Source: Hyaloraphidium curvatum SAG 235-1 | Taxonomy: Eukaryota > Fungi > Monoblepharomycota | Direction of reading: 5' to 3' | Length of the DNA: 64,000 nt | NCBI GenBank assembly: GCA_025558095.1 | Contig: JAIVFI010000002.1 | Location: 186,001-250,000, forward strand | In this document: positions 1 through 64,000 of the stretch, piece after piece | How positions within the stretch are numbered: position 1 is the stretch's first letter | Layout: each line of letters starts with the position of its first letter | Notes under the pieces: model-generated | What the model was told of the DNA's origin: nothing | Database searches by the model: none | The model's input: the letters and a program-made list of their open reading frames with translations, nothing else | Position numbers and translations under genes: made by a program

Positions 1-135
1 TCCAGTGGAACTTCAGAATTTCTAGTTGAGAGGTCTAGCCACGCGCAGTCCAAATCCTGCTGATTGCGCGCAGCCGTTGACGCCAGGAAATCATCAGATA
101 GAATAGCTAACGAAGCAGAAGAGACATAGATGTGC

Positions 136-2422
136 TCAGTCCTTGATCGGCGCCGTCCTCGGCCCCCGTTTCCGGTCTCCGTCCTGCGCAACCTCCCTCA
201 ACGGCGCTGTCTGAGGCGCTGCGAACCTATCCTTCTCCGCCTTTTCCATCCCCAGCATAGACAGGCCAACCATGCTCTTGCCCTGCCTGCCGCCACCTGA
301 TCGGCCGGGGATGTGGACTGCCGATGCAGAGCCCGCCGTCGGGCCGCGGCCCGTCTGGAAACGCTGCAGGCGTAAGCGATAGAGGATCTCGTCGATGGCG
401 AGCTCGATTGCGAGCCTGTTGCGGATGAGCGGAATCTCTGAACCGGTGAGGAAACACCGGTTATAAGGTTGCAGGGCGCCGACCGAAACAAACCCACTGT
501 CTCGCGTCGCCTTGGCACCTCGAGCGACATAGTCCAGCGCGTCCTCCGGGCTGGGGTTGACTATGAGCTTGAAGTAGTCCGAGATGCCGGCCTCGGGCAC
601 GATCGTCACGTCCCCGGTGTAGCGTTGCTTCAGGAGCCCAATCGTGCGGGTCATGAGTCTCGGCCACACGCCCAGGTCAGCCAGCTGCCCCAGGCGATGA
701 GACAGCTCGTTCTGCATCAGGTCTGCGATAGGAGAAAGGAGACGAGTCGAGAGCGGGGGGACCAGGTCGCCAGAGACGAAGGGTATCACGTGCGGATTGA
801 CCTGGGACACGAGAAAGTGGTTAACGGAGAAGAGTTCGGATATCCGCGCCATCGGCAGGTCGCTGTATAAGAAGGGAGGGTCAGACACGCCCTGGCAAAG
901 CGACGCAAATGAAGCATACTTTTCGACGGAACCGTCGATCCAGCGATGGCCAGTTGGGTTCCACGGCACGGTCTTGCCGGCCTTGTCCTTGGCCAGCAAA
1001 GGCGCCGAGTTGTACACAAGCGGAAGTGCGCAGGATGCGGCAACAGCCGACCAGATGATAACATTCGGAGCTGGAAACCCAGATGAGGCGACAGGCCAAC
1101 GCAATGCCCCGTGCGCACCAACAAGTAAGGTAGTTCAGCACGCGCGGCATTTCGAATGACGAGCCCGGGCTGACTGTGATGTTGAGAATACGCCGAGTCT
1201 TGTTGAATGCCTCTTGGAACGTCAGCTCGCCGATGTTGTCTCTCAGGCTCTGCAGAAGCACTTCGACATCATACAGCACGCCCTCGGTCGCCATCCTGTG
1301 GAATATTGTGGAAAGCTTCTCGCCGGGTCGCGTGAATGTTTGCAGATTGAGGTTGCGAGGGTCAAAGATCGCCGGAAGCTCAGAATCTGTCCGAGTGCAA
1401 ATGACAGCGGCGATGATGCTCCCCACGCTCGCCCCGCTGATGACGCGCGGCAGCAGCTTCTCCTCAAAAAGCGTCCTGATGACACCGATGTGCATAATGC
1501 CAAGAGTTGCGCCTCCGGAAAGAAGAAGGGCCGTGCGGCCGAAGGACCTCTGAAGCGAAAGGAAGAACGAGTGTTTTGCGGAAACGGGGAGGGCGGAAAG
1601 GGTGGTCGGGGTGGAAGCCGCAGCGTTCGGATTCGACCATTCGGCATCGGCGACATAGTTGAGATTCGTGACGACCTCGGCGATGTAATCCTTGAAGACA
1701 ACGGTGCATTAGCCTCCCATTAGGCCAGTTTGCCAATATCTCACCCCAATGAGCTTCATGGGGCCCGGATTGGGCCTCCCGTATAGCTGCGGCGTCATCA
1801 TGCCGCCCAGATCCCGGTGGAGCCCGGTCCGCATGAGGAAGACGCAGAGGTCGAGGTCGCCTTCCAACCGCGCCGTCTGGAGCTGCTCCAGACGATCCTG
1901 CACGAGCTCCCAGTCATACAAATCGCTTCTCGGATCCAGCCCGTCCGGAAAAGAAGTGGAAGCCGAAGACGCCCAAGCGTTCGAGAGGAGCCTATGGCGC
2001 GACGGAGGTTCCTCCGCGAACTTGATGTGCCTCTCTGCCGGCGCAGACTCTTCCGCATCCCGCAGCGGCACCTCCTGGTCCACATGTGTCGTATCCAAGG
2101 TGGGCAGTTTTCCCCTCCGACGGGTGCCTCCCCGCTTGAGGGCCCCTCCGTTCAACAGAGCGGCCTCGTCCGACTGAGTCCGTGTCCGAGCCCGTCGCGA
2201 CGACGATCCTCCCCCGCCCGACCCATCTAGCGGCACATAGTCGCTCTGCTCCGTCCCTTGTTCCCCAGAGCTCCGCGCCTCCGTGTTTGACGGAGCTGCT
2301 GTCTCCGAGTCAGACGCGTCGCCGCCATCCTCGTCCTCGTGAGCGGCCGAAACGGAGCCAGACCCGTCGCTCCCGGCGGGCTCATGATGCAGGGGCTCCC
2401 GAAGCAATTGAGATGCGGACAT
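136..2422 (-). CDS. Patatin-like triacylglycerol lipase (Tgl3/4/5 / SDP1 family), multi-exon
   Basis: Spliced ORFs give the DUF3336-like segment YDWELVQDRLEQL..MRTGLHRDLGG, the oxyanion loop FGRTALLLSGGATLG, the nucleophile GASVG, IWSAVAASCA, WIDGSVE and NHFLVSQVNPH. ORF breaks fit GT-AG introns. Confidence 0.93.
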
Positions 2423-2539
2423 TTCCGGCTCCAGTGGCCATGCGCGGTAAGCACGACCGTGGTTGGGAAGCTCCGCCGGCGGACCAAGCCGCAACCCGCC
2501 AAAACGGAAAGCTCATTGAAGCATCATTCCATTACATCA

Positions 2540-3618
2540 TCAAGTAAGCATTGCGAAGTATTCGCCCAGGCCTACAGACTGAACCCCAAGGAAGTCCCGT
2601 ATCAGCTCGCACACCTCGCGCTCCTTGTCCAGCATCATGTTGTGCGAGGCGTCCGGCAGCACGTAGGGCCCTTCCACGCCACGGCACTTGCCGGCCTCCA
2701 ACTTCTCCACCACCCTCGCCGCGTTCGCAGGCGTCGTGACGCCGTCTTCCCCGCCGGCGACAACCAGGACCGGCGGCTGAATGCAGGACAGCGCCTCCCC
2801 CGCGCCGCTGAGGTCCACGCCGGCCATCATCCGCTTGACGACCGGCGTCCGGCTCATCTCGTTGAAGGCCCACTGTTTCCGCTTCACGGCCTCGCTGGCC
2901 TTCGAGGAAACGTAGCGCTTCACCGAGGCCGATTCCGCGCCGCCCGGTCGCTCCAAAGTGTTCCGCCAAGCCTCGATGAGCCACTCGGGTGCAAGCTTCA
3001 CCATCCGGTTCAGCTTCTCGTAGGTAGATTTGGGCACGTCCGGGTTCCCGGCGCCCAGCAGAACAACCGCGCGGGGCTGGTGATCCAGCAGCGTGCAGGC
3101 AACCGGCACCAGAGCTGAACCGTAACTGTGACCAACAAGGACAAAGGGAGGGGAAGGAGGGAGTGTGGAAATCACCGTCAGGAGGTCCTGCAGGAGTGAA
3201 GAGGTCGTGTAGGCGTGGAAGCTGCCTCAACGCGTCAATGCAGGTGCCAGCGACGATTGCAGAGGCCGTCTCACTCTTCAACCATCTCAGACTGCCCGTG
3301 CCCCACCCAATCATAAGCGAGGATGTTTGCTGCGCGGCTGAAGAAGTCGATTTGGCCCTGGAACTGTGCAGCGCAACCGCCGAGGCCGTGGACGAAGACG
3401 ACCCATGGGACGCGATCCCCCTTTGGATGCCGGATCCTGATCACGCGCAGCCTTTTGCCGCGGATTTCCTCCAGCTGGGAGTTCTTCTTGAGCAGGTCGG
3501 CCTCCTCGAACGCGGGGACCGAGGACGCGGCGGGGGGCGCGCTGATCCAGCGGAGGGCAAAGAATCCCGTCGCCGACAGCGCGACGAACGCGATCGCCAG
3601 CCCAGTCAACCAATGCAT
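2540..3618 (-). CDS. Alpha/beta hydrolase with N-terminal membrane anchor, multi-exon
   Basis: VFVHGLGG, YDWVGHGQS, nucleophile GHSYG, GGEDGVT and DASHNMML. Hydrophobic N-terminus MHWLTGLAIAFVAL. Confidence 0.9.
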
Positions 3619-3758
3619 GGCTGAATACGCGCAGGAACCCCGTCCGCGGTTGTTTACCGCGGGCGTCTGTATCTTGATCACGATGCTGCCACGAGCTCAG
3701 CAATCTAGATGACCGAAAACACGGATCGCGGCCTCTGGGGGAATCATTCTCGGGCGCG

Positions 3759-5050
3759 ATGATCCTCTCCTTCCTCCTCTCCGCCCTCGTGCTGTGCGCG
3801 GCGGGATGCGGCGCCTCGCGGCCCCCGTTCCGCTCTTCCTGGACCGGAGGCACTTCCTCCCGGAACGCCTCTTCCGCCGGCGCCGTCCGCCTCGGTTTCC
3901 ACATATCCTACGAATCCACAACGCCCGCGACCTTTGCCAGGCACTTTCTGCCCCCCGGAATGGCTCCAGCGGTGTTTGGCGATTTCATGCCTATCGGGAG
4001 CAGCTTCGACGCACAGTACTTTGTCAAGAAGGCCAAAATGGTGGCCGAGGTGGCTCCCTTCGTGTGGAACGGAACGGCACACGAGAGGATGGTATACTCG
4101 GTGGCGATTGAGCCGACAGAGGGGCTGGAAGCCGTCACCGACGCGTCATTGCGCGCCCTCACCGGTGCCGTCGTCGACGCCGAGGAAGCAGGCGTGCAGG
4201 TCGTCATCCGCTACGGCCACGAGATGAGCGGGGGCTGGGTACGTCGCTTGCCTGCGAGATCCATTGGAAAGAACGCGCCCTGACTTTGCATCCGCAGTAC
4301 GTGTGGGGCAAGAAACCAAAGGAGTACGTGGCCTCGTACCGCCGCGTCGCCTCCGCGATCCGCGCCGCCTCCCCCCGCACGCTGCTCCTGTGGTCCCCCG
4401 GGTCGGATAACTGCACCTGGTACGGCCCCAACAAGACCACGGCGGATCCGTGGGGGGAGTACTGGCCCGGCGAGGACGTGGTGGACCTGGTCGGGCTCTC
4501 GCTCTACTTTTTCGGGAAGAACTGGCCCAAACCTGGCAACGAGATGCCGGACGGCGACGATTTCCAGCGCTGGGTTTCCGGGGAACCTTCCTGCGGCAAC
4601 CCGAACTTTGACTTTTACTCGCGCTTCGCGGCGCGGTACGGCAAGCCGTTCGTGGTGTCCGAGACGGCCGCCGCCTTCAGGCTTCCCTTGAGCCAGAGCA
4701 GCAGGACGACGCGGGCGTCGACGACCACCTCTGCTGCGCCGACGCCGGCCTGGACGCCCGTGCCGGCCGAGTCGGAGCTGGCGATGAAGTCGGCGTGGTG
4801 GCGGCAGGTCTACTCCCCCGCCACGCTGCTCCGCTATCCGCTGCTGTGGGGTATCGTCTGGTTCGAGCACCTGAAGTACGAACTGGAGGAGTGGCGCGAC
4901 TTCAGGAGCGTCACGCACGGGGCGCTGGTTCGCGAGACGGTCGGAGAGTGGGACGAGGCGACGCTGGCGACGCTGGGGACCAGCGAGGTCGCCAAGCGGT
5001 TCCGCGAGGAAGTGTTGGGCTGGAATGCCCTGGTTTTCGGGGCTCCTTGA
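3759..5050 (+). CDS. Secreted glycoside hydrolase family 26 (mannanase-like)
   Basis: Signal peptide, IRYGHEMSGGW (acid/base), YWPGEDVVDLVGLSLY and KPFVVSET (nucleophile). GT-AG intron 4239-4297. Confidence 0.88.
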
Positions 5051-5125
5051 ACGGCCGGACCAGGAGACGGTATATCGAATGTCATTCTGTATCTTTCCGT
5101 TGCTCTAGACCATGGTAGACAGGAT

Positions 5126-6049
5126 CTAAGGCGCCCCGTTCGCCGTTCCAGCTCCCGATGAGCACTCGCGGTCGATGATCTCGAGGAACCTCTCCGCCAT
5201 TTTCCTCCCCCCATCCTCGCTCGGCTCCACCCGCGCTATGTAGTCCCCGCTCTCCGGTTTCGGGTCCAGCACCTCGAACAGCGGGCACGGGGCCACCTTG
5301 CTGCCTTCCACGCGGACTGAGCAAGTGCCGAGCTCGTACACCTTGCGGATCAGCTTCTGCAGCTTGGACGGGTTGGAGTTGTACTGCAGGAGGGAGAGGG
5401 TGGTGTCGGCCCACGATCCCCCTGGCTTTTCGTGCGGGAAGTAGATCATGCAGGGTATCACAAGTCTCGGCTTGGTCTTTTCGCAGATGGCACCGACGTA
5501 CCGCGCAACCTGCGGACCGAACATGTCCACGAAATGGCCCAGCCCCACCGCGCTCCCGCTGTCGATGGCTTTGTCGGACGCGAGCGCCATGAGCGCGCCC
5601 ATGGACGCCATTGTCGTTAGGGACGGCCGCAGCGCAATGTCGTTGCCGCCCACGCTGACCACCAGCACGTCCTCGGGCCCCATGTGGTCGCGCACGAAAG
5701 CGTCCTGCTCGCGCAGCCCGCCGGAGCGGCTGGCGAGGGTGCTCTCCTCCACCGCGCAGTTGACGGCGACAAAGTCCAGCTTTCGCTGCGCGCAGAGGTC
5801 GTTGAGCTGGTGCGCAACGTCCGGGCGCGAGCGGGGAGGATCGAGCGCGGCCTCGTAGCCGTTGGCGGCAGGGCGCCAGGCGGACGCGGGGAACCAGAAT
5901 TTGGAGTCCAGGCTCGAGTCGCCGGCCAGCCAGATCCGAGGCTTGGGCGGGAGCAGGGGGAGCAGCGCGGCCAGGTGCTTGATCGTGTGGCCATGGTACT
6001 CGGAGAAGAACGCCTTCGAGTCGACTACTTTCGCCTCCTTGCCGGCCAT
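5126..6049 (-). CDS. SGNH/GDSL-like hydrolase-fold protein
   Basis: Block I WLAGDSSLD and block III VSVGGND. Block V reads RVEPS in place of DxxH. Start taken at MAGKEAK within the longer ORF. Confidence 0.7.
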   Translation of the reverse strand: MAGKEAKVVDSKAFFSEYHGHTIKHLAALLPLLPPKPRIWLAGDSSLDSKFWFPASAWRPAANGYEAALDPPRSRPDVAHQLNDLCAQRKLDFVAVNCAVEESTLASRSGGLREQDAFVRDHMGPEDVLVVSVGGNDIALRPSLTTMASMGALMALASDKAIDSGSAVGLGHFVDMFGPQVARYVGAICEKTKPRLVIPCMIYFPHEKPGGSWADTTLSLLQYNSNPSKLQKLIRKVYELGTCSVRVEGSKVAPCPLFEVLDPKPESGDYIARVEPSEDGGRKMAERFLEIIDRECSSGAGTANGAP

Positions 6050-6342
6050 TTCGGGTCCTCTGGTGGTTGCTGCGGGGAGCAGCGCGTCGCGGAGCGAGTT
6101 TCGGGCGGCAAGCGCGGCGGGGCGAAGCGGCATGCAGCGCGTGCGAGGCCGCAATGTGCTGCCCGGTCGGTCGAGAGTCTGCCGTCCGAACGGACCAGCA
6201 GTCCACGTCAGCCCGAGCACAGCAGCCGGCTCAGCGCAACCGCGTGAGCTGGCGGCCCTGAGAGGTTCCAGAAGGGCCGGGCGCGCTCGCGTGAGCTTCC
6301 GTTCCGCAGATACGGCCGTCTCTCGTCCCGGCGACCCTTGAG

Positions 6343-7977
6343 ATGGCGCCTCTACCGGCTGCGGTGCCGACGGGTGCCGCGGCACGTACCGCCCCGCCGT
6401 TTCCCGCCCCGTCGCCGCTGCCGTCCTTCTGGCTCGCGTCACTGTCTCCCGCGGACCTCGCGCCGGTCTCGCCGTCGCTGCCGCCGCGGGCCGACTTTGT
6501 CGTGATCGGCGGTGGCCTGACCGGCGCATCGGCCGCGTACCATCTGGCAAAGGCGCTGCGCGAGGCCGGGGACGCGCGGACGGTGGCGCTGGTCGAGGCG
6601 CGCGAGCTGTCCGGGGGCGCGACGGGCAGGAACGGGGGCATCTGCGTCGCCGGCAAGGTGATTCGAGCATTGGCAATGGCGGCTTTGACGCGCCGGGCTC
6701 ATTAGTTGGCCAGGAATACTCGTGGAAGATCGCTGGCGACCTCGCGCAGGGCAAGAAGCTCGACACGGAGCACCTGCGCGTCAAGACGTCGTGGGAGCTC
6801 GCCAACGCGCGCGTGCTGGCCGAGTTCCACGACGGTTTCCGGAAGAGGAACCCGGGCTGCCCCGTGTTCTTCGAGCGGTGGCCCGAGGGCTGCATCGAGC
6901 TTTGGACCACGGACGAGGAGGCCAAGAGCGGGAAGGAGGTGCACGAGCTCATGGAAAAGGCCGGCCTGCGAACTGGGGACGACGGGGAACCTCGGTGGGA
7001 GGTATGGAGCGCCGAGCACGCGGAGAACAAGACGGGGGTCAAGGGCGTGAAGGGCGCCGTAGTTTACAAGACGGCCTTCCGGGCCTGGGGAGCAAAGGTG
7101 ATCCTCGTAGACTCACGTGAGCCGTGAAGCGGAACTCACACAGCGTCTTCTGTGGATCATAGTATGTCAACGCCGTCGCCAGCGGGGCCGCCGCCCTCGG
7201 TGCCTCCATCCACACGCACACCTTGGTCCGCAGCGTGGCCCGTTCTCCGGCCGGACCGGACCTTTGGACCATAGAGACCGACAAGGGCAATCTGACGACG
7301 AACCACGGTACGTTGAGCTTTCAATTCTCCCCCTGACTCGCCTTGCTCACCACCGCCCAATCCAGTCATATTCGCGACCAACGGCTACACCCGCTCGCTC
7401 CTCCCCTGGATCCCCGTCACCCCTCTGCGCGGCCAGATCCTGCTCACCAAGCCCCTCGCCGCTCCCCTGCCCTTCGACGCCGAGATTTCGATCAACTACG
7501 GCTGGCTGTACGGCGGCACCCGCGCCGACGGCCGCTTCTGCGTCGGCGGGCGGCGCGACGTGCTCGAGGGCAACGGCCACCTGCTGCACGAGGACTCGGT
7601 GCTCGACGGGGTGGTGTCCGAGGCGCTGGCAAAGGACGTGGACGCGTTCGGGGTGAAGTGGGAGAAGGAGGCCGAGTGGACGGGGATTCAGGGGTGGACG
7701 CCGGAGAGGTACCCCGTCATCGGGCCGGTGCCTGGCGAGGATTGGGGTTTCGGCGGGGAAGGAGGTGGGAGGTGGATCGCTGCGGGTTTCTGTGGCCACG
7801 GGATGGTGGGTTCGATCCCCCGTGCCTTTAGCGCTAGCTAACAGCCCGCATCAGCCCCAAGTGTTCCTCGCGGGACGGTGCGTCGCCAACCTGGCCTTGG
7901 GAAAGGGCTACGACGATATCGTGCCCGAGTACATGAGGAGCGAGGGCAGGGTCGAGGCTTGGAAGCAGCTGGGTTAA
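6343..7977 (+). CDS. FAD-dependent oxidoreductase (DAO/PuuB-like), multi-exon
   Basis: VVIGGGLTGASAAYHL, VEARELSGGATGRNGG, WTGIQGWTPERYPVIG and AAGFCGHGM. Several short introns separate the ORF pieces. Confidence 0.9.
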
Positions 7978-8052
7978 AATTCCGTGTCTATAGGGTATCT
8001 AGTCTCTCGTGTGTTCTTTCTTGTCTTGTGTCTATCCGGCATCCGTCTTCCG

Positions 8053-9569
8053 TCACGCGTCCTTGCCCAGAAGCCACAGAATCACCCCCACGCAGACCGT
8101 CATCGTCACGGCCGAAACCAGGTACTGCACCGCAGCCAGCGCCGCCGCGGCACCCGCCTCTCCCGTTGGCGAAACCAGCTGGCTCATAGCCACCACCAGG
8201 TTCGCCATGGCACGCACGAGTCGAAGAGCAGGATGAACCGCAGCATCGTGTTCCCCGCGGGTATCCACGGCCCCGTGAGGGCCTGCACGATCGGTATCGC
8301 GACGGCGGGCATAATGACGAGCTTGGCGATGGTGGTGGGCAGGATGCCGCGGAGGAAGGGGAAGCCGCCGCGGATCTTGACGGTGCCGAGGGCCGCGCCG
8401 AGGTTGAGCAGGGAAATGGGGACGCTGGCGGAGCCAACAAAGGCGAGGATGTCCCAGAACCAGCCGAGGGGAGTGCAGTCGGTCGGGTTGGTGCCGCAGG
8501 CGGGATTGATGAACAAGATTTTCAAGGCGGGAACGGCGCCGGCCAGCAAGCCCGCCCCGCAGGCGAGAAGATTGAGGAAAGGGAAGGCAGGAGGGAAGAT
8601 CTGCCGATAAAGACGGCGTGTCCGCAACACGAAGCGTCGCCAGGCAGACATTTGAGATTCGTGAACTGGCTCGTCGATCATCGGCACCGTCGATGAGAAG
8701 GTGTTTGCGGTCGCCATGGTTTTGCCCATGTCCGCATCCTTGGACTCCGATACCGCAGGAACAATGGCGCGCGAACTACGCCGCCGGGTCAGCGGCAACG
8801 CAACGGGCACGACCATGGCCGTTCCGTTCCCTGTACGCTGATCCACGTCCGCGAGCTCCGTCTCGTTCGACGCCTCGGATCCACTCGACGCTTCCGTGTC
8901 CACAGCCTGCACGATGTCGGCAATCTCCGTGGCCCGCCGCGCTTCCTCGTCGGCAGCAAGCTTCTTCATGGTCTCCGTCAGCTCGTAATCCCGCACCACC
9001 AGGTTCATCCCGATGACAAATATGAGCACCGAGTAGACAGTCAAGTAGCCCGAGACGTAGCCCACGGCCGCGGCCGAATCGCCCGGGTGGAAGGGCGGCC
9101 GGTCCCCTAGGCTCGTTCCCAGGGCAATCGGAAAGTCCCCCGTGTTGGTGAAGGCCATCGACGCCACCAGAGTGTACCGGAAGCCCTTCGGCGAGTTGAA
9201 TATCTTGACCACGGCCACTCCGAACAGGGCCCCGAGTATGACGTAGAAGAAGGCCCCGAAGACCAAGTACGGCAGCGCGGAAATGTTCTCCGAGTTGATC
9301 CCCAGAACTGTTCTACTGAATATTAGGCTCGGGAAGAGGACATTGATGTAGACGTAGGCAATCGCCTTGCTCTCGCGAGGTCCAATGATTCCGCGCCTCG
9401 CCACGAGGTAACCAAGTCCCATGGTCCAGAAGATCCGGATGATCGGCTTGACCGAGCTCCAGATTATGGCGCGGAATCCGTCGTCGTTGCCACCACTCGG
9501 GCCTTAGGATTTTCGGAGGGCGGTCCGGGTTCTAGAGTGCGACTACGAAATTCCCTCCGCAGTCGACAT
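8053..9569 (-). CDS. Auxin efflux carrier (AEC/PILS/Ecm3-like) membrane transporter with an apparent frameshift near the 3' end
   Basis: IWSSVKPIIRIF, LFPSLIFS, FTNTGDFPIAL, FVGSASVPISLLNLGAAL and KLVIMP. The last helices (MANLVVAMSQ..QYL) continue in another frame from about 8209. The 5' exon (ATG 9569) is tentative. Confidence 0.85.
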
Positions 9570-9720
9570 CCTTGAAACACTCCCCGAGCCCTTGCCGTTC
9601 CAGGAGGGGTCCAGATTGCCTTTACGGAGGCCCATCGGACGTTTGCGGTTCGACTGAGCGCGGGACAGCCCTCCATTTGGCGCCGCGGCACCGGCGCGGT
9701 CGCGTCCCCGTCGAGTCACG

Positions 9721-10830
9721 ATGCGCGGGCGGCTGCGCGTCCCCATCGCCGCCACGCTCGCTTTGCTGGCGCTAGTACTTTTCTCGCGGCCGGCGCGCGC
9801 CGATGACCCGCCGAAGCAGGCCGCCCCCCCCGCTGCCAAGCGGCAGCAGGCCCACGCCCACGCGCACCGGCACATCCCCTTCGAGTTCGGCGACGAGCTC
9901 CGAATCGAGTGTGTGACCCCGGACGCGAACGGCACCGTGTACGTCGACCAGTTCGGCGAGCTCATCTACGGGCCGGGGCCGATTTGCGCCGAGACGGGCG
10001 AGACCTGGACGTTCCAATACGGCTACGACACCAACTTGGTGTGCCGATGGCTCATCGACTCGACCCTGTATCAGTTCCTGAAGATGATCATTCAGGGACA
10101 GGCGGTATACCGGTGTCGGCTGAAGATGAGCAAGGTGGGCCCGTCTGCAACTCGCAATGGCTTCGGTGGCTGATCGCGCGCTGCCGACCTCAGGAGGGCA
10201 GCATTTACATGCCGTACCCGTTGTCCATCTGGGGGGGCGTGGAACCGTCCCACATTCACGTGATGAACCATTTTTCCTTCAACTTCCACGCGGCGGAGGG
10301 TTTCCTGGTCGGGGCCGCGGCGTATCCCCTGCGAGATCACTTCCAGCTGCTGGAGCCGGGTTCCATGCTGACAATTCATGGGCCTGTGAGGTACGTTGCA
10401 GCTGGTTTTCTTGTTGGCCGCCCGAAATCACACTAACGACCATACCAGGTGGTTCGCGGGACACTCATACGAGCCTCTCCAGCCCCCGCCCAAACCCGCG
10501 GTGATGAAGCCCGCAGCCCCTGCTCCGGCCGCGGCGCAGAACGCACCGCCCGCCCAGCAACCCGTGGCAGGCCAACCCGCGGCGACTACGACCACCGCGT
10601 CGGTCACGGAGGCCAAGGCCAGCTTCACCCCCGCCATCCCCCTCAGCCCCATTCCGAACAAGAACGAACTTTCTGCGCGGGCCTGCGTCAAAGGCTACGG
10701 ATACTACGAGCCCTACATTGTGACCCTTTACTGCTTCATGTCCTCCGTGGCGACCGCGGGGATCTGCTACCTCGTCTACGTGTCCTTCATCAAGGCGGAG
10801 GCGATCGGAGGAGGGAGGAAGAACAAGTAA
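9721..10830 (+). CDS. Hypothetical type I membrane protein, multi-exon
   Basis: Signal peptide, Cys-containing ectodomain across three exons, and a C-terminal TM segment (IVTLYCFMSSVATAGICYLVYVSFI) with a basic tail. Confidence 0.75.
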
Positions 10831-11105
10831 TGGGCTTTCTTGCCTGCGGGAGTGATCGGATCCGGGCTGCAAGGCACGGCTCGGGCGGCGTCTGCTGGGG
10901 AGGCGAGCCATGGGCGAGGTCTCGCTCGATATGTAATTCTCTTGGAGAAAAGAGATTCCTACAACTGTTCTCGTTGCTCCACCACCATGGACTTGACTCG
11001 GTTGACGACATTCAGCCCTCCGTTGCCGCCACCTACGTTTCAAGCTCGCTCTCTCGGCGCGACTCAACAACAAGCCCACCTCCCACGAGAACGAGGACGA
11101 ACAGC

Positions 11106-12243
11106 ATGGAGAACAAACTGAAAGCAAAGCTGAAGGCTGGACAGGTTGTTGAAGGCTGCTGGATCAACATCCGTAGGTGTTCCGGGAACGCGTCAAACTG
11201 TCTCCCCCACCCTCACGTCGCGAATCTCATCCAAACGCTCTCGCCCGCTCGTTCTGGATCGCGTGTTTGGCCAATAACTGCCATGGACCTCAGCCTCTCC
11301 CGCTGTGGCACGCCTCGCTGCCTCCACGTACGTGGGATCGCTCCCACTTGCTTCAACGCCTCCTCACGCGTCTCGCCAGCGGCCTCTACGACTGGTGCCT
11401 GGTCGACGGCGAGCACATGCCCCTAGACCCCGTGACGATGATGGAGATGATCCACGCGATCGCCTCGGCGGGCAGCACACCGCTCGTCCGGATCCCGAAC
11501 CACGGCGTCGAATGGGTCAAGTGGGCTCTCGACGCCGGGGCGCAGGGGATCATGATTCCCATGGTACGGACGGCTGCCCGGGTTCGCGTGCCTATGGGAC
11601 CTTCCTGACGGATCTGAGCAGGTAAACACCAAGGAGCAGATGGAGACGATCATCAAGTACTCGAAGTACCCGCCCATGGGGCAGCGTTCCTACGGACCGA
11701 CGTGGAGGTGAAATCGGCAATGATGCGGAAGCTGCGGGTCTTGCCTCTGACCCCTTTCCTTTTCGTTTCAGCAAGTTTGGATGGAACTCGTCCGGACCGG
11801 CCGGCTACTCGGGCACCGCGGGCTACAAGGACACGGCAAACAAGGAGGTGCTGATCATGCCTCAGATTGTGGGTCGTCATGCTGCGTACTCAACTCCGCC
11901 AATTGCTGACGGCGCGGTTCAGGAATCAAAAGAAGCTGTCGACAACGTCGACGCCATCCTGTCCGTCCCCGGCGTCGACCTCGCCTTCGTCGGCCCCTTC
12001 GACCTCCACCTTTCCCTGGGCCACTTTCCCGGACCCGAGGACCCGCCGGCCGTCACCGAAGCCCTGAACAAGGTCCTCGCTTCGTGCAAGAAGCATGGCG
12101 TCGCGCCGGGGATTTTCACGGGGGGCGGCGCGCAGGCCAAGAAGAGGGCGGAGCAGGGCTTCCTGTTTGTGAACCCCGGGGATACCGTTGCTGCCCTGTC
12201 GGCGGGCATGGCGGCGTCGTCCGCGGCGTACAAGGGCAAGTAG
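11106..12243 (+). CDS. HpcH/HpaI class II aldolase family protein, multi-exon
   Basis: YDWCLVDGEH, PLVRIP, KWALDAGAQGIMIPMV, KYPPMGQRS and GVDLAFVGPFDLHLSLG. Confidence 0.92.
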
Positions 12244-12259
12244 TCACCGGAATTGCTGT

Positions 12260-13189
12260 TCAGACCAAGTCACGAACAATCCACTGCTGTCTCCGCCTCC
12301 TCTTGCTCCGCGGTTTGACGGGCCTTTCTTCGCCGTCCAAAAGTGCCTCGTCCGCATGTTCCTCATTGCGACCTGCCTTGACAGCCCCTTCTCCATTACC
12401 GCCGCCCAACTCGAGCTCGTAGCTTTTGCCCTCCGTCAAGGCCCAACCGAAGAGCGAATACCTCGTCCTCCCCTCCTTCACCTCCTCCACGACGTGCCAC
12501 CGTGGCACCCGGAACGCCACCAGGCTGTTGAACTCGGGCACGTAGCGCCTCCCTCCTTCCGCTTCCGGGTCCTCGAGGTCCACCAGCCCCCCGCCGAACG
12601 AGGCGTCCCAGTTCCTCGTGAGGTGCAGGATCATCGCCACGCTCCGCGAGTGCTGTACCGGCGCCCCGTCGATCAGCACGTCGTGGAAGGCGCGGTCGTC
12701 GTGCGGGACTATGTGGTCGCCGCCAATGTACCGCGCCGCCGAGAGCGTGCACGGCATCCTCTCCTCGCCGTCTCCGGCCGGGTCCGGCGGCGCGAGGAAT
12801 TCGAGGACCTTGAAGGCGGGAGAGAGGGCCGAAATGGTGCCGTCGTGCTTGACGGACGAGAAGCGGTGCGAGACGTTGTTCCGGCTCGGGTCGTCCGGCG
12901 CGGCGGTAGGCCGCCACCGCTCCTCCGGGAGGGCCTCCAGGATGTCCAAAAGAGCAAGCGCTACATCCTCCGGCAGCAGATTCCGGATTTTGAGGAGGCC
13001 TCGGTCCCGCGAGAAGGTGATTTCGGGGCCGCCGGGCACGAAGCGTGGAGGTTCAAAGGCGCTGTCCGGTTCAAGGAGAGAAGCGATGGCCTCCTGGCAG
13101 GGCCCGAGGCGCGACGAGACGCGTCGAAAGGAGGATAGGAAGGTATCATAGGGCGAATCCGCGGCCCCAGACGGGCGTTTCCGCTTCAT
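12260..13189 (-). CDS. 2OG-Fe(II) dioxygenase (Tpa1/OGFOD1-like prolyl hydroxylase fold)
   Basis: ARYIGGDHIVPHDD (HxD), RSVAMILHLTRNWDASFGG, PEFNSLVAFRVPRWHVVEEV (distal His) and RYSLFGW. Confidence 0.85.
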   Translation of the reverse strand: MKRKRPSGAADSPYDTFLSSFRRVSSRLGPCQEAIASLLEPDSAFEPPRFVPGGPEITFSRDRGLLKIRNLLPEDVALALLDILEALPEERWRPTAAPDDPSRNNVSHRFSSVKHDGTISALSPAFKVLEFLAPPDPAGDGEERMPCTLSAARYIGGDHIVPHDDRAFHDVLIDGAPVQHSRSVAMILHLTRNWDASFGGGLVDLEDPEAEGGRRYVPEFNSLVAFRVPRWHVVEEVKEGRTRYSLFGWALTEGKSYELELGGGNGEGAVKAGRNEEHADEALLDGEERPVKPRSKRRRRQQWIVRDLV

Positions 13190-13402
13190 GTTTGCGCACT
13201 GTTTGCTTGTTCGGACGACGGTTGCCGACCACGACGAAGTAAGGCCACTCTCTGACCCATCGCAAGGCGAATCTGCGACCGATCGGACACTCAAACGAAG
13301 CCGACATTGACGACATATGAAGTATAGTGGATTGTCTTCTCACAGTCCACGTCACATCGCACCCGACGCCCCTGGAATGTGATAAGCCTGGTCCCGGTCT
13401 CC

Positions 13403-13864
13403 TCAAGCTTCCTCGTCGACTTCGGTCTCCTCCACGCCACCCTCTTCTGCGCCCTCATCCGAATCCAAGCCCTCGTCGTCCCCCTGAAGGTCCTCGTCCC
13501 ACACGGCGGGCTCCTCGTCGACGCTGCGCTTGCGGCGGTTCAGAGTCCTCGTCGAGCAGGCGCCGGCGAGCCACTCCATCTTGGGGAGGTGAGTGCAGGA
13601 AGCGGAGCAGGAGGCAAGGTCGGTCTGGTATGAGGGGGTGCAGAGGCATTCGAGCTGCGGGGAGGTCGGTCGGTGAGCGGGCGGGATACTTCCGGAAGCC
13701 GTCGGCCGCACCATGTTGGCCGCACCGGTGCAGGAAGTCTGCACGCTTTTGCAGGCGTCCGTCAGGCAACCTCCGGGGAGCGACGGGCTGCGCTGCTGGG
13801 CAGAGGCCGCCGGGGCAGCGAGCAGGGCCGCGAGCAGCACAGCGAGAGCCGCGAAGCGGGCCAT
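13403..13864 (-). CDS. Small secreted 8-Cys (CFEM-like) protein with an acidic C-terminal tail
   Basis: Signal peptide, eight Cys including CLC and CSASC, then RRKR followed by a D/E-rich tail. One probable in-frame intron. Confidence 0.7.
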   Translation of the reverse strand: MARFAALAVLLAALLAAPAASAQQRSPSLPGGCLTDACKSVQTSCTGAANMVRPTASGSIPPAHRPTSPQLECLCTPSYQTDLASCSASCTHLPKMEWLAGACSTRTLNRRKRSVDEEPAVWDEDLQGDDEGLDSDEGAEEGGVEETEVDEEA

Positions 13865-14070
13865 GTTTGACGGCGTGCGACGGCGAAAGCCGGGCAGCAG
13901 GGGCCCAGGCGCGGCCGGGTACAACTGTAGAGTGTTCTTCAGGCCCACGATGGCCTACCGGCGGGCCTGGAATCGAGTGTTTGAGGAAAGATTTGAGTCA
14001 CTCCGTTGGGGGTCCGGCGGCGCCGCGGGGGGCTGCGCACATAACATTCGCCGCCCGGTCGCCGGGAGCC

Positions 14071-15306
14071 ATGAGCGATGGCGGCTGCGTCGAAATTGCC
14101 GCGGGAGACGCAGGGCCGTCCGATGAAGAGGCAGCGCGCCCGCCCGCGTCGCTGGAGACGCTCCCGCCGGAGGTGCTCGCCCCGATTGTCGAGCGCGTGG
14201 CGGGCGGCCGCGCCTCGCGCCTCCTGCCGTTGCTGCTCTCGTGCCGGTTTCTCTCCGACGCCGCCGCCACCCACGCGTACGCGGACCTGCAGGTGGCGCT
14301 GGGCCACGCACGGGACGCGTCGCGCGGCAACAGGTGCCTCCGGGCACACGCTGCACTGGCTGCCGACCCGGCTGCAAAGAGACACTATGCGGAGAGGATC
14401 AGAGACCTGGACATCAGAGTGCACCTGGGCCCGGCCGAAACGCCCGTGGCCGGCGAGCTCTGCTCCTTCCTGGAGCGCTGCACAAAGCTGCGCAAGCTGA
14501 CGCTCAGCCTCCAACGATCTCCTCATTCACCCATCGTTGCGGGCCGCGAGGGGTCTGCGCCGGATCTCGTGAGATTGGCACTGGCAACCGTCGGCGCCAA
14601 CGCGCCGGACTTTCGTCACCTTGTCCTGAACGGCGTCGGACCCGTTCACCTCTTGTCTCACGGCGTTCCCGGAGCTTCTGTCCTAGGACGCACCGAAGTC
14701 CTTGAGATACTGGATTCGGAGATGCCCGCGGAACCTTCTCCAATCCCCTCCCCGGTTTTATTCCTGGCCGTGCGCCAGCTCGTCCTGGGCGCAGCCGCTC
14801 TCGACACGCCAGACTTTGGCCCCACAAGCACCCCCGTGCTGCTTCCGGATCTCTTCCCGAATCTCGTTTCCCTCTCCCTGGTCATACCCAGCGGCGAACA
14901 TCCCCCTCCTTTGGAATCGATCCTGCCGCGCTTCCGCAGCCTGCGGCATCTCGAGATCCGCGACGGGTGGAACGTACACCCGCGATTCCTGTCGCATCTG
15001 CCGCCGGAACTGGATGAAATCACGCTGCACTCCATCCCCCTCGGCGGCCCTTGGCTGGGCGAGCTCAAACGGGTGCGGAGCGCCAATCTCGACAACTGCC
15101 TCTTCGACGTCCGCGAGCTGTCGACCCTCGCGCGCCCCGCACCGTCACAAAACGTCGACGTGGCGCCGGAGCGGGAGCACAGGCTCGAAAAGCTTCGGAT
15201 TGTGCTCCACGACGCGCCGCTGCGGACGCGAACGAGGAGGCTGTTCGAGGCCTTCGCAGGCGGGGGTAGCATGGGCATCGAAGTGGAGGTCGTGTTCCAC
15301 TCCTGA
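14071..15306 (+). CDS. F-box-like/leucine-rich repeat protein
   Basis: SLETLPPEVLAPIVE..LLSCRFL F-box-like motif followed by LxxLxL repeats (CTKLRKLTL, PNLVSLSL, RSLRHLEI). Confidence 0.72.
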   Translation: MSDGGCVEIAAGDAGPSDEEAARPPASLETLPPEVLAPIVERVAGGRASRLLPLLLSCRFLSDAAATHAYADLQVALGHARDASRGNRCLRAHAALAADPAAKRHYAERIRDLDIRVHLGPAETPVAGELCSFLERCTKLRKLTLSLQRSPHSPIVAGREGSAPDLVRLALATVGANAPDFRHLVLNGVGPVHLLSHGVPGASVLGRTEVLEILDSEMPAEPSPIPSPVLFLAVRQLVLGAAALDTPDFGPTSTPVLLPDLFPNLVSLSLVIPSGEHPPPLESILPRFRSLRHLEIRDGWNVHPRFLSHLPPELDEITLHSIPLGGPWLGELKRVRSANLDNCLFDVRELSTLARPAPSQNVDVAPEREHRLEKLRIVLHDAPLRTRTRRLFEAFAGGGSMGIEVEVVFHS

Positions 15307-15431
15307 GCGCGCGAAAGATAGCGTAGCCAAGCAGATCCGTTCCAATTGCGTGGTTTCCACGTCCTCGACCGTGCAGCAGCCCCTCCATGTGCCCAGCGCG
15401 ACCCAGTCCAGCAGCATCGACTCGCGACAAG

Positions 15432-15857
15432 TCATCCTACCCCGGCCCCGATACGGCTCCCCCGCAGATCCCGGTCCACGCCCGCCTCGATATCACTGTC
15501 CTCGTCTGCGCCCGCCGGGCCGCCCAGTTCCTCCCCCTCGTCGTCCTCTCCGAGCGCGTGAAGCTCCTCCCCGCCCGGCCCCTCGCTCCGGCCCGCCCCC
15601 TCGGGCGGCAGCACCTTGTACCGCCCCTCGACGCGCATCCTCCAGCGCTCGTAAAAGTCCCTCTGCGCGGGCGGGGGAGTCAGCCGGGATTCCGCGGGTT
15701 GGGGAATCGGAGGACCGACCATCTCGTCGAGGCCGATACCGAACAGGAAACGCGCGGAGAGGATGGCGAGGAGGAGGAGGAGGCCGAGGGCCAAGGGTAA
15801 ATAGAATAAGACGGAGACGGAGGTCTTTGCCCGTCGGAGGAGGGCGCCGGGGGGCAT
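15432..15857 (-). CDS. Small hypothetical membrane protein
   Basis: ATG ORF with one hydrophobic segment (VLFYLPLALGLLLLLAIL) and coding-like codon usage. Confidence 0.5.
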   Translation of the reverse strand: MPPGALLRRAKTSVSVLFYLPLALGLLLLLAILSARFLFGIGLDEMVGPPIPQPAESRLTPPPAQRDFYERWRMRVEGRYKVLPPEGAGRSEGPGGEELHALGEDDEGEELGGPAGADEDSDIEAGVDRDLRGSRIGAGVG

Positions 15858-16060
15858 CGTTGGGTGAATAAGGTTGCAGCGGCGGACTCGCCCAACAGCA
15901 GAGCTTTCTCCGACTCTTGAGCAAAGGCCAGGCATCGTGCTTTCCTGTCGCTTCTAGCATTTTATGTCGTGGATGGATTGGCATCTGATCTGCCGTGATC
16001 GTCACAGCACCACGGAGGAGACGATGGTGGCCACCACTGCGCTCTCCTCGCTTAGTCGCT

Positions 16061-17609
16061 TCACACGTCTCGTACGCTACTAGTCAGCCTCTCCATCCCT
16101 GGCCGCCCAGTCTCCACCTCAGCAGCTGGATCGGAGTCACCCACCAGCTCCTCGACCACCTCGGGCACCAGTCCCAGCCCTCCCTCGCTCATCACCACGC
16201 TGAAACCGCTCCCCTCCCTCTCGTGCGGCCCGGGTGAGCTCGATATGATCCAAGGGTCCAGCAGCGCCGCATCAGCCGAGGGCCGTGTGTGCGGATCCGG
16301 GTCCAAAAGCCGCGCCAGGAAGGCACGGGCCGCCGGCGAGACCTCCTGCGAGTCCGGGAAGGAGAAGTTGCCGTCGCAGATGCGAGAATAGAGGTCCAGA
16401 TAGGAAGTCGAGCTCTGGAACGGCGTGGATCCGTAAAGTAGCTCGTAGAGCAGGCATCCGAGCGACCATAGGTCGACTTTGGAATCGTACGGACGGCCTC
16501 TGACGATTTCGGGCGCTAGATACTGCACGAATACGAAGCGGAACGTCAGAGAAGGCAGACTGAGTGTCGGTGAAGGCACTCACGAAGGGGGTTCCCGCCA
16601 GAGTCTTCATGCTCGCTTCTCCCAAAGCCGGCGCTTGCGAGGAAGCGACCGAGGATTGCCCGTCATCAGCCAGATTGGCTCGGCGGAAGAGCCGTGTGAG
16701 GAGGTCGTGCTGCGCGTCCGGGACTGGGCACAATCCGGCGGCAGCGGAGCCAAAGTCCGCCAGGCAGATCGAGGAGATGTCCTCCGTCCGGCGGAGGAGC
16801 ACGTTGGTGGGTTTCAGGTCCCTGTGGACGATCCCCTTGGCGCGCAGGAAGGAGAGCGTCGAAAGCATGATCGTGGCCACCTGCAGAGCCTCGGCCTCGG
16901 ATATGCAGCCTCCGCGGCGGACCGCGTACGAGCGGAGGTCGCCGCCTCGGGCAAGGTCGCACACCACGTAAAGCTTGTCCCGCGTCTGGAAGGTCTCGAC
17001 GTGACCGACCACGTGAGGGTGCGCAATGGCCTGCATGGTGGTCGCGAGCCGCAGCTGGTCCGCCCTTGCTGCCGACCGGCGCAAGGACTTCAGGGCAAAG
17101 TGCTCCCCAGTCGACATGTCCAGCACTTCCTTGACGTGGCCCTCGGCGCCGGCGCCGAGCAATCGGATGTCCTTGAAATTTTTCCGCCGCATCCTTCCTT
17201 CGCGGAAGCGCTCGGCATCGCGGAAATCGGGTCGGCCGGCGGGCGCGGAAACCGGGCTGGCCGGCCCGTCCTTCGCCGCCGGCGGGGGCTCTAACGGGTC
17301 CGTCTGTCCGAGCTGCAGGCCCAGCAGCCTCAGCTGGCCTTCAGAGCCGCGGCGGACCGGGTCGCCGCGCCAAGGGGTCCAGCGAAACTCGACGGAGGCA
17401 GCCGAGTGACGGCGAGGCAGCTCGGCCCGCGGAGCGAGCGGGTCCGACACGGAGAGAGACGGCATGCTCGGCGGCGTCGGGGCCCGCATGAAGGCGGCCG
17501 CGGAGGGGAAGGGCTTCGGCGTCGACGGTGGCCGCAGAAGGTGCGCTGTCCCGGGCGCGAAGGCGGCGGCGGCGGCGCGGGCGAGTTCGTGGGAGTTCGG
17601 CGGCCTCAT
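16061..17609 (-). CDS. Ser/Thr protein kinase (CAMK-like)
   Basis: LGAGAEGHV, FALK, HRDLKPTN, DFG, GTPF|YLAPE joined across a GT-AG intron (about 16523-16583), and DLWSLG. Confidence 0.92.
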
Positions 17610-18470
17610 TGCGCTGCGCAGTACATCGGCCTGGCGGGCCGAAGTGGAGCGCGCATCGTTGGCTTCGGTAGTGTGCCGGTGTTCTGTTCTGAAGAGGTTC
17701 TTTTCGGTGGTCCGGGCGGGTCCCAGAGCCTTGACGCGGTGACCTAATGGGACCAGCCTCCCTCTCCGGATGCATGTCAGGAATCCTAGTGCGGGCTCCG
17801 GAACCGGGAAACCTTTTCCACCATTGTATCACGGTTTTGGGCATCGCGCGGCCTGCAGAAAGTCCGGCATGCCGTCAAGTTTTGGCTGCCCTCACTCGCC
17901 GAGTCAGCATCCATCCGTCGGGGCTGACGCCATCCCTTCGAACTCCGCATCCAATTCTGACCCCAGACATCACATCGACGCACACATCGTCCTCCAAATG
18001 TGTGGTCGACGCAATGGCAGCATCGCCTCCGTCTCGAGCGCTTGTCGGTTGAGCAGCATTTAGAGATTCGGCGAGGCGGGCTTTTGCCACACATGGATTC
18101 CGACTGCTTTCAAGCGGGCGGTGCCAGAGTCGCCAAAAGCCACGATTCTGTGGAGTTGTGCCGTTGTACCCGGAAAGACTTGGCCTCATGGGCATGACAG
18201 CACCCTGCACGGGAGCCGGAAGCGTGGAACGCGTTGGTTACCGCTTGCGGCCGAAGCGGGCCGCCTGCCAGACTCCCTGCCCAGCACTCGGAGAAAGATG
18301 GAATCCAATTCGAACCGTGCTCGAAAAGTGGGGTTTGTACTCGATACGCCGCTAGTAGAATGATTCAAGCCTCGAGCAATCGGCTCCTTTGACGTGGGGC
18401 GTCGACGCGTGCCTGCCTCCGAACAACTGCAACAGCATAACTGCGCCGTGCGGTCCCGCCCGGCAATACC

Positions 18471-19733
18471 ATGATCCGAACGGTCTGCGTCGTCGGCCTG
18501 GGCTACGTCGGCCTCCCCACCGCGGCGCTGCTCGCCCGCGCCGGACTGCGCGTGCGCGGCGCGGACGTCTCGGCACGCGCCGTGGACGCCGTCAACGCGG
18601 GCACGTCGCACCTCGTCGAGCCGGGGCTGGCCGACGCGGTTTCTGCGGCCGTGGCGTCGGGCATGCTCGCTGCGACGCTCGAGCCGGCGGCGGCGGACGC
18701 GTTCGTCATCGCGGTGCCGACGCCACTCGACGCGGAAAAGAGGTCGGACATGCGGTACGTCAGGGCCGCCGCAGAATCGGTCGCCCGCGTGCTGGCAAAG
18801 GGGAACCTCGTCGTGCTCGAGTCGACGTCGCCGGTGGGGTCCACGGAGGCCCTGGCGGGCTGGGTGGCCGCGGCAAGGCCGGACCTCGCGCCCGGGGACG
18901 TGCTTTTCGCGTACTGCCCCGAGCGAATCCTCCCCGGACGGGCCCTGGAGGAGCTGGTATCGAACGCAAGGATCATCGGAGGCCTCACCCCGGAGGCCGG
19001 CGAGGCCGCTTTGGTGCTTTATCGGACCTTTGTGGAGGGCGAGTGCGCCCTCGCGACCGCGCGGACCGCGGAGCTCGTCAAGCTCGCGGAAAACAGCTAC
19101 CGGGACGTCAACATTGCGTTTGCCAACGAGCTGTCGCTCGTGGCGGACAAGCTCGGCGTGGATCCGTGGGAGGCGATCCGGCTGGCCAACCTACACCCGC
19201 GGGTCGACATCCTCAGCCCCGGCCCTGGCGTGGGGGGCCATTGCCTGCCGGTGGACCCGTGGTTCCTGGTGGAGAGCTGCCCGGATGAGGCCAGGCTCAT
19301 CCGAACCGCGAGGGAGGTCAACGACGCCAAGACGGAATGGGTGTTCGAGCAGGTCCGCGAGGCGGTTTTGCAGGTGCTCTCCTCGGACCCTTCCAGGAGC
19401 ATGTCCGGTGTCTCTGTCGCCGTGTTGGGCCTCGCGTACAAGGCGGATACGGACGACCTGCGCGTCAGCCCCGCCGTCGAGGTTGCGCTGAAAACTGCTG
19501 GCCTGGGCTGCCTGGTTTTGGCCGTCGAGCCCAACCTCACCGAGCTGCCTGGCAAGCTGGCGGGCTCCATGCGGCTCTGCTCCCTGCCGGATGCCGCCGC
19601 CGCCGACGTGCTTTGCGTGCTCACCAAGCACAGCAGCTTTGCCGGCGCCGACGGCCGGGAGCTCGTCGCGAAACATCCGCGGGTGATTGATCCCGTCGGC
19701 CTTCTTCGCTATAGCAAGACTGTTCGAAATTGA
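18471..19733 (+). CDS. wecC: UDP-N-acetyl-D-mannosamine dehydrogenase, bacterial type, intronless
   Basis: GLGYVGLP, IAVPTP, LESTSPVGSTE, YCPERILPG, KLAENSYRDVNIAFANELS, HPRVDILSPGPGVGGHC..VDPWF, ARLIRTAREVND and GLAYKADTDDLRVSP. All follow enterobacterial WecC as I recall it. 420 aa. Confidence 0.95.
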   Translation: MIRTVCVVGLGYVGLPTAALLARAGLRVRGADVSARAVDAVNAGTSHLVEPGLADAVSAAVASGMLAATLEPAAADAFVIAVPTPLDAEKRSDMRYVRAAAESVARVLAKGNLVVLESTSPVGSTEALAGWVAAARPDLAPGDVLFAYCPERILPGRALEELVSNARIIGGLTPEAGEAALVLYRTFVEGECALATARTAELVKLAENSYRDVNIAFANELSLVADKLGVDPWEAIRLANLHPRVDILSPGPGVGGHCLPVDPWFLVESCPDEARLIRTAREVNDAKTEWVFEQVREAVLQVLSSDPSRSMSGVSVAVLGLAYKADTDDLRVSPAVEVALKTAGLGCLVLAVEPNLTELPGKLAGSMRLCSLPDAAAADVLCVLTKHSSFAGADGRELVAKHPRVIDPVGLLRYSKTVRN

Positions 19734-19783
19734 CAGTAGAAATCTGCGCGAGTCATTTACGTTGCGAACCGCCTCGTTATACA

Positions 19784-22783
19784 TTAGTTGCCCCGAATAG
19801 TAACGTTGGGCACAGAAAAGCCCGGTGCTTGAACTGTCCGGCCCGAGGACGTCGAGGTCGCATTCTGGGTCTTGGCAGGTGTGATAGTTCCGGACGGTGT
19901 GTTTTGCGAAAGGTGCTGCGTGCGGGGCCATGTTGCCGGCTCGCCGCTCGTCGCCTCGCATAGCTGGACGAGCTCGTCCGTTATCTCGGAAAATGGCGGA
20001 CGATCCAGCGGATCCTGAGCCCAGCACCGCTGGATGAGGTTCCACAAGGCTTCGAGCTCATCAGGGAGGTCCGTGGGTCGCGGAGGCCGCTGGCCAAGCC
20101 GCAGGCTCGCTTGAACGACTTCTCGATCGATTCCGGCAAACGCCTTCTGGCCGCCGCTGGCGATTTGGTAGCACACCATGGCAAAGGAAAACACATCCGC
20201 GGGTTTGTCGGCCCCACGGCGCGAGAGGACCTCGGGGGCAATGTATCCGGGCGTACCCGCAGTGCTTCCCCTTGAGTGGTCGGAGAACTTTTCCAACAGC
20301 CTCGCGAGGCCAAAGTCTGCGATCATGGCCCGGTCATCCACGAGTATGTTTGCCGGCTTGAGGTCGCGGTGAACAATGCCTTTGCCGTGGACCTCCTCCA
20401 TGCCCTCGGCGACCTCTCTGAGCCTCTTGAGACCCAGATCGATCCGCCACTCGACCGACCCCATGTACTTTTCGAGATCCCCGTGGCGGGCAATGTCCGA
20501 GACGAGCATCGGCGGGTCCACGCACACCCCAATGAGCTGCAATACACACCGGTGGCGGATGCCGTCCCACTGCCGCGCCTCGCGGAAGCACTCGGCCATG
20601 GCCTCCGCGGAAACCGGACCCAGGTTCAGCACCTTGACTGCCACGGGGCGCCGTCCACGCAGCATCCCCCGGTAGACGGAACCAAAACCGCCGCCCCCGA
20701 GGCGTTGGGAATAGTCGACAACGACCTCGGAGGCTTCCAGCAAAACGAGCTGGTTGATTTCCGCACCGGCGGGCGGATTCAGGTCGGGAGCCGGCGGTGT
20801 TCCTTTCGCGACAGCTCCGGTCGGCCACTCGGGTATCGCAACCAGCTCTCCTTGCTCGATCTTCTCGGGCTCCAGGTCCGTTGAACGAGCATTGTGCCTC
20901 CGGCACCGCCTCCAAGCCCAGAGAGCGCCCCCCGCTGCGAGCAGGCCGGCTGCAATGCAGCCAAGAATCAGGAAAGTCAGCGAGACTGGTCCGATTGCGT
21001 CCAACAAAGAGCTGCCGGATTGAGGTGTCGGCACCGCGAAGATTGTCGAGGTTGACGAAGCAGCCGCAAAGGAAGTACTATCCGGCCGGGAAAGTGCAGT
21101 CGAAGCAGTCAGTGTCAATGAGAGCGATCGTGCAAGCGTTGATGTCGCCGCCAGCAATGCGGAAGACGATAGCGTTCGCGAGCTCGTAGCTACGGACGAG
21201 CTCGCAGAGATGCTCGTAGATGATTGGAGGTTTGCCGGCAGAGGCTGCACCGGTTCGCCAAGCACATCGGCAGAGCCCGATGGAACAGGAAGCGACTCGG
21301 CCAAGGCTCGAGCGGGGATGTTCGGAGCCAGCAGGTCCTCGGGAATGTTCAATGCTCCCGTCTCGTTAGATCCGAATCCCCAGATCAGGCCGTCGGATGT
21401 GAGGGCCAGCACGTGGTTGGTTCCCGCCGCCACCTGCACGATGCCCGTCACCTGCGCATCGTCTGCCTTGAAGGGATGAGCACCCCAGAAGCGCAAGGTC
21501 CCGTTGGCAAGGTGGGCGATGGAGTAAGTGTCCCCACATACCACGTCATGCGTGACTCCGTCCAAGCCTCGAGGAATGTCCGTCTGTCCCACAGCATTGC
21601 TTCCCCAGGCCCTGACGCTCCCGTTGCGCAGCAAGGCAAGTGCGTGTCCGTTGCCGGCGCAGATCCGGCTGGCTGCGGCCCCGAAAAGGCGGCGGATGCC
21701 AGACACGACGACCGAGTCATTGCTGCTAGACCAAGCCACCACCTCTCCCGTGTCGAGGAGGGAGACGACAAAGTCTCTGCCCGAAGCGGTCTGGCGAACC
21801 CACTGTCGTGCGTATGCTGGTACGATTGGGAATGAGCCGGAAACGGGTAGCATCTTGGCATCCTCCTGCACGACAAAGACCGTGCCGGCCCCGACGTCGA
21901 TATGGCGGGACTTGGTCACGTTGAACCACGAAAGCCCTCCGGCACCCCACATGGCTACGTAGCCGCCCCAAAGCATCGCCGCGGCCACGTTGCCTCCCGC
22001 GGCAACCTGTGTCCCGTAAAATCCAGCCACACCGTCGGGCACCGTGCTCTGGCCGACGTTGTTCCGGCCCCACGCCTCGATGAGCCCGGTGGAACGGACC
22101 ACGAGCGAGAATCCGCGTCCGGCAGCAACCTGCCGCACGGGAAAGCTGCCCAAAACGATCCTCTCGACCTTGCAGACCCCTGCAGAAACGCCATGGTGAG
22201 GCCCATCTGTTCAACTGCGGTCCAAGCACCGGAACCTACCGCCCTCGCAGTAAGCCAGCGAACCCGTGCCCGTCTCGGGACACTTTCGGCCACAGGAGCC
22301 GCAGTTGTTGTAGTCCGTCTCGAGATCGAAGCAGCACCCCTCCGGGCTTTCCTTGGTGCCATCGCAGGTCTTCCCGCGGCAAACGACGTCCGTGCAGCCC
22401 GAGCATCGTGCGCGGCAGCACCAACCCCCCTCGCAGCAGTTCCATCCCTCCGGGTGAGCTTCTCCCGCCTCGCGGCAGTAGCTGTAGCCGGGCGGATAGC
22501 AGCGGCCATCCTCCATCATCGTCCCGCGGGCGCCGCACGAGTCCCCGACGGGCTCCTGCGCGAAAGCATGCCCGGGCACGTAGTATGCCACGGCGGGGGC
22601 AACCGAGCAGAGGAGCAGCGCCGCGACGAGTGCGGCCGTCGATGCACCGGCCCACCCTCGCCCCGGGCGCCCGACGGCCCCGGGTCCGTCCCGCCGTTCC
22701 GCTTTCGGTCGTCCGGAACGAGATTCGGCACAAGTTAGGCCTTTCTCGCCGCCTGGTTGGTTCACTATGTTCATGTTCGTCAT
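19784..22783 (-). CDS. Receptor-like TKL kinase: signal peptide, Cys-rich (Stig1-like) domain, RCC1/BLIP-II repeats, S/T stalk, TM, kinase
   Basis: CFDLETDYNNCGSCGRKC exon joined by GT-AG intron 22180-22239 to repeats of the QVAAGxxHxLAL..WGxNxxGQ type. TM LTFLILGCIAAGLLAAGGALWAW, then GGGGFGSV, VAVK, HRDLKPAN, DFG and APE. Start codon uncertain. Confidence 0.9.
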
Positions 22784-23484
22784 GGGCCGGGGCTGGTGCG
22801 CAGGGACACTTCGGCTTCGACGCGCACTGCCACTCGGTCGTGAGCAATGCCTCCGCCTCAAAGCCGTGCCGCCAATATGGTTTGGCTTTCGCAGTCATGG
22901 TCAGATGCGCCGATCAGACGAGAAATGAAAGAGTTACTCATGCTAGTGCCGGGGGATCGGCCCGTCTTGCTCCCGAACGCGCGGACCCTGGCCGGAAACT
23001 GATCAGAGCGACGTACATAAGCCATCAGGCTTTGTTGTCAAGCAGTGCCTTTCGCGCCGGATTACCGCCCTGCGTTGGCCTCCAGTTCAGCTTCGACCCA
23101 CTCCCTTGCCTTCCTTTCCATCCACCGCCTCACTCGGGATAGCGACAACGTCCAGGGCGGTTAGGAAGTCGGGCATCTCGTCAAAGGCTATGCGGCCCGA
23201 GAGGCGGCACCCATCCGCGATGAGCAGCTTCGCGGCGCGTAACGAGTAAGGCTCTCCAGCGCAGCGCCATCGCCGACGATCAGGAAGGCAAACTTGGACT
23301 CGCATCTTTGCCAGCTTGCCGGACACCTAGATCAGCAGCTCCAGCCCTCGTATGCCTGCGAAACCGGAGCGTTGGGCTGCGGCTTGCGGGCAGGCAGATG
23401 CGCGGTCCCTCCTTTATCCCTTCGATTGGCGCCCTACATAAGGACAAGGACACCCTCCCCAGCAGCCAGCGCCGCCCTTGCGAC

Positions 23485-24675
23485 ATGTGCGGGGGCGCCG
23501 TCCACTCTGCTGCAGACGCCCCGCGTGTCGCCGGGCAGGCGGACGCGGCGCCGGGCGCGCCCCGCGTGCTCGTCGTCATCGGCACGCGGCCCGAGGCAAT
23601 CAAGCTCGCGCCCGTTGTCGACGCCCTCCGCGCCTCGCCGCTCGCGGTCGACGTGGTCGCCAGCGGGCAGCACACGGACCTGCTCGACGCCGCGCTGGCG
23701 CCGTTCGGCATTTGCCCCGACCACCGCCTGGCGCTGCCCGCCGCGCGCGACCTCTCGGACCTCACCGCAGGCATCCTGCTCGGCATGCGGTCCATCCTCG
23801 CCGCGAGACCCTACGCCTTTGTCGTCGTACAGGGCGACACGACCACCGCGCTGGCCGCGGGCCTTGCCGCGTTCTATGCCCGGATCCCGCTCGCGCACGT
23901 CGAGGGTGGCCTGCGCACCTCCACGCCGCACTCCCCCTTCCCCGAGGAAGCAAACCGCCGCATGGTGTCGCGCATGGCGGCCCTGCACTTCGTCCCCACC
24001 GAGAGCGGCCGCGCAAACCTCCTGGCCGAGGGCACCGATCCCTCGACCGTGCACATCACGGGCAACACCGCCGTGGATGCCTTCTCGCGGACACTTCCCC
24101 TCGTGCGCTCCCTCTCCAGCCAGTACTCTTCCCGCTTTCCCTTCCTGGACCCGGCAAAGCGGCTCGTCCTCGTCACCGGCCACCGCCGCGAGAACCACGG
24201 CGCCGGCCTGGAGGGCATCTGCACCGCTGCGCTCGCCCTGGCTTCCCGGGGCGACGTGCAGGTCGCCTTCACCCTGCACCCGAACCCGCACGTCCGCGGG
24301 CCCGCCGCGGCGATGCTCGCCGGCGCCCCCGACGTCCACACCTTGGAACCGCAGGACTACCGCTCCTTCGTCTACCTGATGTCGCGCTCCTCGCTCATCC
24401 TCACGGACTCGGGCGGGATCCAGGAGGAAGCGCCGCTGCTCGGCATCCCCGTGCTGGTGCTCCGCGAGGAGACGGAGCGGCACGAGGCAGTCGAGGGCGG
24501 CACCGCGAGGGTGGTGGGCACGGACGCTGGGCGGATCGCGGCCGAGGCGGGGAGGCTGCTGGACGATGCGGAGGCGTACGCGGTGGCGGCGAGGGTGCAC
24601 AGCCCGTTCGGAGACGGCAGGGCGGCGGGGAGGATCGCCGAGGTGCTCTGCGGGTACCTTGCAAAGGCCGCCTGA
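23485..24675 (+). CDS. wecB: UDP-N-acetylglucosamine 2-epimerase (non-hydrolysing), bacterial type, intronless
   Basis: GTRPEAIKLAPV, GQH, VQGDTTT, HVEGGLRT, PFPEEANR, TGNTAVD, TGHRREN, HPNP, LTDSGGIQEEAP, VLREETER and PFGDGRA. Confidence 0.96.
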   Translation: MCGGAVHSAADAPRVAGQADAAPGAPRVLVVIGTRPEAIKLAPVVDALRASPLAVDVVASGQHTDLLDAALAPFGICPDHRLALPAARDLSDLTAGILLGMRSILAARPYAFVVVQGDTTTALAAGLAAFYARIPLAHVEGGLRTSTPHSPFPEEANRRMVSRMAALHFVPTESGRANLLAEGTDPSTVHITGNTAVDAFSRTLPLVRSLSSQYSSRFPFLDPAKRLVLVTGHRRENHGAGLEGICTAALALASRGDVQVAFTLHPNPHVRGPAAAMLAGAPDVHTLEPQDYRSFVYLMSRSSLILTDSGGIQEEAPLLGIPVLVLREETERHEAVEGGTARVVGTDAGRIAAEAGRLLDDAEAYAVAARVHSPFGDGRAAGRIAEVLCGYLAKAA

Positions 24676-24746
24676 TCGAGCTGGATGACAGTGGCTAGCA
24701 TAGAGAATGGTGTATCAACGGCATACCCATTTGCATTCCACTTGGC

Positions 24747-26018
24747 CTAGGTCACAATCAGCTCGATGGAAACGTTGTCGGGCAAGCTGTTCTCGGCCAG
24801 CAGAGCCCTCCAGATGGCGAGCTCGGCCACTTCCTGGTCGAAGTAAACATCAGGGCTCTCGACCGTATTCCGCTTTGGGGCATCGATCTCTATCCTGAGG
24901 CGCAGCTTTCCTGGGAACGTCTCCAAATCCTCGCGTAGGTCGAGGAATTCGTTTTCGTCCAGCCCCACGAGGGTAGCGCAGTGCACCTCGAGGTCCGCGA
25001 TCCCCTTAAGAAGTCCGTGAATCAGATCCCCGGTGCACAGAAGCCCAAGCCTTACCCGGCGCAGCGAATCTAGCTTGCCGAACGCGTCCCACTCTACCGG
25101 GCCTGCCGACGAATCGAAGTCGGCCCAAGCGGCCGCGGTGTCCAGCGTCATTTCCTTTGGTGCGAACGCGGGTGCCGCGCTGCGCAAAGCGAGGAGCAAC
25201 GGCCAGTCGACAAGGTGCGCCTCGGTGACTTTGGCCAGCAAGGCGGAGGGGAGCGACGCTGCGAACTCCTCGAGGTCAATGTCATCATCGTCGGAGTCCC
25301 AGGAGCTCAAAGAGACAGCTCCCAAGCCGGCGCATCGAGAGGAAAATGCAACCATCAAATCCTTCACCGGCTGGCTCCCAAATAGCACAGTCGTAACCTG
25401 CGTCGGGACTAGAGTCTCAAAGTGCCAGACACGATGGTGTTCGACATTTCTCCGAGCCATCTCGATCCACAGCTTTAGGACCCGAACCGTCTCGGCTTTC
25501 TGTGCAAATTGCAGCCAATCGGCAAGCTCACTCATGTGACGGGGCAGGCTGACCAGGTTTGAGCATCGCGAAAGCATGGTCTTTTCGAAGCGCCATATGC
25601 CCCAGCGCTCGCGGAAGCCCCGAGAAAAGACGTCCCACCGCGCGTCAAATTCCTTGACGTGCCGCAGCCTGAGATCGCACGCGTCGGCCGCGAAAGCGTC
25701 CGCCTGTTTTGAGAGCCAGGCGTGGTTGACGTGCTCGAACAGCGAGCCAGAAGCTCCCAGTACGCGCGGCACGCCGACGCCAGCCGCATCCGCGCCTTCT
25801 TTTTAAGGTAATGGGCGATGACGCAGATGATCTCGGGGGGGGAACACGGGGCCTTCTTCCTCCTCCGCTTCAATCACGTCCGCAACGCGTTCTCGGGCCA
25901 CGGAACGCGCGGATCCGGAGCGCAACTCGGCCACTTCCGCCTCGAGAAGAGAAAGCCGGGCGCGAAGCTGTGCATTCTCTTCCCGCAGCGCAACGAGCTC
26001 CTCGGATTCGTCCGACAT
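24747..26018 (-). pseudogene. Coiled-coil + F-box-like protein of a lineage-specific family, disrupted by two frameshifts
   Basis: The coiled-coil N-terminus (LVALREENAQLRARL) and the 341-aa body share one frame, separated by TAA at 25803-25805. The F-box-like PPEIICVIAHYL..LASACRAYWELL reads in a different frame. The first shift lies in a G8 run near 25835. Confidence 0.6.
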
Positions 26019-26223
26019 CGTGTCTGTAAAAGATGCGCGCTACCCACGTCCCACATCCGGCCGAAAGGTCGCGCGGCATTGCTCTTCAGTAGCATTAGAT
26101 GGACGCCTCTACGATGACCAAGATGAATTCATTTAGGCAGACTCGATGGAGCTTCCCGTCCCGTCCAAATAGTTCGGCCTTTGCACAGGCTCAGCCTTGC
26201 AAGGAACATTCAATGCAGCAGCA

Positions 26224-28364
26224 TCACCCGTGCTCCAAGCGCCTCATGTCCACCCTCACGTACCCAAACTCCCACTTCCGTGGCAGCCCCCTGAACTCGT
26301 CCTTGTACATAGCGCACCCGGCGCTGGTGTCCAGATCTAGGGCAGGGAGCACCCCGTTGCCGGTACTTGGCCCCGAAATAATCCAGGGAAAGTCTTCTTC
26401 TGCTTGCGCAGCGGCGTCGACGTGCGAGGGGTGGGAGGAGAGGACAGCGGCAAGGTTGATGATCTTGTTGTCGAACGCGGCGTCTGCGAAGCAGGCGGCA
26501 TAGTTCAGGTGACGCAGCAGCACCTCCCAGCGACGAAAAACCCACAGCACCGCGGTCCCAGGATATCATTGAAAGGCCCGAAATCCTTCCCAGGCGGAAT
26601 CAGGTCGTTCCGGGGGGACGGTGCAAGCCACGGCGACCTTCCTCCCGCGCAGTAATCGCATTCGCTCTCCTGGTCTCTTGTGTAGTTGTTCCTTCTCATC
26701 GCCCTCGCCACGTCGCCGTGCCCGCGGATGCCGGCCTGCGCGGACGCGAGCAGCTTGGCGCGCGCGGTGGCGTCGGCGGAGTACTGCTGGTCCGCCGTCC
26801 TCTTGCCGAGGGTGTCGCGGGTCCACTCCCAGTTGCGCTCGATCCCGCACGCGGCGCGCATTGAAGGGTGGTGCGCCGTGTTCCAGCCACCCCACCAGCG
26901 GCGTGCGCGGATGGCCTCGGTGAGGTCCATCTGCATGCTCGGCGCAGGAGATGAGCTGGTTCCAAAGGCAGAACCCAAAGAGACGCTCGACCCACCCATA
27001 CGGTCCCGTTCGGCATCTCGTCCACGAGCGTCACCGTGCCTTTTGGGACCAGACCCTCCTTGGACCCCTTGTCCTGCCTCTGCACAACCCTCCTCTTCGC
27101 GAACCTGCCGTAGTCAACGACCAAGTACTCGTTCAGCCCCGTCCCGCTCCCCAAGCCCGCAGCATCGAACCACCGGACCCACTCCTCCCCGTTCCGTGCT
27201 ACCCTCGACGCGGCGGCGATTCGCAGGAAGGTCCACAGCCTTTCGGGGGTCGCCGTGCGGGCGCGGAAGGGCGCGTCAGAGAGACACAAAAGGGTGGTGC
27301 TGGTGACGGCAAGGAGTGACGGGTGAGAGACGGAAAAGTCGTCCGAGGAGAACACCAGGCCGGGGTAGCCCGAGAAGGTGATGGTAGCCGGAACGCCCCC
27401 GCGGCGGGCGAGGAAAGGGAAATGGTAGCGGGCAAACTTGCGGGTCATTTGGGTAAGCACGTCGTTGGCCTGCTCGGACGACCGCGACGCGGTGAGAGGA
27501 CAGCAAGCCGGGCCACTCGCGTCGCGAACCCACATTGTGGGAGACGAACAAGTCACTCCCGTCCTCGAGCGGCTTGACCATCATCGTGCAGTGGTCTCGA
27601 GGCGCTGTTCCTCTGGGGCGGCCCGATGAGCCCGAAAGCAATCCGATTGTCTTGTTGCACTGGATGGGATCCAGGATACAGTTGAGATGGTCACCGTCCG
27701 CGGCGAGGAGGTTGAGTCTGAGCACGTCATGCGCCGACAGCGGCCCTTCGCCCGCGGCTTCGTCGCGGCGGGCATTGTATCCGTCGCTCATCCCGTCGAT
27801 CTGCAGCAGCAGATATCGGACCTGCTCGAAAATCTTGTCCCGGAACGACCCTTTCCCCGAAGCGAGCCGATCCCGGGCGTCGGGGTCGCGCATCTCGCGC
27901 CGCATCCAGTCAAGGTTGGACGCGACGAAGGCCGCCTGTTCCGCGGGCAGCTCGTCCCCGGCGGCCGAATTGAGGTAGTGCATCCACAGGCGGGCGTGCG
28001 TTGCGGCGCCCTCGGCGTAGCCGGCGGCGTAGGCCTGCTCGTCGGGCTCTGCCTTTGGCGAAGTTTCGACGTTGAGGAACGACCATCCCACGAGGTCGAT
28101 CTCGTCCGCGTAGCCCGCGTAGGCGAGGGGCCTGAACCCCCGACTGTCCTTCCAAAGCGGCTCATCATGCCAGCGCACGTCCGCTCGCTTCGGCGGCGCC
28201 TCAAAGACCGCGAGTCGTTCGCGAGTTGCACCGCCGGCCGGCTTTGCGACAATAATCGCAACCGCACGGGACCGCGGGTCGCCGCGAGGCAGCGGGTGGA
28301 TAGGTGGCAATGCAGTCGCTGCGATTGGCAGCAGTAGCACGACGAGCCCAGCTAGCGCCCTCAT
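26224..28364 (-). CDS. Phospholipase B-like (PLBD/LAMA family Ntn-hydrolase), multi-exon
   Basis: Signal peptide, GWSFLNVET, QAYAAGYAEG, HCTMMVK..DLFVSHN, FSGYPGLVFSSDDF, SGTGLNEYLVVDY, MRRNNY, PRNDL and AAFDNK. Confidence 0.9.
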
Positions 28365-28467
28365 CCCGCCGAGATGGAGCCAGCGTGCGGAGCGCGGCAA
28401 GGGATCGCGATCGCGCAAACCGTAAACAGTATCGACGCGCGGCGCGGCCGGCGCCTTAGGGCACGCA

Positions 28468-28970
28468 ATGGACCTCCGCCACTTCACGAAGATTGCAGCG
28501 GAGTTTGCGCCGCGCGACGTGACGGCCAAGTCGCTGCGGTCGGTGGTGGCGTGTGCCCCCGGCGGCGCTGCCTGACCCAACCTCGTCCGCCCACCACACC
28601 AGCAACTTCCTGCTGCAGGTCAACACCGACAAGAAAAAGGCGGCGAGTCCACAGCTCAAGTTCGACGTCAAGGTGTCGGATTCCGTGCCGAAGCCGATGT
28701 TGGCGGTCACCTATCGTGGGTCCCCGAACGCGTCGTGACCGCGCGGCTTGTCTCACGATCCGCGCCGCCCTCGCCCCTCCAATCACCTCTCTTGCTTGCG
28801 CAATCTGCGTGCCGTTTTGCGCCGTCATTCCGGTCTATGTAACGTCCTCAGGCGACGGCAAGTCCCTGAGCTGGAGCACGGCCTACATGACCACGCCGGA
28901 AATCTCCAAGGACTTTTGGCGGCACGCGAAGAAGCTTCTGGACGAGGAGGAAGCGAAAGCGGCGCAGTGA
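28468..28970 (+). CDS. MRPL44: Mitochondrial large-subunit ribosomal protein mL53
   Basis: Splicing introns 28539-28602 and 28716-28851 gives MDLRHFTKIAAEFAPRDVTAKSLRNFL..KPMLAVTYRDGKSL..EISKDFWRHAKKL, which matches the yeast Mrpl44 pattern as I recall it. The ORF track does not show it as one ORF. Confidence 0.8.
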
Positions 28971-29250
28971 GGCAGGCGTCGCTCGGCGTCGCCCGGCATG
29001 GAGACCGGGGCACAGAGACTCTATACCCAAGAACGCTAGTACCATTTCGTCATCCGTCCGGGGAGTTCTCGATCGGATCTGGTTCGGTTCGGTCTGTCTT
29101 GGGCCAGCATTCTTCGACACGACAGAAAAGGGTGCTACGGGTTCCGATCCCAAAACGAACAACTCCACTCCCCGTCAACTCCTGCACTATCTTCGAAAGC
29201 GGTACGATACCTCCGAGGGCCCAGAACTCGCGCTGGCTCCCAATTGCGGC

Positions 29251-31065
29251 CTACGTGTTCACCACCACGTGGCCAGATGCCGCCCTCATCCAGTCCTCCA
29301 GCGTGGGCAGCCATTCGGCGATGCCACGGTCCAGCTGTCCGAGAGCTTTGGAGAGGGACCACAGGGGCGAGGTCGGATCCAAGCTTTCGGGGCCTGCAAA
29401 AGGGGCGTGAGGCTCGCCTTGTCCATTTTCGGACACCGGTGTTTCCGGAAAGTCGTTGGGAAGGGCGCCGACCGCGCGCGCCGCGCGCAGGAAGTCCGCG
29501 GCGATCTTGGCCATGTTTGGCGCCTTGCCGCCCATGCTCGCGAGCACTCTCGCGATGACCTGCACATTCCGCCTCAGCCGCTCCGCCGCAAATGCCGCGG
29601 CAGGGTCGGAGCGGATGGCGTCAAAGAGCGCGAGGCTGATAACCCCGACCCGGACGCCATGAACGCCGATGCTGGGGTGTAGCCAAGGAATGTCCTCCTC
29701 CCTCAAGTTCTCCAGCAGCTCGCTTATCGTTTGAGCGCGATCCATAACGCGCAGGAACGTCGGCGACTCAAAGAAACCCAGCACGGCCGAAGCGGGTGGC
29801 GGTCCCTGCTGAGCATCGGCAGCGGCCTCGAGCCAAGTCGAAAAGACAACAAGCGACATCGCGAAGACGACGTGGGCATGACCCGGGTGTACGAAGCAGG
29901 GTGCCGATAGGAAAGGCACGGGATTCCCCGCGAGCATGGCACCGCTCACTGCCTCGGGCATGGCTTCCACGAAACAGCGCACGACCGCGTCGGCGAGGTC
30001 CAATCCGCCGCAGTATGTGACTTCGTCGGCCGTCAGCTGGTCGCGGGGTTTGCAGATGATGGTTAACGGGTTCACTTCGCGCTCGCGCGCGAATACTCGG
30101 AGCTTGCTGCGCAGGCTCCTCGAGAAACCTTGCGGCCCAAAGATGGCCACGCAGCTTGCCTGGCCAGAGAATATGGCTCTGACAATGCGCCGGATGGGTC
30201 CGCTCGCGACCTCGGCCGTCGGTATCGCAGCAAAAGCAGAAATGTCGGCAAAGCGGCCCGGTCCGAAGGCCCCGGCAGCCCGGAGGGAATCGAACGCCGC
30301 CTGGGGGTCCGGATGGTCGAAAAACCTCTCGTGCGCCGGCAGCGGCACAGGGCACGCCGTGGCGTCGAATAGCGCCTTTTCCCCGAACCAGGAAGAAATG
30401 CCGTTGTCGAGGCCGCTGAACACGCACCAGCAGCGGAGCGCCGAGTCCGCCCGAATCCATTCCTCCGCCGTCCTGGGCTCCCTCACTGCGGCAGAGAAAC
30501 GTCCCGAATCGTCCAGGCACAGGGAAGCGAGTGCGGCACGGCCAGCAACCAGGAGTTGGGGCACCGACTCTGGTATGGTCCGGAAGAGTGCCACGAAGAG
30601 AAGCAGAACCACGGTCTGCGCCGCCTCCAAAGGGTCGTCCAAGCCTGCCAATACCATGTCCTTGGAAGCTGTGGCACAAGCACGCGCCAGGGCGATTTCT
30701 GAAGTGCCGCTGGCTGCCATCGCCAGCACAAGCGCCTTCGGAGGCGAAGCCAGAGTTGTCCGGTGAACAATGGGGGGAGTAGCGCCCGCCGCGACGAAAG
30801 CAGCCACCGCCTCCACCACGCCGGCGAAAACAGCACCCTCACCGAGCGCCGGCGGCTCCGAAGCGGGCGACTCGGGAGCAAAGTCGCAACTCCGGCCCGT
30901 CTTCGCGCAGCGGAGGCACGGGCCCGGCTCGGGACCAGGTTCGCACCGCTTTTTGTCTGAGTAGCAACTCGCACATGACTTCCTCGTGACGTGGCTGCGC
31001 TTCTCCATGGCAGCGGCGGCGGCTCGAGGGGTCGAGCGGGGGGTAGCGCCCGGGGCATCGGCCAA
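29251..31065 (-). CDS. Zn(II)2Cys6 fungal transcription factor
   Basis: Six-Cys cluster CASCYSDKKRCEPGPEPGPCLRCAKTGRSC. Middle region has PIVHRTT, EEWIRADSALRCW and VPLPAHERFF. Confidence 0.88.
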   Translation of the reverse strand: MADAPGATPRSTPRAAAAAMEKRSHVTRKSCASCYSDKKRCEPGPEPGPCLRCAKTGRSCDFAPESPASEPPALGEGAVFAGVVEAVAAFVAAGATPPIVHRTTLASPPKALVLAMAASGTSEIALARACATASKDMVLAGLDDPLEAAQTVVLLLFVALFRTIPESVPQLLVAGRAALASLCLDDSGRFSAAVREPRTAEEWIRADSALRCWCVFSGLDNGISSWFGEKALFDATACPVPLPAHERFFDHPDPQAAFDSLRAAGAFGPGRFADISAFAAIPTAEVASGPIRRIVRAIFSGQASCVAIFGPQGFSRSLRSKLRVFAREREVNPLTIICKPRDQLTADEVTYCGGLDLADAVVRCFVEAMPEAVSGAMLAGNPVPFLSAPCFVHPGHAHVVFAMSLVVFSTWLEAAADAQQGPPPASAVLGFFESPTFLRVMDRAQTISELLENLREEDIPWLHPSIGVHGVRVGVISLALFDAIRSDPAAAFAAERLRRNVQVIARVLASMGGKAPNMAKIAADFLRAARAVGALPNDFPETPVSENGQGEPHAPFAGPESLDPTSPLWSLSKALGQLDRGIAEWLPTLEDWMRAASGHVVVNT

Positions 31066-31276
31066 CGATCAGAGTTCCAGGCCCCCCGCCCCCCGGCCAC
31101 TCGGCATCGCGCTCGCAAGGTCAGCCACCAACGATCGCTAGGATCAGAAGAATGGATCGCAGATTCTATAGCACTCTTGAGAAACAGCAATACACGAGGC
31201 AACACGCAAGTCCCAGTTCAACTTCCATCAGAATCCGGCCCAGCGGGATCCACGCCGCATGGCCTCACAGTCCCAA

Positions 31277-34200
31277 TCATCCCGGCAACGCCGAAGCCGA
31301 CGCCCCCTCGCTCCCAGCATCCACCGCGGTCCGCATGTCCACGCTCGAAGGGACCTCCAAGAGCTGGAACTCCTCCTCCGCGGCAGACCCCGACGACACC
31401 GCCGTCCCGCTCCCCAAGTCGTCGCTGAGCAGCCTGCGGTGTCCCATTCCAGCCATCCGCGCCGACGAGAATCTGGGGTCCACGCGAGCCAGCGGCGGCA
31501 GCCCGTCCTCGACAGCACCCGATGGAGCAGCCACCCCGACGGGGGCATCCAGTGTCCGCAGGGGCACCCCGCCCTCGGGATCCCACGCATAAGTACTCGC
31601 CGCGTCGCCGGCCGAACCCGCGGGCTCCTGCGATGGTGGCGCCGGCCCAGTGGCGACCACCACGAGTCTCTCTCCGGTGTTGCCCGCACGACGGCCCATG
31701 AACCGCAAGCTGGTCACAACCCTCGCGGCTGCAAGCGCCGCCGCGAGCCGGGCGTCGATCCCATCCTCCCCCTCGGCGGGGCGCGGCGCGTGCGGGACGC
31801 CGTCGGGAACCTCCGATGCCGAGGCCCCGCCGCCCTCGCCGGCTTCCTCCTTGACGGCCGGGTGCGTCTTCTTCCCAAACCTGTTGCCGCGCAGGTACCA
31901 CACGCCGAGCCCGATCGCGGTCCCCACCACGAGCGCCATGACCACGATGATCAATCCAAAAGTGAAGTTGCTCACGCCGGCGATGATCTGTCCCGAGATC
32001 GGGTCAGGCGGCGGCGGCGTATATGGGGAGCCGTAGGCGGCTGCGCCAAGGAGAATCTGGTTGGGAGGCCACACCAGCGACGGTAGTGCCGCCGGCCCGC
32101 CCGCCGGCTCGGGTGCCGCGATCGAGGATAGAACCGACCACGCCCTCAGACCCGGGAGCATCGTCCCGTTTGCACCGCACGGAGCCGACGCAACAGTCCA
32201 ACTCCCGCCCGGCGCGGCCAGTACCATCGTGACATTCCCCGGAGCCCGCGTGGAGTTGAGCACCAGGAGCGACCCTGGTTCGGGGCGGCACGGCAGGAAT
32301 GGACGGTACCCCAGCTGCGTCCCAGACGAGGCGTCAGCGACCACCAGGCCGCCGCCGATGCAGAGCCCGAGCGCGTAATCCGAGGCAAAAAGCACCGCGG
32401 GGATGCCGGGAGGCGAGTTGGGGCGGATGTCGGCTAGTGAACGTTCCCATAAGAGCCGCCACGGGCCAGGAGTCGCGGAGGCGTTGAGCCAGAGGAGGCG
32501 GAGAACGCCGTCGTCCAGCGAGTACAGCAGCGTTTGCTCGCTGGCCGCAGCGTCGGCTGTGATGTTGCCTAGGGCTTCAACGGTGATATTCCGTGCTGCC
32601 GGCACCAGCTCCGCATCGGAAGAATAGCCTGGCGGCGAGGAAGTGGACCCAACAGGCAGGCCGCTGCTGTTAAAGGCACCGGGCGCGAGGTCCGCCCAGT
32701 GAAGCGCCGTGATGCCGGCGGACGAATAGAAGGCAAACAACTGTCCTGCCGGCGGGGTGTCATTCCGCGCCTCGGGAACGGGATCCAAGACCTGCCAACG
32801 CTCCAGGGTGGCAGGTAGAGGCAATGGGCGGCACTCGGCGACGATCCGTGCCGGTGGCGAGTTGGAGTCCGCCAGGGCGCGGAAATGCGCTGCTGCGGCA
32901 GCAGAAAGATCGAAACTTGCCAAGCATGGTGCGCCGGTACTGCGATTGCGGGACGGGGCAAACAAGAAGGCGCCGTCGGGGGAGAGCTGCGGCCGGAGCG
33001 TCGAGCCGCGGAAGTAGGGCCGAGACTGGTCGGGAGAAGGGAAGTAGGCGTCGGGATATTCGACAAGCGACACGGTCGTCGAGTTTGTCCCGTTAGAAGT
33101 GTTGGTGGTCACCGGGATCCAGGCCTGCTGGAGCACCGGCACGAAGAACGAGCCCCCCGCAGCGGGGCTAGGAAACCCTTCCGCAGATGGCACGAACCAC
33201 GTCGAAAAACTGCCCGTGCCCCGCTCATGGAGAGAAACGGCCAAGGTTTCCCTCGCCCGGCCGCCTAGAAGGAGGCTGCTCCCGTTGGAGTCGAGGGGGC
33301 CGAACTGCCGCGGCAGGTCCAGCTGCCACGACAGTTGGCCGCGGTTATTCACCGCGACGAGCTTCACAAATGTCCGCGTCTCGTTGACGAAGACGCCGGG
33401 TACTGCCGGAGCCCGCAGCGACCCAGTCGAGTTCGTAGCGTTGGCGTCCGCAGGGAAAGCAAATGAGGCGAGGTCCGACTTTGCCAGCGAGGATGGGATT
33501 TCGAGAGTCCAGGAGCCGTTGGCGTAGTCCGCTCGCAGGTTGACGCCGCGGTAGGGTACCGTCAGGTCCGAGGCCTCGAGGTCCACGACCACGGCGTTTC
33601 GCCCCTTCGGCACCTCCAGACCTTCCGGATTCGGCACCCGCGTGAAATTCAAGGTGATCCTGGCCACCGAGAGCGTCCCCCCTGGTAGCACGAAGGTCGT
33701 CCCGTTGGACGCGGTGAGGAGCAGCCCGACGTCCAGAGAGGTCCCTTCCACCATGAGCCCCTCGCCGTCCCGCAGACCACCATTGCCGTCCAAAGACAGG
33801 CCCCAGGACCATCTTGTATCGTTGAGCACCGCCCCGATGGCGCGCACCGCAGTACCGACCCGGTCGACGACGGCGGGGGTCAAAACCGACCAGACAAAGT
33901 CCGCGGCCGTCGCGTTTGCCTTCGGCGGGGCGGCCGCAGGCACCGAGTAGTTCGCAGTGATGTTGGGAGAAGTGAGGTTGTATAAAAGGGGTAGGAGGCC
34001 GGCTAGAAGGCAGATTCGCGAGCGGGAAAGCCGGTCGGGGAAACGGGTTCCCGCGCAGATCAGAGGGGGTTCAGAGGCGCCCGAGGGCAGGACGGCCCGG
34101 CAAATCACCCACGTGAAGATGTCGGCACAGAGAGATGGGCGGCAAACGAGCCGAGCGCGTCGAAACCCGGCTGCGCGAAAGTCCAATCGGCGTCGGTCGG

Positions 34201-34284
34201 GGCAGCCGCGCACGGCGCGAGCAGCGCGAGAACCGCCGCGACCGCGGCCGCAGCGGCCCACCACCGCGCTCCACTCGCGGTCAT
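31277..34284 (-). CDS. Large type I membrane glycoprotein of unknown function
   Basis: A first exon MTASGARWWAAAAAVAAVLALLAPCAAA (signal peptide, ATG 34284) joins the long ORF through phase-matched intron 34003-34112. Many NxS/T sequons. TM FTFGLIIVVMALVVGTAIGLGVWYL. Confidence 0.78.
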
Positions 34285-34705
34285 CGGCCGCGGGTGGCCG
34301 ACGGGCCGGCGGCCTGGGCGGCCACTCGGTCGGAGGGCGGCCGGGCAGAGTCACTCGGGGCAAAGGCGGACCCGTTTCGCCCTGTCGTGGCGGCGGAGGG
34401 CCAACCATGCCAATCAACCGACGCCGTCTGCGCTAAATTGCCGAACGAGGCGAGAAACATGATCTTATTCATCATCGGTTTTTGCCGCTGTCCTCCTCTT
34501 CGACTCCCCTTCGCCGTGAGTTAGGACTGGCAAGGGGCACCTCGGAACGCAGCATCTGTACAATCGTACATTCGAAGAAACGAATTGAATAATGCATCAT
34601 TGCTGAGCTGCTATGGTGACCGGAGTCGGCGTGCGTGGAGCGCATTGCGTCTGGCCGTTCACTGGCGGTGAGTGAGAACTGCACAGATACGAGCTGTCCG
34701 GGCCT

Positions 34706-35359
34706 TCAATCATCCCCGTCGTCAGAAATCCCAGCACCTCTGTCGTATTCCGACGGGCTGAAGGTGCGGTAGACCAACGCACGGGGGTAGAACCGCACGC
34801 GCTTCGCAACGGCCGTCGGTTCCAGCACTTGCACGGTTCCGGCACGTCGGGGCAGCATGTGGAGGTCTTGCGTCATGCAATATGTCAAGGAGTCGCTACC
34901 GCTCTTCGACACCGGGATCGCCGGCCGCAGTTGCGGCGGGTTCTGCAATCCGGGTTGTCGTGCCAGAGCGGCATGGTAGGCGAATAGGGGCGAGTAGTTC
35001 CCCTCGTCGGTCCCTTTGAGCGGGGGAGAGAGCGTCGAAACCGCCGGAGTTTCTGGGCTGGGCGGCCAGTGTTCGGTGAGGTCGGGGAGGGGGATCGCCG
35101 CGGGCGCTTCTGGCCGCCCCGCGCCGGTCGCCACACAGCGCAGGTCCTTCCGGCGTCCGTGCTGCAGAGCGGTGATTCGTTCTCCGCCGTCGTAGTGTCG
35201 CTCCAAGTGCTCCCCGACGAGCCGCCGTTCCGCAGGCGGCGAGGGGGGCGACGGCAGAGGCACGAGCGCTCGCACAAAGGATTCGTCCCGCTTCCAGGGA
35301 CGTGTTGCGGCCCCCAAGGGAGGCGGAAGGAGGTCGTTCATGGTGTCCGTTGTTCTCAT
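34706..35359 (-). CDS. Small Pro-rich protein with a C-terminal PP1-docking-like motif
   Basis: C-terminus KRVRFYPRALVYRTFSPSEYDRG resembles the RVxF..EYDR motif of Bni4/Afr1/neurabin-type PP1 regulators. Confidence 0.6.
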   Translation of the reverse strand: MRTTDTMNDLLPPPLGAATRPWKRDESFVRALVPLPSPPSPPAERRLVGEHLERHYDGGERITALQHGRRKDLRCVATGAGRPEAPAAIPLPDLTEHWPPSPETPAVSTLSPPLKGTDEGNYSPLFAYHAALARQPGLQNPPQLRPAIPVSKSGSDSLTYCMTQDLHMLPRRAGTVQVLEPTAVAKRVRFYPRALVYRTFSPSEYDRGAGISDDGDD

Positions 35360-35936
35360 TTCGTTGGCGTGGGTGAACGGGCGCTAGGCCTCGGCATTTC
35401 GGGTCCACCGGCGCGCGAGATCTGGCGGCCCTTCAGAAATGGATCGCGCAGCTGCGCATGGAAAATGTGCCGCCCGGAGAACGAGTGCTCTAGAATGATC
35501 GGGCTGTTTCCTAAGTTTTCCTCCGGACCGGAATCTGCGAAAGACATGCTCCCCGCGCCGGTCGGGATAGGTCGGGATAGAGGATTCATCGCACCCATCG
35601 CAGCCACATTGGCCGATGCCCAATCTCGTGGGATAAATCGTCCCGCTCAGCATCGACCTGCCATTAGAAACGTGGGTTCCCGACTTCTTAGCTTCACATC
35701 TCAGCTCGCTCACGGCACGGCAGAGGTTGCGCCGCGACCCGCTCCTCATTGTGCACGTGACAGCCCTTTTCGTCCTCTCTCGACTGCCTCATCCTCCAAC
35801 TTTCCAGAGTAACTTCAGGCCACCAAATCATCGGCACGTGCTTTAACGGAAGACCGCTCAGCATTTAAGTAGCTTTGTTGCGGCATGACCTTCCCAATCC
35901 CAACCTGCTACTTCCCTCACTGCTCGGCAAGCCAGC

Positions 35937-38031
35937 TCACAAGCTCCGGGAGTCCCCGTTCAACAGCGACCCCACCGACGGCGTCGGGCTCCCGACCAAG
36001 CTCCCTGCCTGCGCCTTGGGGCTCACCGCGTTCCCCCAGAGGTCTTTGGGGATCCCCCCCAGCAGCACCGACTCGAGCCCGTCGCGGAAGAGCCGGTCCC
36101 AGAAAAAGGGCGCCCAGCCCTCGGCGTTCTCGACCTCCCGGAAGGGCGGGTCGACGGCGTCCAGCGGAGCCGCCACGCGGCGCTCGATGCGCACGCCGTA
36201 CCCTTCGGCGTGCTCGTGGAACAGATCCGCAAACCTGCGGACTGGCGACCCGGAATCAGAGATCGAGGCGAGGCCACAGGCAAGACGACAACCCACTCTC
36301 CATCCCGTACTTCCTCGCCAGAGCATCCAGGCACGAACCGACCGTCTGCACGCCCGCCTCGTACTCGCACGCCCTCTGCTCCCGCGCGGCCCTCTGCTCC
36401 GGCGTCTCTCCGATCTGCTCCCCCCGCTCCGCGACAACGGCCGCAACGAGCTCCACGCCGACCTTGAACGCCGGCGGCGCGAGCATAAAGTGGGACCACC
36501 TGAAGGCCCTGTCGGCGCGCACGAGGCCGCGGACGACGCCGCAGAAGGTGAGGCAGCGCATGCGTGCGGCGGAGCGGAAGCCGCCGACGAGGAGGCGGTC
36601 GATCGAGTACGAGTCCTGGGCAAGGAGCATCTGCACGGCCGTGTGCGCGATGGCCTGCTGGGGGAAAAACTCCTCCCAGTTGGCCAGGATCGGGCCGGGA
36701 TCGCCGGCGGCGAGGGCGTCGGCTACCTTGCGCGGGAGGACCTTGAGCGTGGATTCGCCGAGCACGGAGAGCATGGCGACGGCCTGCTTGCGGAGGATTC
36801 CAGACGGTCCCGGGTCCGAGCGCACCGTCGTCATGAGAATGTGCCGGGAAAAATTGCTCATCAGGAAGAGCGCGAGCACTGAGCCGCCGCCGCCAAAGGG
36901 CACGGCCGCAAAATCCTGGAAAGCCTTGACGATGCTCTCGATGGTCGGCTCGCCCAGGTGCACGACCGGCACGCTGTGCGTGGGGGAGGCTGCCCAGCGC
37001 ACCTGGAGGGCCGAGAATGCGCGCACGGGGTCCGGATCGTCAAAGTAGGCCTCCGAGCACGGGAGGGCGAGGGCATGGTTGTGGAAATAGCAGCCGAAGG
37101 TGGGCTTGCCCGTTTGCACGGACACGGCGAGGTCGTACGACACGAGAAAGATGCGGAGCCGCGTGACGAGCTCGCGAAAGAGCCACTCCGTGACGGTGCG
37201 CGGGGAAGTCACGGCGATGAGGGCGCGCAGCTGCTCCGCCGCCGTCGCGGCGCGCTTGACCAGGGCGTAGCAGAGTCCGGGGACGCCGGCGGGCGAGTAG
37301 ACGTCGAGGAGGATGGTGAAGGCCTGCGCCGATTCGAGGTCGTCCTCGGCCCTGGCCAGCAGCTCCCTGCGGGCGGATTCCGCCCACTCGTAGGAGGCCT
37401 GGGCACGGTAGGCGCTCGAGGCGTGCGGGAGCACCCTCGCGCCGCACGCGGCCAGGGCGAGGGCCAGCATCAGCGGCGGGCGGCGGTATATCGGAGACGA
37501 TCCGCGCAGGGCGGTCTCAAAGGTGGGCCGGTGGATGATGGGCCACATCGGATAGACCTCGGAAAAATAAGCGTCCACGGCCAGGAAGAGCTCCGGCGAG
37601 AGGCCGAGCTCGGAGCCGAAGCCCGGAGGGAGGGACGGCGCGAAGAGGGTGCGGCTCGTGGGGTCCGGCGACCCGGCGGCGGAGGACGCCGGGCGGCCCG
37701 GGGAGAACAGTGACGCGGGCGCAGAGGCCGGCGAGCCGTGCGCGGCGCCGAGCGCCGACGCCGCCGAGGCGCCCGAGGCGGAGGAAGCGGCGGACACCGC
37801 GGTCGCCGACGCCTGGCGGGCAAAGTCGCCGGAGCCCTCGGCGGCGGCGGCGGCCGCTTTCCACGATTCGGGGATCCGCGACCACGACGGCACGCGGTGC
37901 AAGCCCGGCCGCCCGTCGCCCGCCTTCGGCCCGGCGGACCGCGACCGCCCGAGCGGCACCTTGCCCGCGCCGCCCGCCTCCGCCGCGCCGTCCGAGCCGG
38001 TCCGGGGGACCGCCTCGGCGCCCGACGCCAT
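35937..38031 (-). CDS. Fungal transcription-factor middle-domain protein with no visible Zn cluster
   Basis: VDAYFSEVYPMWPIIHRPTF, LESAQAFTIL, EWLFRELVTRLR and LALPCSEAYF. A 3' exon is joined by a phase-1 intron near 36243-36295. Confidence 0.82.
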
Positions 38032-39662
38032 GTTTCGGTCCGGTCGGCGATGCTTTGGTTCGGTGTGTCAAGGTGGATTTGGAATCGTTCCGGGCGGCGG
38101 TGGTGGTTCCAGATTCTGTTCAGGGGAAGGGGGAGGGTCCCACGACGTCATAAACTCGTGACCGGTACCTTCTCTCCTTCGCATCGGGGAGCCTTTTCGA
38201 GCATCGGGTAATCGTACCGCGTAGCTCCGATCCATGTGGCCGCTTCGGGCACACGCGGCGGACGACCCCCGTTGAGGACCCCTGCGGATCCCCATTCCCG
38301 CCGGGCTTCTCACAGGGGTTCCTCCGACACTCGATCGCGAAGCTGAATTCATGTCCGAAGAGACGATTAGTCAAGGCACTTTCCATAGCTCAAATTCTCT
38401 GAACCGGGACGCGTCGTGGTTGAGGGGCTTAAGTTGGCGGAAGAACGGAGAAGGCAGGTGAAAGCCTGCGACCGACTTGCCGCCGGAGGAGGATCACTCG
38501 TGCAAAAACGAGCTAGGGAGGACATCGTCGGTCATCTGACGAAAGAGCCGTAACCTTTGCAAACCCATTCTGTCTCACAGGAGCATCCCGCGCGCAACCG
38601 TTCTTTCCTCGGCAAGATCCATCGGAAGATGGAGGACGGGACTCTAGTTTGAGGAAAGCGAAGCGATCAGACTCCGATGCACTCCGCACCCCGCCCAACA
38701 CGCAAACTGGTCCGTGCATCAACACACGCTAACCGCAGGCCCGCACCGCTCCAACCGTCTCGCTCAGAGTCAGTCCTTCAGGGGCGGCAGCCAAAACACA
38801 TTCGGGTCCTTCGCGCTCCATGACGCCCTCAAATCAGGCAGCGCGGAGGGCACTTCGGCGACCGCGCACCCGGGTATGCTCCCGGAGCCCCGCCTGACCG
38901 CGACCCTCGCGGCGGGCTGGTCCGCGAACAGCCCCTCGAGCCCCTCGCGGAAGACGCGGTCGGCCTCGGCGGGATCGAGCCCGCGGGAGTAGTCGTGCTT
39001 GAGGCTTGCGTTTTCACGACGGGATTTTGGGTTTGGTGCCCTGCGGCGACGCGCGGAGGCGGATCCGCATCCCCTTTCCTGGACCCCCAACGAGTCGGCC
39101 TCTGCCCCACGGATGCCTGTTGCACGGGCACGTGGGCCCGTGGTCTTTTAGTTGCGCAGAACAGCATCGTACCTATGGGAGCTGGTGCTGCAAGATTTGT
39201 AGGGGAAGTGCGGCGTTATGTCCCCGGACGACCTGCCCGACTTGCCCGCACCAATCCGACTTGATTGCCATCCCCTCGACCTTATGGGGTTCCACCACTG
39301 GCGGGCATTCCAAAGGAGCTTCCGGCGCGTTGCGTCCCGGCAGAGGGAGCACGGAAGGACATTGTCCGCACGTCAGCACCGTCCCTGAAGGTCTTATCGC
39401 GGGAACGGTGCTGCGCCCCAAGCGTTCTGTCGTTGGTGACAAGCCGGTATCAGGTCAGCCGTTTCGATGACATCCGCCGACATGGTAGATGGGGTTGTTA
39501 ACTTCCTCTCCCACCTCCGGACTGGGGCCACTCGGCCCGGCCTGATTGCTCATGCGGCGCCGCTAATCGCCGTGCCAGAATCATCATCTACTTCCGGGCT
39601 TATGGAGCCCTCCACAGTCGATCGCCGCACAACCTGCGTTTGCATCACCGTGAAAAATCTGT

Positions 39663-40394
39663 TTATGCCGGGGGGCGCCATTCGTCCCTCTGCAGCGCAA
39701 CCGCGATCTCCTCGCCCTCCTCGCAAGCGCGCCTTCCCCTACAATGGCAGTCCAGAGCGCCGTGTATGGGATGCAACGCGCCCCGGGCCGGGAACCGCGC
39801 GTTCCCCCTTCCCTCCAGGGGCCCCTCCGACCGCGCGCGGGCGACGGTGGCCAGGAACTTCGGCAGGTCCAGTGTCCGCAGCGGGGGCAGCGACGTGTCA
39901 TCAGGGCGCTGCTTGCCGTCCGCGTCCGGGCCGCGGGGTTCGTCGCGGGGTTGCTGTTGCCGACCCCGGTCCGCCCGCGACGCGTGGTAGGCCAGCAGCC
40001 GGGCCATGAGCACGCTGGGCGGGCCGTCGGCGCACTCCATGGCCGTCAAGAGGGTTTCCGTGCCCCGAGTGGGCATTTCGCTGGGGTTGGTGGCCGCGGT
40101 CGGCGGCTGCCGGGGTGGTGGGGAGCAAGAGCGGAGCCTCCCGTCCGAGGCGCAGCGGCGCGGGGCCCTGCAAAGTCCCTGCCAGGCCCCCTCCCCGGGG
40201 CTGCTTTCGACCAGCGTGGCGTCGCTGGTCATGCTGCCGTCGGACCCGTGGCGGTCCGTTGCGTCAGGCAAGGAGTTGACCAGCGAGCGCACGAACATCT
40301 CGTCGCGGACCCAGCCGCACGCCTCCGGCCTGGGCTCCGGCAAGGAGGGCGGCCGCGACGATGGGCGCGGCAACGAGCTGCTTCCTTCGCGCAT
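39663..40394 (-). CDS. Hypothetical Pro/Ser-rich protein, probable distant paralog of 34706-35359
   Basis: Shares a motif with that gene: WVRDEMFVRSLV here versus WKRDESFVRALV. Confidence 0.5.
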   Translation of the reverse strand: MREGSSSLPRPSSRPPSLPEPRPEACGWVRDEMFVRSLVNSLPDATDRHGSDGSMTSDATLVESSPGEGAWQGLCRAPRRCASDGRLRSCSPPPRQPPTAATNPSEMPTRGTETLLTAMECADGPPSVLMARLLAYHASRADRGRQQQPRDEPRGPDADGKQRPDDTSLPPLRTLDLPKFLATVARARSEGPLEGRGNARFPARGALHPIHGALDCHCRGRRACEEGEEIAVALQRDEWRPPA

Positions 40395-40947
40395 CTTGCT
40401 TCTTGTCTGCTTTCTTTCTGAGTTTGGGTGCGGGACTTGACTCATCGAGCCGGCCAGCGTCCTGAAACCGCACTTGCCACCGGCCGGTCATCTTGGCGAG
40501 CCAGACTGCCGCGGCGCACCGGCTCTCGGGCCGAAGGTCGGAATCCGTTCCACCGGACCCGAAAAAGAAGGTCGCTAGCACCGCTTGGCGGGAGACGCCG
40601 GAAGGCGGGGATGGTGCACTTCGAAGTTCCCGCCGGGCCGGCCGCGATGACCGCTTTTTCGCATCCGGCCGGCCGAGGGAACGCGAAAAGGACGCTGACC
40701 CGGCCCCAGCGGGCGGATGCCGACACGATTCCGCGCGCTCGGCAGATGCGAGCCGGCCGCTGGTTAGGATGCGTTCGCTGCTGTTTGAAGGATTGGAGCC
40801 TAGGGACCGATGCTCAAGTTGACGCACTGGATGACCGGCCACGGTGGGGACTGCCACCGCCGCAAAGAGGTCGGCCGAACATCTGAATTGCCCGGGGACC
40901 ATTCCGTCCATCCGTTTCCGCGGGATGTCCGCGGGCCGCCCGTGCCC

Positions 40948-43002
40948 TCACTCCCCGTCCGAATCCCCCCCCACCTCGGCCGCCTCCTCCAGATCGTACC
41001 CCAGCCTGACCACCTGCTCCTCCGCCTCCCTCACGGCCTCGGCCGCGGCCGTCGGCACCAGCAGCCCTCCCCCCCCCCGCGGCGCCTCCCTCCCGACCCC
41101 CGCGGCGTCCATCGCCTGCCCCAGCTGGCGCGCCAGGTTCCCCGCGACGTGGGCGTACCGCCCCGAAATGGCGGCAAAGAACCCCGCCACGGCGCGGGCG
41201 CCGGCGTCGCACGCGGGGCGGAGCGCCGCGGGCGCGCCGCTGCGCGCCGAGAGGAGGAACATGGCGGCGCGCATGGCGGCGGCAAAGGTGGTGGTGTGCA
41301 TGTGCTGCAGGGAGGGGTCGCGCGCGAGGACGGAGGAGAAGACGGAGGCGATGGCGAGGGCGGCGCCGAGGGCGCGGCGGAGGTGGGGCTGCGAGGAGAA
41401 GGGCACCGAGGGGTCGGCGGGCGCGGCGGCGGCGAGCTCCAGGGTGTACTGGAGGACCATGACGACGCCCATTAGGAAGTTGTAGTGCAGGCCTTCCGAG
41501 GTGAAGACCTCGGGGGCCCGGGTCCAGAAGGGGCCGAGCTGGCCGACCAGCAGGGCCGGGCCAAAGTCGGCGGGGAAGGAGGAGGTGATGTCGTCCACGA
41601 TCGAGGCGACGTGTGCGGCAACCTGCGCTACCGTGTACGGCGGGGCCGGTGCCCTGCGCCGGACCGAGGCCAGGGTTGGCGGCGTGGAGCGCTGCAGCGG
41701 TCCGCTGGTGCCGCTCCCCTGCGTCGAACCGGCAGGAGTGGATGCCGCCGGCGAGGGGTTCGGAGGCGACGGGTCGGGAGGAGACAGCCCGGCCTTTTCG
41801 GCAGCCGCCAGGTCGCGGATGCGCAGCATAAGGGTCCGCAGCACCAACGTCAGAAGGTGGATCGCGACGAGGCTCGTCCGTCCCGCAAGCCCGTCCTCGA
41901 CCAGGCTCTGCACCAGGGCGCGCCGCATCATGGGCACCGTCCCCGGCTCCAGCACGGGCCGGAGGTCGACGATGCGCTCGGGCAGGCCCGGCAGGCCGTT
42001 CGCCCCGCTGACGGCGGCAAAGGCGGCCTCGGGAGGGTCAAAGTCGAAGAGGAACTCGGGGCAGGCGATCGGCATCGGGTAGCGGAGCCAGGGCACGTAT
42101 GTCTGCTTGCCGAGGTAGAAGCTCATGACCGTGTCGAGGATGGCGACGGCGCAGTAGAGGCGGATCTTCATCTGCTCGACGGCCCACTCGTCCGCGTTCG
42201 CCGGCCTGGCAGCGAGCGAGGCCCAGCCGTCGCGTTCGGGGCCCAGGCACAGCAGCGAGGTGAGGGCGACCAGGGCCTCGATCAGCGGCAGCACGCGCTG
42301 CAGCTGGCCGACCGGGTGGTAGTAGCTGGCCAGGAGCAGCATGGTCATGGCCGCCTCGAGGTCCGAGATTGTGCGTGCGCCGGGGCGGCGCGCCACCCAG
42401 CCGGCGACGAGCTGGTCGCGGGCGCGGGCGGCGTAGTGGCGGCCCGCACGGACGCGCTCCGCCTGTGTGGCGCCCTCGATTGCCGGGTCCCACAGCGAGC
42501 CCGCGGCGGCCATGGCGAAGGAGAGCGCCCACGGCGGGCCGGCGAAGGGCGGCGGAGGCGCGGGCCCGAACGCCCGCAGCCACGCGGACTTGTGCACGAG
42601 CGGCAGCATCGGCGGCGCGCACCGCCAGAACCCGGCGACGCACGCGTGGAACAGCGCAGACGGCGGCGCGGACGCGGGCGGCAGCGGCACGCCGCGCCGG
42701 CGGGGGGCGCCGCGCCCGGGCGACGCCGCTTCGGCATCGCCCGGTCCGCGCCACGCGGCCCCCGCGGCGCCCGCCGCCCGCCCCGCCCGCAGCGCGTCGA
42801 GCGCGGCACTCTGCGCGTCGCGGTCGAAGAGCGGCACGCTGTCGGGGAGCAGCGGCGCGATGCGGGCGAGGTCGAGCAGCCGGAGCCCCGCCGCCACCCC
42901 CGCGGCCCCGGCCGCCGCCCACGGCGCCGCGGACACCAGGCAGTCCGGCCCGCCGCACGCCCCGCCGGCCGCCGCGCACGCCGCGCACCCGGGCGTCTCC
43001 AT
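40948..43002 (-). CDS. Fungal transcription-factor middle-domain protein with a degenerate Cys cluster
   Basis: N-terminal CAACAAAGGACGGPDC, LPLVHKSAW, DLEAAMTMLLL, DEWAVEQMKIRLY and PIACPEFLF. Intronless 684 aa. Confidence 0.8.
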   Translation of the reverse strand: METPGCAACAAAGGACGGPDCLVSAAPWAAAGAAGVAAGLRLLDLARIAPLLPDSVPLFDRDAQSAALDALRAGRAAGAAGAAWRGPGDAEAASPGRGAPRRRGVPLPPASAPPSALFHACVAGFWRCAPPMLPLVHKSAWLRAFGPAPPPPFAGPPWALSFAMAAAGSLWDPAIEGATQAERVRAGRHYAARARDQLVAGWVARRPGARTISDLEAAMTMLLLASYYHPVGQLQRVLPLIEALVALTSLLCLGPERDGWASLAARPANADEWAVEQMKIRLYCAVAILDTVMSFYLGKQTYVPWLRYPMPIACPEFLFDFDPPEAAFAAVSGANGLPGLPERIVDLRPVLEPGTVPMMRRALVQSLVEDGLAGRTSLVAIHLLTLVLRTLMLRIRDLAAAEKAGLSPPDPSPPNPSPAASTPAGSTQGSGTSGPLQRSTPPTLASVRRRAPAPPYTVAQVAAHVASIVDDITSSFPADFGPALLVGQLGPFWTRAPEVFTSEGLHYNFLMGVVMVLQYTLELAAAAPADPSVPFSSQPHLRRALGAALAIASVFSSVLARDPSLQHMHTTTFAAAMRAAMFLLSARSGAPAALRPACDAGARAVAGFFAAISGRYAHVAGNLARQLGQAMDAAGVGREAPRGGGGLLVPTAAAEAVREAEEQVVRLGYDLEEAAEVGGDSDGE

Positions 43003-43317
43003 TTCCCCGGCGGAGACCGGCGCCTGGCGTCGGGGTGGCTGAAGTCAAACACCACAGAACGCGCCTTCGGCCGGCCGTGGCAAATCCCTAACCGTGGCTC
43101 GCCCTGCTCCTCGAGAAACGCGACAGTTATGGAAGTGGGAGCATTCATCCGGTGACCAGGGACCCAAGCTCAGAACGACCATAGGTACTCTAGTCGTAGC
43201 TGCGTGCCATCCCGTGCCCCGTGTCGACGTAGTCTCCCGTGCCGGCGCTCGCCGTGGAGCTCGCCTTGGTTTCGATCCGCCACACCCTGGCCAGGGAACA
43301 GAGTTACGGCTCCTCCC

Positions 43318-43843
43318 TCAGCTACTGGCGCACGAGGCTGGCCCCCGGTCCTGCCTGAACCCCCCCGGTCCGTACATCTCCTTCACCTTCTCCACCAGCC
43401 TGCGCCTGTACGTCGGCAGCCAGGGATCCACGCCGTGCGTCTCGTTGTCCAGGCGCAAACCGCTCGGCGTGCCATCTGTGCCGGAAGCACAGGCCCCTCC
43501 TGACGACTCGTTCCAGTAGTGGGTCCGACATTCACGGGAGCACGACTGTGCGCGGCGGCAGCGCGGTCCGCGCCGGCAGCGCGGAGGCGGAGGCGGCGTC
43601 GACGAGGAGGTGCAGCACGTTCCAGCACGGCAGGAAGTTGACCAGCGACGCCAGCATCCTTGCCGCCAGGGGGAACGAGCGGCGGTCGACGACGGCGACG
43701 ACGGCGACGACGTCCATGTTGTGGAACGGGCAGGCCGGGGGCGGGCCGCGGCCCGGCGAGGGCAGCGCCAGCAGCAGCAGCGCGCCCGCGAGCAGCGCCA
43801 GCTGGGGCAACGGCCGCTCCGCCGCGGGGCACGCGCGCTTCAT
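43318..43843 (-). pseudogene. Internally deleted type II membrane protein, possibly glycosyltransferase-like
   Basis: Signal anchor plus the start of a GT-A-like beta/alpha unit (VVAVVDRRSFPLAARMLASLVNFLPCWNVLHLLVD) stops at 43532. An out-of-frame coding-like C-terminus (THYWNESS..PWLPTYRRRLVEKVKEMYG..*) follows immediately. Confidence 0.5.
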
Positions 43844-43945
43844 GGTGCCGCGGGGGCAGGGCGGGCAGGGCTCAAGGCGGTTAGGGATTAGGGATCGTTG
43901 GGGATAGTACCGCAAACACACCTGCCTGGAAAGGGTTAGGTGAAA
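43844..43945. promoter_or_regulatory. Short bidirectional promoter with tandem AGGGAT
   Basis: 102-bp spacer between divergent ATGs that contains TAGGGATTAGGGATC at 43882-43896. Confidence 0.45.
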
Positions 43946-45160
43946 ATGGTGGGCGTCCGTCACCTCGCCGCGGGCGCCGTCGGCGCCGCCCTCGTCCTCG
44001 GCGCGGCGCTGCGGAGCGGCGCCCCGGGCCGCGGCGCCCGGCTGCCGGCGGCGGCGGGCCCCCGCGCGGACTTTGTGCCCGGGGCCGGCCGCCGCGCCCA
44101 CGCCGCGCTGTGCCTCGCGGTGAAGGACCAGCCGGCAGACGTCCTGGAGTGGGTGGCGTGGCACCACCATCTGGCGCGCGTGGACCGCTTGTACGTGGTC
44201 GAGAACGTGAACGACTGGCCGCCGGAGCGGCACGCTGCCCCCCCAACGCGCACGGAGCGCCTCCTCGCCGGCTACATCGGCGCCGGCGTCGTCGAGCACC
44301 TCCCGTTCGTGTTCTCCGAGGCCACGCGCGGCCGCTACCCGCACCACCAGGCCTTTGCCTACTCGGCGTGCTTCGACCTCTTCGGCCTGCGGCACGAGTG
44401 GATCGTCGCCATCGACGCCGACGAGTTCGTCGAGTACCCCGGGATCGGCAACGGCACCTCGCTCTCCGACATCCTCCGGGCGCACGAGCGGCCCGGGGTC
44501 GGCGAGCTCCTCCTCAACTGGCGCATGTTCGGCAACCCCAACGGCACCGTGCGGACCCGGCCCCTCGCGGGCACCGTGGCCACCTACACGGGGTGCATGC
44601 CCGCGTCCTACGGCGACAACCGCCACCACAAGACCGCCGCGCGCCCGCGCGCGCTGCGGGCTCTGAACATACACGCGGGAGAGCTCCGCGAGGGCTGGCG
44701 GGCCGTGGACGAGCGCGGGGTCGCGCTGCCCGTGACCGACCTGCGCAACGGGACGGCCACCGTCGCGAGGGTGTGGGTGAACCACTACGTCAGCAGGAGC
44801 GCGGAGGAGAACGCGGAGAAGACCGCCAGGGGCTCGGGGGATCTGAACACAAAGACGGCCAAGTTCTTCAAGCTCATGGACCGCGATGCGACCGAAACGT
44901 GCGCATCGGCACGGGATGCTTGGTTGGCCAGCGGGGTGTGGGACGGGGCGGCCGAGTGGGCCGAGGGGATCGGGAACGGAGGTGTGGCCCCGAGAAGCGG
45001 CCCCGGACCAGCGATGCGCGGGCTTCAAAAGATGAGCGGAGAGGCTCGCAACGACGATCCGCCAGGGGCAGTCTCTCTCCTCGGTCTCGATGGCAGCTGC
45101 AGGCGTGGCGAGGCCGCAGTTCTCGCTGCCGCGGACAGTTCATCGAGCTCTTCCGCATGA
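43946..45160 (+). CDS. Glycosyltransferase, GT92/DUF23 (GT2-related) family, intronless type II membrane protein
   Basis: LCLAVKDQPADVLEWVAWHH, DRLYVVEN, QAFAYSAC, WIVAIDADEFV, LNWRMFG, HHKT and VNHYVSRSAEE. Confidence 0.87.
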   Translation: MVGVRHLAAGAVGAALVLGAALRSGAPGRGARLPAAAGPRADFVPGAGRRAHAALCLAVKDQPADVLEWVAWHHHLARVDRLYVVENVNDWPPERHAAPPTRTERLLAGYIGAGVVEHLPFVFSEATRGRYPHHQAFAYSACFDLFGLRHEWIVAIDADEFVEYPGIGNGTSLSDILRAHERPGVGELLLNWRMFGNPNGTVRTRPLAGTVATYTGCMPASYGDNRHHKTAARPRALRALNIHAGELREGWRAVDERGVALPVTDLRNGTATVARVWVNHYVSRSAEENAEKTARGSGDLNTKTAKFFKLMDRDATETCASARDAWLASGVWDGAAEWAEGIGNGGVAPRSGPGPAMRGLQKMSGEARNDDPPGAVSLLGLDGSCRRGEAAVLAAADSSSSSSA

Positions 45161-45838
45161 GTCCAGGCGCACGCATGGATGCAAGCTGGTGCCGCCAATC
45201 GATCAACGATAGCCGCAACAGGTTCCGGTGCGGGCTTCGTTCTTTCAGAGCCCACAGAGGCGCCGCATGATACCGGGATCACCCGCCTGCCCTGCGGGAG
45301 GGCCAGATGCTCCGAAGCCGCCTCAGGGAGCCAGCGTGGCTCCGTGCCCGGTACCGGCTTCCTCAGCACTGGTGAACAGGCCGGCGGGCAGTTCCGAATG
45401 CGAGAGGGATGCAGGGAAAGGCGAAGGGTGGTGTCGTCATTTTCCGGGTCCGTCACCGCCCCGACGCACAGCTACTGCCGCCGCCGCAGAGAAGCCCCGC
45501 CAGACGCACGCAACGGGACCTTGACTGTGCCTGGAAGCCCTCGAGATCCACGCGGGTGGGGCCCGGTCGGGTGCGGGCGGTGGTGGTTCCGATCTCCTTT
45601 GCGGTGGCTTCCGGGGGTGGCGGCTCGCTCCGAGCCCGTTGCACGGAAAGCCCTCGAATCCCTCCCCGAAGGCATCCGGCGATACTAATGAAACCATATT
45701 CGATTCCGAGGTGCCCTGCCATGCGAGAAGTCGGGGGCCGGGACGACCGGGGGGTTCAGCCTCCGCCTCGTCTTGGGATCCAAAAAGCGGAGACCGATTC
45801 CCACTCCTTTCCCCTCCCGCCCCACCCGCTCATCACCA

Positions 45839-46694
45839 ATGGCGGCCCCGTCCTTCCTGTCCGCCGCGGCGCGGCCGCAGCCCGACGCGTGGCACGGCGG
45901 GCCCGCGTCCGCCGGCGCCGGTGCGGAGGCCGCAGGCGCTTCGCCGCACCGCGGCTTCCCCGCCCGCGCAGCACTCCCCGTCGCCTTCCCCTCCCCTCCC
46001 CGCGCACCGATGCCGGCCGCCGACTGCGCGCCCGCGCTGCCGCTGTCGTTCTTCCTTCCTTCCGCGGGCGGCCCGCCGCCGGTGCCGGGCCACTGCTACT
46101 GGACGTCGCCCGCCTTCCTGGAAACCGTCGCGCCGCACCTCGCCCGCGCCCCGCTGCCCTTCCCCCTGCCCGGCTTCCCGGCGCAGGTGCGCCGCAACTC
46201 CTCCTCGTCGGGCTCCGAAACCCTCGTCGCCGGCGTCCCCGAGCACCCTTCGGAGCGCTTCGACTCGGACGCCGACGGCGACTTTGAGCTGGACGACCCC
46301 GCGGACTTTGCCGGGCTCGCCGGGGCGACGCAATCTCCGGACCCCGAGGGAAGCACCGCCATCGGCGACGAACCCAGCGGCTCCTCTTCGTCCGACGAGG
46401 CGGAGGGAAAGACCGACGCCTGCCGCGAATGCGGCCGCGCCTTCAAATCCACCGGGCACCTCAACAGGTCGGCCCGGCATCGCCCCCCCATATCCAACGC
46501 AGCTGACGTCCGTCCCGCCCCCCCGTCGCAGGCACAAGCGCTCGCACCTCCCCGAGTCCCTGCGCCCGCACGCGTGCTCCTTCGGGTGCGGGCGGCGGTT
46601 CGCGCGGACCGACAACCTCCGCATGCACGAGGCGACGCACCGCCAGGGCGGACATAGGAGGAAGAGGACGCGGCGGGCGAGGGTGGACGACTGA
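45839..46694 (+). CDS. Two-finger C2H2 zinc-finger transcription factor (Nrg1-like recognition helices)
   Basis: CRECGRAFKSTGHLNR|HKRSH across intron 46468-46531, then CSFGCGRRFARTDNLRMHEATH. Confidence 0.9.
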
Positions 46695-47012
46695 GCCCGG
46701 TTTGCGGGCGCGACGCGGGCTTATCCGGTGTGTCGGCTCGAGGATGGAGGTCCCGCCCCCAGTCTTTATCGAACACACGCCACGTATTTCTTGGTCATCT
46801 CACTATGCTGCCTACGCACCCTCTTCTCCTACGCCATTGTCGTTGCCGTTATGTCCGTGGCGCTGTGCAGCGAAGGCGCGGAAGCCCACATCCCGTCCTC
46901 GTCCCCGGTCGTCCCCTGGTAGTCCAGCTGGGCCTTTCCATGTGTCCCTTTTGCGAATTGGCATCCGAAGTTGCGGCCTTTCGACGGCGGCAACGGCCCG
47001 TCGCCCCCAGGA

Positions 47013-47324
47013 TCAGAGCTTCGGCGCCCCCGCCATCCCCTCCCACGCCTCCCCCCCCTCCGACTCCCAGCCATCCTCCCCCTCCAGCCCTTCCGCGTAC
47101 GCCGCATGGCACGTCCCGCAGACCTCGGAGCCCCTCTTCCCGTGCGCGCACTCGGGCGCCTCCCCGCCGCGGTACGCCTCGGGGAACACGGCGGCGAACA
47201 GCGTCCTGCGCACGTCGGCGCCGTTGACCACGGGCGGGGGGACGTGCCGCGCCGCGAGGGCGGCAAAGTCCGGCGGGGCGGGGAACGGCGGGGACGGAGC
47301 GGCGGCGGGGGGCCGCGGGGCCAT
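47013..47324 (-). CDS. Small hypothetical protein with a CxH..CxxC motif
   Basis: ATG ORF of about 103 aa containing CAHGKRGSEVCGTCH and an acidic tail. Confidence 0.4.
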   Translation of the reverse strand: MAPRPPAAAPSPPFPAPPDFAALAARHVPPPVVNGADVRRTLFAAVFPEAYRGGEAPECAHGKRGSEVCGTCHAAYAEGLEGEDGWESEGGEAWEGMAGAPKL

Positions 47325-47900
47325 GCCGGGGAAAAGGAGTGTGGGGGAAGCGGGAAGGTGTGCTGCAGGCAGGAGGCGGGGGCGTGCGTGTGTGGTCCCA
47401 AGGCGCGCGAAAGAAACGGGGAAACGGGGGGCGGGGTTCGGTGGCGGACGATGGCGGAATCCCGCCGTGGTGTCGTGCACAGCGATCGGGGCGGAGGGAT
47501 CGGCGAATCGGCCGGCGGCGGTGGTTTCCGGGACGCGCGCCGCGGCGCCGGCCGGCAGGGCCCGCGGAGTCTAGCGAAAAATGTGCTGGAGGGCGAGGGA
47601 GCGAAGGAGCAGGTTTCCGGCGGCCGGGAGCAGGTGTCGGCGCGGCGCGCCGCACCGAGCGGTTCCCGTCGTACTTTCGGACAGCCCGATTGGTTGGGGA
47701 CCCCACTCGCGGGTCAAGTCGGGCTCTCCCGCGCATCCTGCGATGCCGCTATGTGGCCGGAGGACATTCGCGGACGTGGATGCGCGTCGCGGCGGGTGCC
47801 GGGTCCGATGAAAGTCCAGGATGGGCACAGGCGGCGGAAAGGGTGGTTCGGGGATCGGGCGAGGTTCAAGCGCACCGACCCGGCGTGCACGCGCGGCCAC

Positions 47901-48751
47901 CTATATGCACCCGCAAGGTCGCCATTTGACATCATTGCTCCGTCCCTTTCCGGGGGCCCGAGGCCGGTGGGGCGGTGCGGTGCGGGGGGGCGGAAGTGTT
48001 CCGCAAAAGGACGACGCGGACCGATCGGTCCATGCTGCCATTCGGATCCATGATGCCGATCCGCGCCAGATTGGGATGCGGGCGACGCGGAAAGAGGGGA
48101 GGGAGATTTCGGTGAGGGCGATGCGGCCCATGTCGCGCTTGGTGCGTGCGGCGGGGGGCATGAATTCCTGCTGCGTCGCGAGGAGGCGGAGGGTGCGGTC
48201 CGGCGGCGGGGACAGCGCGATGGGCCGGGGGTCCTCGAGGCCCTGAATGTCGCGTTGCCCGGATCGGGGCGCAGCGACTTCGGCACGCGGAGTTCGACGA
48301 CGGGCACGGCGGGGTCGATGCCCAGGTCTGCGTCCAGCCGCGCGAGGGTGGTCCGCGAGACGAAGCGGTCCTTGTAGATGTAGCGCGACGAGGCCACGTC
48401 GATGCGGTAGCTGACGTGCCGCGTGAGCACCCACAGCGCGCCGTCGGAGCCGCGGAGCAGGGTCGGCGTCGACGGGGCGAAGGTCACCTCGCCGCCGGCA
48501 AAGGCCGCGTGGCCGTCGGGGAACAGCCGCCGCGCGCGGACCATCAGCGGGCGCAGAGCGGGGGCGTGGCGCCAGTCCGAGGGCAGCGCCAGCACGCCGG
48601 CGGCGAAGGAGGCGTTGTCCGCCGCGACAAAGGGCGGCGGCCTGCGCGCGCACGCGGGGGACGGCGCCGCCACCCGGCCGAGCGCAAGCAGCGCGACGAG
48701 GAGCGGCAGGAGCACAAGTGCGACGGGGCGCCGGAGTCCCGCAAAGCCCAT
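47901..48751 (-). pseudogene. Frameshifted and truncated type II membrane beta-propeller glycoenzyme (GH130/GT91-like fold)
   Basis: Signal anchor, PSTPTL..LTRHVSY, and GLEDPR appearing in a new frame after a 1-nt loss near 48243. Protein-like sequence fades after about 48070. Confidence 0.55.
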
Positions 48752-48856
48752 TCGGCGCCGTCTGGGACCGTCCCCGATTGGGGGGGCCCGGCGGGGCAAT
48801 CCCTTGCTTGGCGGCGGATACTCCTAGGGGCCCGCAGCACAATTCGGACCCGCGGG
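48752..48856. promoter_or_regulatory. Short bidirectional promoter containing CAAGGGATTGC (minus strand)
   Basis: 105-bp spacer between divergent ATGs with GCAATCCCTTG at 48796-48806. Confidence 0.45.
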
Positions 48857-50893
48857 ATGCGCGGCCTGCGGTGGCTCTGCTCGCGCGGCCTGCCGCTCGG
48901 CGGACTCGTGGTGATCGCGGCCGGCCTCGCTCGGCGGGGCGGCGGGCCGGCGGGGGCGGCGTCGGCCGCGGGGCGGGCATTCGTCACCGCCGCGTGCGGG
49001 GATGCCCCGCCGGACGCCGTCGCCGCGCTGGTCGAGTCCCTCCGACCGTGCGGACTGCTGGTGGTCGTCATCGCCGACCGTGCGGACGCCGCCAACGTGT
49101 CGCGTGCGTGTCCGGACTGCAGCGTCGCGGCGGGGGACGGCGTGGACGAGAGGCGGGGCTGCGTCGATGCGTTCGCCCGAGCGTGGGCGCTACCCTTTTC
49201 CGAAGTCGCATACTTTGCACCGAATGCGCTGGCGGTGAAGGTGACGGGGCCCGACGGAGCCTGCGGCCTGCTGGGCGACGCAGCCCTCGCCCGCCTGCCC
49301 GTCAATGCTGTGCTCGCCGCGGGCGGGCCGCTGGACGGCGATGCGCCGGACCCGTCGGTCGTGGTGCTGCGGCCACACGTCCGGACTGCTGCGGCCATCA
49401 AGGAATGGGCGGACGCAACCCCGCACGCGTCCCCCGCCGAGCTGCTCGCCGCCTTCTTCTCCCCCGGCGACCAATCGCCTAACAGCCAGTCGCCGAAGCC
49501 TGGCAAATGGTTCCGCCTGCCCCGAACGTCCAACGTGCAGACATCGATGGCCCGCCTGCCCGGCTATCCCGCGCTGGCGGACCGCGCGGCAGTGCTCGTC
49601 TTCGACGGCCCCGCACGGCCATGGGACTTCTTCCGGACCGCCTCCCCGCGCTGGCGCGACTCGTTCGACCCCGCAGCCTGGTGGGCGTGGCAGCGGGCCG
49701 CCAACGCCGCCCGCGCGAGGGCCGGGCTCCTCGGGGACGGCCAGGCGGCGCGCTGGGCTGGCAGGCAGGCGAGCTGCAACGCGCTATTCGGGCAGACCGG
49801 CGGCGCCGACCCCGGCAACGGTGCAGCAGCCACAATGGGGCTCCTTCCGTGGCCGGTCTCCCGTACCCTGCTCCCCCCGCCTCCCGGCTCACGCGGCGGC
49901 AAGCTCGCCGTGCTCCTCGCCACCTTTGATCGCGCCCTGGACACGGTCGCCCTCCTCCTGCGGCACTACGCTGCCAGCCCCGCCGTCTCGGCCGTCTACC
50001 TCCTCTGGCTGAACCCATCCACCGCCGGCCGCATCGCCGCCCTCCCCCCCGGCTGGCCGCATCGCACCCCCACACCTCCCCCCGGCATGGCCCCCATTAC
50101 CGTCGTCCCCGCCCCCCGGGACTCCCTCAACGCGCGCTTCCACCCCCTCCCCTCCCTCCCCTCCTCCTCCATCCTCGTCGCCGACGACGACATGCTCCCC
50201 TCCCACGCGGCCCTGGACCTCCTCCGCCGCGTGCACCTCCTCGACCCGGACCGCCCGGCGTCGTTCCACGCGCGGGGCCACGCGAGGGGCCACGACGGGT
50301 ACCCGAAGTACCTTGCCGGGGCGCACGAGATGCGCGGGTACTCGCTCGCCCTGACCAAGCTCATGGCCGCCCCCGCGGACCTGCTCTTTGCCTACTCGTG
50401 CATGCTCCCCGACGCCGTGCACGCCTTGGTGGACCGCGAGGCGAACTGCGAGGACGTCGCGGCGGGGTTCCTCGCATCGGGCACCTCGGGCAAGCCGCCC
50501 CTCCTGGCGTGGCCGAGGGACGTGGCGGTGCGGTGCGCGCCGCTCGCGCCCGGGGAGGACCCGGGCACGCCGGAGGGGAAGAAGGCCTACTTCGACGCCG
50601 GCTACCTGGACGGGGGCTACTTCTTCCGCGGCGCCGACGGGCCCGCGACGAGGCTGGGGTGCAGGGCCGAGGCGGCGGTGCACGATTTCGGGAGCAGGGG
50701 AGGAGGGCTGTCGTCCAAGCCGGGTCACTTTGCCGCGCGGGCGAGGTGCCTGGCGGAGCTGGAGGGGGTGTTTGGCGACGCGCTGGTCACCGCACGGGAG
50801 ACAGTGGGAGAGTTCAGGGGGCTGCCACCCGTCGGAGGCGGGGGAATGGAGGACCTGGCCGAGGCGAGGGAGCTCGTGCGCGGGCCCGGCTGA
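48857..50893 (+). CDS. Degenerate GT8 (glycogenin-like) domain fused to a GT64 (EXTL-type) glycosyltransferase, intronless
   Basis: GT8-like: AFVTA, AWALPFSEVAYF, PSVVVLRP, WFRLPRTSN and VFDGPARPW. GT64: LATFDR, DSLNARFHP, ILVADDDM, YSLALTK, NCEDV and GLSSKPGHFAARARCL. Confidence 0.88.
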   Translation: MRGLRWLCSRGLPLGGLVVIAAGLARRGGGPAGAASAAGRAFVTAACGDAPPDAVAALVESLRPCGLLVVVIADRADAANVSRACPDCSVAAGDGVDERRGCVDAFARAWALPFSEVAYFAPNALAVKVTGPDGACGLLGDAALARLPVNAVLAAGGPLDGDAPDPSVVVLRPHVRTAAAIKEWADATPHASPAELLAAFFSPGDQSPNSQSPKPGKWFRLPRTSNVQTSMARLPGYPALADRAAVLVFDGPARPWDFFRTASPRWRDSFDPAAWWAWQRAANAARARAGLLGDGQAARWAGRQASCNALFGQTGGADPGNGAAATMGLLPWPVSRTLLPPPPGSRGGKLAVLLATFDRALDTVALLLRHYAASPAVSAVYLLWLNPSTAGRIAALPPGWPHRTPTPPPGMAPITVVPAPRDSLNARFHPLPSLPSSSILVADDDMLPSHAALDLLRRVHLLDPDRPASFHARGHARGHDGYPKYLAGAHEMRGYSLALTKLMAAPADLLFAYSCMLPDAVHALVDREANCEDVAAGFLASGTSGKPPLLAWPRDVAVRCAPLAPGEDPGTPEGKKAYFDAGYLDGGYFFRGADGPATRLGCRAEAAVHDFGSRGGGLSSKPGHFAARARCLAELEGVFGDALVTARETVGEFRGLPPVGGGGMEDLAEARELVRGPG

Positions 50894-50962
50894 TCGGAGC
50901 ACATTCACCGGAGCAGCGTACCCGATCGGCGGGAAGCCTCCATTGTACCACACGCCACGACG

Positions 50963-52858
50963 CTACTGCACCAGCAGCCCGCTCGCCCCCATCTTGCCCA
51001 CACCCCCCGCCAGCATCGGCCCCCCCGCCCAGTCCCCCGCGACCCCCTTGCCCGTCCGCAGCACGTTCCCAAACACCCCCTCCAGCTCCGCCAGGCATCC
51101 CTCCCTGACCTCCATGTGGCTCTTCTTCCCTGACACCCCTTTCGGCCCGCCGTGGTCCTCGATCGCGGGGCGCGGGCCGCACCGCAATTCGGTGCCGTCC
51201 GGGGCGCGCATGAGCACGGGGAGGTAGCTGTCCCCCTCGTCGCGGGTCATCGGCCCCGCATGCGCGGGCGCGCACCGCCACGCACCGGGCGGATCGGGCG
51301 GCCACACGGCGAGCGGGGCGCGGCCCGCCGCGCCCGAGAGCAGGAAGTTGGCGGCCAGGTCCTCGCAGTTCTTTGCCCGCTCCGCCACGGCGCGCGCGGG
51401 AAAGGGGAGCGCGCACGAGTGGAGGAAGAGGAGGTCCGAGGGCGCCGCCATGGCCTTTGTGAGCACCATCGAGTAGCCCTCCCCGAGATCGGCCCGCGTC
51501 CACTTGTACGACCACCCGCCCTCCTTCCCGCGCACGGCATGGCGGGGGTAGTACCCCGCCAGCCTGTCTCCATCCGCGCGCCAAGCGCGGAGCAGCGCGC
51601 TCACTGCCCCGTGGGAGAGGAGCATGTCGTCGTCGAGCACGAGGATGCCGCGGGGAAGTGAGGGCAGGGGGAGGAAGCGGTCGTTGAACGAGTCCCTCGA
51701 CGGGGGGACCACGTGCACGGATGCCTGCTTTCGGCCGTTGCGGGGGTGGAGGTGGAACGGCCAATGGGGGGGTAGCGACCGTGCGGCGTCCTGCGTGCGG
51801 TTGTCCAGCCACAGGAGGTAAACGGATTCGGCGTCGGGGTGCAGGGCGTAATGCCGCACGAGGAGCGCGACTTCCTCCAGGGGGCGGGAGAAGGTGCTGA
51901 TGAGGAAGGCGGCGCGGGCTTCGGCGTCGTCCGAGTCGGGGGAGGGGGGCACGAAGGAGGCGGGAAACGGCCAGCTCGGCGGGTCGGTGCCCGCCGAGGG
52001 GGTTGGGAGGCCGAAGAGCGCGTCGCACCGCGGCCGCACGGCGTCCCAATCCGCCGCTTCCTCGCGAGAGACCAGGCCCGCGGCCAGCCGCGAGGCGTGC
52101 AGGGTGCGCCGCCAGAGCCACCACGCAGCGGGGTCGAACGACTCCCGCCAGCGCAGCTTTTCCCGGCGCGGCCCGGCGCGGAAGAAGTCCCAGGGCCGGG
52201 AGGGCCCGTCAAAGTGCAGCACCGCCGCGCGGGGGGCGAGAGATTTGTAGGCGGGCAGGCGGGCCAGGGACGCGCGCACGTGGAAGCGCTGCGGCAGGCG
52301 GAGCCAGGTGCCCGGCGCCGACGCGTTGCCCGCGGCAAAGTACCCGGCCAGGAGGTCCGCGAAAGGGGCCGAGGGGGTTTCCGCTGCCCGCCGCACCAGC
52401 GCGTCGCGGACTGCCGGATCGGGGCGCAAAACAAGCACGCCGGGGTCGATCGCATCGCCGTCGCCCGGCAGCGAGGTCGCGAAAAGCGCGTTCCGCGGGG
52501 CATTATTGCCAAAATCCAACAGCTCGCAGGCGGCGGGCCGTGCCAACGCGCCGGCGGGAAGCAGCGCGACGGAGCGGTGTGCGAGCCCCCACGCGTCCAG
52601 CGCCGCGCGCCCGCAGTCCGCGCCCCCTTCCGGCCGCAGCATGACGAGCGGGGCATTACACGAGCGCAGGGAGTGTTGCAGCGCCGCCAGCGGGTCGTCG
52701 TCGCCCGGCCCGCAACGCACCGCCGCGAACGCGGAACGGCCTGCTGGAGCGCCCCGCGGCGACCCGGACGCGTCGGGACTCGCCAGCCGCAGCGCCCAGA
52801 ACGCGCAGAAAAAAAGGACCAGTGCGGACGCGGCCAAGCGCGACCGCGTGCCCGCCAT
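50963..52858 (-). CDS. Paralogous degenerate-GT8 + GT64 fusion glycosyltransferase, intronless
   Basis: PGVLVLRP, WLRLPQRF, LHFDGPSRPW, ISTFSR, DSFNDRFLP, LVLDDDM, YSMVLTK, NCEDL and GVSGKKSHMEVREGCL. Confidence 0.88.
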   Translation of the reverse strand: MAGTRSRLAASALVLFFCAFWALRLASPDASGSPRGAPAGRSAFAAVRCGPGDDDPLAALQHSLRSCNAPLVMLRPEGGADCGRAALDAWGLAHRSVALLPAGALARPAACELLDFGNNAPRNALFATSLPGDGDAIDPGVLVLRPDPAVRDALVRRAAETPSAPFADLLAGYFAAGNASAPGTWLRLPQRFHVRASLARLPAYKSLAPRAAVLHFDGPSRPWDFFRAGPRREKLRWRESFDPAAWWLWRRTLHASRLAAGLVSREEAADWDAVRPRCDALFGLPTPSAGTDPPSWPFPASFVPPSPDSDDAEARAAFLISTFSRPLEEVALLVRHYALHPDAESVYLLWLDNRTQDAARSLPPHWPFHLHPRNGRKQASVHVVPPSRDSFNDRFLPLPSLPRGILVLDDDMLLSHGAVSALLRAWRADGDRLAGYYPRHAVRGKEGGWSYKWTRADLGEGYSMVLTKAMAAPSDLLFLHSCALPFPARAVAERAKNCEDLAANFLLSGAAGRAPLAVWPPDPPGAWRCAPAHAGPMTRDEGDSYLPVLMRAPDGTELRCGPRPAIEDHGGPKGVSGKKSHMEVREGCLAELEGVFGNVLRTGKGVAGDWAGGPMLAGGVGKMGASGLLVQ

Positions 52859-52951
52859 CCGCGCAGGAGCGGGACTACGGTTCGCCCAGCCCGCCCAGAG
52901 TGCCAAGGGATCAAGATTCGTCGCCGATCAGCAGCCTCGCGTACAGCGAAT

Positions 52952-54247
52952 CTACGCGATGCCGGCGCCCGCTGCCTTCTTCCCGCGACCATCAGCCCGG
53001 GACCGGGCGCGATCGGTCCACACGCGCGACCCGGGCTGCCGATCCCGCTCGACCACGGTCCCGGACACCGCTGCCGGCGCAGGAACGAGCTCTCCGCCGC
53101 CGAGCCGGGGGACAAAGCTGCACGCGGGGAGCGCGTCCGCTCCCGAAGCGCGCCGAGACCAGGTCCATGCCTTGCATCGGGGCCAGTCCGACGCGCACGC
53201 TGCGGCGCACGCGTCCGGCGAGGCCTCGGGGCCCAGGTAGTCCGGCACAGAGGCCGCGCGCCTGACGGCGGCTTCGTATGCCACTCCGTCCGTCCTCCCT
53301 CCCTGCACGACCTCCGTCCCCGCCTCGGCACCGCGCCGGTATCCGCCGAGCGAGAAGGCGAACCAGTCCCTCTCGACGCCGTTCAGCGTCGTCCTCACCG
53401 CGGCCGACATCGCGACCGTGTGGTTCAGGGTCGACCCCGGGTATGGATCCGTGGCCACCAGCGCCGGCCAGAGCGCATGGCACCGTCCCGGGAACGCCTT
53501 GAGCACGGCCTCGAACCCGCCGACGTCCAGGGGCTCCCTGCCCGCCGCCATCCCCGCGGAGGCGGCTGCCGCGGCGCCGCGGCGGAAGCCGACGGCGTGG
53601 GCGCCGAACACGCGGGCGGGCTGCACGAGGCCGCGCTCGGCGGCGAGGGTGGCGTTGATTCCCGGGTCGTGCATCAGCGTCGCGCCGAGCCAGATGGCCT
53701 GCCAGTCCGCGGGCACGCGGCGCACGGAGGCGTCGAAGGCGCGGGGAAAGTCGGCGTGGAGCACCGCGTCGTCCTCCAATATGAGCACGCTCGGCCCGTC
53801 CGGGGTCGAGACAGTGGCGTTCCCCACGGCGCCGAGCAGCCATCTCATGGAAGCCCACAGCGCCCACACGCCCGGCGTCCGTTCCTTTTCCGCGGCCATC
53901 TCGCCGCAGCGTTCCCGCGCCTCCGGATCGGTGAGGCCGTCGCGGGCGGCGATCACCGCGTGCGGGGCCCCCAAGGCGGAAAGCTGCGCCGAGACGGCGA
54001 GCGCCCGCCGGGACAGCCGATCAAGTCCGATCACGAGGACCAGATCGAAGACGTGCCCCAAAGTGCAGACTTCTGGCGGCCGAGGGCATCCTGCCGCGGC
54101 GGGATGGGGGACGGCGCGGAGAAGGGACGGCACGCGGTCCAGAGGCACGAATCCCGGCTGCATGGTGCCGCCCCGCGACGACAGCAGGTCCGCAACAAAC
54201 AGGACGGCCGCGACGAGGACCGCGGCGCGCCGGAAGCCGCGGCGCAT
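52952..54247 (-). CDS. GT25-family glycosyltransferase with a C-terminal PAN/apple domain, intronless
   Basis: FDLVLVIGLDRLSRR, AARDG, ALWASM, VLILEDDA, PADWQAIWLG and GAHAVG. C-terminus SPDACAAAC..RCKAWTW..CSF..VSG. Confidence 0.82.
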   Translation of the reverse strand: MRRGFRRAAVLVAAVLFVADLLSSRGGTMQPGFVPLDRVPSLLRAVPHPAAAGCPRPPEVCTLGHVFDLVLVIGLDRLSRRALAVSAQLSALGAPHAVIAARDGLTDPEARERCGEMAAEKERTPGVWALWASMRWLLGAVGNATVSTPDGPSVLILEDDAVLHADFPRAFDASVRRVPADWQAIWLGATLMHDPGINATLAAERGLVQPARVFGAHAVGFRRGAAAAASAGMAAGREPLDVGGFEAVLKAFPGRCHALWPALVATDPYPGSTLNHTVAMSAAVRTTLNGVERDWFAFSLGGYRRGAEAGTEVVQGGRTDGVAYEAAVRRAASVPDYLGPEASPDACAAACASDWPRCKAWTWSRRASGADALPACSFVPRLGGGELVPAPAAVSGTVVERDRQPGSRVWTDRARSRADGRGKKAAGAGIA

Positions 54248-54302
54248 GCCGGCATCCAGGGGATTTCAAGGGATTGCGGGACGGCCGACGCGTCGAATTA
54301 GG
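54248..54302. promoter_or_regulatory. Very short bidirectional promoter containing CAAGGGATTGC
   Basis: 55-bp spacer between the divergent GT25 and GT34 ATGs with the motif at 54267-54277. Confidence 0.45.
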
Positions 54303-55352
54303 ATGGGCGTCCCATTGCCGCGGCCCGGGGTGCGCCTCGTGGCGCCGGTTGTGCTGGTGGCGCTGCTCGCGTACCGGCGGTGGGACGATTGGGAGCCGCC
54401 CGCCGCGCCGCCGCGGAACCCACGCGTCGCAATCGTCACGGCCTTTGTCGGAACGGCGTTGGCGCCGCTGGCCGCAGTCTCGCGCCCGTTCAAGGAGCGC
54501 CACGCGGCCCGCAACGACTACTCGCTGTTTGACGCGGCGTCGCCGTCCTTCGCCTCCGAGTTCGGCCCCGACGCGTCCGCCTTCGAGCCGCCCCCTCCCT
54601 CGGCCGCCTCGACGATGGAAGGGCTGGACGCCATCTACGCAGCCCGCCGGCGCATTAAATTGCGTTCCCTGCGCGCCGTCCTGGCCTCGGGCCGGTTCGA
54701 CTGGGTCGCCTGGACCGACGCCGACCACGCCTTCCTCAAACCCTCCTTCTCCTTTTCCGCCGCCGGGCTGCTCGACCCCCGCTGGGACCTCGTCCTCCCC
54801 TCCGCCTCGCACCATTCCGCAAAATGGCACGGCATCCCCAACCTCGGCTTCACCCTCCTCCGCCGCGACCCTTGGACCCTCTCCCTCCTCGACGCCCTCC
54901 TCGACATGTCCTCCCGCCCGTGCAACCGCACCGCGCTCGCCGGCACCCGCGCCAACGGCTGGCTCGAACTGTGCACGCAAGAGGGGAGGTACTGGCTCGG
55001 CGACCAGGGCCTGCTAATGGCGTACCTCGCGCTGCACCCCGGGGAAGCGTGCCGCGCGAGGAGGATACCCATCCGCGCGGCGGGGGGGCTGTGGCCCTGC
55101 GTGAAGCCCGGGGATCCGGCCGTGCATTTCGCGGGGGCAAAGGATCCGGGGAAGGCGGTGCGGATGCTGCACGCGCTCGATGCGCACGCGCGGAGGGATC
55201 CGGAGGGGGGTGTGCCGGGTGGGGGGGCGGGGGAGATGGGGGAGGCCAAGGCAGCGTGGGAAAAGGGGGAGTGCGAGGGGGCGGAGGACACTTCCGAGGT
55301 GCGGGCGAGGATGGAGGCGGATTGGCCGCCGTGCGACGGACGGAGACGATAG
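54303..55352 (+). CDS. GT34-family (GMA12/MNN10-like) glycosyltransferase, intronless
   Basis: RVAIVT, KERHAARNDY, IKL, FDWVAWTDADH, NLGFTLLRRDPW, GDQG and PGDPAVHFAG. N-terminal signal anchor. Confidence 0.85.
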   Translation: MGVPLPRPGVRLVAPVVLVALLAYRRWDDWEPPAAPPRNPRVAIVTAFVGTALAPLAAVSRPFKERHAARNDYSLFDAASPSFASEFGPDASAFEPPPPSAASTMEGLDAIYAARRRIKLRSLRAVLASGRFDWVAWTDADHAFLKPSFSFSAAGLLDPRWDLVLPSASHHSAKWHGIPNLGFTLLRRDPWTLSLLDALLDMSSRPCNRTALAGTRANGWLELCTQEGRYWLGDQGLLMAYLALHPGEACRARRIPIRAAGGLWPCVKPGDPAVHFAGAKDPGKAVRMLHALDAHARRDPEGGVPGGGAGEMGEAKAAWEKGECEGAEDTSEVRARMEADWPPCDGRRR

Positions 55353-55439
55353 TGTGTCACAATAAGCGGGCCGGGCAACCCGCTTCTTTTGGCCGGCCCG
55401 ATCTTCCACGGCCGAGCAATCGCCGTCATGCCCGCTTGC

Positions 55440-56099
55440 CTAGAGGCTGGCGGTTCCGGTGTCCCCCGCCTGCTGCGGCGCGAACGGATCGCCCTCCCCC
55501 CCCGTATGGCACACGCACAGGAAGTACTTGCACACCAGGCAGTTTGCGCACCAGGTCGGGTACCTCCTCGCCACATCCAGCGCCGCCTCGATGTCCGGAT
55601 GCAAATAGAGCACCGCGACGCCGGCAACGGAAACCCCGGCACCCTCCAGCGCCCCCAGCACCGCGTGCACCTGCGCGCCCCCTCCGATCCACTCGTCGAC
55701 CACGAGCGCGCGGGTGCCGCGGGGCAGCAGGTCCGCGCGCATCTCGAAGGACTTGCGCGCGCCGTCGTAGTCGTCGAACTCGGCCGAGCGCAACAATCGG
55801 GACGCGTCGAGGGGGAGCTTGCCGGCCTTGCGGGCGACCACCAGGCCGCGTCCAGCACGGGCTGCGACGGCGCCCCCCAGCACGAATCCCAGAGCGTCGA
55901 GGGCGACGACGGCGTCGAACTCCTCCTGCGGGAACCGCGCCAATATCGCGCCGCACAGGTCCGCGAGCGCCGACGCGTCGGCAAAGACTGGCGAAACGTC
56001 GTACCGCGGCCGCGCGGATTGGTCGACCAGGCGCAGAGGGCCGGAGCGCGATTCAGGCCGCGGCGTGGCGAGGATGTCGAGGACGGCGGGCGGGGCCAT
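55440..56099 (-). CDS. Adenine phosphoribosyltransferase-like type I PRTase, intronless
   Basis: YDVSPVFAD, VALDALGFVLG, ARKAGKLP and a variant PRPP loop LVVDEWIGGGAQ. Confidence 0.82.
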   Translation of the reverse strand: MAPPAVLDILATPRPESRSGPLRLVDQSARPRYDVSPVFADASALADLCGAILARFPQEEFDAVVALDALGFVLGGAVAARAGRGLVVARKAGKLPLDASRLLRSAEFDDYDGARKSFEMRADLLPRGTRALVVDEWIGGGAQVHAVLGALEGAGVSVAGVAVLYLHPDIEAALDVARRYPTWCANCLVCKYFLCVCHTGGEGDPFAPQQAGDTGTASL

Positions 56100-56366
56100 C
56101 GCCGGCGTGCGGGATGGCACCAAGAGAGCTCGAGCGCGCGAACGAACCCCATGCTGTGCCCCTCCGGCGAATCGCGGACGGGCACCAGGATCATCCATAG
56201 AGGCTCGGAAGCTTGCTCAGACGCCGCTTAGTCGTGTCCAGGGGTCGCCAAGTCTGCGCGAGGGACGAGGCGGCGGCAAAACCACAGCTCGTCCCCACCG
56301 AGTTTCTTGCGAGTGCCCGCCCGCAACGCCCACTTCTGCATCGCCCCGGCGGCGCCTCCCCTCGCC

Positions 56367-57785
56367 ATGGTCAGCGCGGCAACAGCATTCGATCTTATCG
56401 ACACGGACAATGACGGTGAGCGCGCGCGCCGCGCCGCCGCCACCCGGGGCGCCAAGATGCCCCGCCGCAGGGACACTTTCTGTCGACGAGTTTGTCTCGG
56501 CTGGCCTGCTGGCCTTCAAGGGGCTCAACGAGGACGGGCTGCGCGAGATGTTCCGCGCCGCAGACGGGGACGGCTCGGGCTCGCTTAGCCGCGACGAGTT
56601 CGTCCGGCTCGCCGCGGACTACGAGGCGGCGCAAGGCGGCGGCGCGGGGTTCGCGAACGGGTTCACGGCGCTCGCGGACCTGCCCAACGTGTTTGCCTCG
56701 CTGGACCGCGACCGCAACGGAACGCTGGACCTGGAGGAATTCTGCACGGCCCTGCGGCTCTTCAACTGCTCCGAGACCGACGCCGAGATGGAGGCCATGT
56801 TCCGCGCCGCGGACGAGGACGGTTCCGGAACGGTGACCTACGCCGAGTTTGCCAAGCTCGTCCGCGGGTCATCGGTGGTCAAGAAGCTGTCGCAGAAGGT
56901 GGTCGCGAGCAACGTGGAGCTGGAGGCGGTGCACCGCAGCATGGCGGCCTGCGAGAGCGTGATCGATCCCCTCGCTATGGACGTGCTCCGGTTCTGGTTT
57001 CCGCCCACGCTGTCGGAGTGCCTGAATCTGTGGTGCGTGGTTCCGTCGCGATTCTGATCGATCCCGTGATCCTAACGCAGCGTGGGCTCAACGTCACCAG
57101 GTTCGGGAAGGACCCCGAGACGGACAAAACCATCGAGCAGCGGTTCGGCAGCGCCGTCCGCGACGCGCGCGTCGGCAAGCTGGACTCGTGGATCAACTCG
57201 CCCCTGGAGACCGTCGCCCTCCTCATCCTCCTCGACCAGTTCTCCCGCAACATCTTCCGCCACTCCGCCGAGACCTTCAGCTGCGACCCGATGGCGCTCA
57301 GCGTCGTCACCCGCTCCCTGTACTACGGCTATCCCAGCAAGATGTCCAAGCTCGAGGCCGTCTTCTTCGCCCTCGTACTGACTCATTCGGAGAACCTTCA
57401 TCATCAGCAGCTCTGCATCGAGATGTGGGAGGGCATCGTGGCCGCGCTGCCGAAGGACGACCCGCTCCGGAAGTTCGACACGATCTTTCTGAAGCACCTC
57501 CAGGTGATCGAGCGGTTCGGGAGGTTCCCGCACCGCAACGAGGTGCTCGGCCGGGACAGCACCGCGGAAGAGGTCGAGTTCCTCGGGGATCCTTCTTACC
57601 GGTGCGTTACCGGCCGCTCGGCGCGAGAACGACGTGGCTGAGCCCGCACAAGGTTTGACCTCCCGATGAAAGCGGACGGGCGAGGATTCCAGGAGACGCA
57701 AACGTTCAACGACACGGCCAAGAAGCGCAAGTTGAAGGAAATGGTCGATGCCGCGCAACTGGATGGCCCGGATGGAGCTGATTGA
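56367..57785 (+). CDS. Calmodulin-like four-EF-hand domain fused to DUF924
   Basis: EF loops DTDNDGTLSVDE, DGDGSGSLSRDE, DRDRNGTLDLEE and DEDGSGTVTYAE. DUF924 motifs VLRFWF, LILLDQFSRNIFR, THSE and IERFGRFPHRNEVLGR. Introns 56416-56470, 57033-57100 and 57602-57652. Confidence 0.88.
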
Positions 57786-58318
57786 TGTGCTGGACGTGTG
57801 CGGGGCTTTCCCGAGGTCGAATCGGATCTACTTCGGTTCAATGCAAAACAGACTAATCAACGAGGCTTCGTTTCGACGAGCCCTCCTCTTTGAGGGCACG
57901 AAGCTGATTGGGACGATGCGTTTGAGGCACCCCTTCGAGTTCAATTCATTCGCCTTCGAGGCCATGGTCTGGCTGGTCAGGTCTGGTCTGGTATTTCCGT
58001 CGGCGGATCGCGCCAAAGTGATGTGTCCGCCGTCAGTTGCTCTCCGTCAACCCACTCCGCCATCGCCGCTTGGCGACTCAGAGCTTTGATACTGTATAAG
58101 AGCTCTTGATCGGGCTTTTTCTTGCGCATCTTCGACCCATTTCCGATTCCAACAAGGGAGGCGTTCATCCTCCAGCCTTTTTCGAAAGATCCTGCCACGT
58201 CGTATTGTTAAGGCGGGCGACCATGTGCGCCCAACTGTCGTTATAGGTGGTCGATGAGCACCGGTGCTCCTTCGGTCGGCACCGTTGGGCGCGCTCCGTG
58301 CCTCCCGGCACAGCGCAG

Positions 58319-59158
58319 CTAGACCCCCGCCCTGTAGACCGCCCTGCAGATCGGGCAGGTACCCGACGGCCCCTTCGGCATGGCTTCCATCGCGACGGCG
58401 TCGCCAGCCATGCAGCAGCATTTGTCGTCGGTCGGCGCGCCGAGTGCGGTGCCCGCGGCCGACGAGGCTGCGTCTTCGGCAGCGTGGCACACCTCGAGCG
58501 TCCCCGATGCTGGAGCGGAACTGGTCAGATCCACTTTACCGTCCGTCGGAATGTCGACGACCGTGTGCGCGCCGGAATCCGGCGCGTCTTCCGTAGGTGC
58601 CTCCCCTCCGGGCGCCTGGGCGGCGGGCGCGGAATCACCGCTCCCCGCCCCCGGCGCGCCGCACATCCACGCCTCGAGGCACGCGGCATGAAACGCGTGT
58701 CCGCACGCCGCAAGGGTCCGCAGCTCCCGCTGCTGGTTGCCTTCCGCCGACGGGACGGCCACCAGGGGCTGCAGGCAGCACGCGCAGTCCCCATCGGTCC
58801 CGCGCCCAAACGGCGGTTCCGTACCGGGCATCCAGCGCGGTGCCACGGTGTCCAGCTGCGCAGCAGATAGGCGGGCACTCGCCGCATGCGCCGCCGGGGT
58901 GCGCCAAGCCGCAAGGCTGAGCCCTATCGAGGAGTCCGCCGCGGCGCCGGGATCAGCCCCGCCGCGCCACGCGCCCGACGGCCATTCGGCAAAGTACGTG
59001 CAGAAGCAGATAACGAGCAGCGGCGCTGCGAAGGCGAGCAGGAAGATTGCGGGGGTGTCGATGCCTCCGGATGCCGCCGCGCCCGGCGTGGGGGTCGCCG
59101 TCGCGCGCCCCGCCGCCGTCGCCGTCGCGGCAAAAAGCGCTGCGGTGCTCGTCGTCAT
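58319..59158 (-). CDS. Transmembrane RING-H2 E3 ligase (ATL-like) with a split RING
   Basis: TM AIFLLAFAAPLLVICFCTYF, then CACCL..LRTLAACGHAFHAACLEAWM, a long insert, and CPICR. Confidence 0.8.
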   Translation of the reverse strand: MTTSTAALFAATATAAGRATATPTPGAAASGGIDTPAIFLLAFAAPLLVICFCTYFAEWPSGAWRGGADPGAAADSSIGLSLAAWRTPAAHAASARLSAAQLDTVAPRWMPGTEPPFGRGTDGDCACCLQPLVAVPSAEGNQQRELRTLAACGHAFHAACLEAWMCGAPGAGSGDSAPAAQAPGGEAPTEDAPDSGAHTVVDIPTDGKVDLTSSAPASGTLEVCHAAEDAASSAAGTALGAPTDDKCCCMAGDAVAMEAMPKGPSGTCPICRAVYRAGV

Positions 59159-59855
59159 TGGTGCCGTGGTGCGGCGGGAGGTCAACGATTGGCTGGTTGT
59201 GCCAATGGCCGGCCGAGGTGTGACCGTTTGTAGGCTCGGAAGTCTTGCGGCGATGCGCCAATCGACGTCTGCTTTGCGCCAATGGCCGGACCGCCGTCGC
59301 TCTTGTATGCAACCCCCCGTACAGCCAGGCGTTCGCCAGAAAATGGCCCGCACTTGCACCATGACGAGTTTTGGTCTGACTCTGCCGAAGATTGGGCGAC
59401 CGGCAAGGAGCGGCCACCGCAGCTTGCAACACCACCGCGCCTCGCCGCAAGTCGGCAAGGACATCACATCGGTCTCCCAGCAGGAGGCGAGTGTGACTAC
59501 GAACATCCGCTGGATATCCCCTCGTGCCAGGGCACAAGCTTGTGTGTGCCGATCCGCCTTGCCTCTGCCGATACCAACTCTGCTGCTTGCAGAGCTTGGG
59601 TCGCCCAGCGAGCCTATATGGTGGTTCTCTCTGCACCAAGGGGTATGAGCCCCTACTCGCAGTCACGGCGCGCGCGTTCTGCGCACCCGAACAGATACCA
59701 GCTGGACAGGATTCCGACGGACGCCACCCTTTCCGGCCTTCATTCCGGCGGCGAAAAGAATGGGACATGCAAACGCGTGCTGCTTTTGTGAGTGTGATTG
59801 CGTCCATTGTCGGCAACATTGATTTCGCATGCGCGACACGAGCCTCCCCCCCCCC

Positions 59856-60938
59856 CTACGGCCCCGTCCGTAGCTCCCTCTCCAGCTCCGCCAGCAACCC
59901 CGCCATCTTCTCCCCGTCCGCCAGATCCAGCCCCATCCCCTCCGCCCTGCCCTCCAGCACCAGCCTCCTGAGCAGCCTCTCCCTCGCCGCCAGCCGCACG
60001 ATGTAGTCCCGCGCGCGCAGGACGACGGAGGAGCGCGTGGCGGAGGAGGCGCCGGGGACGGCGGCGGCGAGCAGGCGGAGCTCGGCCGCGAAGGCATCGC
60101 GGCGGCGCTTCTCGATCGTCTGGATGGATGAGGGGAGGGAAAGCGAAGCAGTGGTTAGATTCGGTTTGAGAGCGGGGCGGGACGGCACGGTACGCACGCT
60201 CTTCTTTATGGTCCTTCCGCGCGGTGCGAGCGGCGCCGGGTCTGGGGGGGGCGTCCGCATCGTGTACGGCGGAATCAGAGCGTCCAGCGGGGATGCGCAG
60301 CGGGATGGATCCGCCGGGTTCGGGCCTGTCGAGGGCGACAGGGGAGGGGAGGGGGGTGCCGAAGCGGACTCGGAGGCCGACTCGGTGCCCTGGGCAGGTT
60401 CGAGAGCTTCGGCCTCCGCGGTGCGCTGTTCCATGGCGGCAAGGAGGGGTGCAAAGTCGGAGGATGCGCTGGAGAGGGGTGCCGGCGGGGTTTGGATGGG
60501 TGTTTGGGGGACGGGGTGGCCCGCGGCCGGCCGGTCGGCCTCGGGGTTCGGAGGGCCGGTCTGGCGCAATGATGGCTCCCATGCGGGCGGTGCGTTGAGG
60601 GTGACGGGTGCTCCGCCCTTGGCCAGGTAGTCGGCGTACCACTCGCGCCAGGGCCTGCGCGGGTTCGGGGCCGGCCGGTTTGCGCCCCACGCGGTCGCGG
60701 CGGGCGCGGGCGGCGGCGGCGCAGAGAAAGCCGCGTGGCCATAGTATGGCGCGTGCCAGCCGGCCCCCGCGGCTGCCGATCCGCTGTTTCCCCACGGCGT
60801 GCCGGGCGCGGGTGGCGTTGCGCCCACGTGGTGCCCCGCGGGCCCCGCGGCGGGCGGCGGCCACCCCGGAGGCGGCCGATATTGCTCGTACGGCGACGTG
60901 CAGCGCGGCGGGAGACCGGCGCGCTGCGGGGCGCTCAT
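59856..60938 (-). CDS. bHLH transcription factor
   Basis: IEKRRRDAFAAELRLLAAAVP..TRSSVVLRARDYIVRL. Probable in-frame intron 60120-60197 (GTGCGT..CTAAC..CAG). Confidence 0.8.
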   Translation of the reverse strand: MSAPQRAGLPPRCTSPYEQYRPPPGWPPPAAGPAGHHVGATPPAPGTPWGNSGSAAAGAGWHAPYYGHAAFSAPPPPAPAATAWGANRPAPNPRRPWREWYADYLAKGGAPVTLNAPPAWEPSLRQTGPPNPEADRPAAGHPVPQTPIQTPPAPLSSASSDFAPLLAAMEQRTAEAEALEPAQGTESASESASAPPSPPLSPSTGPNPADPSRCASPLDALIPPYTMRTPPPDPAPLAPRGRTIKKSVRTVPSRPALKPNLTTASLSLPSSIQTIEKRRRDAFAAELRLLAAAVPGASSATRSSVVLRARDYIVRLAARERLLRRLVLEGRAEGMGLDLADGEKMAGLLAELERELRTGP

Positions 60939-62165
60939 CGCGCGGGCGGTGTCAGCAAAACGCGGCGAGGCCGGTCCCGGGCCGGTCGTCCGGCCACCTT
61001 TCCGACGGTTTTGGAGCCCGGGCCCGAAAACGCCGAAGACCTGCGGCGGACGTCGCGCCGGGATTATCGCGCACGGGCCACTGTCTGCCGCTGCTGTCCG
61101 GGGCGCGAGGGGGCCGGACGGGCCGCGCGCCTTGGGCGCCGAGCTGGCTGATCGAAGTCGGCAGGGCATCGCCTTCGCTGCTGCCTCTGAAAAGGGGGCG
61201 ATAGACGACATGCCCGCCGGATCTCTTGCGTTGATATCATTTCGTCAGGAGTGGGTCAGACGAAGGCGATAGGCTGTCGCGGGACGGAGGCAGACGGTCC
61301 ATATTTAGGAATGCAGCACTCCTCTCGCTTGATCACCCGCCGTGTCCAGCGCCGAGACAAGACAACTTAAAGAGATCATTCCACAACGCTGAAGGATGAA
61401 CGCGTGGCTCCCCGGATTCGGAAGTGTTTGGCGTCTTTCGTGGCATGGGGTTTGAAGGTGTGCGAGAAGAACCCGATCCTGAGCTGAGAAGCGCCAAACT
61501 GCGATGACGGGGTGGATTTGACGGAAAGAAATGCCGCCGGGCGCGAGCACTTTGGCGCGATAACTTAGTGGCATCGATTCACTGCCTCACGTAGTAGACG
61601 CTGGCGGATAGGCCTGGCCAGACCAGACTTGCCGCAGACCACGCGTCGGTCGCGTCGGTTCGGCAAGCGACGGTGGCGGCCGCGGACACATCACTCCTCC
61701 AGGGTCACGGGAAAACGTCAGTGAATGTTCCGCGGCGGGAAGTAGGCCCCTCGTGAGCAACAGAATGTGCGGCCTGGTCAGGGCCAGCAATTCCCGCCAT
61801 GCAGCGTTTCGCACGGCCCCCGCGGGCATCGGGCAACGTTTTCGGGCTGGAACCTTTCTTCAGAAACGATGCGGGGCCCGGCAAAGCAACCGGTGCGTGT
61901 TTCCACGACGGCGAAACGCGGGTGGAGGCGGCACAGGCCACATGCACCGCACGCGGATTCTCGCATCCCGGCGCCTGGAGCGCCTGCGGGACCGCTAGCG
62001 GCGATATAGTTGAGCAGGCGGCCGTTACGCCGAGGACTGCTCGCCCGGTCGAGCCGGGGTGGATGCCCCGCGGGCGCCCAGGGCCCAATCGATTCAGCGG
62101 GAACCGCATTTCCCGCCGATGACCAAACCGCGCAATCGGCCGCTCCCAACCCAATCTCCGCGGCA

Positions 62166-64000
62166 ATGCTGTCCCCGCGCCTTTCCTGCGCGGCGTGCGG
62201 GGCGGGCGTCGCGGCGGCGTGGGCGGCGTGCGGGCGGTGCGGCGCGGCGGCCGTCGGGGCGGCGCGGGCGCCGGAGGGGACTCCCCGCGACCCGTTGGCC
62301 TTTTTCCGGGCGCTGGAGGAGTCGGCGGCGCGGTGGGCGGGCGGCGCACCCTTCCCGGCTGCGACCGGGCGCCGGGCCGCCGGGGACGCGCTGTCCCTCG
62401 CCGGGTTCGCGCTGCCCTCGCCGGTCGCCGGCCCGCCCGACGCCCCGCACCTCACGGCCGAGGCCCGCTTCCTTTTCTTGAAGGCTTTCTCTGACAGAGT
62501 CCCGCGGGGTGCCGCCGCACCGGTTCACCCGCGGGCGTTCCGCGCCTGCTTCGTTCGCGGCCCCGACTCGCCAGACCCGGACGGCTGGTACTTTCGCGCA
62601 GCAACAGACCCGCTGTATGTCGACACAATGTGCTGGATCGGGGCTAGGATGGTGCGCTCGGGGGCACACCCCGGCCTTTTCCTGGGCCGCTATTCGCACG
62701 CTCACGACCTGAACGGTACCGTTCGCGCCCTCCAGGCCGTCGTGCAGCGAGGCCTGCGCGACAGGCTCGCGGACTTTTGGGCAGACGTCGCGGATGGCAT
62801 CCGCTCCAGCGCTGCAGTGACCGGGGAGCGCCTGCGGACGCCGGCCAACTACGCCCTGATGCGGTCGCTCATCGTCTGTGCCGCCTTCTGCTTCCTGCCC
62901 ATGGGCCAGGTGGTGACCGCACGGGCGACCTTCGCGCTGGTAGCCAGCATGTGGGTCCACACAGGCATCGAGGGGACGGGCCCCGCGCGGGCGGCCAGCA
63001 TGACGGTCGACGACTGGCTCTGCCGCGAGCACTGGGTCCGCACCTTCTGGGTCACGGCCACCTTCGAGCTCACCCTGGCGGCGGGCTCCCAGACGCGGCC
63101 CGCCTTCGACGTGGTCGAGTACCCGAACGTGCCGCTGCCGGCCTCGGACGAGGCCTTTCACTCGGTGATGCCGTCGGGCGCCGGCGGCCCCGACCCGACG
63201 CCGGTCGCCCGGCTCCTAGCCCAGGCACCCTCTTTCCGCGTGCGCGAGGTCTTTGCGTGGATGGACCCCTCCCTGGCCCCTCCTTTCCCGGCGGGCGCGC
63301 GCTCCATGGTGCTCTTGCGCCTCATCGGGGATGTCGAGCGCAGCATGACTACCTTCACCGCCGCCATCGACAGCTACCTCCTGGTGCAGGTGCACGCCTT
63401 CTGGAAGTGGGCGTCCGAAGACGCGGCACTGCTCCCCCTGGAGGTGCTCGTCGGGGAGCACCTCCTCTCCGCGGGCGCCGGCTCCTCCTCGCCGTCCCTG
63501 CGGCTCCGCGCCGCCGGCATCAGCGAGACCGAAGCCGCCTACATCCTGTCGCACCCGCACCTCCGCGCCGCCGTCTCCCGCCTCGCCTTCCTCCGCTCGG
63601 CCCTGGACGCGCTCGAATCCGCGCTCCCTCCGCGCATCCGCAACTCGGAAGACCCCCTCTCCGCCCCGCAGCTCGCATCGTTCGACGCCGTGCAGAGGCA
63701 CAAGCTCCTCGCACACATCGCTTCGGTCCGCCTCGCGGGCATGCTCCTGTCTTCCCCCGGGCCCCCAGACCAGCTCGCGCAGGACGCGCCCCCGGGCACC
63801 CTGGCAGCCTGGTCCGCGCTCCCCGCCTTTGTCGACGCCTCGCAGCGCGCGGTGCTCGTGGCCCGGACCATGCGCGTGCTGCTGGCCCGCTTCGGCCCGC
63901 GGGACCACGCCTCCAACCTGCAGCTCCCCGTCATCTGCTCCGCCGCCTCGCACGCGGGCGCGTTCCACGCCCTGCTGCTGCGCCGGGGCGGGGACCGGAC
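62166..64000 (+). CDS. Fungal transcription-factor middle-domain family protein, running off the window end
   Basis: Absent from the ORF track, probably because it has no stop inside the window. Manual translation from ATG 62166 gives MLSPRLSCAACG..ACGRC, PVHPRAF, DDWLCREHWVRTFW and VPLPASDEAF. Confidence 0.75.
   Translation, partial: MLSPRLSCAACGAGVAAAWAACGRCGAAAVGAARAPEGTPRDPLAFFRALEESAARWAGGAPFPAATGRRAAGDALSLAGFALPSPVAGPPDAPHLTAEARFLFLKAFSDRVPRGAAAPVHPRAFRACFVRGPDSPDPDGWYFRAATDPLYVDTMCWIGARMVRSGAHPGLFLGRYSHAHDLNGTVRALQAVVQRGLRDRLADFWADVADGIRSSAAVTGERLRTPANYALMRSLIVCAAFCFLPMGQVVTARATFALVASMWVHTGIEGTGPARAASMTVDDWLCREHWVRTFWVTATFELTLAAGSQTRPAFDVVEYPNVPLPASDEAFHSVMPSGAGGPDPTPVARLLAQAPSFRVREVFAWMDPSLAPPFPAGARSMVLLRLIGDVERSMTTFTAAIDSYLLVQVHAFWKWASEDAALLPLEVLVGEHLLSAGAGSSSPSLRLRAAGISETEAAYILSHPHLRAAVSRLAFLRSALDALESALPPRIRNSEDPLSAPQLASFDAVQRHKLLAHIASVRLAGMLLSSPGPPDQLAQDAPPGTLAAWSALPAFVDASQRAVLVARTMRVLLARFGPRDHASNLQLPVICSAASHAGAFHALLLRRGGDR

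Follow-up and report, generated by a model that had tools for sequence, protein, structure and literature searches.

The window, i.e. the entire 64,000-nt stretch of DNA that was analysed, is carried by a 1.3-Mb contig (1,315,085 bp) of Hyaloraphidium curvatum, an early-diverging freshwater fungus that can be cultured. The features of the locus are collected in Table 1. A first-pass annotation had described two intact, intronless, same-strand open reading frames for WecC and WecB, about 3.7 kb apart. Both are present on the plus strand, exceed the cut-offs of their families and retain the diagnostic residues, and the distance from the wecC stop codon to the wecB ATG is 3,751 bp. The mechanically delimited wecB frame opens at a TTG at position 23308; the NCBI sequence has the 396-aa product that starts at the ATG at 23485. 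Two parts of the description had to be revised. Of the intron-containing host genes said to be interleaved with the two genes, a kinase gene with one intron is indeed present, but it is the only host gene between them. Furthermore, the module is not a gene pair, because a third gene, encoding a GT4 glycosyltransferase, had been overlooked, a decayed copy of which lies between wecC and wecB.

Table 1. Features of the wec locus in the H. curvatum window
Feature	Description	Position	Strand	Basis
wecC	predicted UDP-N-acetyl-D-mannosamine dehydrogenase, 420 aa, intronless	18471..19733	+	NF008286 and residues
Kinase gene	host receptor-like kinase inside the module	19784..22783	-	Pfam RCC1_2 and PK_Tyr_Ser-Thr
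GT4 relic	remnant of a GT4 glycosyltransferase gene (C-terminal portion)	23025..23365	-	protein-level similarity
wecB	predicted non-hydrolysing UDP-GlcNAc 2-epimerase, 396 aa, intronless	23485..24675	+	TIGR00236

The kinase gene encodes a signal/Cys-rich exon, RCC1 repeats, a membrane segment and the kinase domain. Its single intron (22180-22239, 60 nt, GT-AG ends) preserves the frame and is absent from the RNA-like contigs (skipped in run X1), and a paralogue with 44% identity is found on contig C26. The kinase was analysed exon by exon, without joining a spliced model, as was the wecB gene of the second eukaryote described below. Mobile-element ends, repeats and bacterial promoters around the module did not exceed chance.

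WecC scores 523 bits against NF008286, the equivalog model of UDP-ManNAc dehydrogenases (cut-off 459), compared with only 122 against the TviB model (cut-off 592), and it lies far under the cut-off of the UGDH models (TviB and UGDH models were tested, WbpA not separately). It contains nine of the nine residues defined as specific for UDP-ManNAc dehydrogenases (E117, R152, P155, R211, H242, V254, H257, V261, and F265; PMC4794789), a set that differentiates ManNAc from glucose/mannose dehydrogenases and was not designed against UDP-GlcNAc dehydrogenases. K204, E207, R244, and C258 are also kept, K204 and C258 being catalytic, and the residue numbers are equal to those of Staphylococcus aureus Cap5O at every diagnostic position. 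The top matches are 55-59% identical, and those with names are bacterial. Family cut-offs and diagnostic residues thus support the prediction that WecC is a UDP-ManNAc dehydrogenase; another substrate class, named in the first-pass annotation as a possible refutation, is disfavoured by the models.

WecB reaches 383 bits against TIGR00236 (cut-off 210) versus 72 against the model of the hydrolysing NeuC (cut-off 236). The match to E. coli WecB (1f6d) has an E value of 5e-105, with the catalytic motifs retained. The 1f6d alignment contains equivalents of the E. coli active-site residues R10, K15, D95, E117, E131, H213, S290, and E296. An N-terminal extension comprises 26 aa. These values support the prediction of an epimerase of the non-hydrolysing type that converts UDP-GlcNAc to UDP-ManNAc. 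The enterobacterial common antigen enzymes WecB/WecC of E. coli and Cap5P/Cap5O of S. aureus belong to the same families and have the same catalytic and specificity residues.

Both wecC and wecB reside in the fungal genome and are transcribed, as seen in unstranded data. RNA-like contigs cover 18678-19733 of wecC. The contig at 19274-22779 runs from the last third of wecC into the kinase gene of the host in its spliced form, and the contig covering wecB starts at 23634. The RNA-like depth is 114-302 on the genes and about 2 in between. In a second study, DNA-like fragments have an equal depth of 4-5 on wecC, the kinase, and wecB. The GC1/GC2 values, 0.72/0.50 and 0.74/0.54, are host-like, compared with 0.60-0.67/0.39-0.45 for bacterial wecC. 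The contig of wecC and the kinase, together with the host-like base use, makes contamination unlikely. No single contig or long read spans the whole stretch, and a gap at 22.8-23.6 kb, the 5′ junction of wecB, is unbridged, but an assembly chimera or bacterial contamination is barely conceivable: in addition to the above-mentioned read and codon evidence, decayed duplicates and a paralogue exist elsewhere in the genome, all bacterial matches are at or below 60%, and an orthologue with an intron occurs in another eukaryote. The embedding in a fungal chromosome described by the first-pass annotation is retained.

The GT4 relic contains an in-frame stop, frameshifts and an internal deletion, and its original stop codon survives at about 23025-23027. 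Its motifs are collinear and spread over three frames. The similarity amounts to 38% over 89 aa, with E values of 9e-7 in the window (next unrelated match 0.85) and 5e-5 genome-wide. DNA-level scoring is marginal (159 versus 149 for GC-rich controls), so that the assignment rests on the protein level. An intact copy, GT4a (KAI9033209.1), is located at C2:598585-600258, and contig C34 carries GT4b, with 78% identity; other PF13524 genes also exist in the genome. GT4a abuts a decayed, frameshifted wecC duplicate (86% identical), and the joint matches window positions 23035 and 19711. We propose that the ancestral locus had the arrangement wecC> <GT4 wecB>, and that a segmental duplication placed a second copy at a distance of about 395 kb, which would have retained GT4 and lost wecC, while the window locus would have retained wecC and wecB and lost GT4. 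The GT4 relic has decayed further than the wecC relic, for which a single duplication alone does not account.

The module is not restricted to H. curvatum. A contig of another eukaryote (L215) carries an orthologous cluster of wecB, wecC, and GT4, about 45-50% identical to the H. curvatum genes, in which wecB has an intron and WecC retains the same diagnostic residues. The L215 genes are sisters of the H. curvatum genes in all three trees, with support values of 99/99, 98/91, and 97/86 (exon 2 only for the L215 wecB). The values for WecB and WecC may be inflated by long-branch attraction, given the long branches of both eukaryotes and the compositional bias of the window proteins.

The eukaryotic GT4s are single-module proteins (557 aa for the fungal GT4) and nest (100/100) among modules of bacterial proteins of 1.35-1.77k aa, four of which are encoded directly 3′ of wecB-wecC. 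In contrast to these anchorless relatives, three of three eukaryotic GT4s have a hydrophobic N-terminal segment (none of five bacterial GT4s; KD15 1.6-2.8 versus 0.3-1.0), which may be a membrane anchor, as in Golgi type II glycosyltransferases, or else a cleaved signal. Most of the nearest bacterial relatives are encoded downstream of wecB-wecC in operons of the capsule type. Proteobacterial relatives are 44-49% identical and often directly follow wecC, and capsule/exopolysaccharide units with the same three families as the H. curvatum module are found in Paracoccus albus p1, E. coli pCE1537-B, Rhodoferax, Alcaligenes, and the marine metagenome loci L118-L128; the annotated units include the Paracoccus plasmid and an E. 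coli ABC-export capsule cluster. Overall, the GT4 subfamily lies beside wecC in 16 of the 41 bacterial loci with enough flank. The closest clade is not significantly enriched for this neighbourhood (6 of 11 versus 10 of 30 for the other GT4 relatives, p 0.29).

A bacterial origin of wecC, wecB, and GT4 is supported by the nesting of GT4, the bacterial best matches of WecC, and the separation of WecB from the epimerases of other eukaryotes. Wherever bacterial loci have both genes, wecB nearly always precedes wecC (67 of 69 loci), in agreement with the rearrangement postulated by the first-pass annotation. An origin without inversion from divergent GT4/wecB loci (L142, L158) was discarded, as those GT4s fall in a different clade.

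Whether the genes came from one operon was addressed with constrained trees. Trees with WecC constrained to the capsule-operon clade are 10-15 lnL better than those from the free search; grouping of WecB with its operon partners is never rejected (p-AU 0.10, 0.75, and 0.15), though the preference is inconsistent. A single-operon grouping is thus favoured for WecC and GT4 and not rejected for WecB. Separate transfers from different donors, followed by selection for clustering, are quite unlikely: free trees place WecB near alphaproteobacterial sequences or leave it unplaced and the position of WecC shifts between trees, but GT4 independently points to wecB-wecC operons and all three genes share one eukaryotic sister. 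The joint arrival proposed earlier has become much more likely with GT4 as the third gene, although the trees of wecB and wecC, taken by themselves, fall short of proving a single donor. The naming of one bacterial donor was abandoned, because the trees are unstable and the window proteins long-branched and compositionally biased.

Further WecB-type epimerases of the same Pfam/TIGR family exist in Capsaspora (KJE92143.1), Boothiomyces (KAJ3308216.1), and H. curvatum itself (two, at C2:523 and 555 kb). Several are membrane-anchored fusions, those at C2:523 and 555 kb being anchored epimerase-transferase fusions, and no WecC partner was found in the flanks examined. Since such epimerases occur in other eukaryotes already, WecC and GT4 are the unusual parts. 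The first-pass annotation had regarded widespread, vertically inherited eukaryotic orthologues as evidence against its reading; relatives do occur, yet they are only 40-45% identical to the window WecB and a common grouping is rejected (p-AU 0.012), so that descent from them was discarded. With such epimerases and the trio of the second eukaryote in view, the module could also descend vertically from ancient genes that almost every eukaryotic lineage has lost, or have been delivered by a giant virus, but the rejected grouping and the position of GT4 inside a bacterial clade make this highly improbable. A scan of viral contigs with few peptide patterns, a weak negative, revealed no relative of GT4 or WecB and only weaker WecC matches (up to 51%), and thus lent no support to a viral vector.

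We consider it probable that an old wecB-wecC-GT4 operon transfer was reused to add a ManNAcA-containing sugar to secretory-pathway glycans. A fragment of a proteobacterial capsule-type operon would have entered a eukaryote long ago and would persist in H. curvatum as well as in one or more further eukaryotes. Cytosolic WecB would turn the chitin precursor UDP-GlcNAc into UDP-ManNAc, which WecC would oxidise with 2 NAD+ to UDP-ManNAcA; family cut-offs and diagnostic residues agree with this chemistry, which had been predicted before. A nucleotide-sugar transporter would move UDP-ManNAcA into the secretory pathway, where GT4, which would retain a single module of its multi-module bacterial forerunner and have gained an N-terminal membrane anchor, would assemble an acidic glycan with ManNAcA as donor sugar or acceptor. 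Catalysis, transport, compartment, GT4 specificity and the final glycan are inferred. That a conserved module of WecB, WecC, and anchored GT4 installs N-acetylmannosaminuronic acid on such glycans in at least two eukaryotes seems to us an evenly poised proposition. The WecG/TagA family of ManNAc(A) transferases (PF03808) has no match in the genome (the control was positive in 7 of 14 genomes), and one query, without a positive control, found no additional modules of the bacterial GT4 protein; a bacterial-type alternating polymer therefore cannot be reconstructed from these genes alone.

UDP-ManNAcA could instead be used by host-type Golgi transferases, with GT4 moving another sugar or having drifted in function. 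Such transferases are found, for instance, in a GT64/GT8/GT92-like cluster that occupies 43-55 kb of the window. This intronless cluster is 19-30 kb away, the GT4 copy adjoining wecB has decayed, and the specificity of GT4 is unreadable from sequence, its PDB relatives being distant. Nevertheless, we regard this as unlikely, given that the trio is still clustered in a second eukaryote despite its divergence, and given the bacterial neighbourhood of GT4 and wecC. Very unlikely is a division of roles, with WecB feeding ManNAc to a NeuB/NeuA sialic-acid-type cluster and the dehydrogenase forming UDP-GlcNAcA from UDP-GlcNAc. At a distance of about 135 kb, C2:339-348 kb harbours a cluster with a NeuB, a CMP-synthetase and a nucleotide-sugar transporter, and the diagnostic residue set has the above-mentioned limit. 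Black yeasts may have amino-uronic acid polymers (a literature search gave no confirmation). However, WecC exceeds the WecC equivalog cut-off and falls far short of that for TviB, wecB and wecC are linked in two eukaryotes, and a non-hydrolysing WecB yields UDP-ManNAc, whereas NeuB requires free ManNAc.

If the preferred reading of a reused capsule operon is true, a sugar of bacterial and archaeal surfaces joins the eukaryotic glycan repertoire, and a cytosolic capsule unit has been rewired to the secretory pathway, with soluble nucleotide-sugar enzymes and one anchored transferase module. In contrast to the E. coli and S. aureus systems, the H. curvatum module has a eukaryotic host, no operon, an altered gene order, no detected WecG/TagA and a GT4 partner; export genes were not seen near the fungal GT4 and wec copies. 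The reading makes a concrete chemical prediction for H. curvatum, i.e. UDP-ManNAcA, plus ManNAcA in glycans, and the single-module GT4 offers a tractable entry to what this uncharacterised bacterial subfamily transfers. A literature search, which covered few subscription papers, found no report of a eukaryotic ManNAcA pathway. Bacterial xenologs of early-diverging fungi are intron-poor, were duplicated after transfer and underwent domain gain or loss, and transfers from bacteria are more common in ancestrally aquatic groups (PMC11291939). The text of that study does not include Hyaloraphidium, epimerases or operons, and the accessible part of its supplements contains no epimerase or UDP-sugar dehydrogenase family. 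The H. curvatum module resembles these xenologs in its few introns, later duplication, and domain gain and loss, and differs from them in being a multi-gene pathway.

The first-pass annotation had described two intact, intronless ORFs on the same strand, encoding WecC and a non-hydrolysing WecB, and both were found where it placed them. WecC scored 523 bits against the equivalog NF008286 (cut-off 459), and just 122 bits against the TviB model (cut-off 592), while WecB scored 383 bits against TIGR00236 (cut-off 210) and 72 bits against the hydrolysing NeuC model (cut-off 236). All nine residues given as specific to UDP-ManNAc dehydrogenases (PMC4794789) are present in the window WecC, including R152 and R211, which it shares with Cap5O and whose double mutant is inactive in that enzyme (PMC4794789); K204 and C258 are likewise kept. 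The window WecB matches its E. coli counterpart in the catalytic motifs. As members of known families, the two enzymes are unremarkable.

Features of the wecC/wecB locus and related genes of H. curvatum
Feature	Location	Strand	Description
wecC	window 18471-19733	+	420 aa, intact, intronless
Receptor-like kinase with RCC1 repeats	window 19784-22783	-	host gene; 60-nt GT-AG intron at 22180-22239
GT4 relic	window 23365-23025	-	120 bp upstream of wecB ATG
wecB	window, from ATG 23485	+	396 aa, intact, intronless; same form as NCBI's protein
GT64/GT92-like cluster	window 43500-55400		intronless Golgi-type transferases: two GT64 (one with weak GT8 match), one GT92/GT2-like, several unassigned anchored ORFs
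NeuB/NeuA cluster	C2:339000-348000 (L109)		NeuB synthase, CMP-synthetase, nucleotide-sugar transporter, Golgi-type transferases
Epimerase-transferase fusions	C2:523064-525325 and 554854-557232		inverted copies, 98.8% identical; membrane-anchored WecB-type and DUF6492-like domain
GT4a	C2:598585-600258		intact, intronless, 557 aa; putative membrane anchor; KAI9033209.1
GT4b	C34:200260-202014 (L206/L208)		putative membrane anchor; 78% aa paralogue of GT4a

The assembly comprises 31.9 Mb in 55 contigs, and the window represents C2:186001-250000 (C2, 1,315,085 bp); intron-split chitin synthases occur in the same genome. Interleaving with intron-containing eukaryotic genes had been noted; the intron-bearing kinase does separate wecC from wecB, and it is the single host gene between them. 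A 3,469-nt contig of sequencing run X1, from which the kinase intron is spliced out, runs from 22779 down to 19274, thus reaching 460 nt into wecC. Another X1 contig (depth 114) spans 18678-19299 in wecC, and a third (4,569 nt, depth 130) begins inside wecB at 23634, its first 616 nt falling within the compared stretch, whereas the depth in the spacer is ~2. These contigs are unstranded and leave the 5′ ends of wecC and wecB uncovered, and their classification as RNA is a guess that the splice supports; parts of both genes appear to be transcribed. In X2, a run from a separate study, short fragments have an equal depth of 4-5 across wecC, the kinase, and wecB. No contig of either run bridges 22.8-23.6 kb. 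Codon positions 1 and 2 of wecC and wecB resemble the host rather than a donor, and no database protein is >59-60% identical, save one partial representative (62% over 253 aa). The contig joining wecC to the spliced kinase, the even X2 depth, and the codon positions make it virtually certain that the module resides in the fungal genome, and its genes are almost certainly of bacterial origin. The kinase architecture, a Cys-rich first exon plus RCC1 repeats, is unusual among fungi, and the gene has one closer paralogue on contig C26.

The first-pass annotation had proposed a two-gene pathway. Both genes are real, but a third had been overlooked, which came to light through a search for further dehydrogenase pieces in the genome. 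A frameshifted copy of the wecC 3′ half (C2:600805-600186) is 86% identical to window 19082-19711, and the glycosyltransferase gene GT4a adjoins it tail to tail (C2:598585-600805, i.e. L112:2585-4805). Transposase-like ORFs lie near this pair, and a GT2-like Golgi-type gene lies close to GT4b. In the GT4 relic, frameshifts, an internal deletion, and a stop disrupt the reading frame, and the original C-terminus and stop are kept. In the duplicate, the match to window 23035 gives way within 7 bp to a match to window 19711, so that GT4a lacks its own stop and reads ~24 codons into antisense wecC. Together, the two layouts give an ancestral fungal locus wecC> <GT4 wecB>, the two copies of which decayed reciprocally. 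The kinase may have been inserted at the window locus or deleted at the duplicate. Erosion is unequal (GT4 relic 38% aa versus wecC relic 86% nt), although both relics seemingly stem from one duplication; later gene conversion of wecC could account for this.

A similar module occurs in a second eukaryote. P0373, a 50%-cluster representative, was located on L215, a 15.5-kb contig of run SRR35566558 (Logan contig 65967), which encodes WecC, WecB, a putatively anchored 561-aa GT4, a GT2-type protein, a PF13524 transferase matched at 60% by a sequence on C21 of H. curvatum, and a fragmented sulfotransferase-like gene, assigned by motif with no Pfam match. Its wecB contains a 116-nt GT-AG intron that keeps the frame, and its spacers are AT-rich, so the source is a eukaryote. 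Identities to the fungal proteins are 50% (WecC), 47% (WecB), and 44% (GT4, to GT4a), and mixture-model trees group the L215 proteins as their sisters (GT4 99/99, WecC 98/91, WecB 97/86). Long-branch attraction may play a part in the WecB and WecC trees; no long branches were flagged in that of GT4. Since the same trio is clustered and sister in a second eukaryote, the module is old and conserved, not a single insertion event.

Among 80 genome loci examined, 69 contain both genes, and wecB precedes wecC in 67 of them. The fungal order is therefore derived, as the proposed rearrangement implied, and could be obtained by circular permutation plus inversion of GT4. The same wecB-wecC-GT4 families form a compact unit in Paracoccus albus and occur in a capsule cluster of E. 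coli, ABC export being a feature of the latter. The nearest GT4 relatives (44-49% identical) are modules of multi-GT4 proteins of 1.35-1.77k aa, encoded directly after wecB-wecC in L118, L121, L122, and L125. The top-scoring WecC relatives fall into a 13-member clade (100/98), together with the WecC proteins of L118, L122/L123, and L125. For searches and trees, intron-bearing genes were taken exon by exon, and spliced models were not joined. In free trees, WecC and WecB sit on long branches at unstable positions, and no bacterial donor can be named from them. Constraining WecC into the 13-member clade improved on the free search (+10.1 and +15.2 lnL); for WecB, the same grouping was better in one row set (+15.4), and in two others it scored worse without being rejected (p 0.10, 0.15). 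A shared donor clade is favoured for WecC and GT4; the WecB signal is mixed. Transfer as a single operon is likely, short of proof. Natural WecB-WecC and WecC-WecB fusions of 825-881 aa occur in metagenomic sequences (P0399, P0446, P0513, P0403).

WecB converts UDP-GlcNAc to UDP-ManNAc, which WecC oxidises at C6 with two NAD+ to UDP-ManNAcA. The window pair probably makes this product. Both proteins are likely to be cytosolic, since no targeting segment was found in either beyond the Rossmann-type start strand. A hydrophobic segment of the kind seen in Golgi type II transferases lies at the N-terminus of all three eukaryotic GT4s and of none of five bacterial relatives, and the genome encodes several nucleotide-sugar transporters. 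In the simplest model, UDP-ManNAcA would be made in the cytosol by WecB and WecC, imported by such a transporter, and transferred by GT4 to a surface or secreted glycan; that GT4 works with ManNAcA in the secretory pathway is about as likely as not. The genome contains no WecG/TagA, and a single query, run without a positive control, found none of the remaining polymerase modules of the bacterial multi-GT4 protein. A decorated host glycan is therefore more probable than a bacterial-type capsule. Alternatively, the sink could be the NeuB/NeuA cluster, which reads as a sialic-acid or Kdn-type pathway, or the GT64/GT92-like cluster. C2:505000-611000 is repeat-rich, with many intronless membrane-anchored glycan-type genes, and an FkbM-like methyltransferase at C2:580361-581368 has weak (31%) similarity to a gene upstream of wecB in the bacterial locus L098.

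Bacteria-to-fungus transfer is well documented (PMC11291939). A literature search covering few subscription journals found no paper on UDP-ManNAcA synthesis in a eukaryote; here, a bacterial capsule-sugar unit has apparently been redeployed as a eukaryotic glycosylation module. WecB-type genes are also present in Capsaspora and Boothiomyces, so eukaryotic WecB is not new per se, and the unusual parts are WecC and its GT4 partner. A single clade uniting the window WecB with the C2 fusions and the Capsaspora and Boothiomyces epimerases was rejected (p-AU 0.012). The C2 fusions sit in a lower-GC island (about 50-55%) with nucleotide-sugar transporters and transposon-like ORFs, and NCBI's 482-aa fusion model is shorter than the open frame. 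Among Boothiomyces-type WecB relatives (P0264, P0263, P0249), two carry an anchor and two are fusions with a GT2-like domain; the P0249 contig also bears eRF1 and nucleotide-sugar transporter genes. At C12:403070-405210 (L006:1306-3444), a divergent nucleotide-sugar dehydrogenase, scoring under the WecC cut-off, is fused to an NAD-dependent epimerase/dehydratase.

Follow-up and report, generated by a model that had tools for sequence, protein, structure and literature searches.

Eukaryotic genes for Golgi glycosylation are usually scattered, and matching transferases to one glycan is slow as a result. Galactosaminogalactan (GAG), an extracellular glycan of fungi, depends on one large membrane synthase together with an epimerase, a deacetylase and hydrolases. 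The five-gene GAG locus of Aspergillus and Metarhizium has been described as a conserved biosynthetic gene cluster (PMC8224951, PMC8647848). In plants, the GIPC head group is built in consecutive steps on one glycolipid by IPUT1, a member of family GT8, followed by GMT1 or GINT1, both of family GT64 (PMC7980081). Glycosyltransferases (GTs) that carry two catalytic-type domains in one chain have also been compiled, among them EXTL3, which binds UDP in its GT64 domain but not in its GT47 domain (PMC9178029).

Here we describe a 12-kb block of the fungus Hyaloraphidium curvatum SAG 235-1, at 43.3-55.4 kb of the 64,000-nucleotide stretch of DNA that was analysed (the window, from whose first letter positions are counted). 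The block holds a GT92 gene (B), two fusions of a GT8-like and a GT64 domain (E and F), a GT25-like gene with a PAN domain (G), a GT34-like gene (H), two decayed signal-anchored ORFs (S and D) and a two-finger C2H2 factor (C). It is a real, lineage-specific and probably co-regulated cluster of glycan genes. Its likeness to the GAG locus is that fungal genes for one extracellular glycan would be co-located; it differs in having five small type II GT-A enzymes and no processing enzyme, and in a linkage that is not conserved in the four other eukaryotes examined.

The block is flanked by gene A (40948..43002, minus strand), a single ORF of 684 aa with a GC3 of 0.93 and a weak fungal transcription-factor domain (Pfam Fungal_trans, E 0.028). 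Gene S (43318..43843, minus) is separated by a bidirectional spacer of 102 bp (43844..43945) from gene B (43946..45160, plus), which encodes a type II glycosyltransferase of 404 aa with a DxD at residue 157. Gene C (45839..46694, plus; Pfam zf-C2H2) follows, then the small ORF D1 (47013..47324, minus; about 103 aa) and gene D (47714..48751, minus). A bidirectional spacer of 105 bp (48752..48856) lies between D and gene E (48857..50893, plus; type II, 678 aa), which is convergent with its paralog F (50963..52858, minus; 631 aa, same architecture). The spacer upstream of F (52859..52951) measures 93 bp and leads to gene G (52952..54247, minus; type II, 431 aa), and G shares a bidirectional spacer of 55 bp (54248..54302) with gene H (54303..55352, plus; type II, 349 aa, DxD at residue 139). 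Hydrophobic N-terminal anchors are found on S, B, D, E, F, G and H, and the intact transferases would reside in the Golgi.

A previous sequence-only reading of this DNA had listed the same gene content, three head-to-head pairs with spacers of 55-105 bp, and a C2H2 factor within the block. All of this agrees with the measured layout, with weak evidence for the GT25 call. That reading had also set the cluster apart by its absence of introns. B, E, F, G and H are indeed single ORFs and other genes nearby in the window are intron-split, but gene C contains an intron of 64 nt. Long intronless ORFs and a GC content of 70-74% are, moreover, common elsewhere in the genome; many genes other than GTs share these traits, which therefore do not single out the cluster and are no hallmark of its transferases. 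The argument that unrelated families cannot have been brought together by tandem duplication holds for the non-random mix of families but not for the paralogs E and F, where one adjacency comes from duplication.

The C-terminal halves of E and F match Pfam GT64 (PF09258) at 95.3 bits (4.8e-27) and 100.4 bits (1.3e-28), against a cut-off of 21.3, and F matches PDB entries of EXTL3, EXT1, EXT2 and EXTL2 at E-values from 2.7e-12 (EXTL3) to 1.3e-9. The 14 members of the family that were aligned all retain the GT64 DDD motif, in which D409 and D411 are invariant and D410 nearly so, and the GT64 domains of E and F would be active, of the retaining alpha-hexosaminyl or hexosyl transferase type. For the N-terminal halves, the Pfam GT8 match falls under the cut-off (E 0.0086), F aligns with glycogenin (GT8) in the PDB over about 155 residues at 5e-5 to 5e-4, and homologs of the fusions carry precomputed GT8 hits. 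The GT8 DxD is missing from all three Hyaloraphidium copies, whose residues in that column are PAG, APN and ASN, whereas the column reads DAD or DSD in Rhizophlyctis and in the protist members P0012, P0016, P0034 and P0038. The GT8-like domain ahead of GT64 would thus have lost its metal-binding DxD in E and F. The two proteins are 45% identical, a third GT8-GT64 copy lies on contig C14, and the architecture also occurs in chytrids, yeasts, microsporidia-related lineages, a red alga and other protists. A word-based homolog search with F, swamped by low-complexity words, had as its sole match F's own haplotig copy, and a metagenome scan with the fusion alignment returned no relatives.

As type II proteins with two GT domains, E and F resemble the exostosins (GT47-GT64), LARGE (GT8-GT49) and the chondroitin synthases (GT31-GT7). 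With the exostosins they share a C-terminal GT64 domain, and with EXTL3 the apparent competence of only one domain of the two. The combination of a GT8-like with a GT64 domain is, however, absent from the list of bi-domain GTs in PMC9178029. Compared at the level of families, E and F unite in one chain the two families of the plant GIPC pathway, a glycogenin-like GT8 and a GT64, with the difference that the GT8 half is degenerate in Hyaloraphidium.

The other three transferases are assigned on more indirect grounds. B alone scores 21.6 bits against Pfam GT92 (cut-off 23), a paralog 46% identical to it passes at 6.9e-9, and a profile of five B paralogs matches the galactan synthase 8D3T (GT92) at 7.5e-6. 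By these matches B is placed in GT92 and would be an inverting, galactan-synthase-like enzyme. G has an EDD motif in its GT25-like region, a weak Pfam GT25 match (E 0.26) and a C-terminal PAN/Apple-like domain (PAN_4, 24.1 bits against a cut-off of 27, E 3.8e-5). A profile of G and its paralog retrieves from the PDB procollagen galactosyltransferase 1 (COLGALT1, GT25) alone, at a weak E of 0.38-0.61; the assignment of G to GT25 is a weak one, and an AlphaFold model of G made without an alignment was unusable (pLDDT 36). For H, the language-model feature neighbours are GT34/DUF273 (0.96, with 185-191 shared features) and the PDB matches are weak ones to XXT5 and XXT1 (E 0.12-0.63); a Pfam search gave no match, and no paralog was found in the genome. 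G would be a GT25-like protein with a PAN domain, and H a retaining GT34-like enzyme. NCBIfam searches of B, D, G, H and the G paralog gave no match, word-based homolog searches with G and H, swamped by low-complexity words, found nothing, and a metagenome scan with a G-like alignment returned no relatives.

Two of the anchored genes are no longer intact. In a three-frame translation, S runs for 103 codons in one frame, meets a stop codon at around 43534 and resumes in a different frame that extends to 43318; its N-terminal hydrophobic segment has a KD value of 2.0, and its RNA contigs are only faint. In D, a truncated or decayed gene, the coding signal stops about 500 nt past the ATG, an RNA contig (47587-48519) runs colinear and unspliced across the break, and no paralog was found in the genome. 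Both may be decaying members of the cluster. Decay in two of the seven signal-anchored genes fits weak constraint. D1 encodes a CxxC motif and an acidic tail, has an RNA contig at 47058-47475 and belongs to a dispersed family, with DNA matches of 70-71% on contigs C25, C21 and C8; it probably stands outside the glycan unit.

Transcripts of B, C, D1 and D are present in the RNA contigs of one run, which is known to be RNA because it contains a spliced contig. This contig (word depth 148) defines the intron of gene C, a GT..AG intron at 46465-46528, and the exons of C were translated separately. The contigs of B (44114-44581 and 44704-45635) are colinear with the genome and unspliced. Contig depth cannot rank the genes by expression. 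One side of a contig joint from 43651 to 49082 is only 22 letters long, and this joint was treated as spurious. When the zinc-finger recognition code is applied to the finger residues of C, the predicted target is ?AG-GG?, with an AGGG core. The region adjoining the paralog of C on contig C10 holds a P450 gene and not GTs.

A sequence with this core recurs in the promoters of the cluster. An AGGGAT box lies 81 bp upstream of the ATG of A (TAGGGATT, 43083..43090, minus strand, in a telobox-like context), twice and overlapping in the S/B spacer (43882-43896), in the D/E spacer (AAGGGATT, 48798-48805, within the 11-mer CAAGGGATTGC), upstream of F (AAGGGATC, 52905-52912) and in the G/H spacer (54268-54275, in the same 11-mer as in D/E). 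The box emerged post hoc: among the 6-mers of the five promoters AGGGAT ranks first, present 6 times in 671 bp where 0.14 sites would be expected (P 1e-8, or about 2e-5 corrected for 2080 6-mers), and the k-mers ranked next all overlap it, while a plain test for a 6-mer common to the four short spacers gives P of about 0.1. Six of the seven WAGGGATY sites in the 64-kb window fall within cluster promoters. In 31.9 Mb the 11-mer has 11 distinct sites, of which two are in the cluster, 5.5 kb apart; the sampled sites elsewhere are intergenic and do not visibly adjoin GT genes. The TTAGGGAT flavour of the box at A and S/B resembles telobox-like elements, and these two promoters may therefore not be cluster-specific. 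In the proposed mechanism, transcription would start from very short bidirectional promoters, in each of which the start codons are 20-90 bp away from an AGGGAT box, and C would be the candidate factor that binds this box.

A comparison of GT density with the genome background, which the sequence-only reading had put forward as a check, confirms that the grouping is non-random. Three of the 46 Pfam-detected GT loci (four families) fall within the 12-kb block, which gives a genome-wide corrected P of about 2e-3 with G and H uncounted. Across the genome, the Pfam-detected GT loci form 21 pairs no more than 20 kb apart (1.3 expected), and true cross-family pairs number 5 (0.9 expected, P about 2.5e-3). 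At least three further mixed glycan clusters were found: on contig C2 (320-350 kb; pyruvyl transferase, GT14, GT92-EGF, NeuB and a nucleotide-sugar transporter), on contig C35 (470-484 kb; three GT8, sulfotransferase, GT92 and pyruvyl transferase) and on contig C14 (628-648 kb; NDP-sugar dehydratase, four GT2_4-like and PL4-like). As in the present block, intron-poor type II GTs from several families are placed next to one another there, but these clusters differ in carrying genes for sugar nucleotides, a transporter, or pyruvyl or sulfo transferases and in having no AGGGAT box, whereas the present block is GT-only and has an embedded C2H2 factor. The genome holds several mixed clusters for glycan biosynthesis, and the present block is one of these. 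A segmental duplication that copied an entire cluster was rejected: the paralogs of B, G and E have unrelated genes as neighbours, the closest B paralog (contig C28), the G paralog (contig C18) and the GT8-GT64 copy on C14 belonging to no GT cluster. Contig C55, which resembled another copy of the cluster, proved to be a redundant contig of the assembly, with 99.9% identity and a break of about 1 kb of poly-C.

The sequence-only reading had interpreted the block as a co-regulated assembly line for one glycan. Non-random grouping of families, the transcripts, the common AGGGAT box in five promoters and the C2H2 factor inside together fit a co-regulated unit. On the other side, B, G and E have their closest paralogs outside GT clusters, and the linkage proved not to be conserved: in Batrachochytrium, Rhizophlyctis and two uncultured eukaryotes, none of them closely related to Hyaloraphidium, the GT8-GT64 gene has no homolog of B, G, H, D or S up to 10 kb away. 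We give roughly even weight, for and against, to the specific proposal that the five intact type II transferases, of four families, work as a lineage-specific, co-regulated unit on the same glycan, carried by a glycoprotein or a glycolipid. A somewhat doubtful but serious competitor is co-location without common function, by which duplication, rearrangement and decay let fast-evolving, lineage-specific GT genes accumulate in blocks that are GC-rich, intron-poor and gene-dense, the neighbours serving different glycans and the promoter elements being generic. The absence of conserved linkage is in keeping with this, as are the dispersal of the canonical GT34 loci across the genome, the duplication of E and F, the decay of S and D, and the scarcity or lack of detectable homologs of G, H and D; intronless, GC-rich long ORFs also fill blocks with SDRs, beta-lactamase, kinases, P450 and orphans, and short bidirectional spacers are common in the genome. 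Against it stand the enrichment of the AGGGAT box, which is specific to the cluster promoters, and the recurrence of cross-family adjacency; since GTs in other clusters have partners in the pathway beside them, namely genes for nucleotide-sugar synthesis, a transporter and pyruvyl and sulfo transferases, neutral pile-up is not a ready explanation.

Far less probable is that the block is a foreign island, taken up recently from bacteria or a giant virus. This would account for the intronless cluster genes with their high GC3, the bacterial-type sugar-nucleotide genes nearby and the viral clusters among the language-model neighbours of F and H, but the GC3 matches that of other native intronless genes, a spliceosomal intron interrupts gene C, eukaryotic type II anchors are present on all members, the GT8-GT64 architecture is shared with chytrids and the other eukaryotic lineages named above, and a non-systematic look turned up no flanking repeats or mobile-element genes. 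The sugar-nucleotide genes are both intronless, on the same contig and 19-25 kb upstream of the cluster, and reach NCBIfam equivalog cut-offs: wecC (18471..19733, plus), a UDP-N-acetyl-D-mannosamine dehydrogenase, scores 523 bits with NF008286 (cut-off 459), and wecB (23224..24675, plus; start codon uncertain), a non-hydrolysing UDP-GlcNAc 2-epimerase, scores 382 bits with TIGR00236 (cut-off 210). By these profile scores WecB and WecC are genuine. It is improbable, however, that the cluster is an assembly line using their UDP-ManNAc(A), as the sequence-only reading had suggested. That reading saw no WecG/TagA transferase in the window, and the whole genome in fact has no GT26 match, so that some other transferase must take the WecB/WecC product, if it is used at all. 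Nothing ties the two genes to the cluster: an RCC1-repeat receptor kinase gene sits between them, about 19 kb with intron-split and other unrelated genes and two genes with weak fungal transcription-factor domains separate wecB from the cluster, and no WAGGGATY box was found at either gene within the window. Characterised enzymes of GT92, GT64, GT25 and GT34 are not known to use UDP-ManNAcA, and it is just as plausible that ManNAc-type precursors are consumed by a separate cluster with NeuB and a transporter, about 95 kb downstream.

A wider and more speculative extension of the co-regulated unit, which we consider unlikely as a whole, is that much Golgi glycan synthesis in this fungus is organised in self-contained regulons, a eukaryotic counterpart of bacterial polysaccharide loci. 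Here, C would activate the five transferases through AGGGAT in their shared bidirectional promoters, and the GT8-GT64 proteins would belong to an ancient family that ancestrally carried out a GIPC-like two-step reaction adding two alpha-linked sugars, of which only the GT64 step would still be active in Hyaloraphidium. What is new at this locus is the AGGGAT box in five cluster promoters, together with the predicted AGGG core for factor C. If position and a common promoter box predict pathway membership, such clusters would be ready hypotheses for whole glycan pathways. These would cover GT92, GT64 and GT25, which are rarely studied in fungi, and an uncharacterised GT8-GT64 family that ranges from chytrids to red algae. 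Clustering of the kind familiar from secondary metabolites would then extend to surface glycans in an early-diverging fungal lineage.

Between 43.3 and 55.4 kb of the window, the Hyaloraphidium curvatum genome (31.9 Mb in 55 contigs, with the window at C2:186001-250000) carries a cluster of genes for Golgi-type glycosyltransferases (GTs), as the sequence-only reading had observed; its presence is confirmed here, with corrections. Gene models were obtained by ORF calling guided by GC3, and are designated A (40948-43002, minus strand), S (43318-43843, minus), B (43946-45160, plus), C (45839-46694, plus), D1 (47013-47324, minus), D (47714-48751, minus), E (48857-50893, plus), F (50963-52858, minus), G (52952-54247, minus), H (54303-55352, plus) and I (55440-56198, minus). 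Gene I encodes a phosphoribosyltransferase, matched by the adenine phosphoribosyltransferase model below threshold, and is the right border of the cluster. Gene A has a weak fungal transcription factor middle domain only, without a Zn2Cys6 cluster, and its first 21 residues hold four cysteines within an Ala/Gly-rich stretch. The short contig C55 (17,650 bp) duplicates positions 48976-64000 at 98-99.9% identity, the sole difference being a run of poly-C, nearly pure and about 1 kb long, within gene E (L016:1176-2174). It was rejected as a second cluster or allele, as this poly-C-bearing redundant copy is a long-read or assembly artefact.

The products of S, B, D, E, F, G and H all open with a basic stretch followed by a hydrophobic one, as is typical of type II anchors, and the acidic motif is DxD in B and H, DDD in E and F, and EDD in G. 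E and F contain GT64 domains (Pfam 4.8e-27 and 1.3e-28; match to EXTL3, 2.7e-12) preceded by a glycogenin-like GT8 region (PDB ~5e-5; Pfam GT8 0.0086). B alone scores just below the Pfam GT92 cut-off; it has 46% identity with a paralog above that cut-off, a profile of five B paralogs matches the GT92 galactan synthase structure 8D3T (7.5e-6), and by these matches B is assigned to GT92. H appears GT34-like from its language-model neighbours (0.96) and weak matches to xyloglucan xylosyltransferases. The weakest of the family calls is the GT25-like assignment of G, with Pfam E values of 0.26 for GT25 and 3.8e-5 for PAN_4 (under the cut-off); a profile built from G and its paralog matches, in the PDB, the GT25 enzyme COLGALT1 alone (E ~0.4-0.6). 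This only paralog of G (678 aa; contig C18, ~491-495 kb; L026:4063-5964, minus) directly adjoins a GH20 beta-hexosaminidase gene (L026:1750-3783, minus).

An exhaustive profile search recovered 1181 relatives of the GT8-GT64 proteins, with full-length two-domain members in Batrachochytrium, Rhizophlyctis, Dipodascopsis, Limtongia, Amphiamblys (annotated 'GT8 + GT64'), Paramicrosporidium, a red alga, Rigifila and marine protists. The GT64 DDD is conserved across the aligned family (with D409 and D411 invariant and D410 almost so). Rhizophlyctis and several protists have the GT8 DxD, which is absent from all three Hyaloraphidium copies, their nearest relative (P0005) and Batrachochytrium. Because the DxD has been lost in the Hyaloraphidium copies, the most likely role of the N-terminal half of these proteins is that of a non-catalytic module. 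There is a precedent in EXTL3, in which UDP is not bound by the GT47 half (PMC9178029); the Golgi bi-domain GT list of the same paper does not include GT8-GT64. In an uncultured eukaryote (ENA metagenome contig, L034:10001-14198) two GT8-GT64 genes are convergent, as are E and F. In four distant eukaryotes (Batrachochytrium, Rhizophlyctis and two uncultured eukaryotes; L025, L032, L033 and L034; 21-30% identity), the DNA up to 10 kb from the fusion gene holds no homolog of B, G, H, D or S, nor of wecB or wecC, and so gives no support for conserved synteny of the cluster.

Part of the cluster is decayed. The frame of S shifts after 103 codons, and the coding signature of D is strong (GC3 0.88-1.0) over ~450-500 nt and is then gone in all frames; a paralog search of the genome returned none for D. 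One public run carries 55% of the region's words, and is taken to be RNA since one of its contigs has a 64-nt GT..AG deletion (46465-46528) and adapter tails. D is not rescued by splicing, as the RNA contig is colinear across the point where the coding signal is lost, and the RNA contigs across B, D1 and D are unspliced. D1 is a small transcribed gene (~103 aa, with an acidic tail after a CxxC) with 70-71% DNA matches on contigs C25 (two, inverted), C21 and C8. The intron at 46465-46528 falls in gene C, where its removal restores a two-C2H2-finger protein, the exons being read separately.

The proposed contrast between intronless GT genes and intron-bearing neighbours holds within the window, where an alpha/beta hydrolase gene and DAO, HpcH and kinase fragments are split, but is not specific to GTs: other blocks of the genome (SDRs, beta-lactamase, ankyrin kinases, P450, orphans) likewise have long intronless ORFs and 70-74% GC. 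The intronless, high-GC state is thus a property of the compartment. The main rival to a co-regulated cluster is that fast-evolving GT genes pile up neutrally in intron-poor blocks.

A six-frame census of the genome using four Pfam GT models gave 46 loci, of which three lie within the 12 kb of the cluster against 0.017 expected (genome-wide corrected P ~2e-3, a statistic that leaves out G and H). Genome-wide, 21 pairs of GT loci lie at most 20 kb apart against 1.3 expected, and five are true cross-family pairs against 0.9 expected, a pair on C42 being left out as a single fusion gene. Three further mixed clusters occur: at C2:320-350 kb (polysaccharide pyruvyl transferase, GT14 branching enzyme, GT92-EGF, NeuB, nucleotide-sugar transporter and two additional GT92-like genes; L014, L020, L015), which shares its contig with the present cluster, ~85-110 kb downstream of it, and whose NeuB-like synthase scores 327 bits, below the 400-bit equivalog cut-off; at C35:470-484 kb (three GT8, sulfotransferase, GT92 and pyruvyl transferase; L028, L029); and at C14:628-648 kb (NDP-sugar dehydratase, four GT2_4-like genes and a PL4-like protein; L030, L031). 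The cluster is one case of a genome-wide habit, though some GTs do not follow it, canonical GT34 loci being dispersed across the genome. Duplication of a ready-formed cluster is ruled out, as the closest paralogs of E, B and G lie among unrelated genes.

The sequence AGGGAT is present in the bidirectional spacers S|B, D|E and G|H, upstream of F and in the 316 bp upstream of A, with 20-90 bp between box and start codon; six of the seven sites of its extended form, WAGGGATY, in the window lie in these promoter spacers. It is the most enriched of all 6-mers in 671 bp of promoter DNA (six sites against 0.14 expected; P 1e-8, or ~2e-5 once the 2080 6-mers are allowed for); the k-mers ranked just below are all overlapping ones, and P is >= 1e-3 for those unrelated to it. 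The motif was first spotted by eye, post hoc, and a plain test for a 6-mer common to four short spacers gives P ~0.1 (7-mer-equivalent test, 0.004-0.007). D|E and G|H have in common the 11-mer CAAGGGATTGC, with 11 distinct sites genome-wide. At A and S|B the box has the form GGTTAGGGAT; these two sites may be generic, given their likeness to telobox-like and TAACC elements of housekeeping promoters. Elsewhere, over 172 kb of other loci, the box is found at background frequency, and none of the other GT clusters scanned carries it. The helix residues of factor C at -1, +3 and +6 (S, H, R in finger 1; R, N, M in finger 2) would, by standard C2H2 recognition rules, predict a site ?AG-GG?, which fits the AGGG core. 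Its zinc-finger region has a paralog on C10 (687000-688300; L023:7040-8272; ~72% DNA identity), with two TAGGGATC sites less than 600 bp downstream, beside a P450 gene.

The suggestion that the wecB/wecC product feeds the cluster is possible but unsupported. The bacterial-type, intronless WecC (18471-19733, plus) and WecB (23224-24675, plus) genes both pass NCBIfam equivalog cut-offs, so H. curvatum can probably make UDP-ManNAcA. They are separated by a single-ORF gene on the minus strand (19784-22153) for a receptor-like protein that combines RCC1-like repeats on the extracellular side, a stalk rich in Ser/Thr and a transmembrane segment with a Ser/Thr kinase domain, and ~19 kb of intron-split and other unrelated genes, including two with weak fungal transcription factor domains, lie between them and the cluster. 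A scan of the window found no WAGGGATY box at either gene, and GT26 (WecG/TagA) had no match in the genome.

In plants a GT8 enzyme (IPUT1) and then a GT64 enzyme (GMT1 or GINT1) perform consecutive steps on GIPC (PMC7980081), which makes a glycolipid acceptor for the GT8-GT64 family a reasonable lead, nothing more. That the cluster makes a single product, and that factor C regulates it, are offered as hypotheses. On the best reading, the cluster is a real, lineage-specific group of Golgi-type transferase genes that are probably regulated together, with some members in decay, and H. curvatum has several such clusters.
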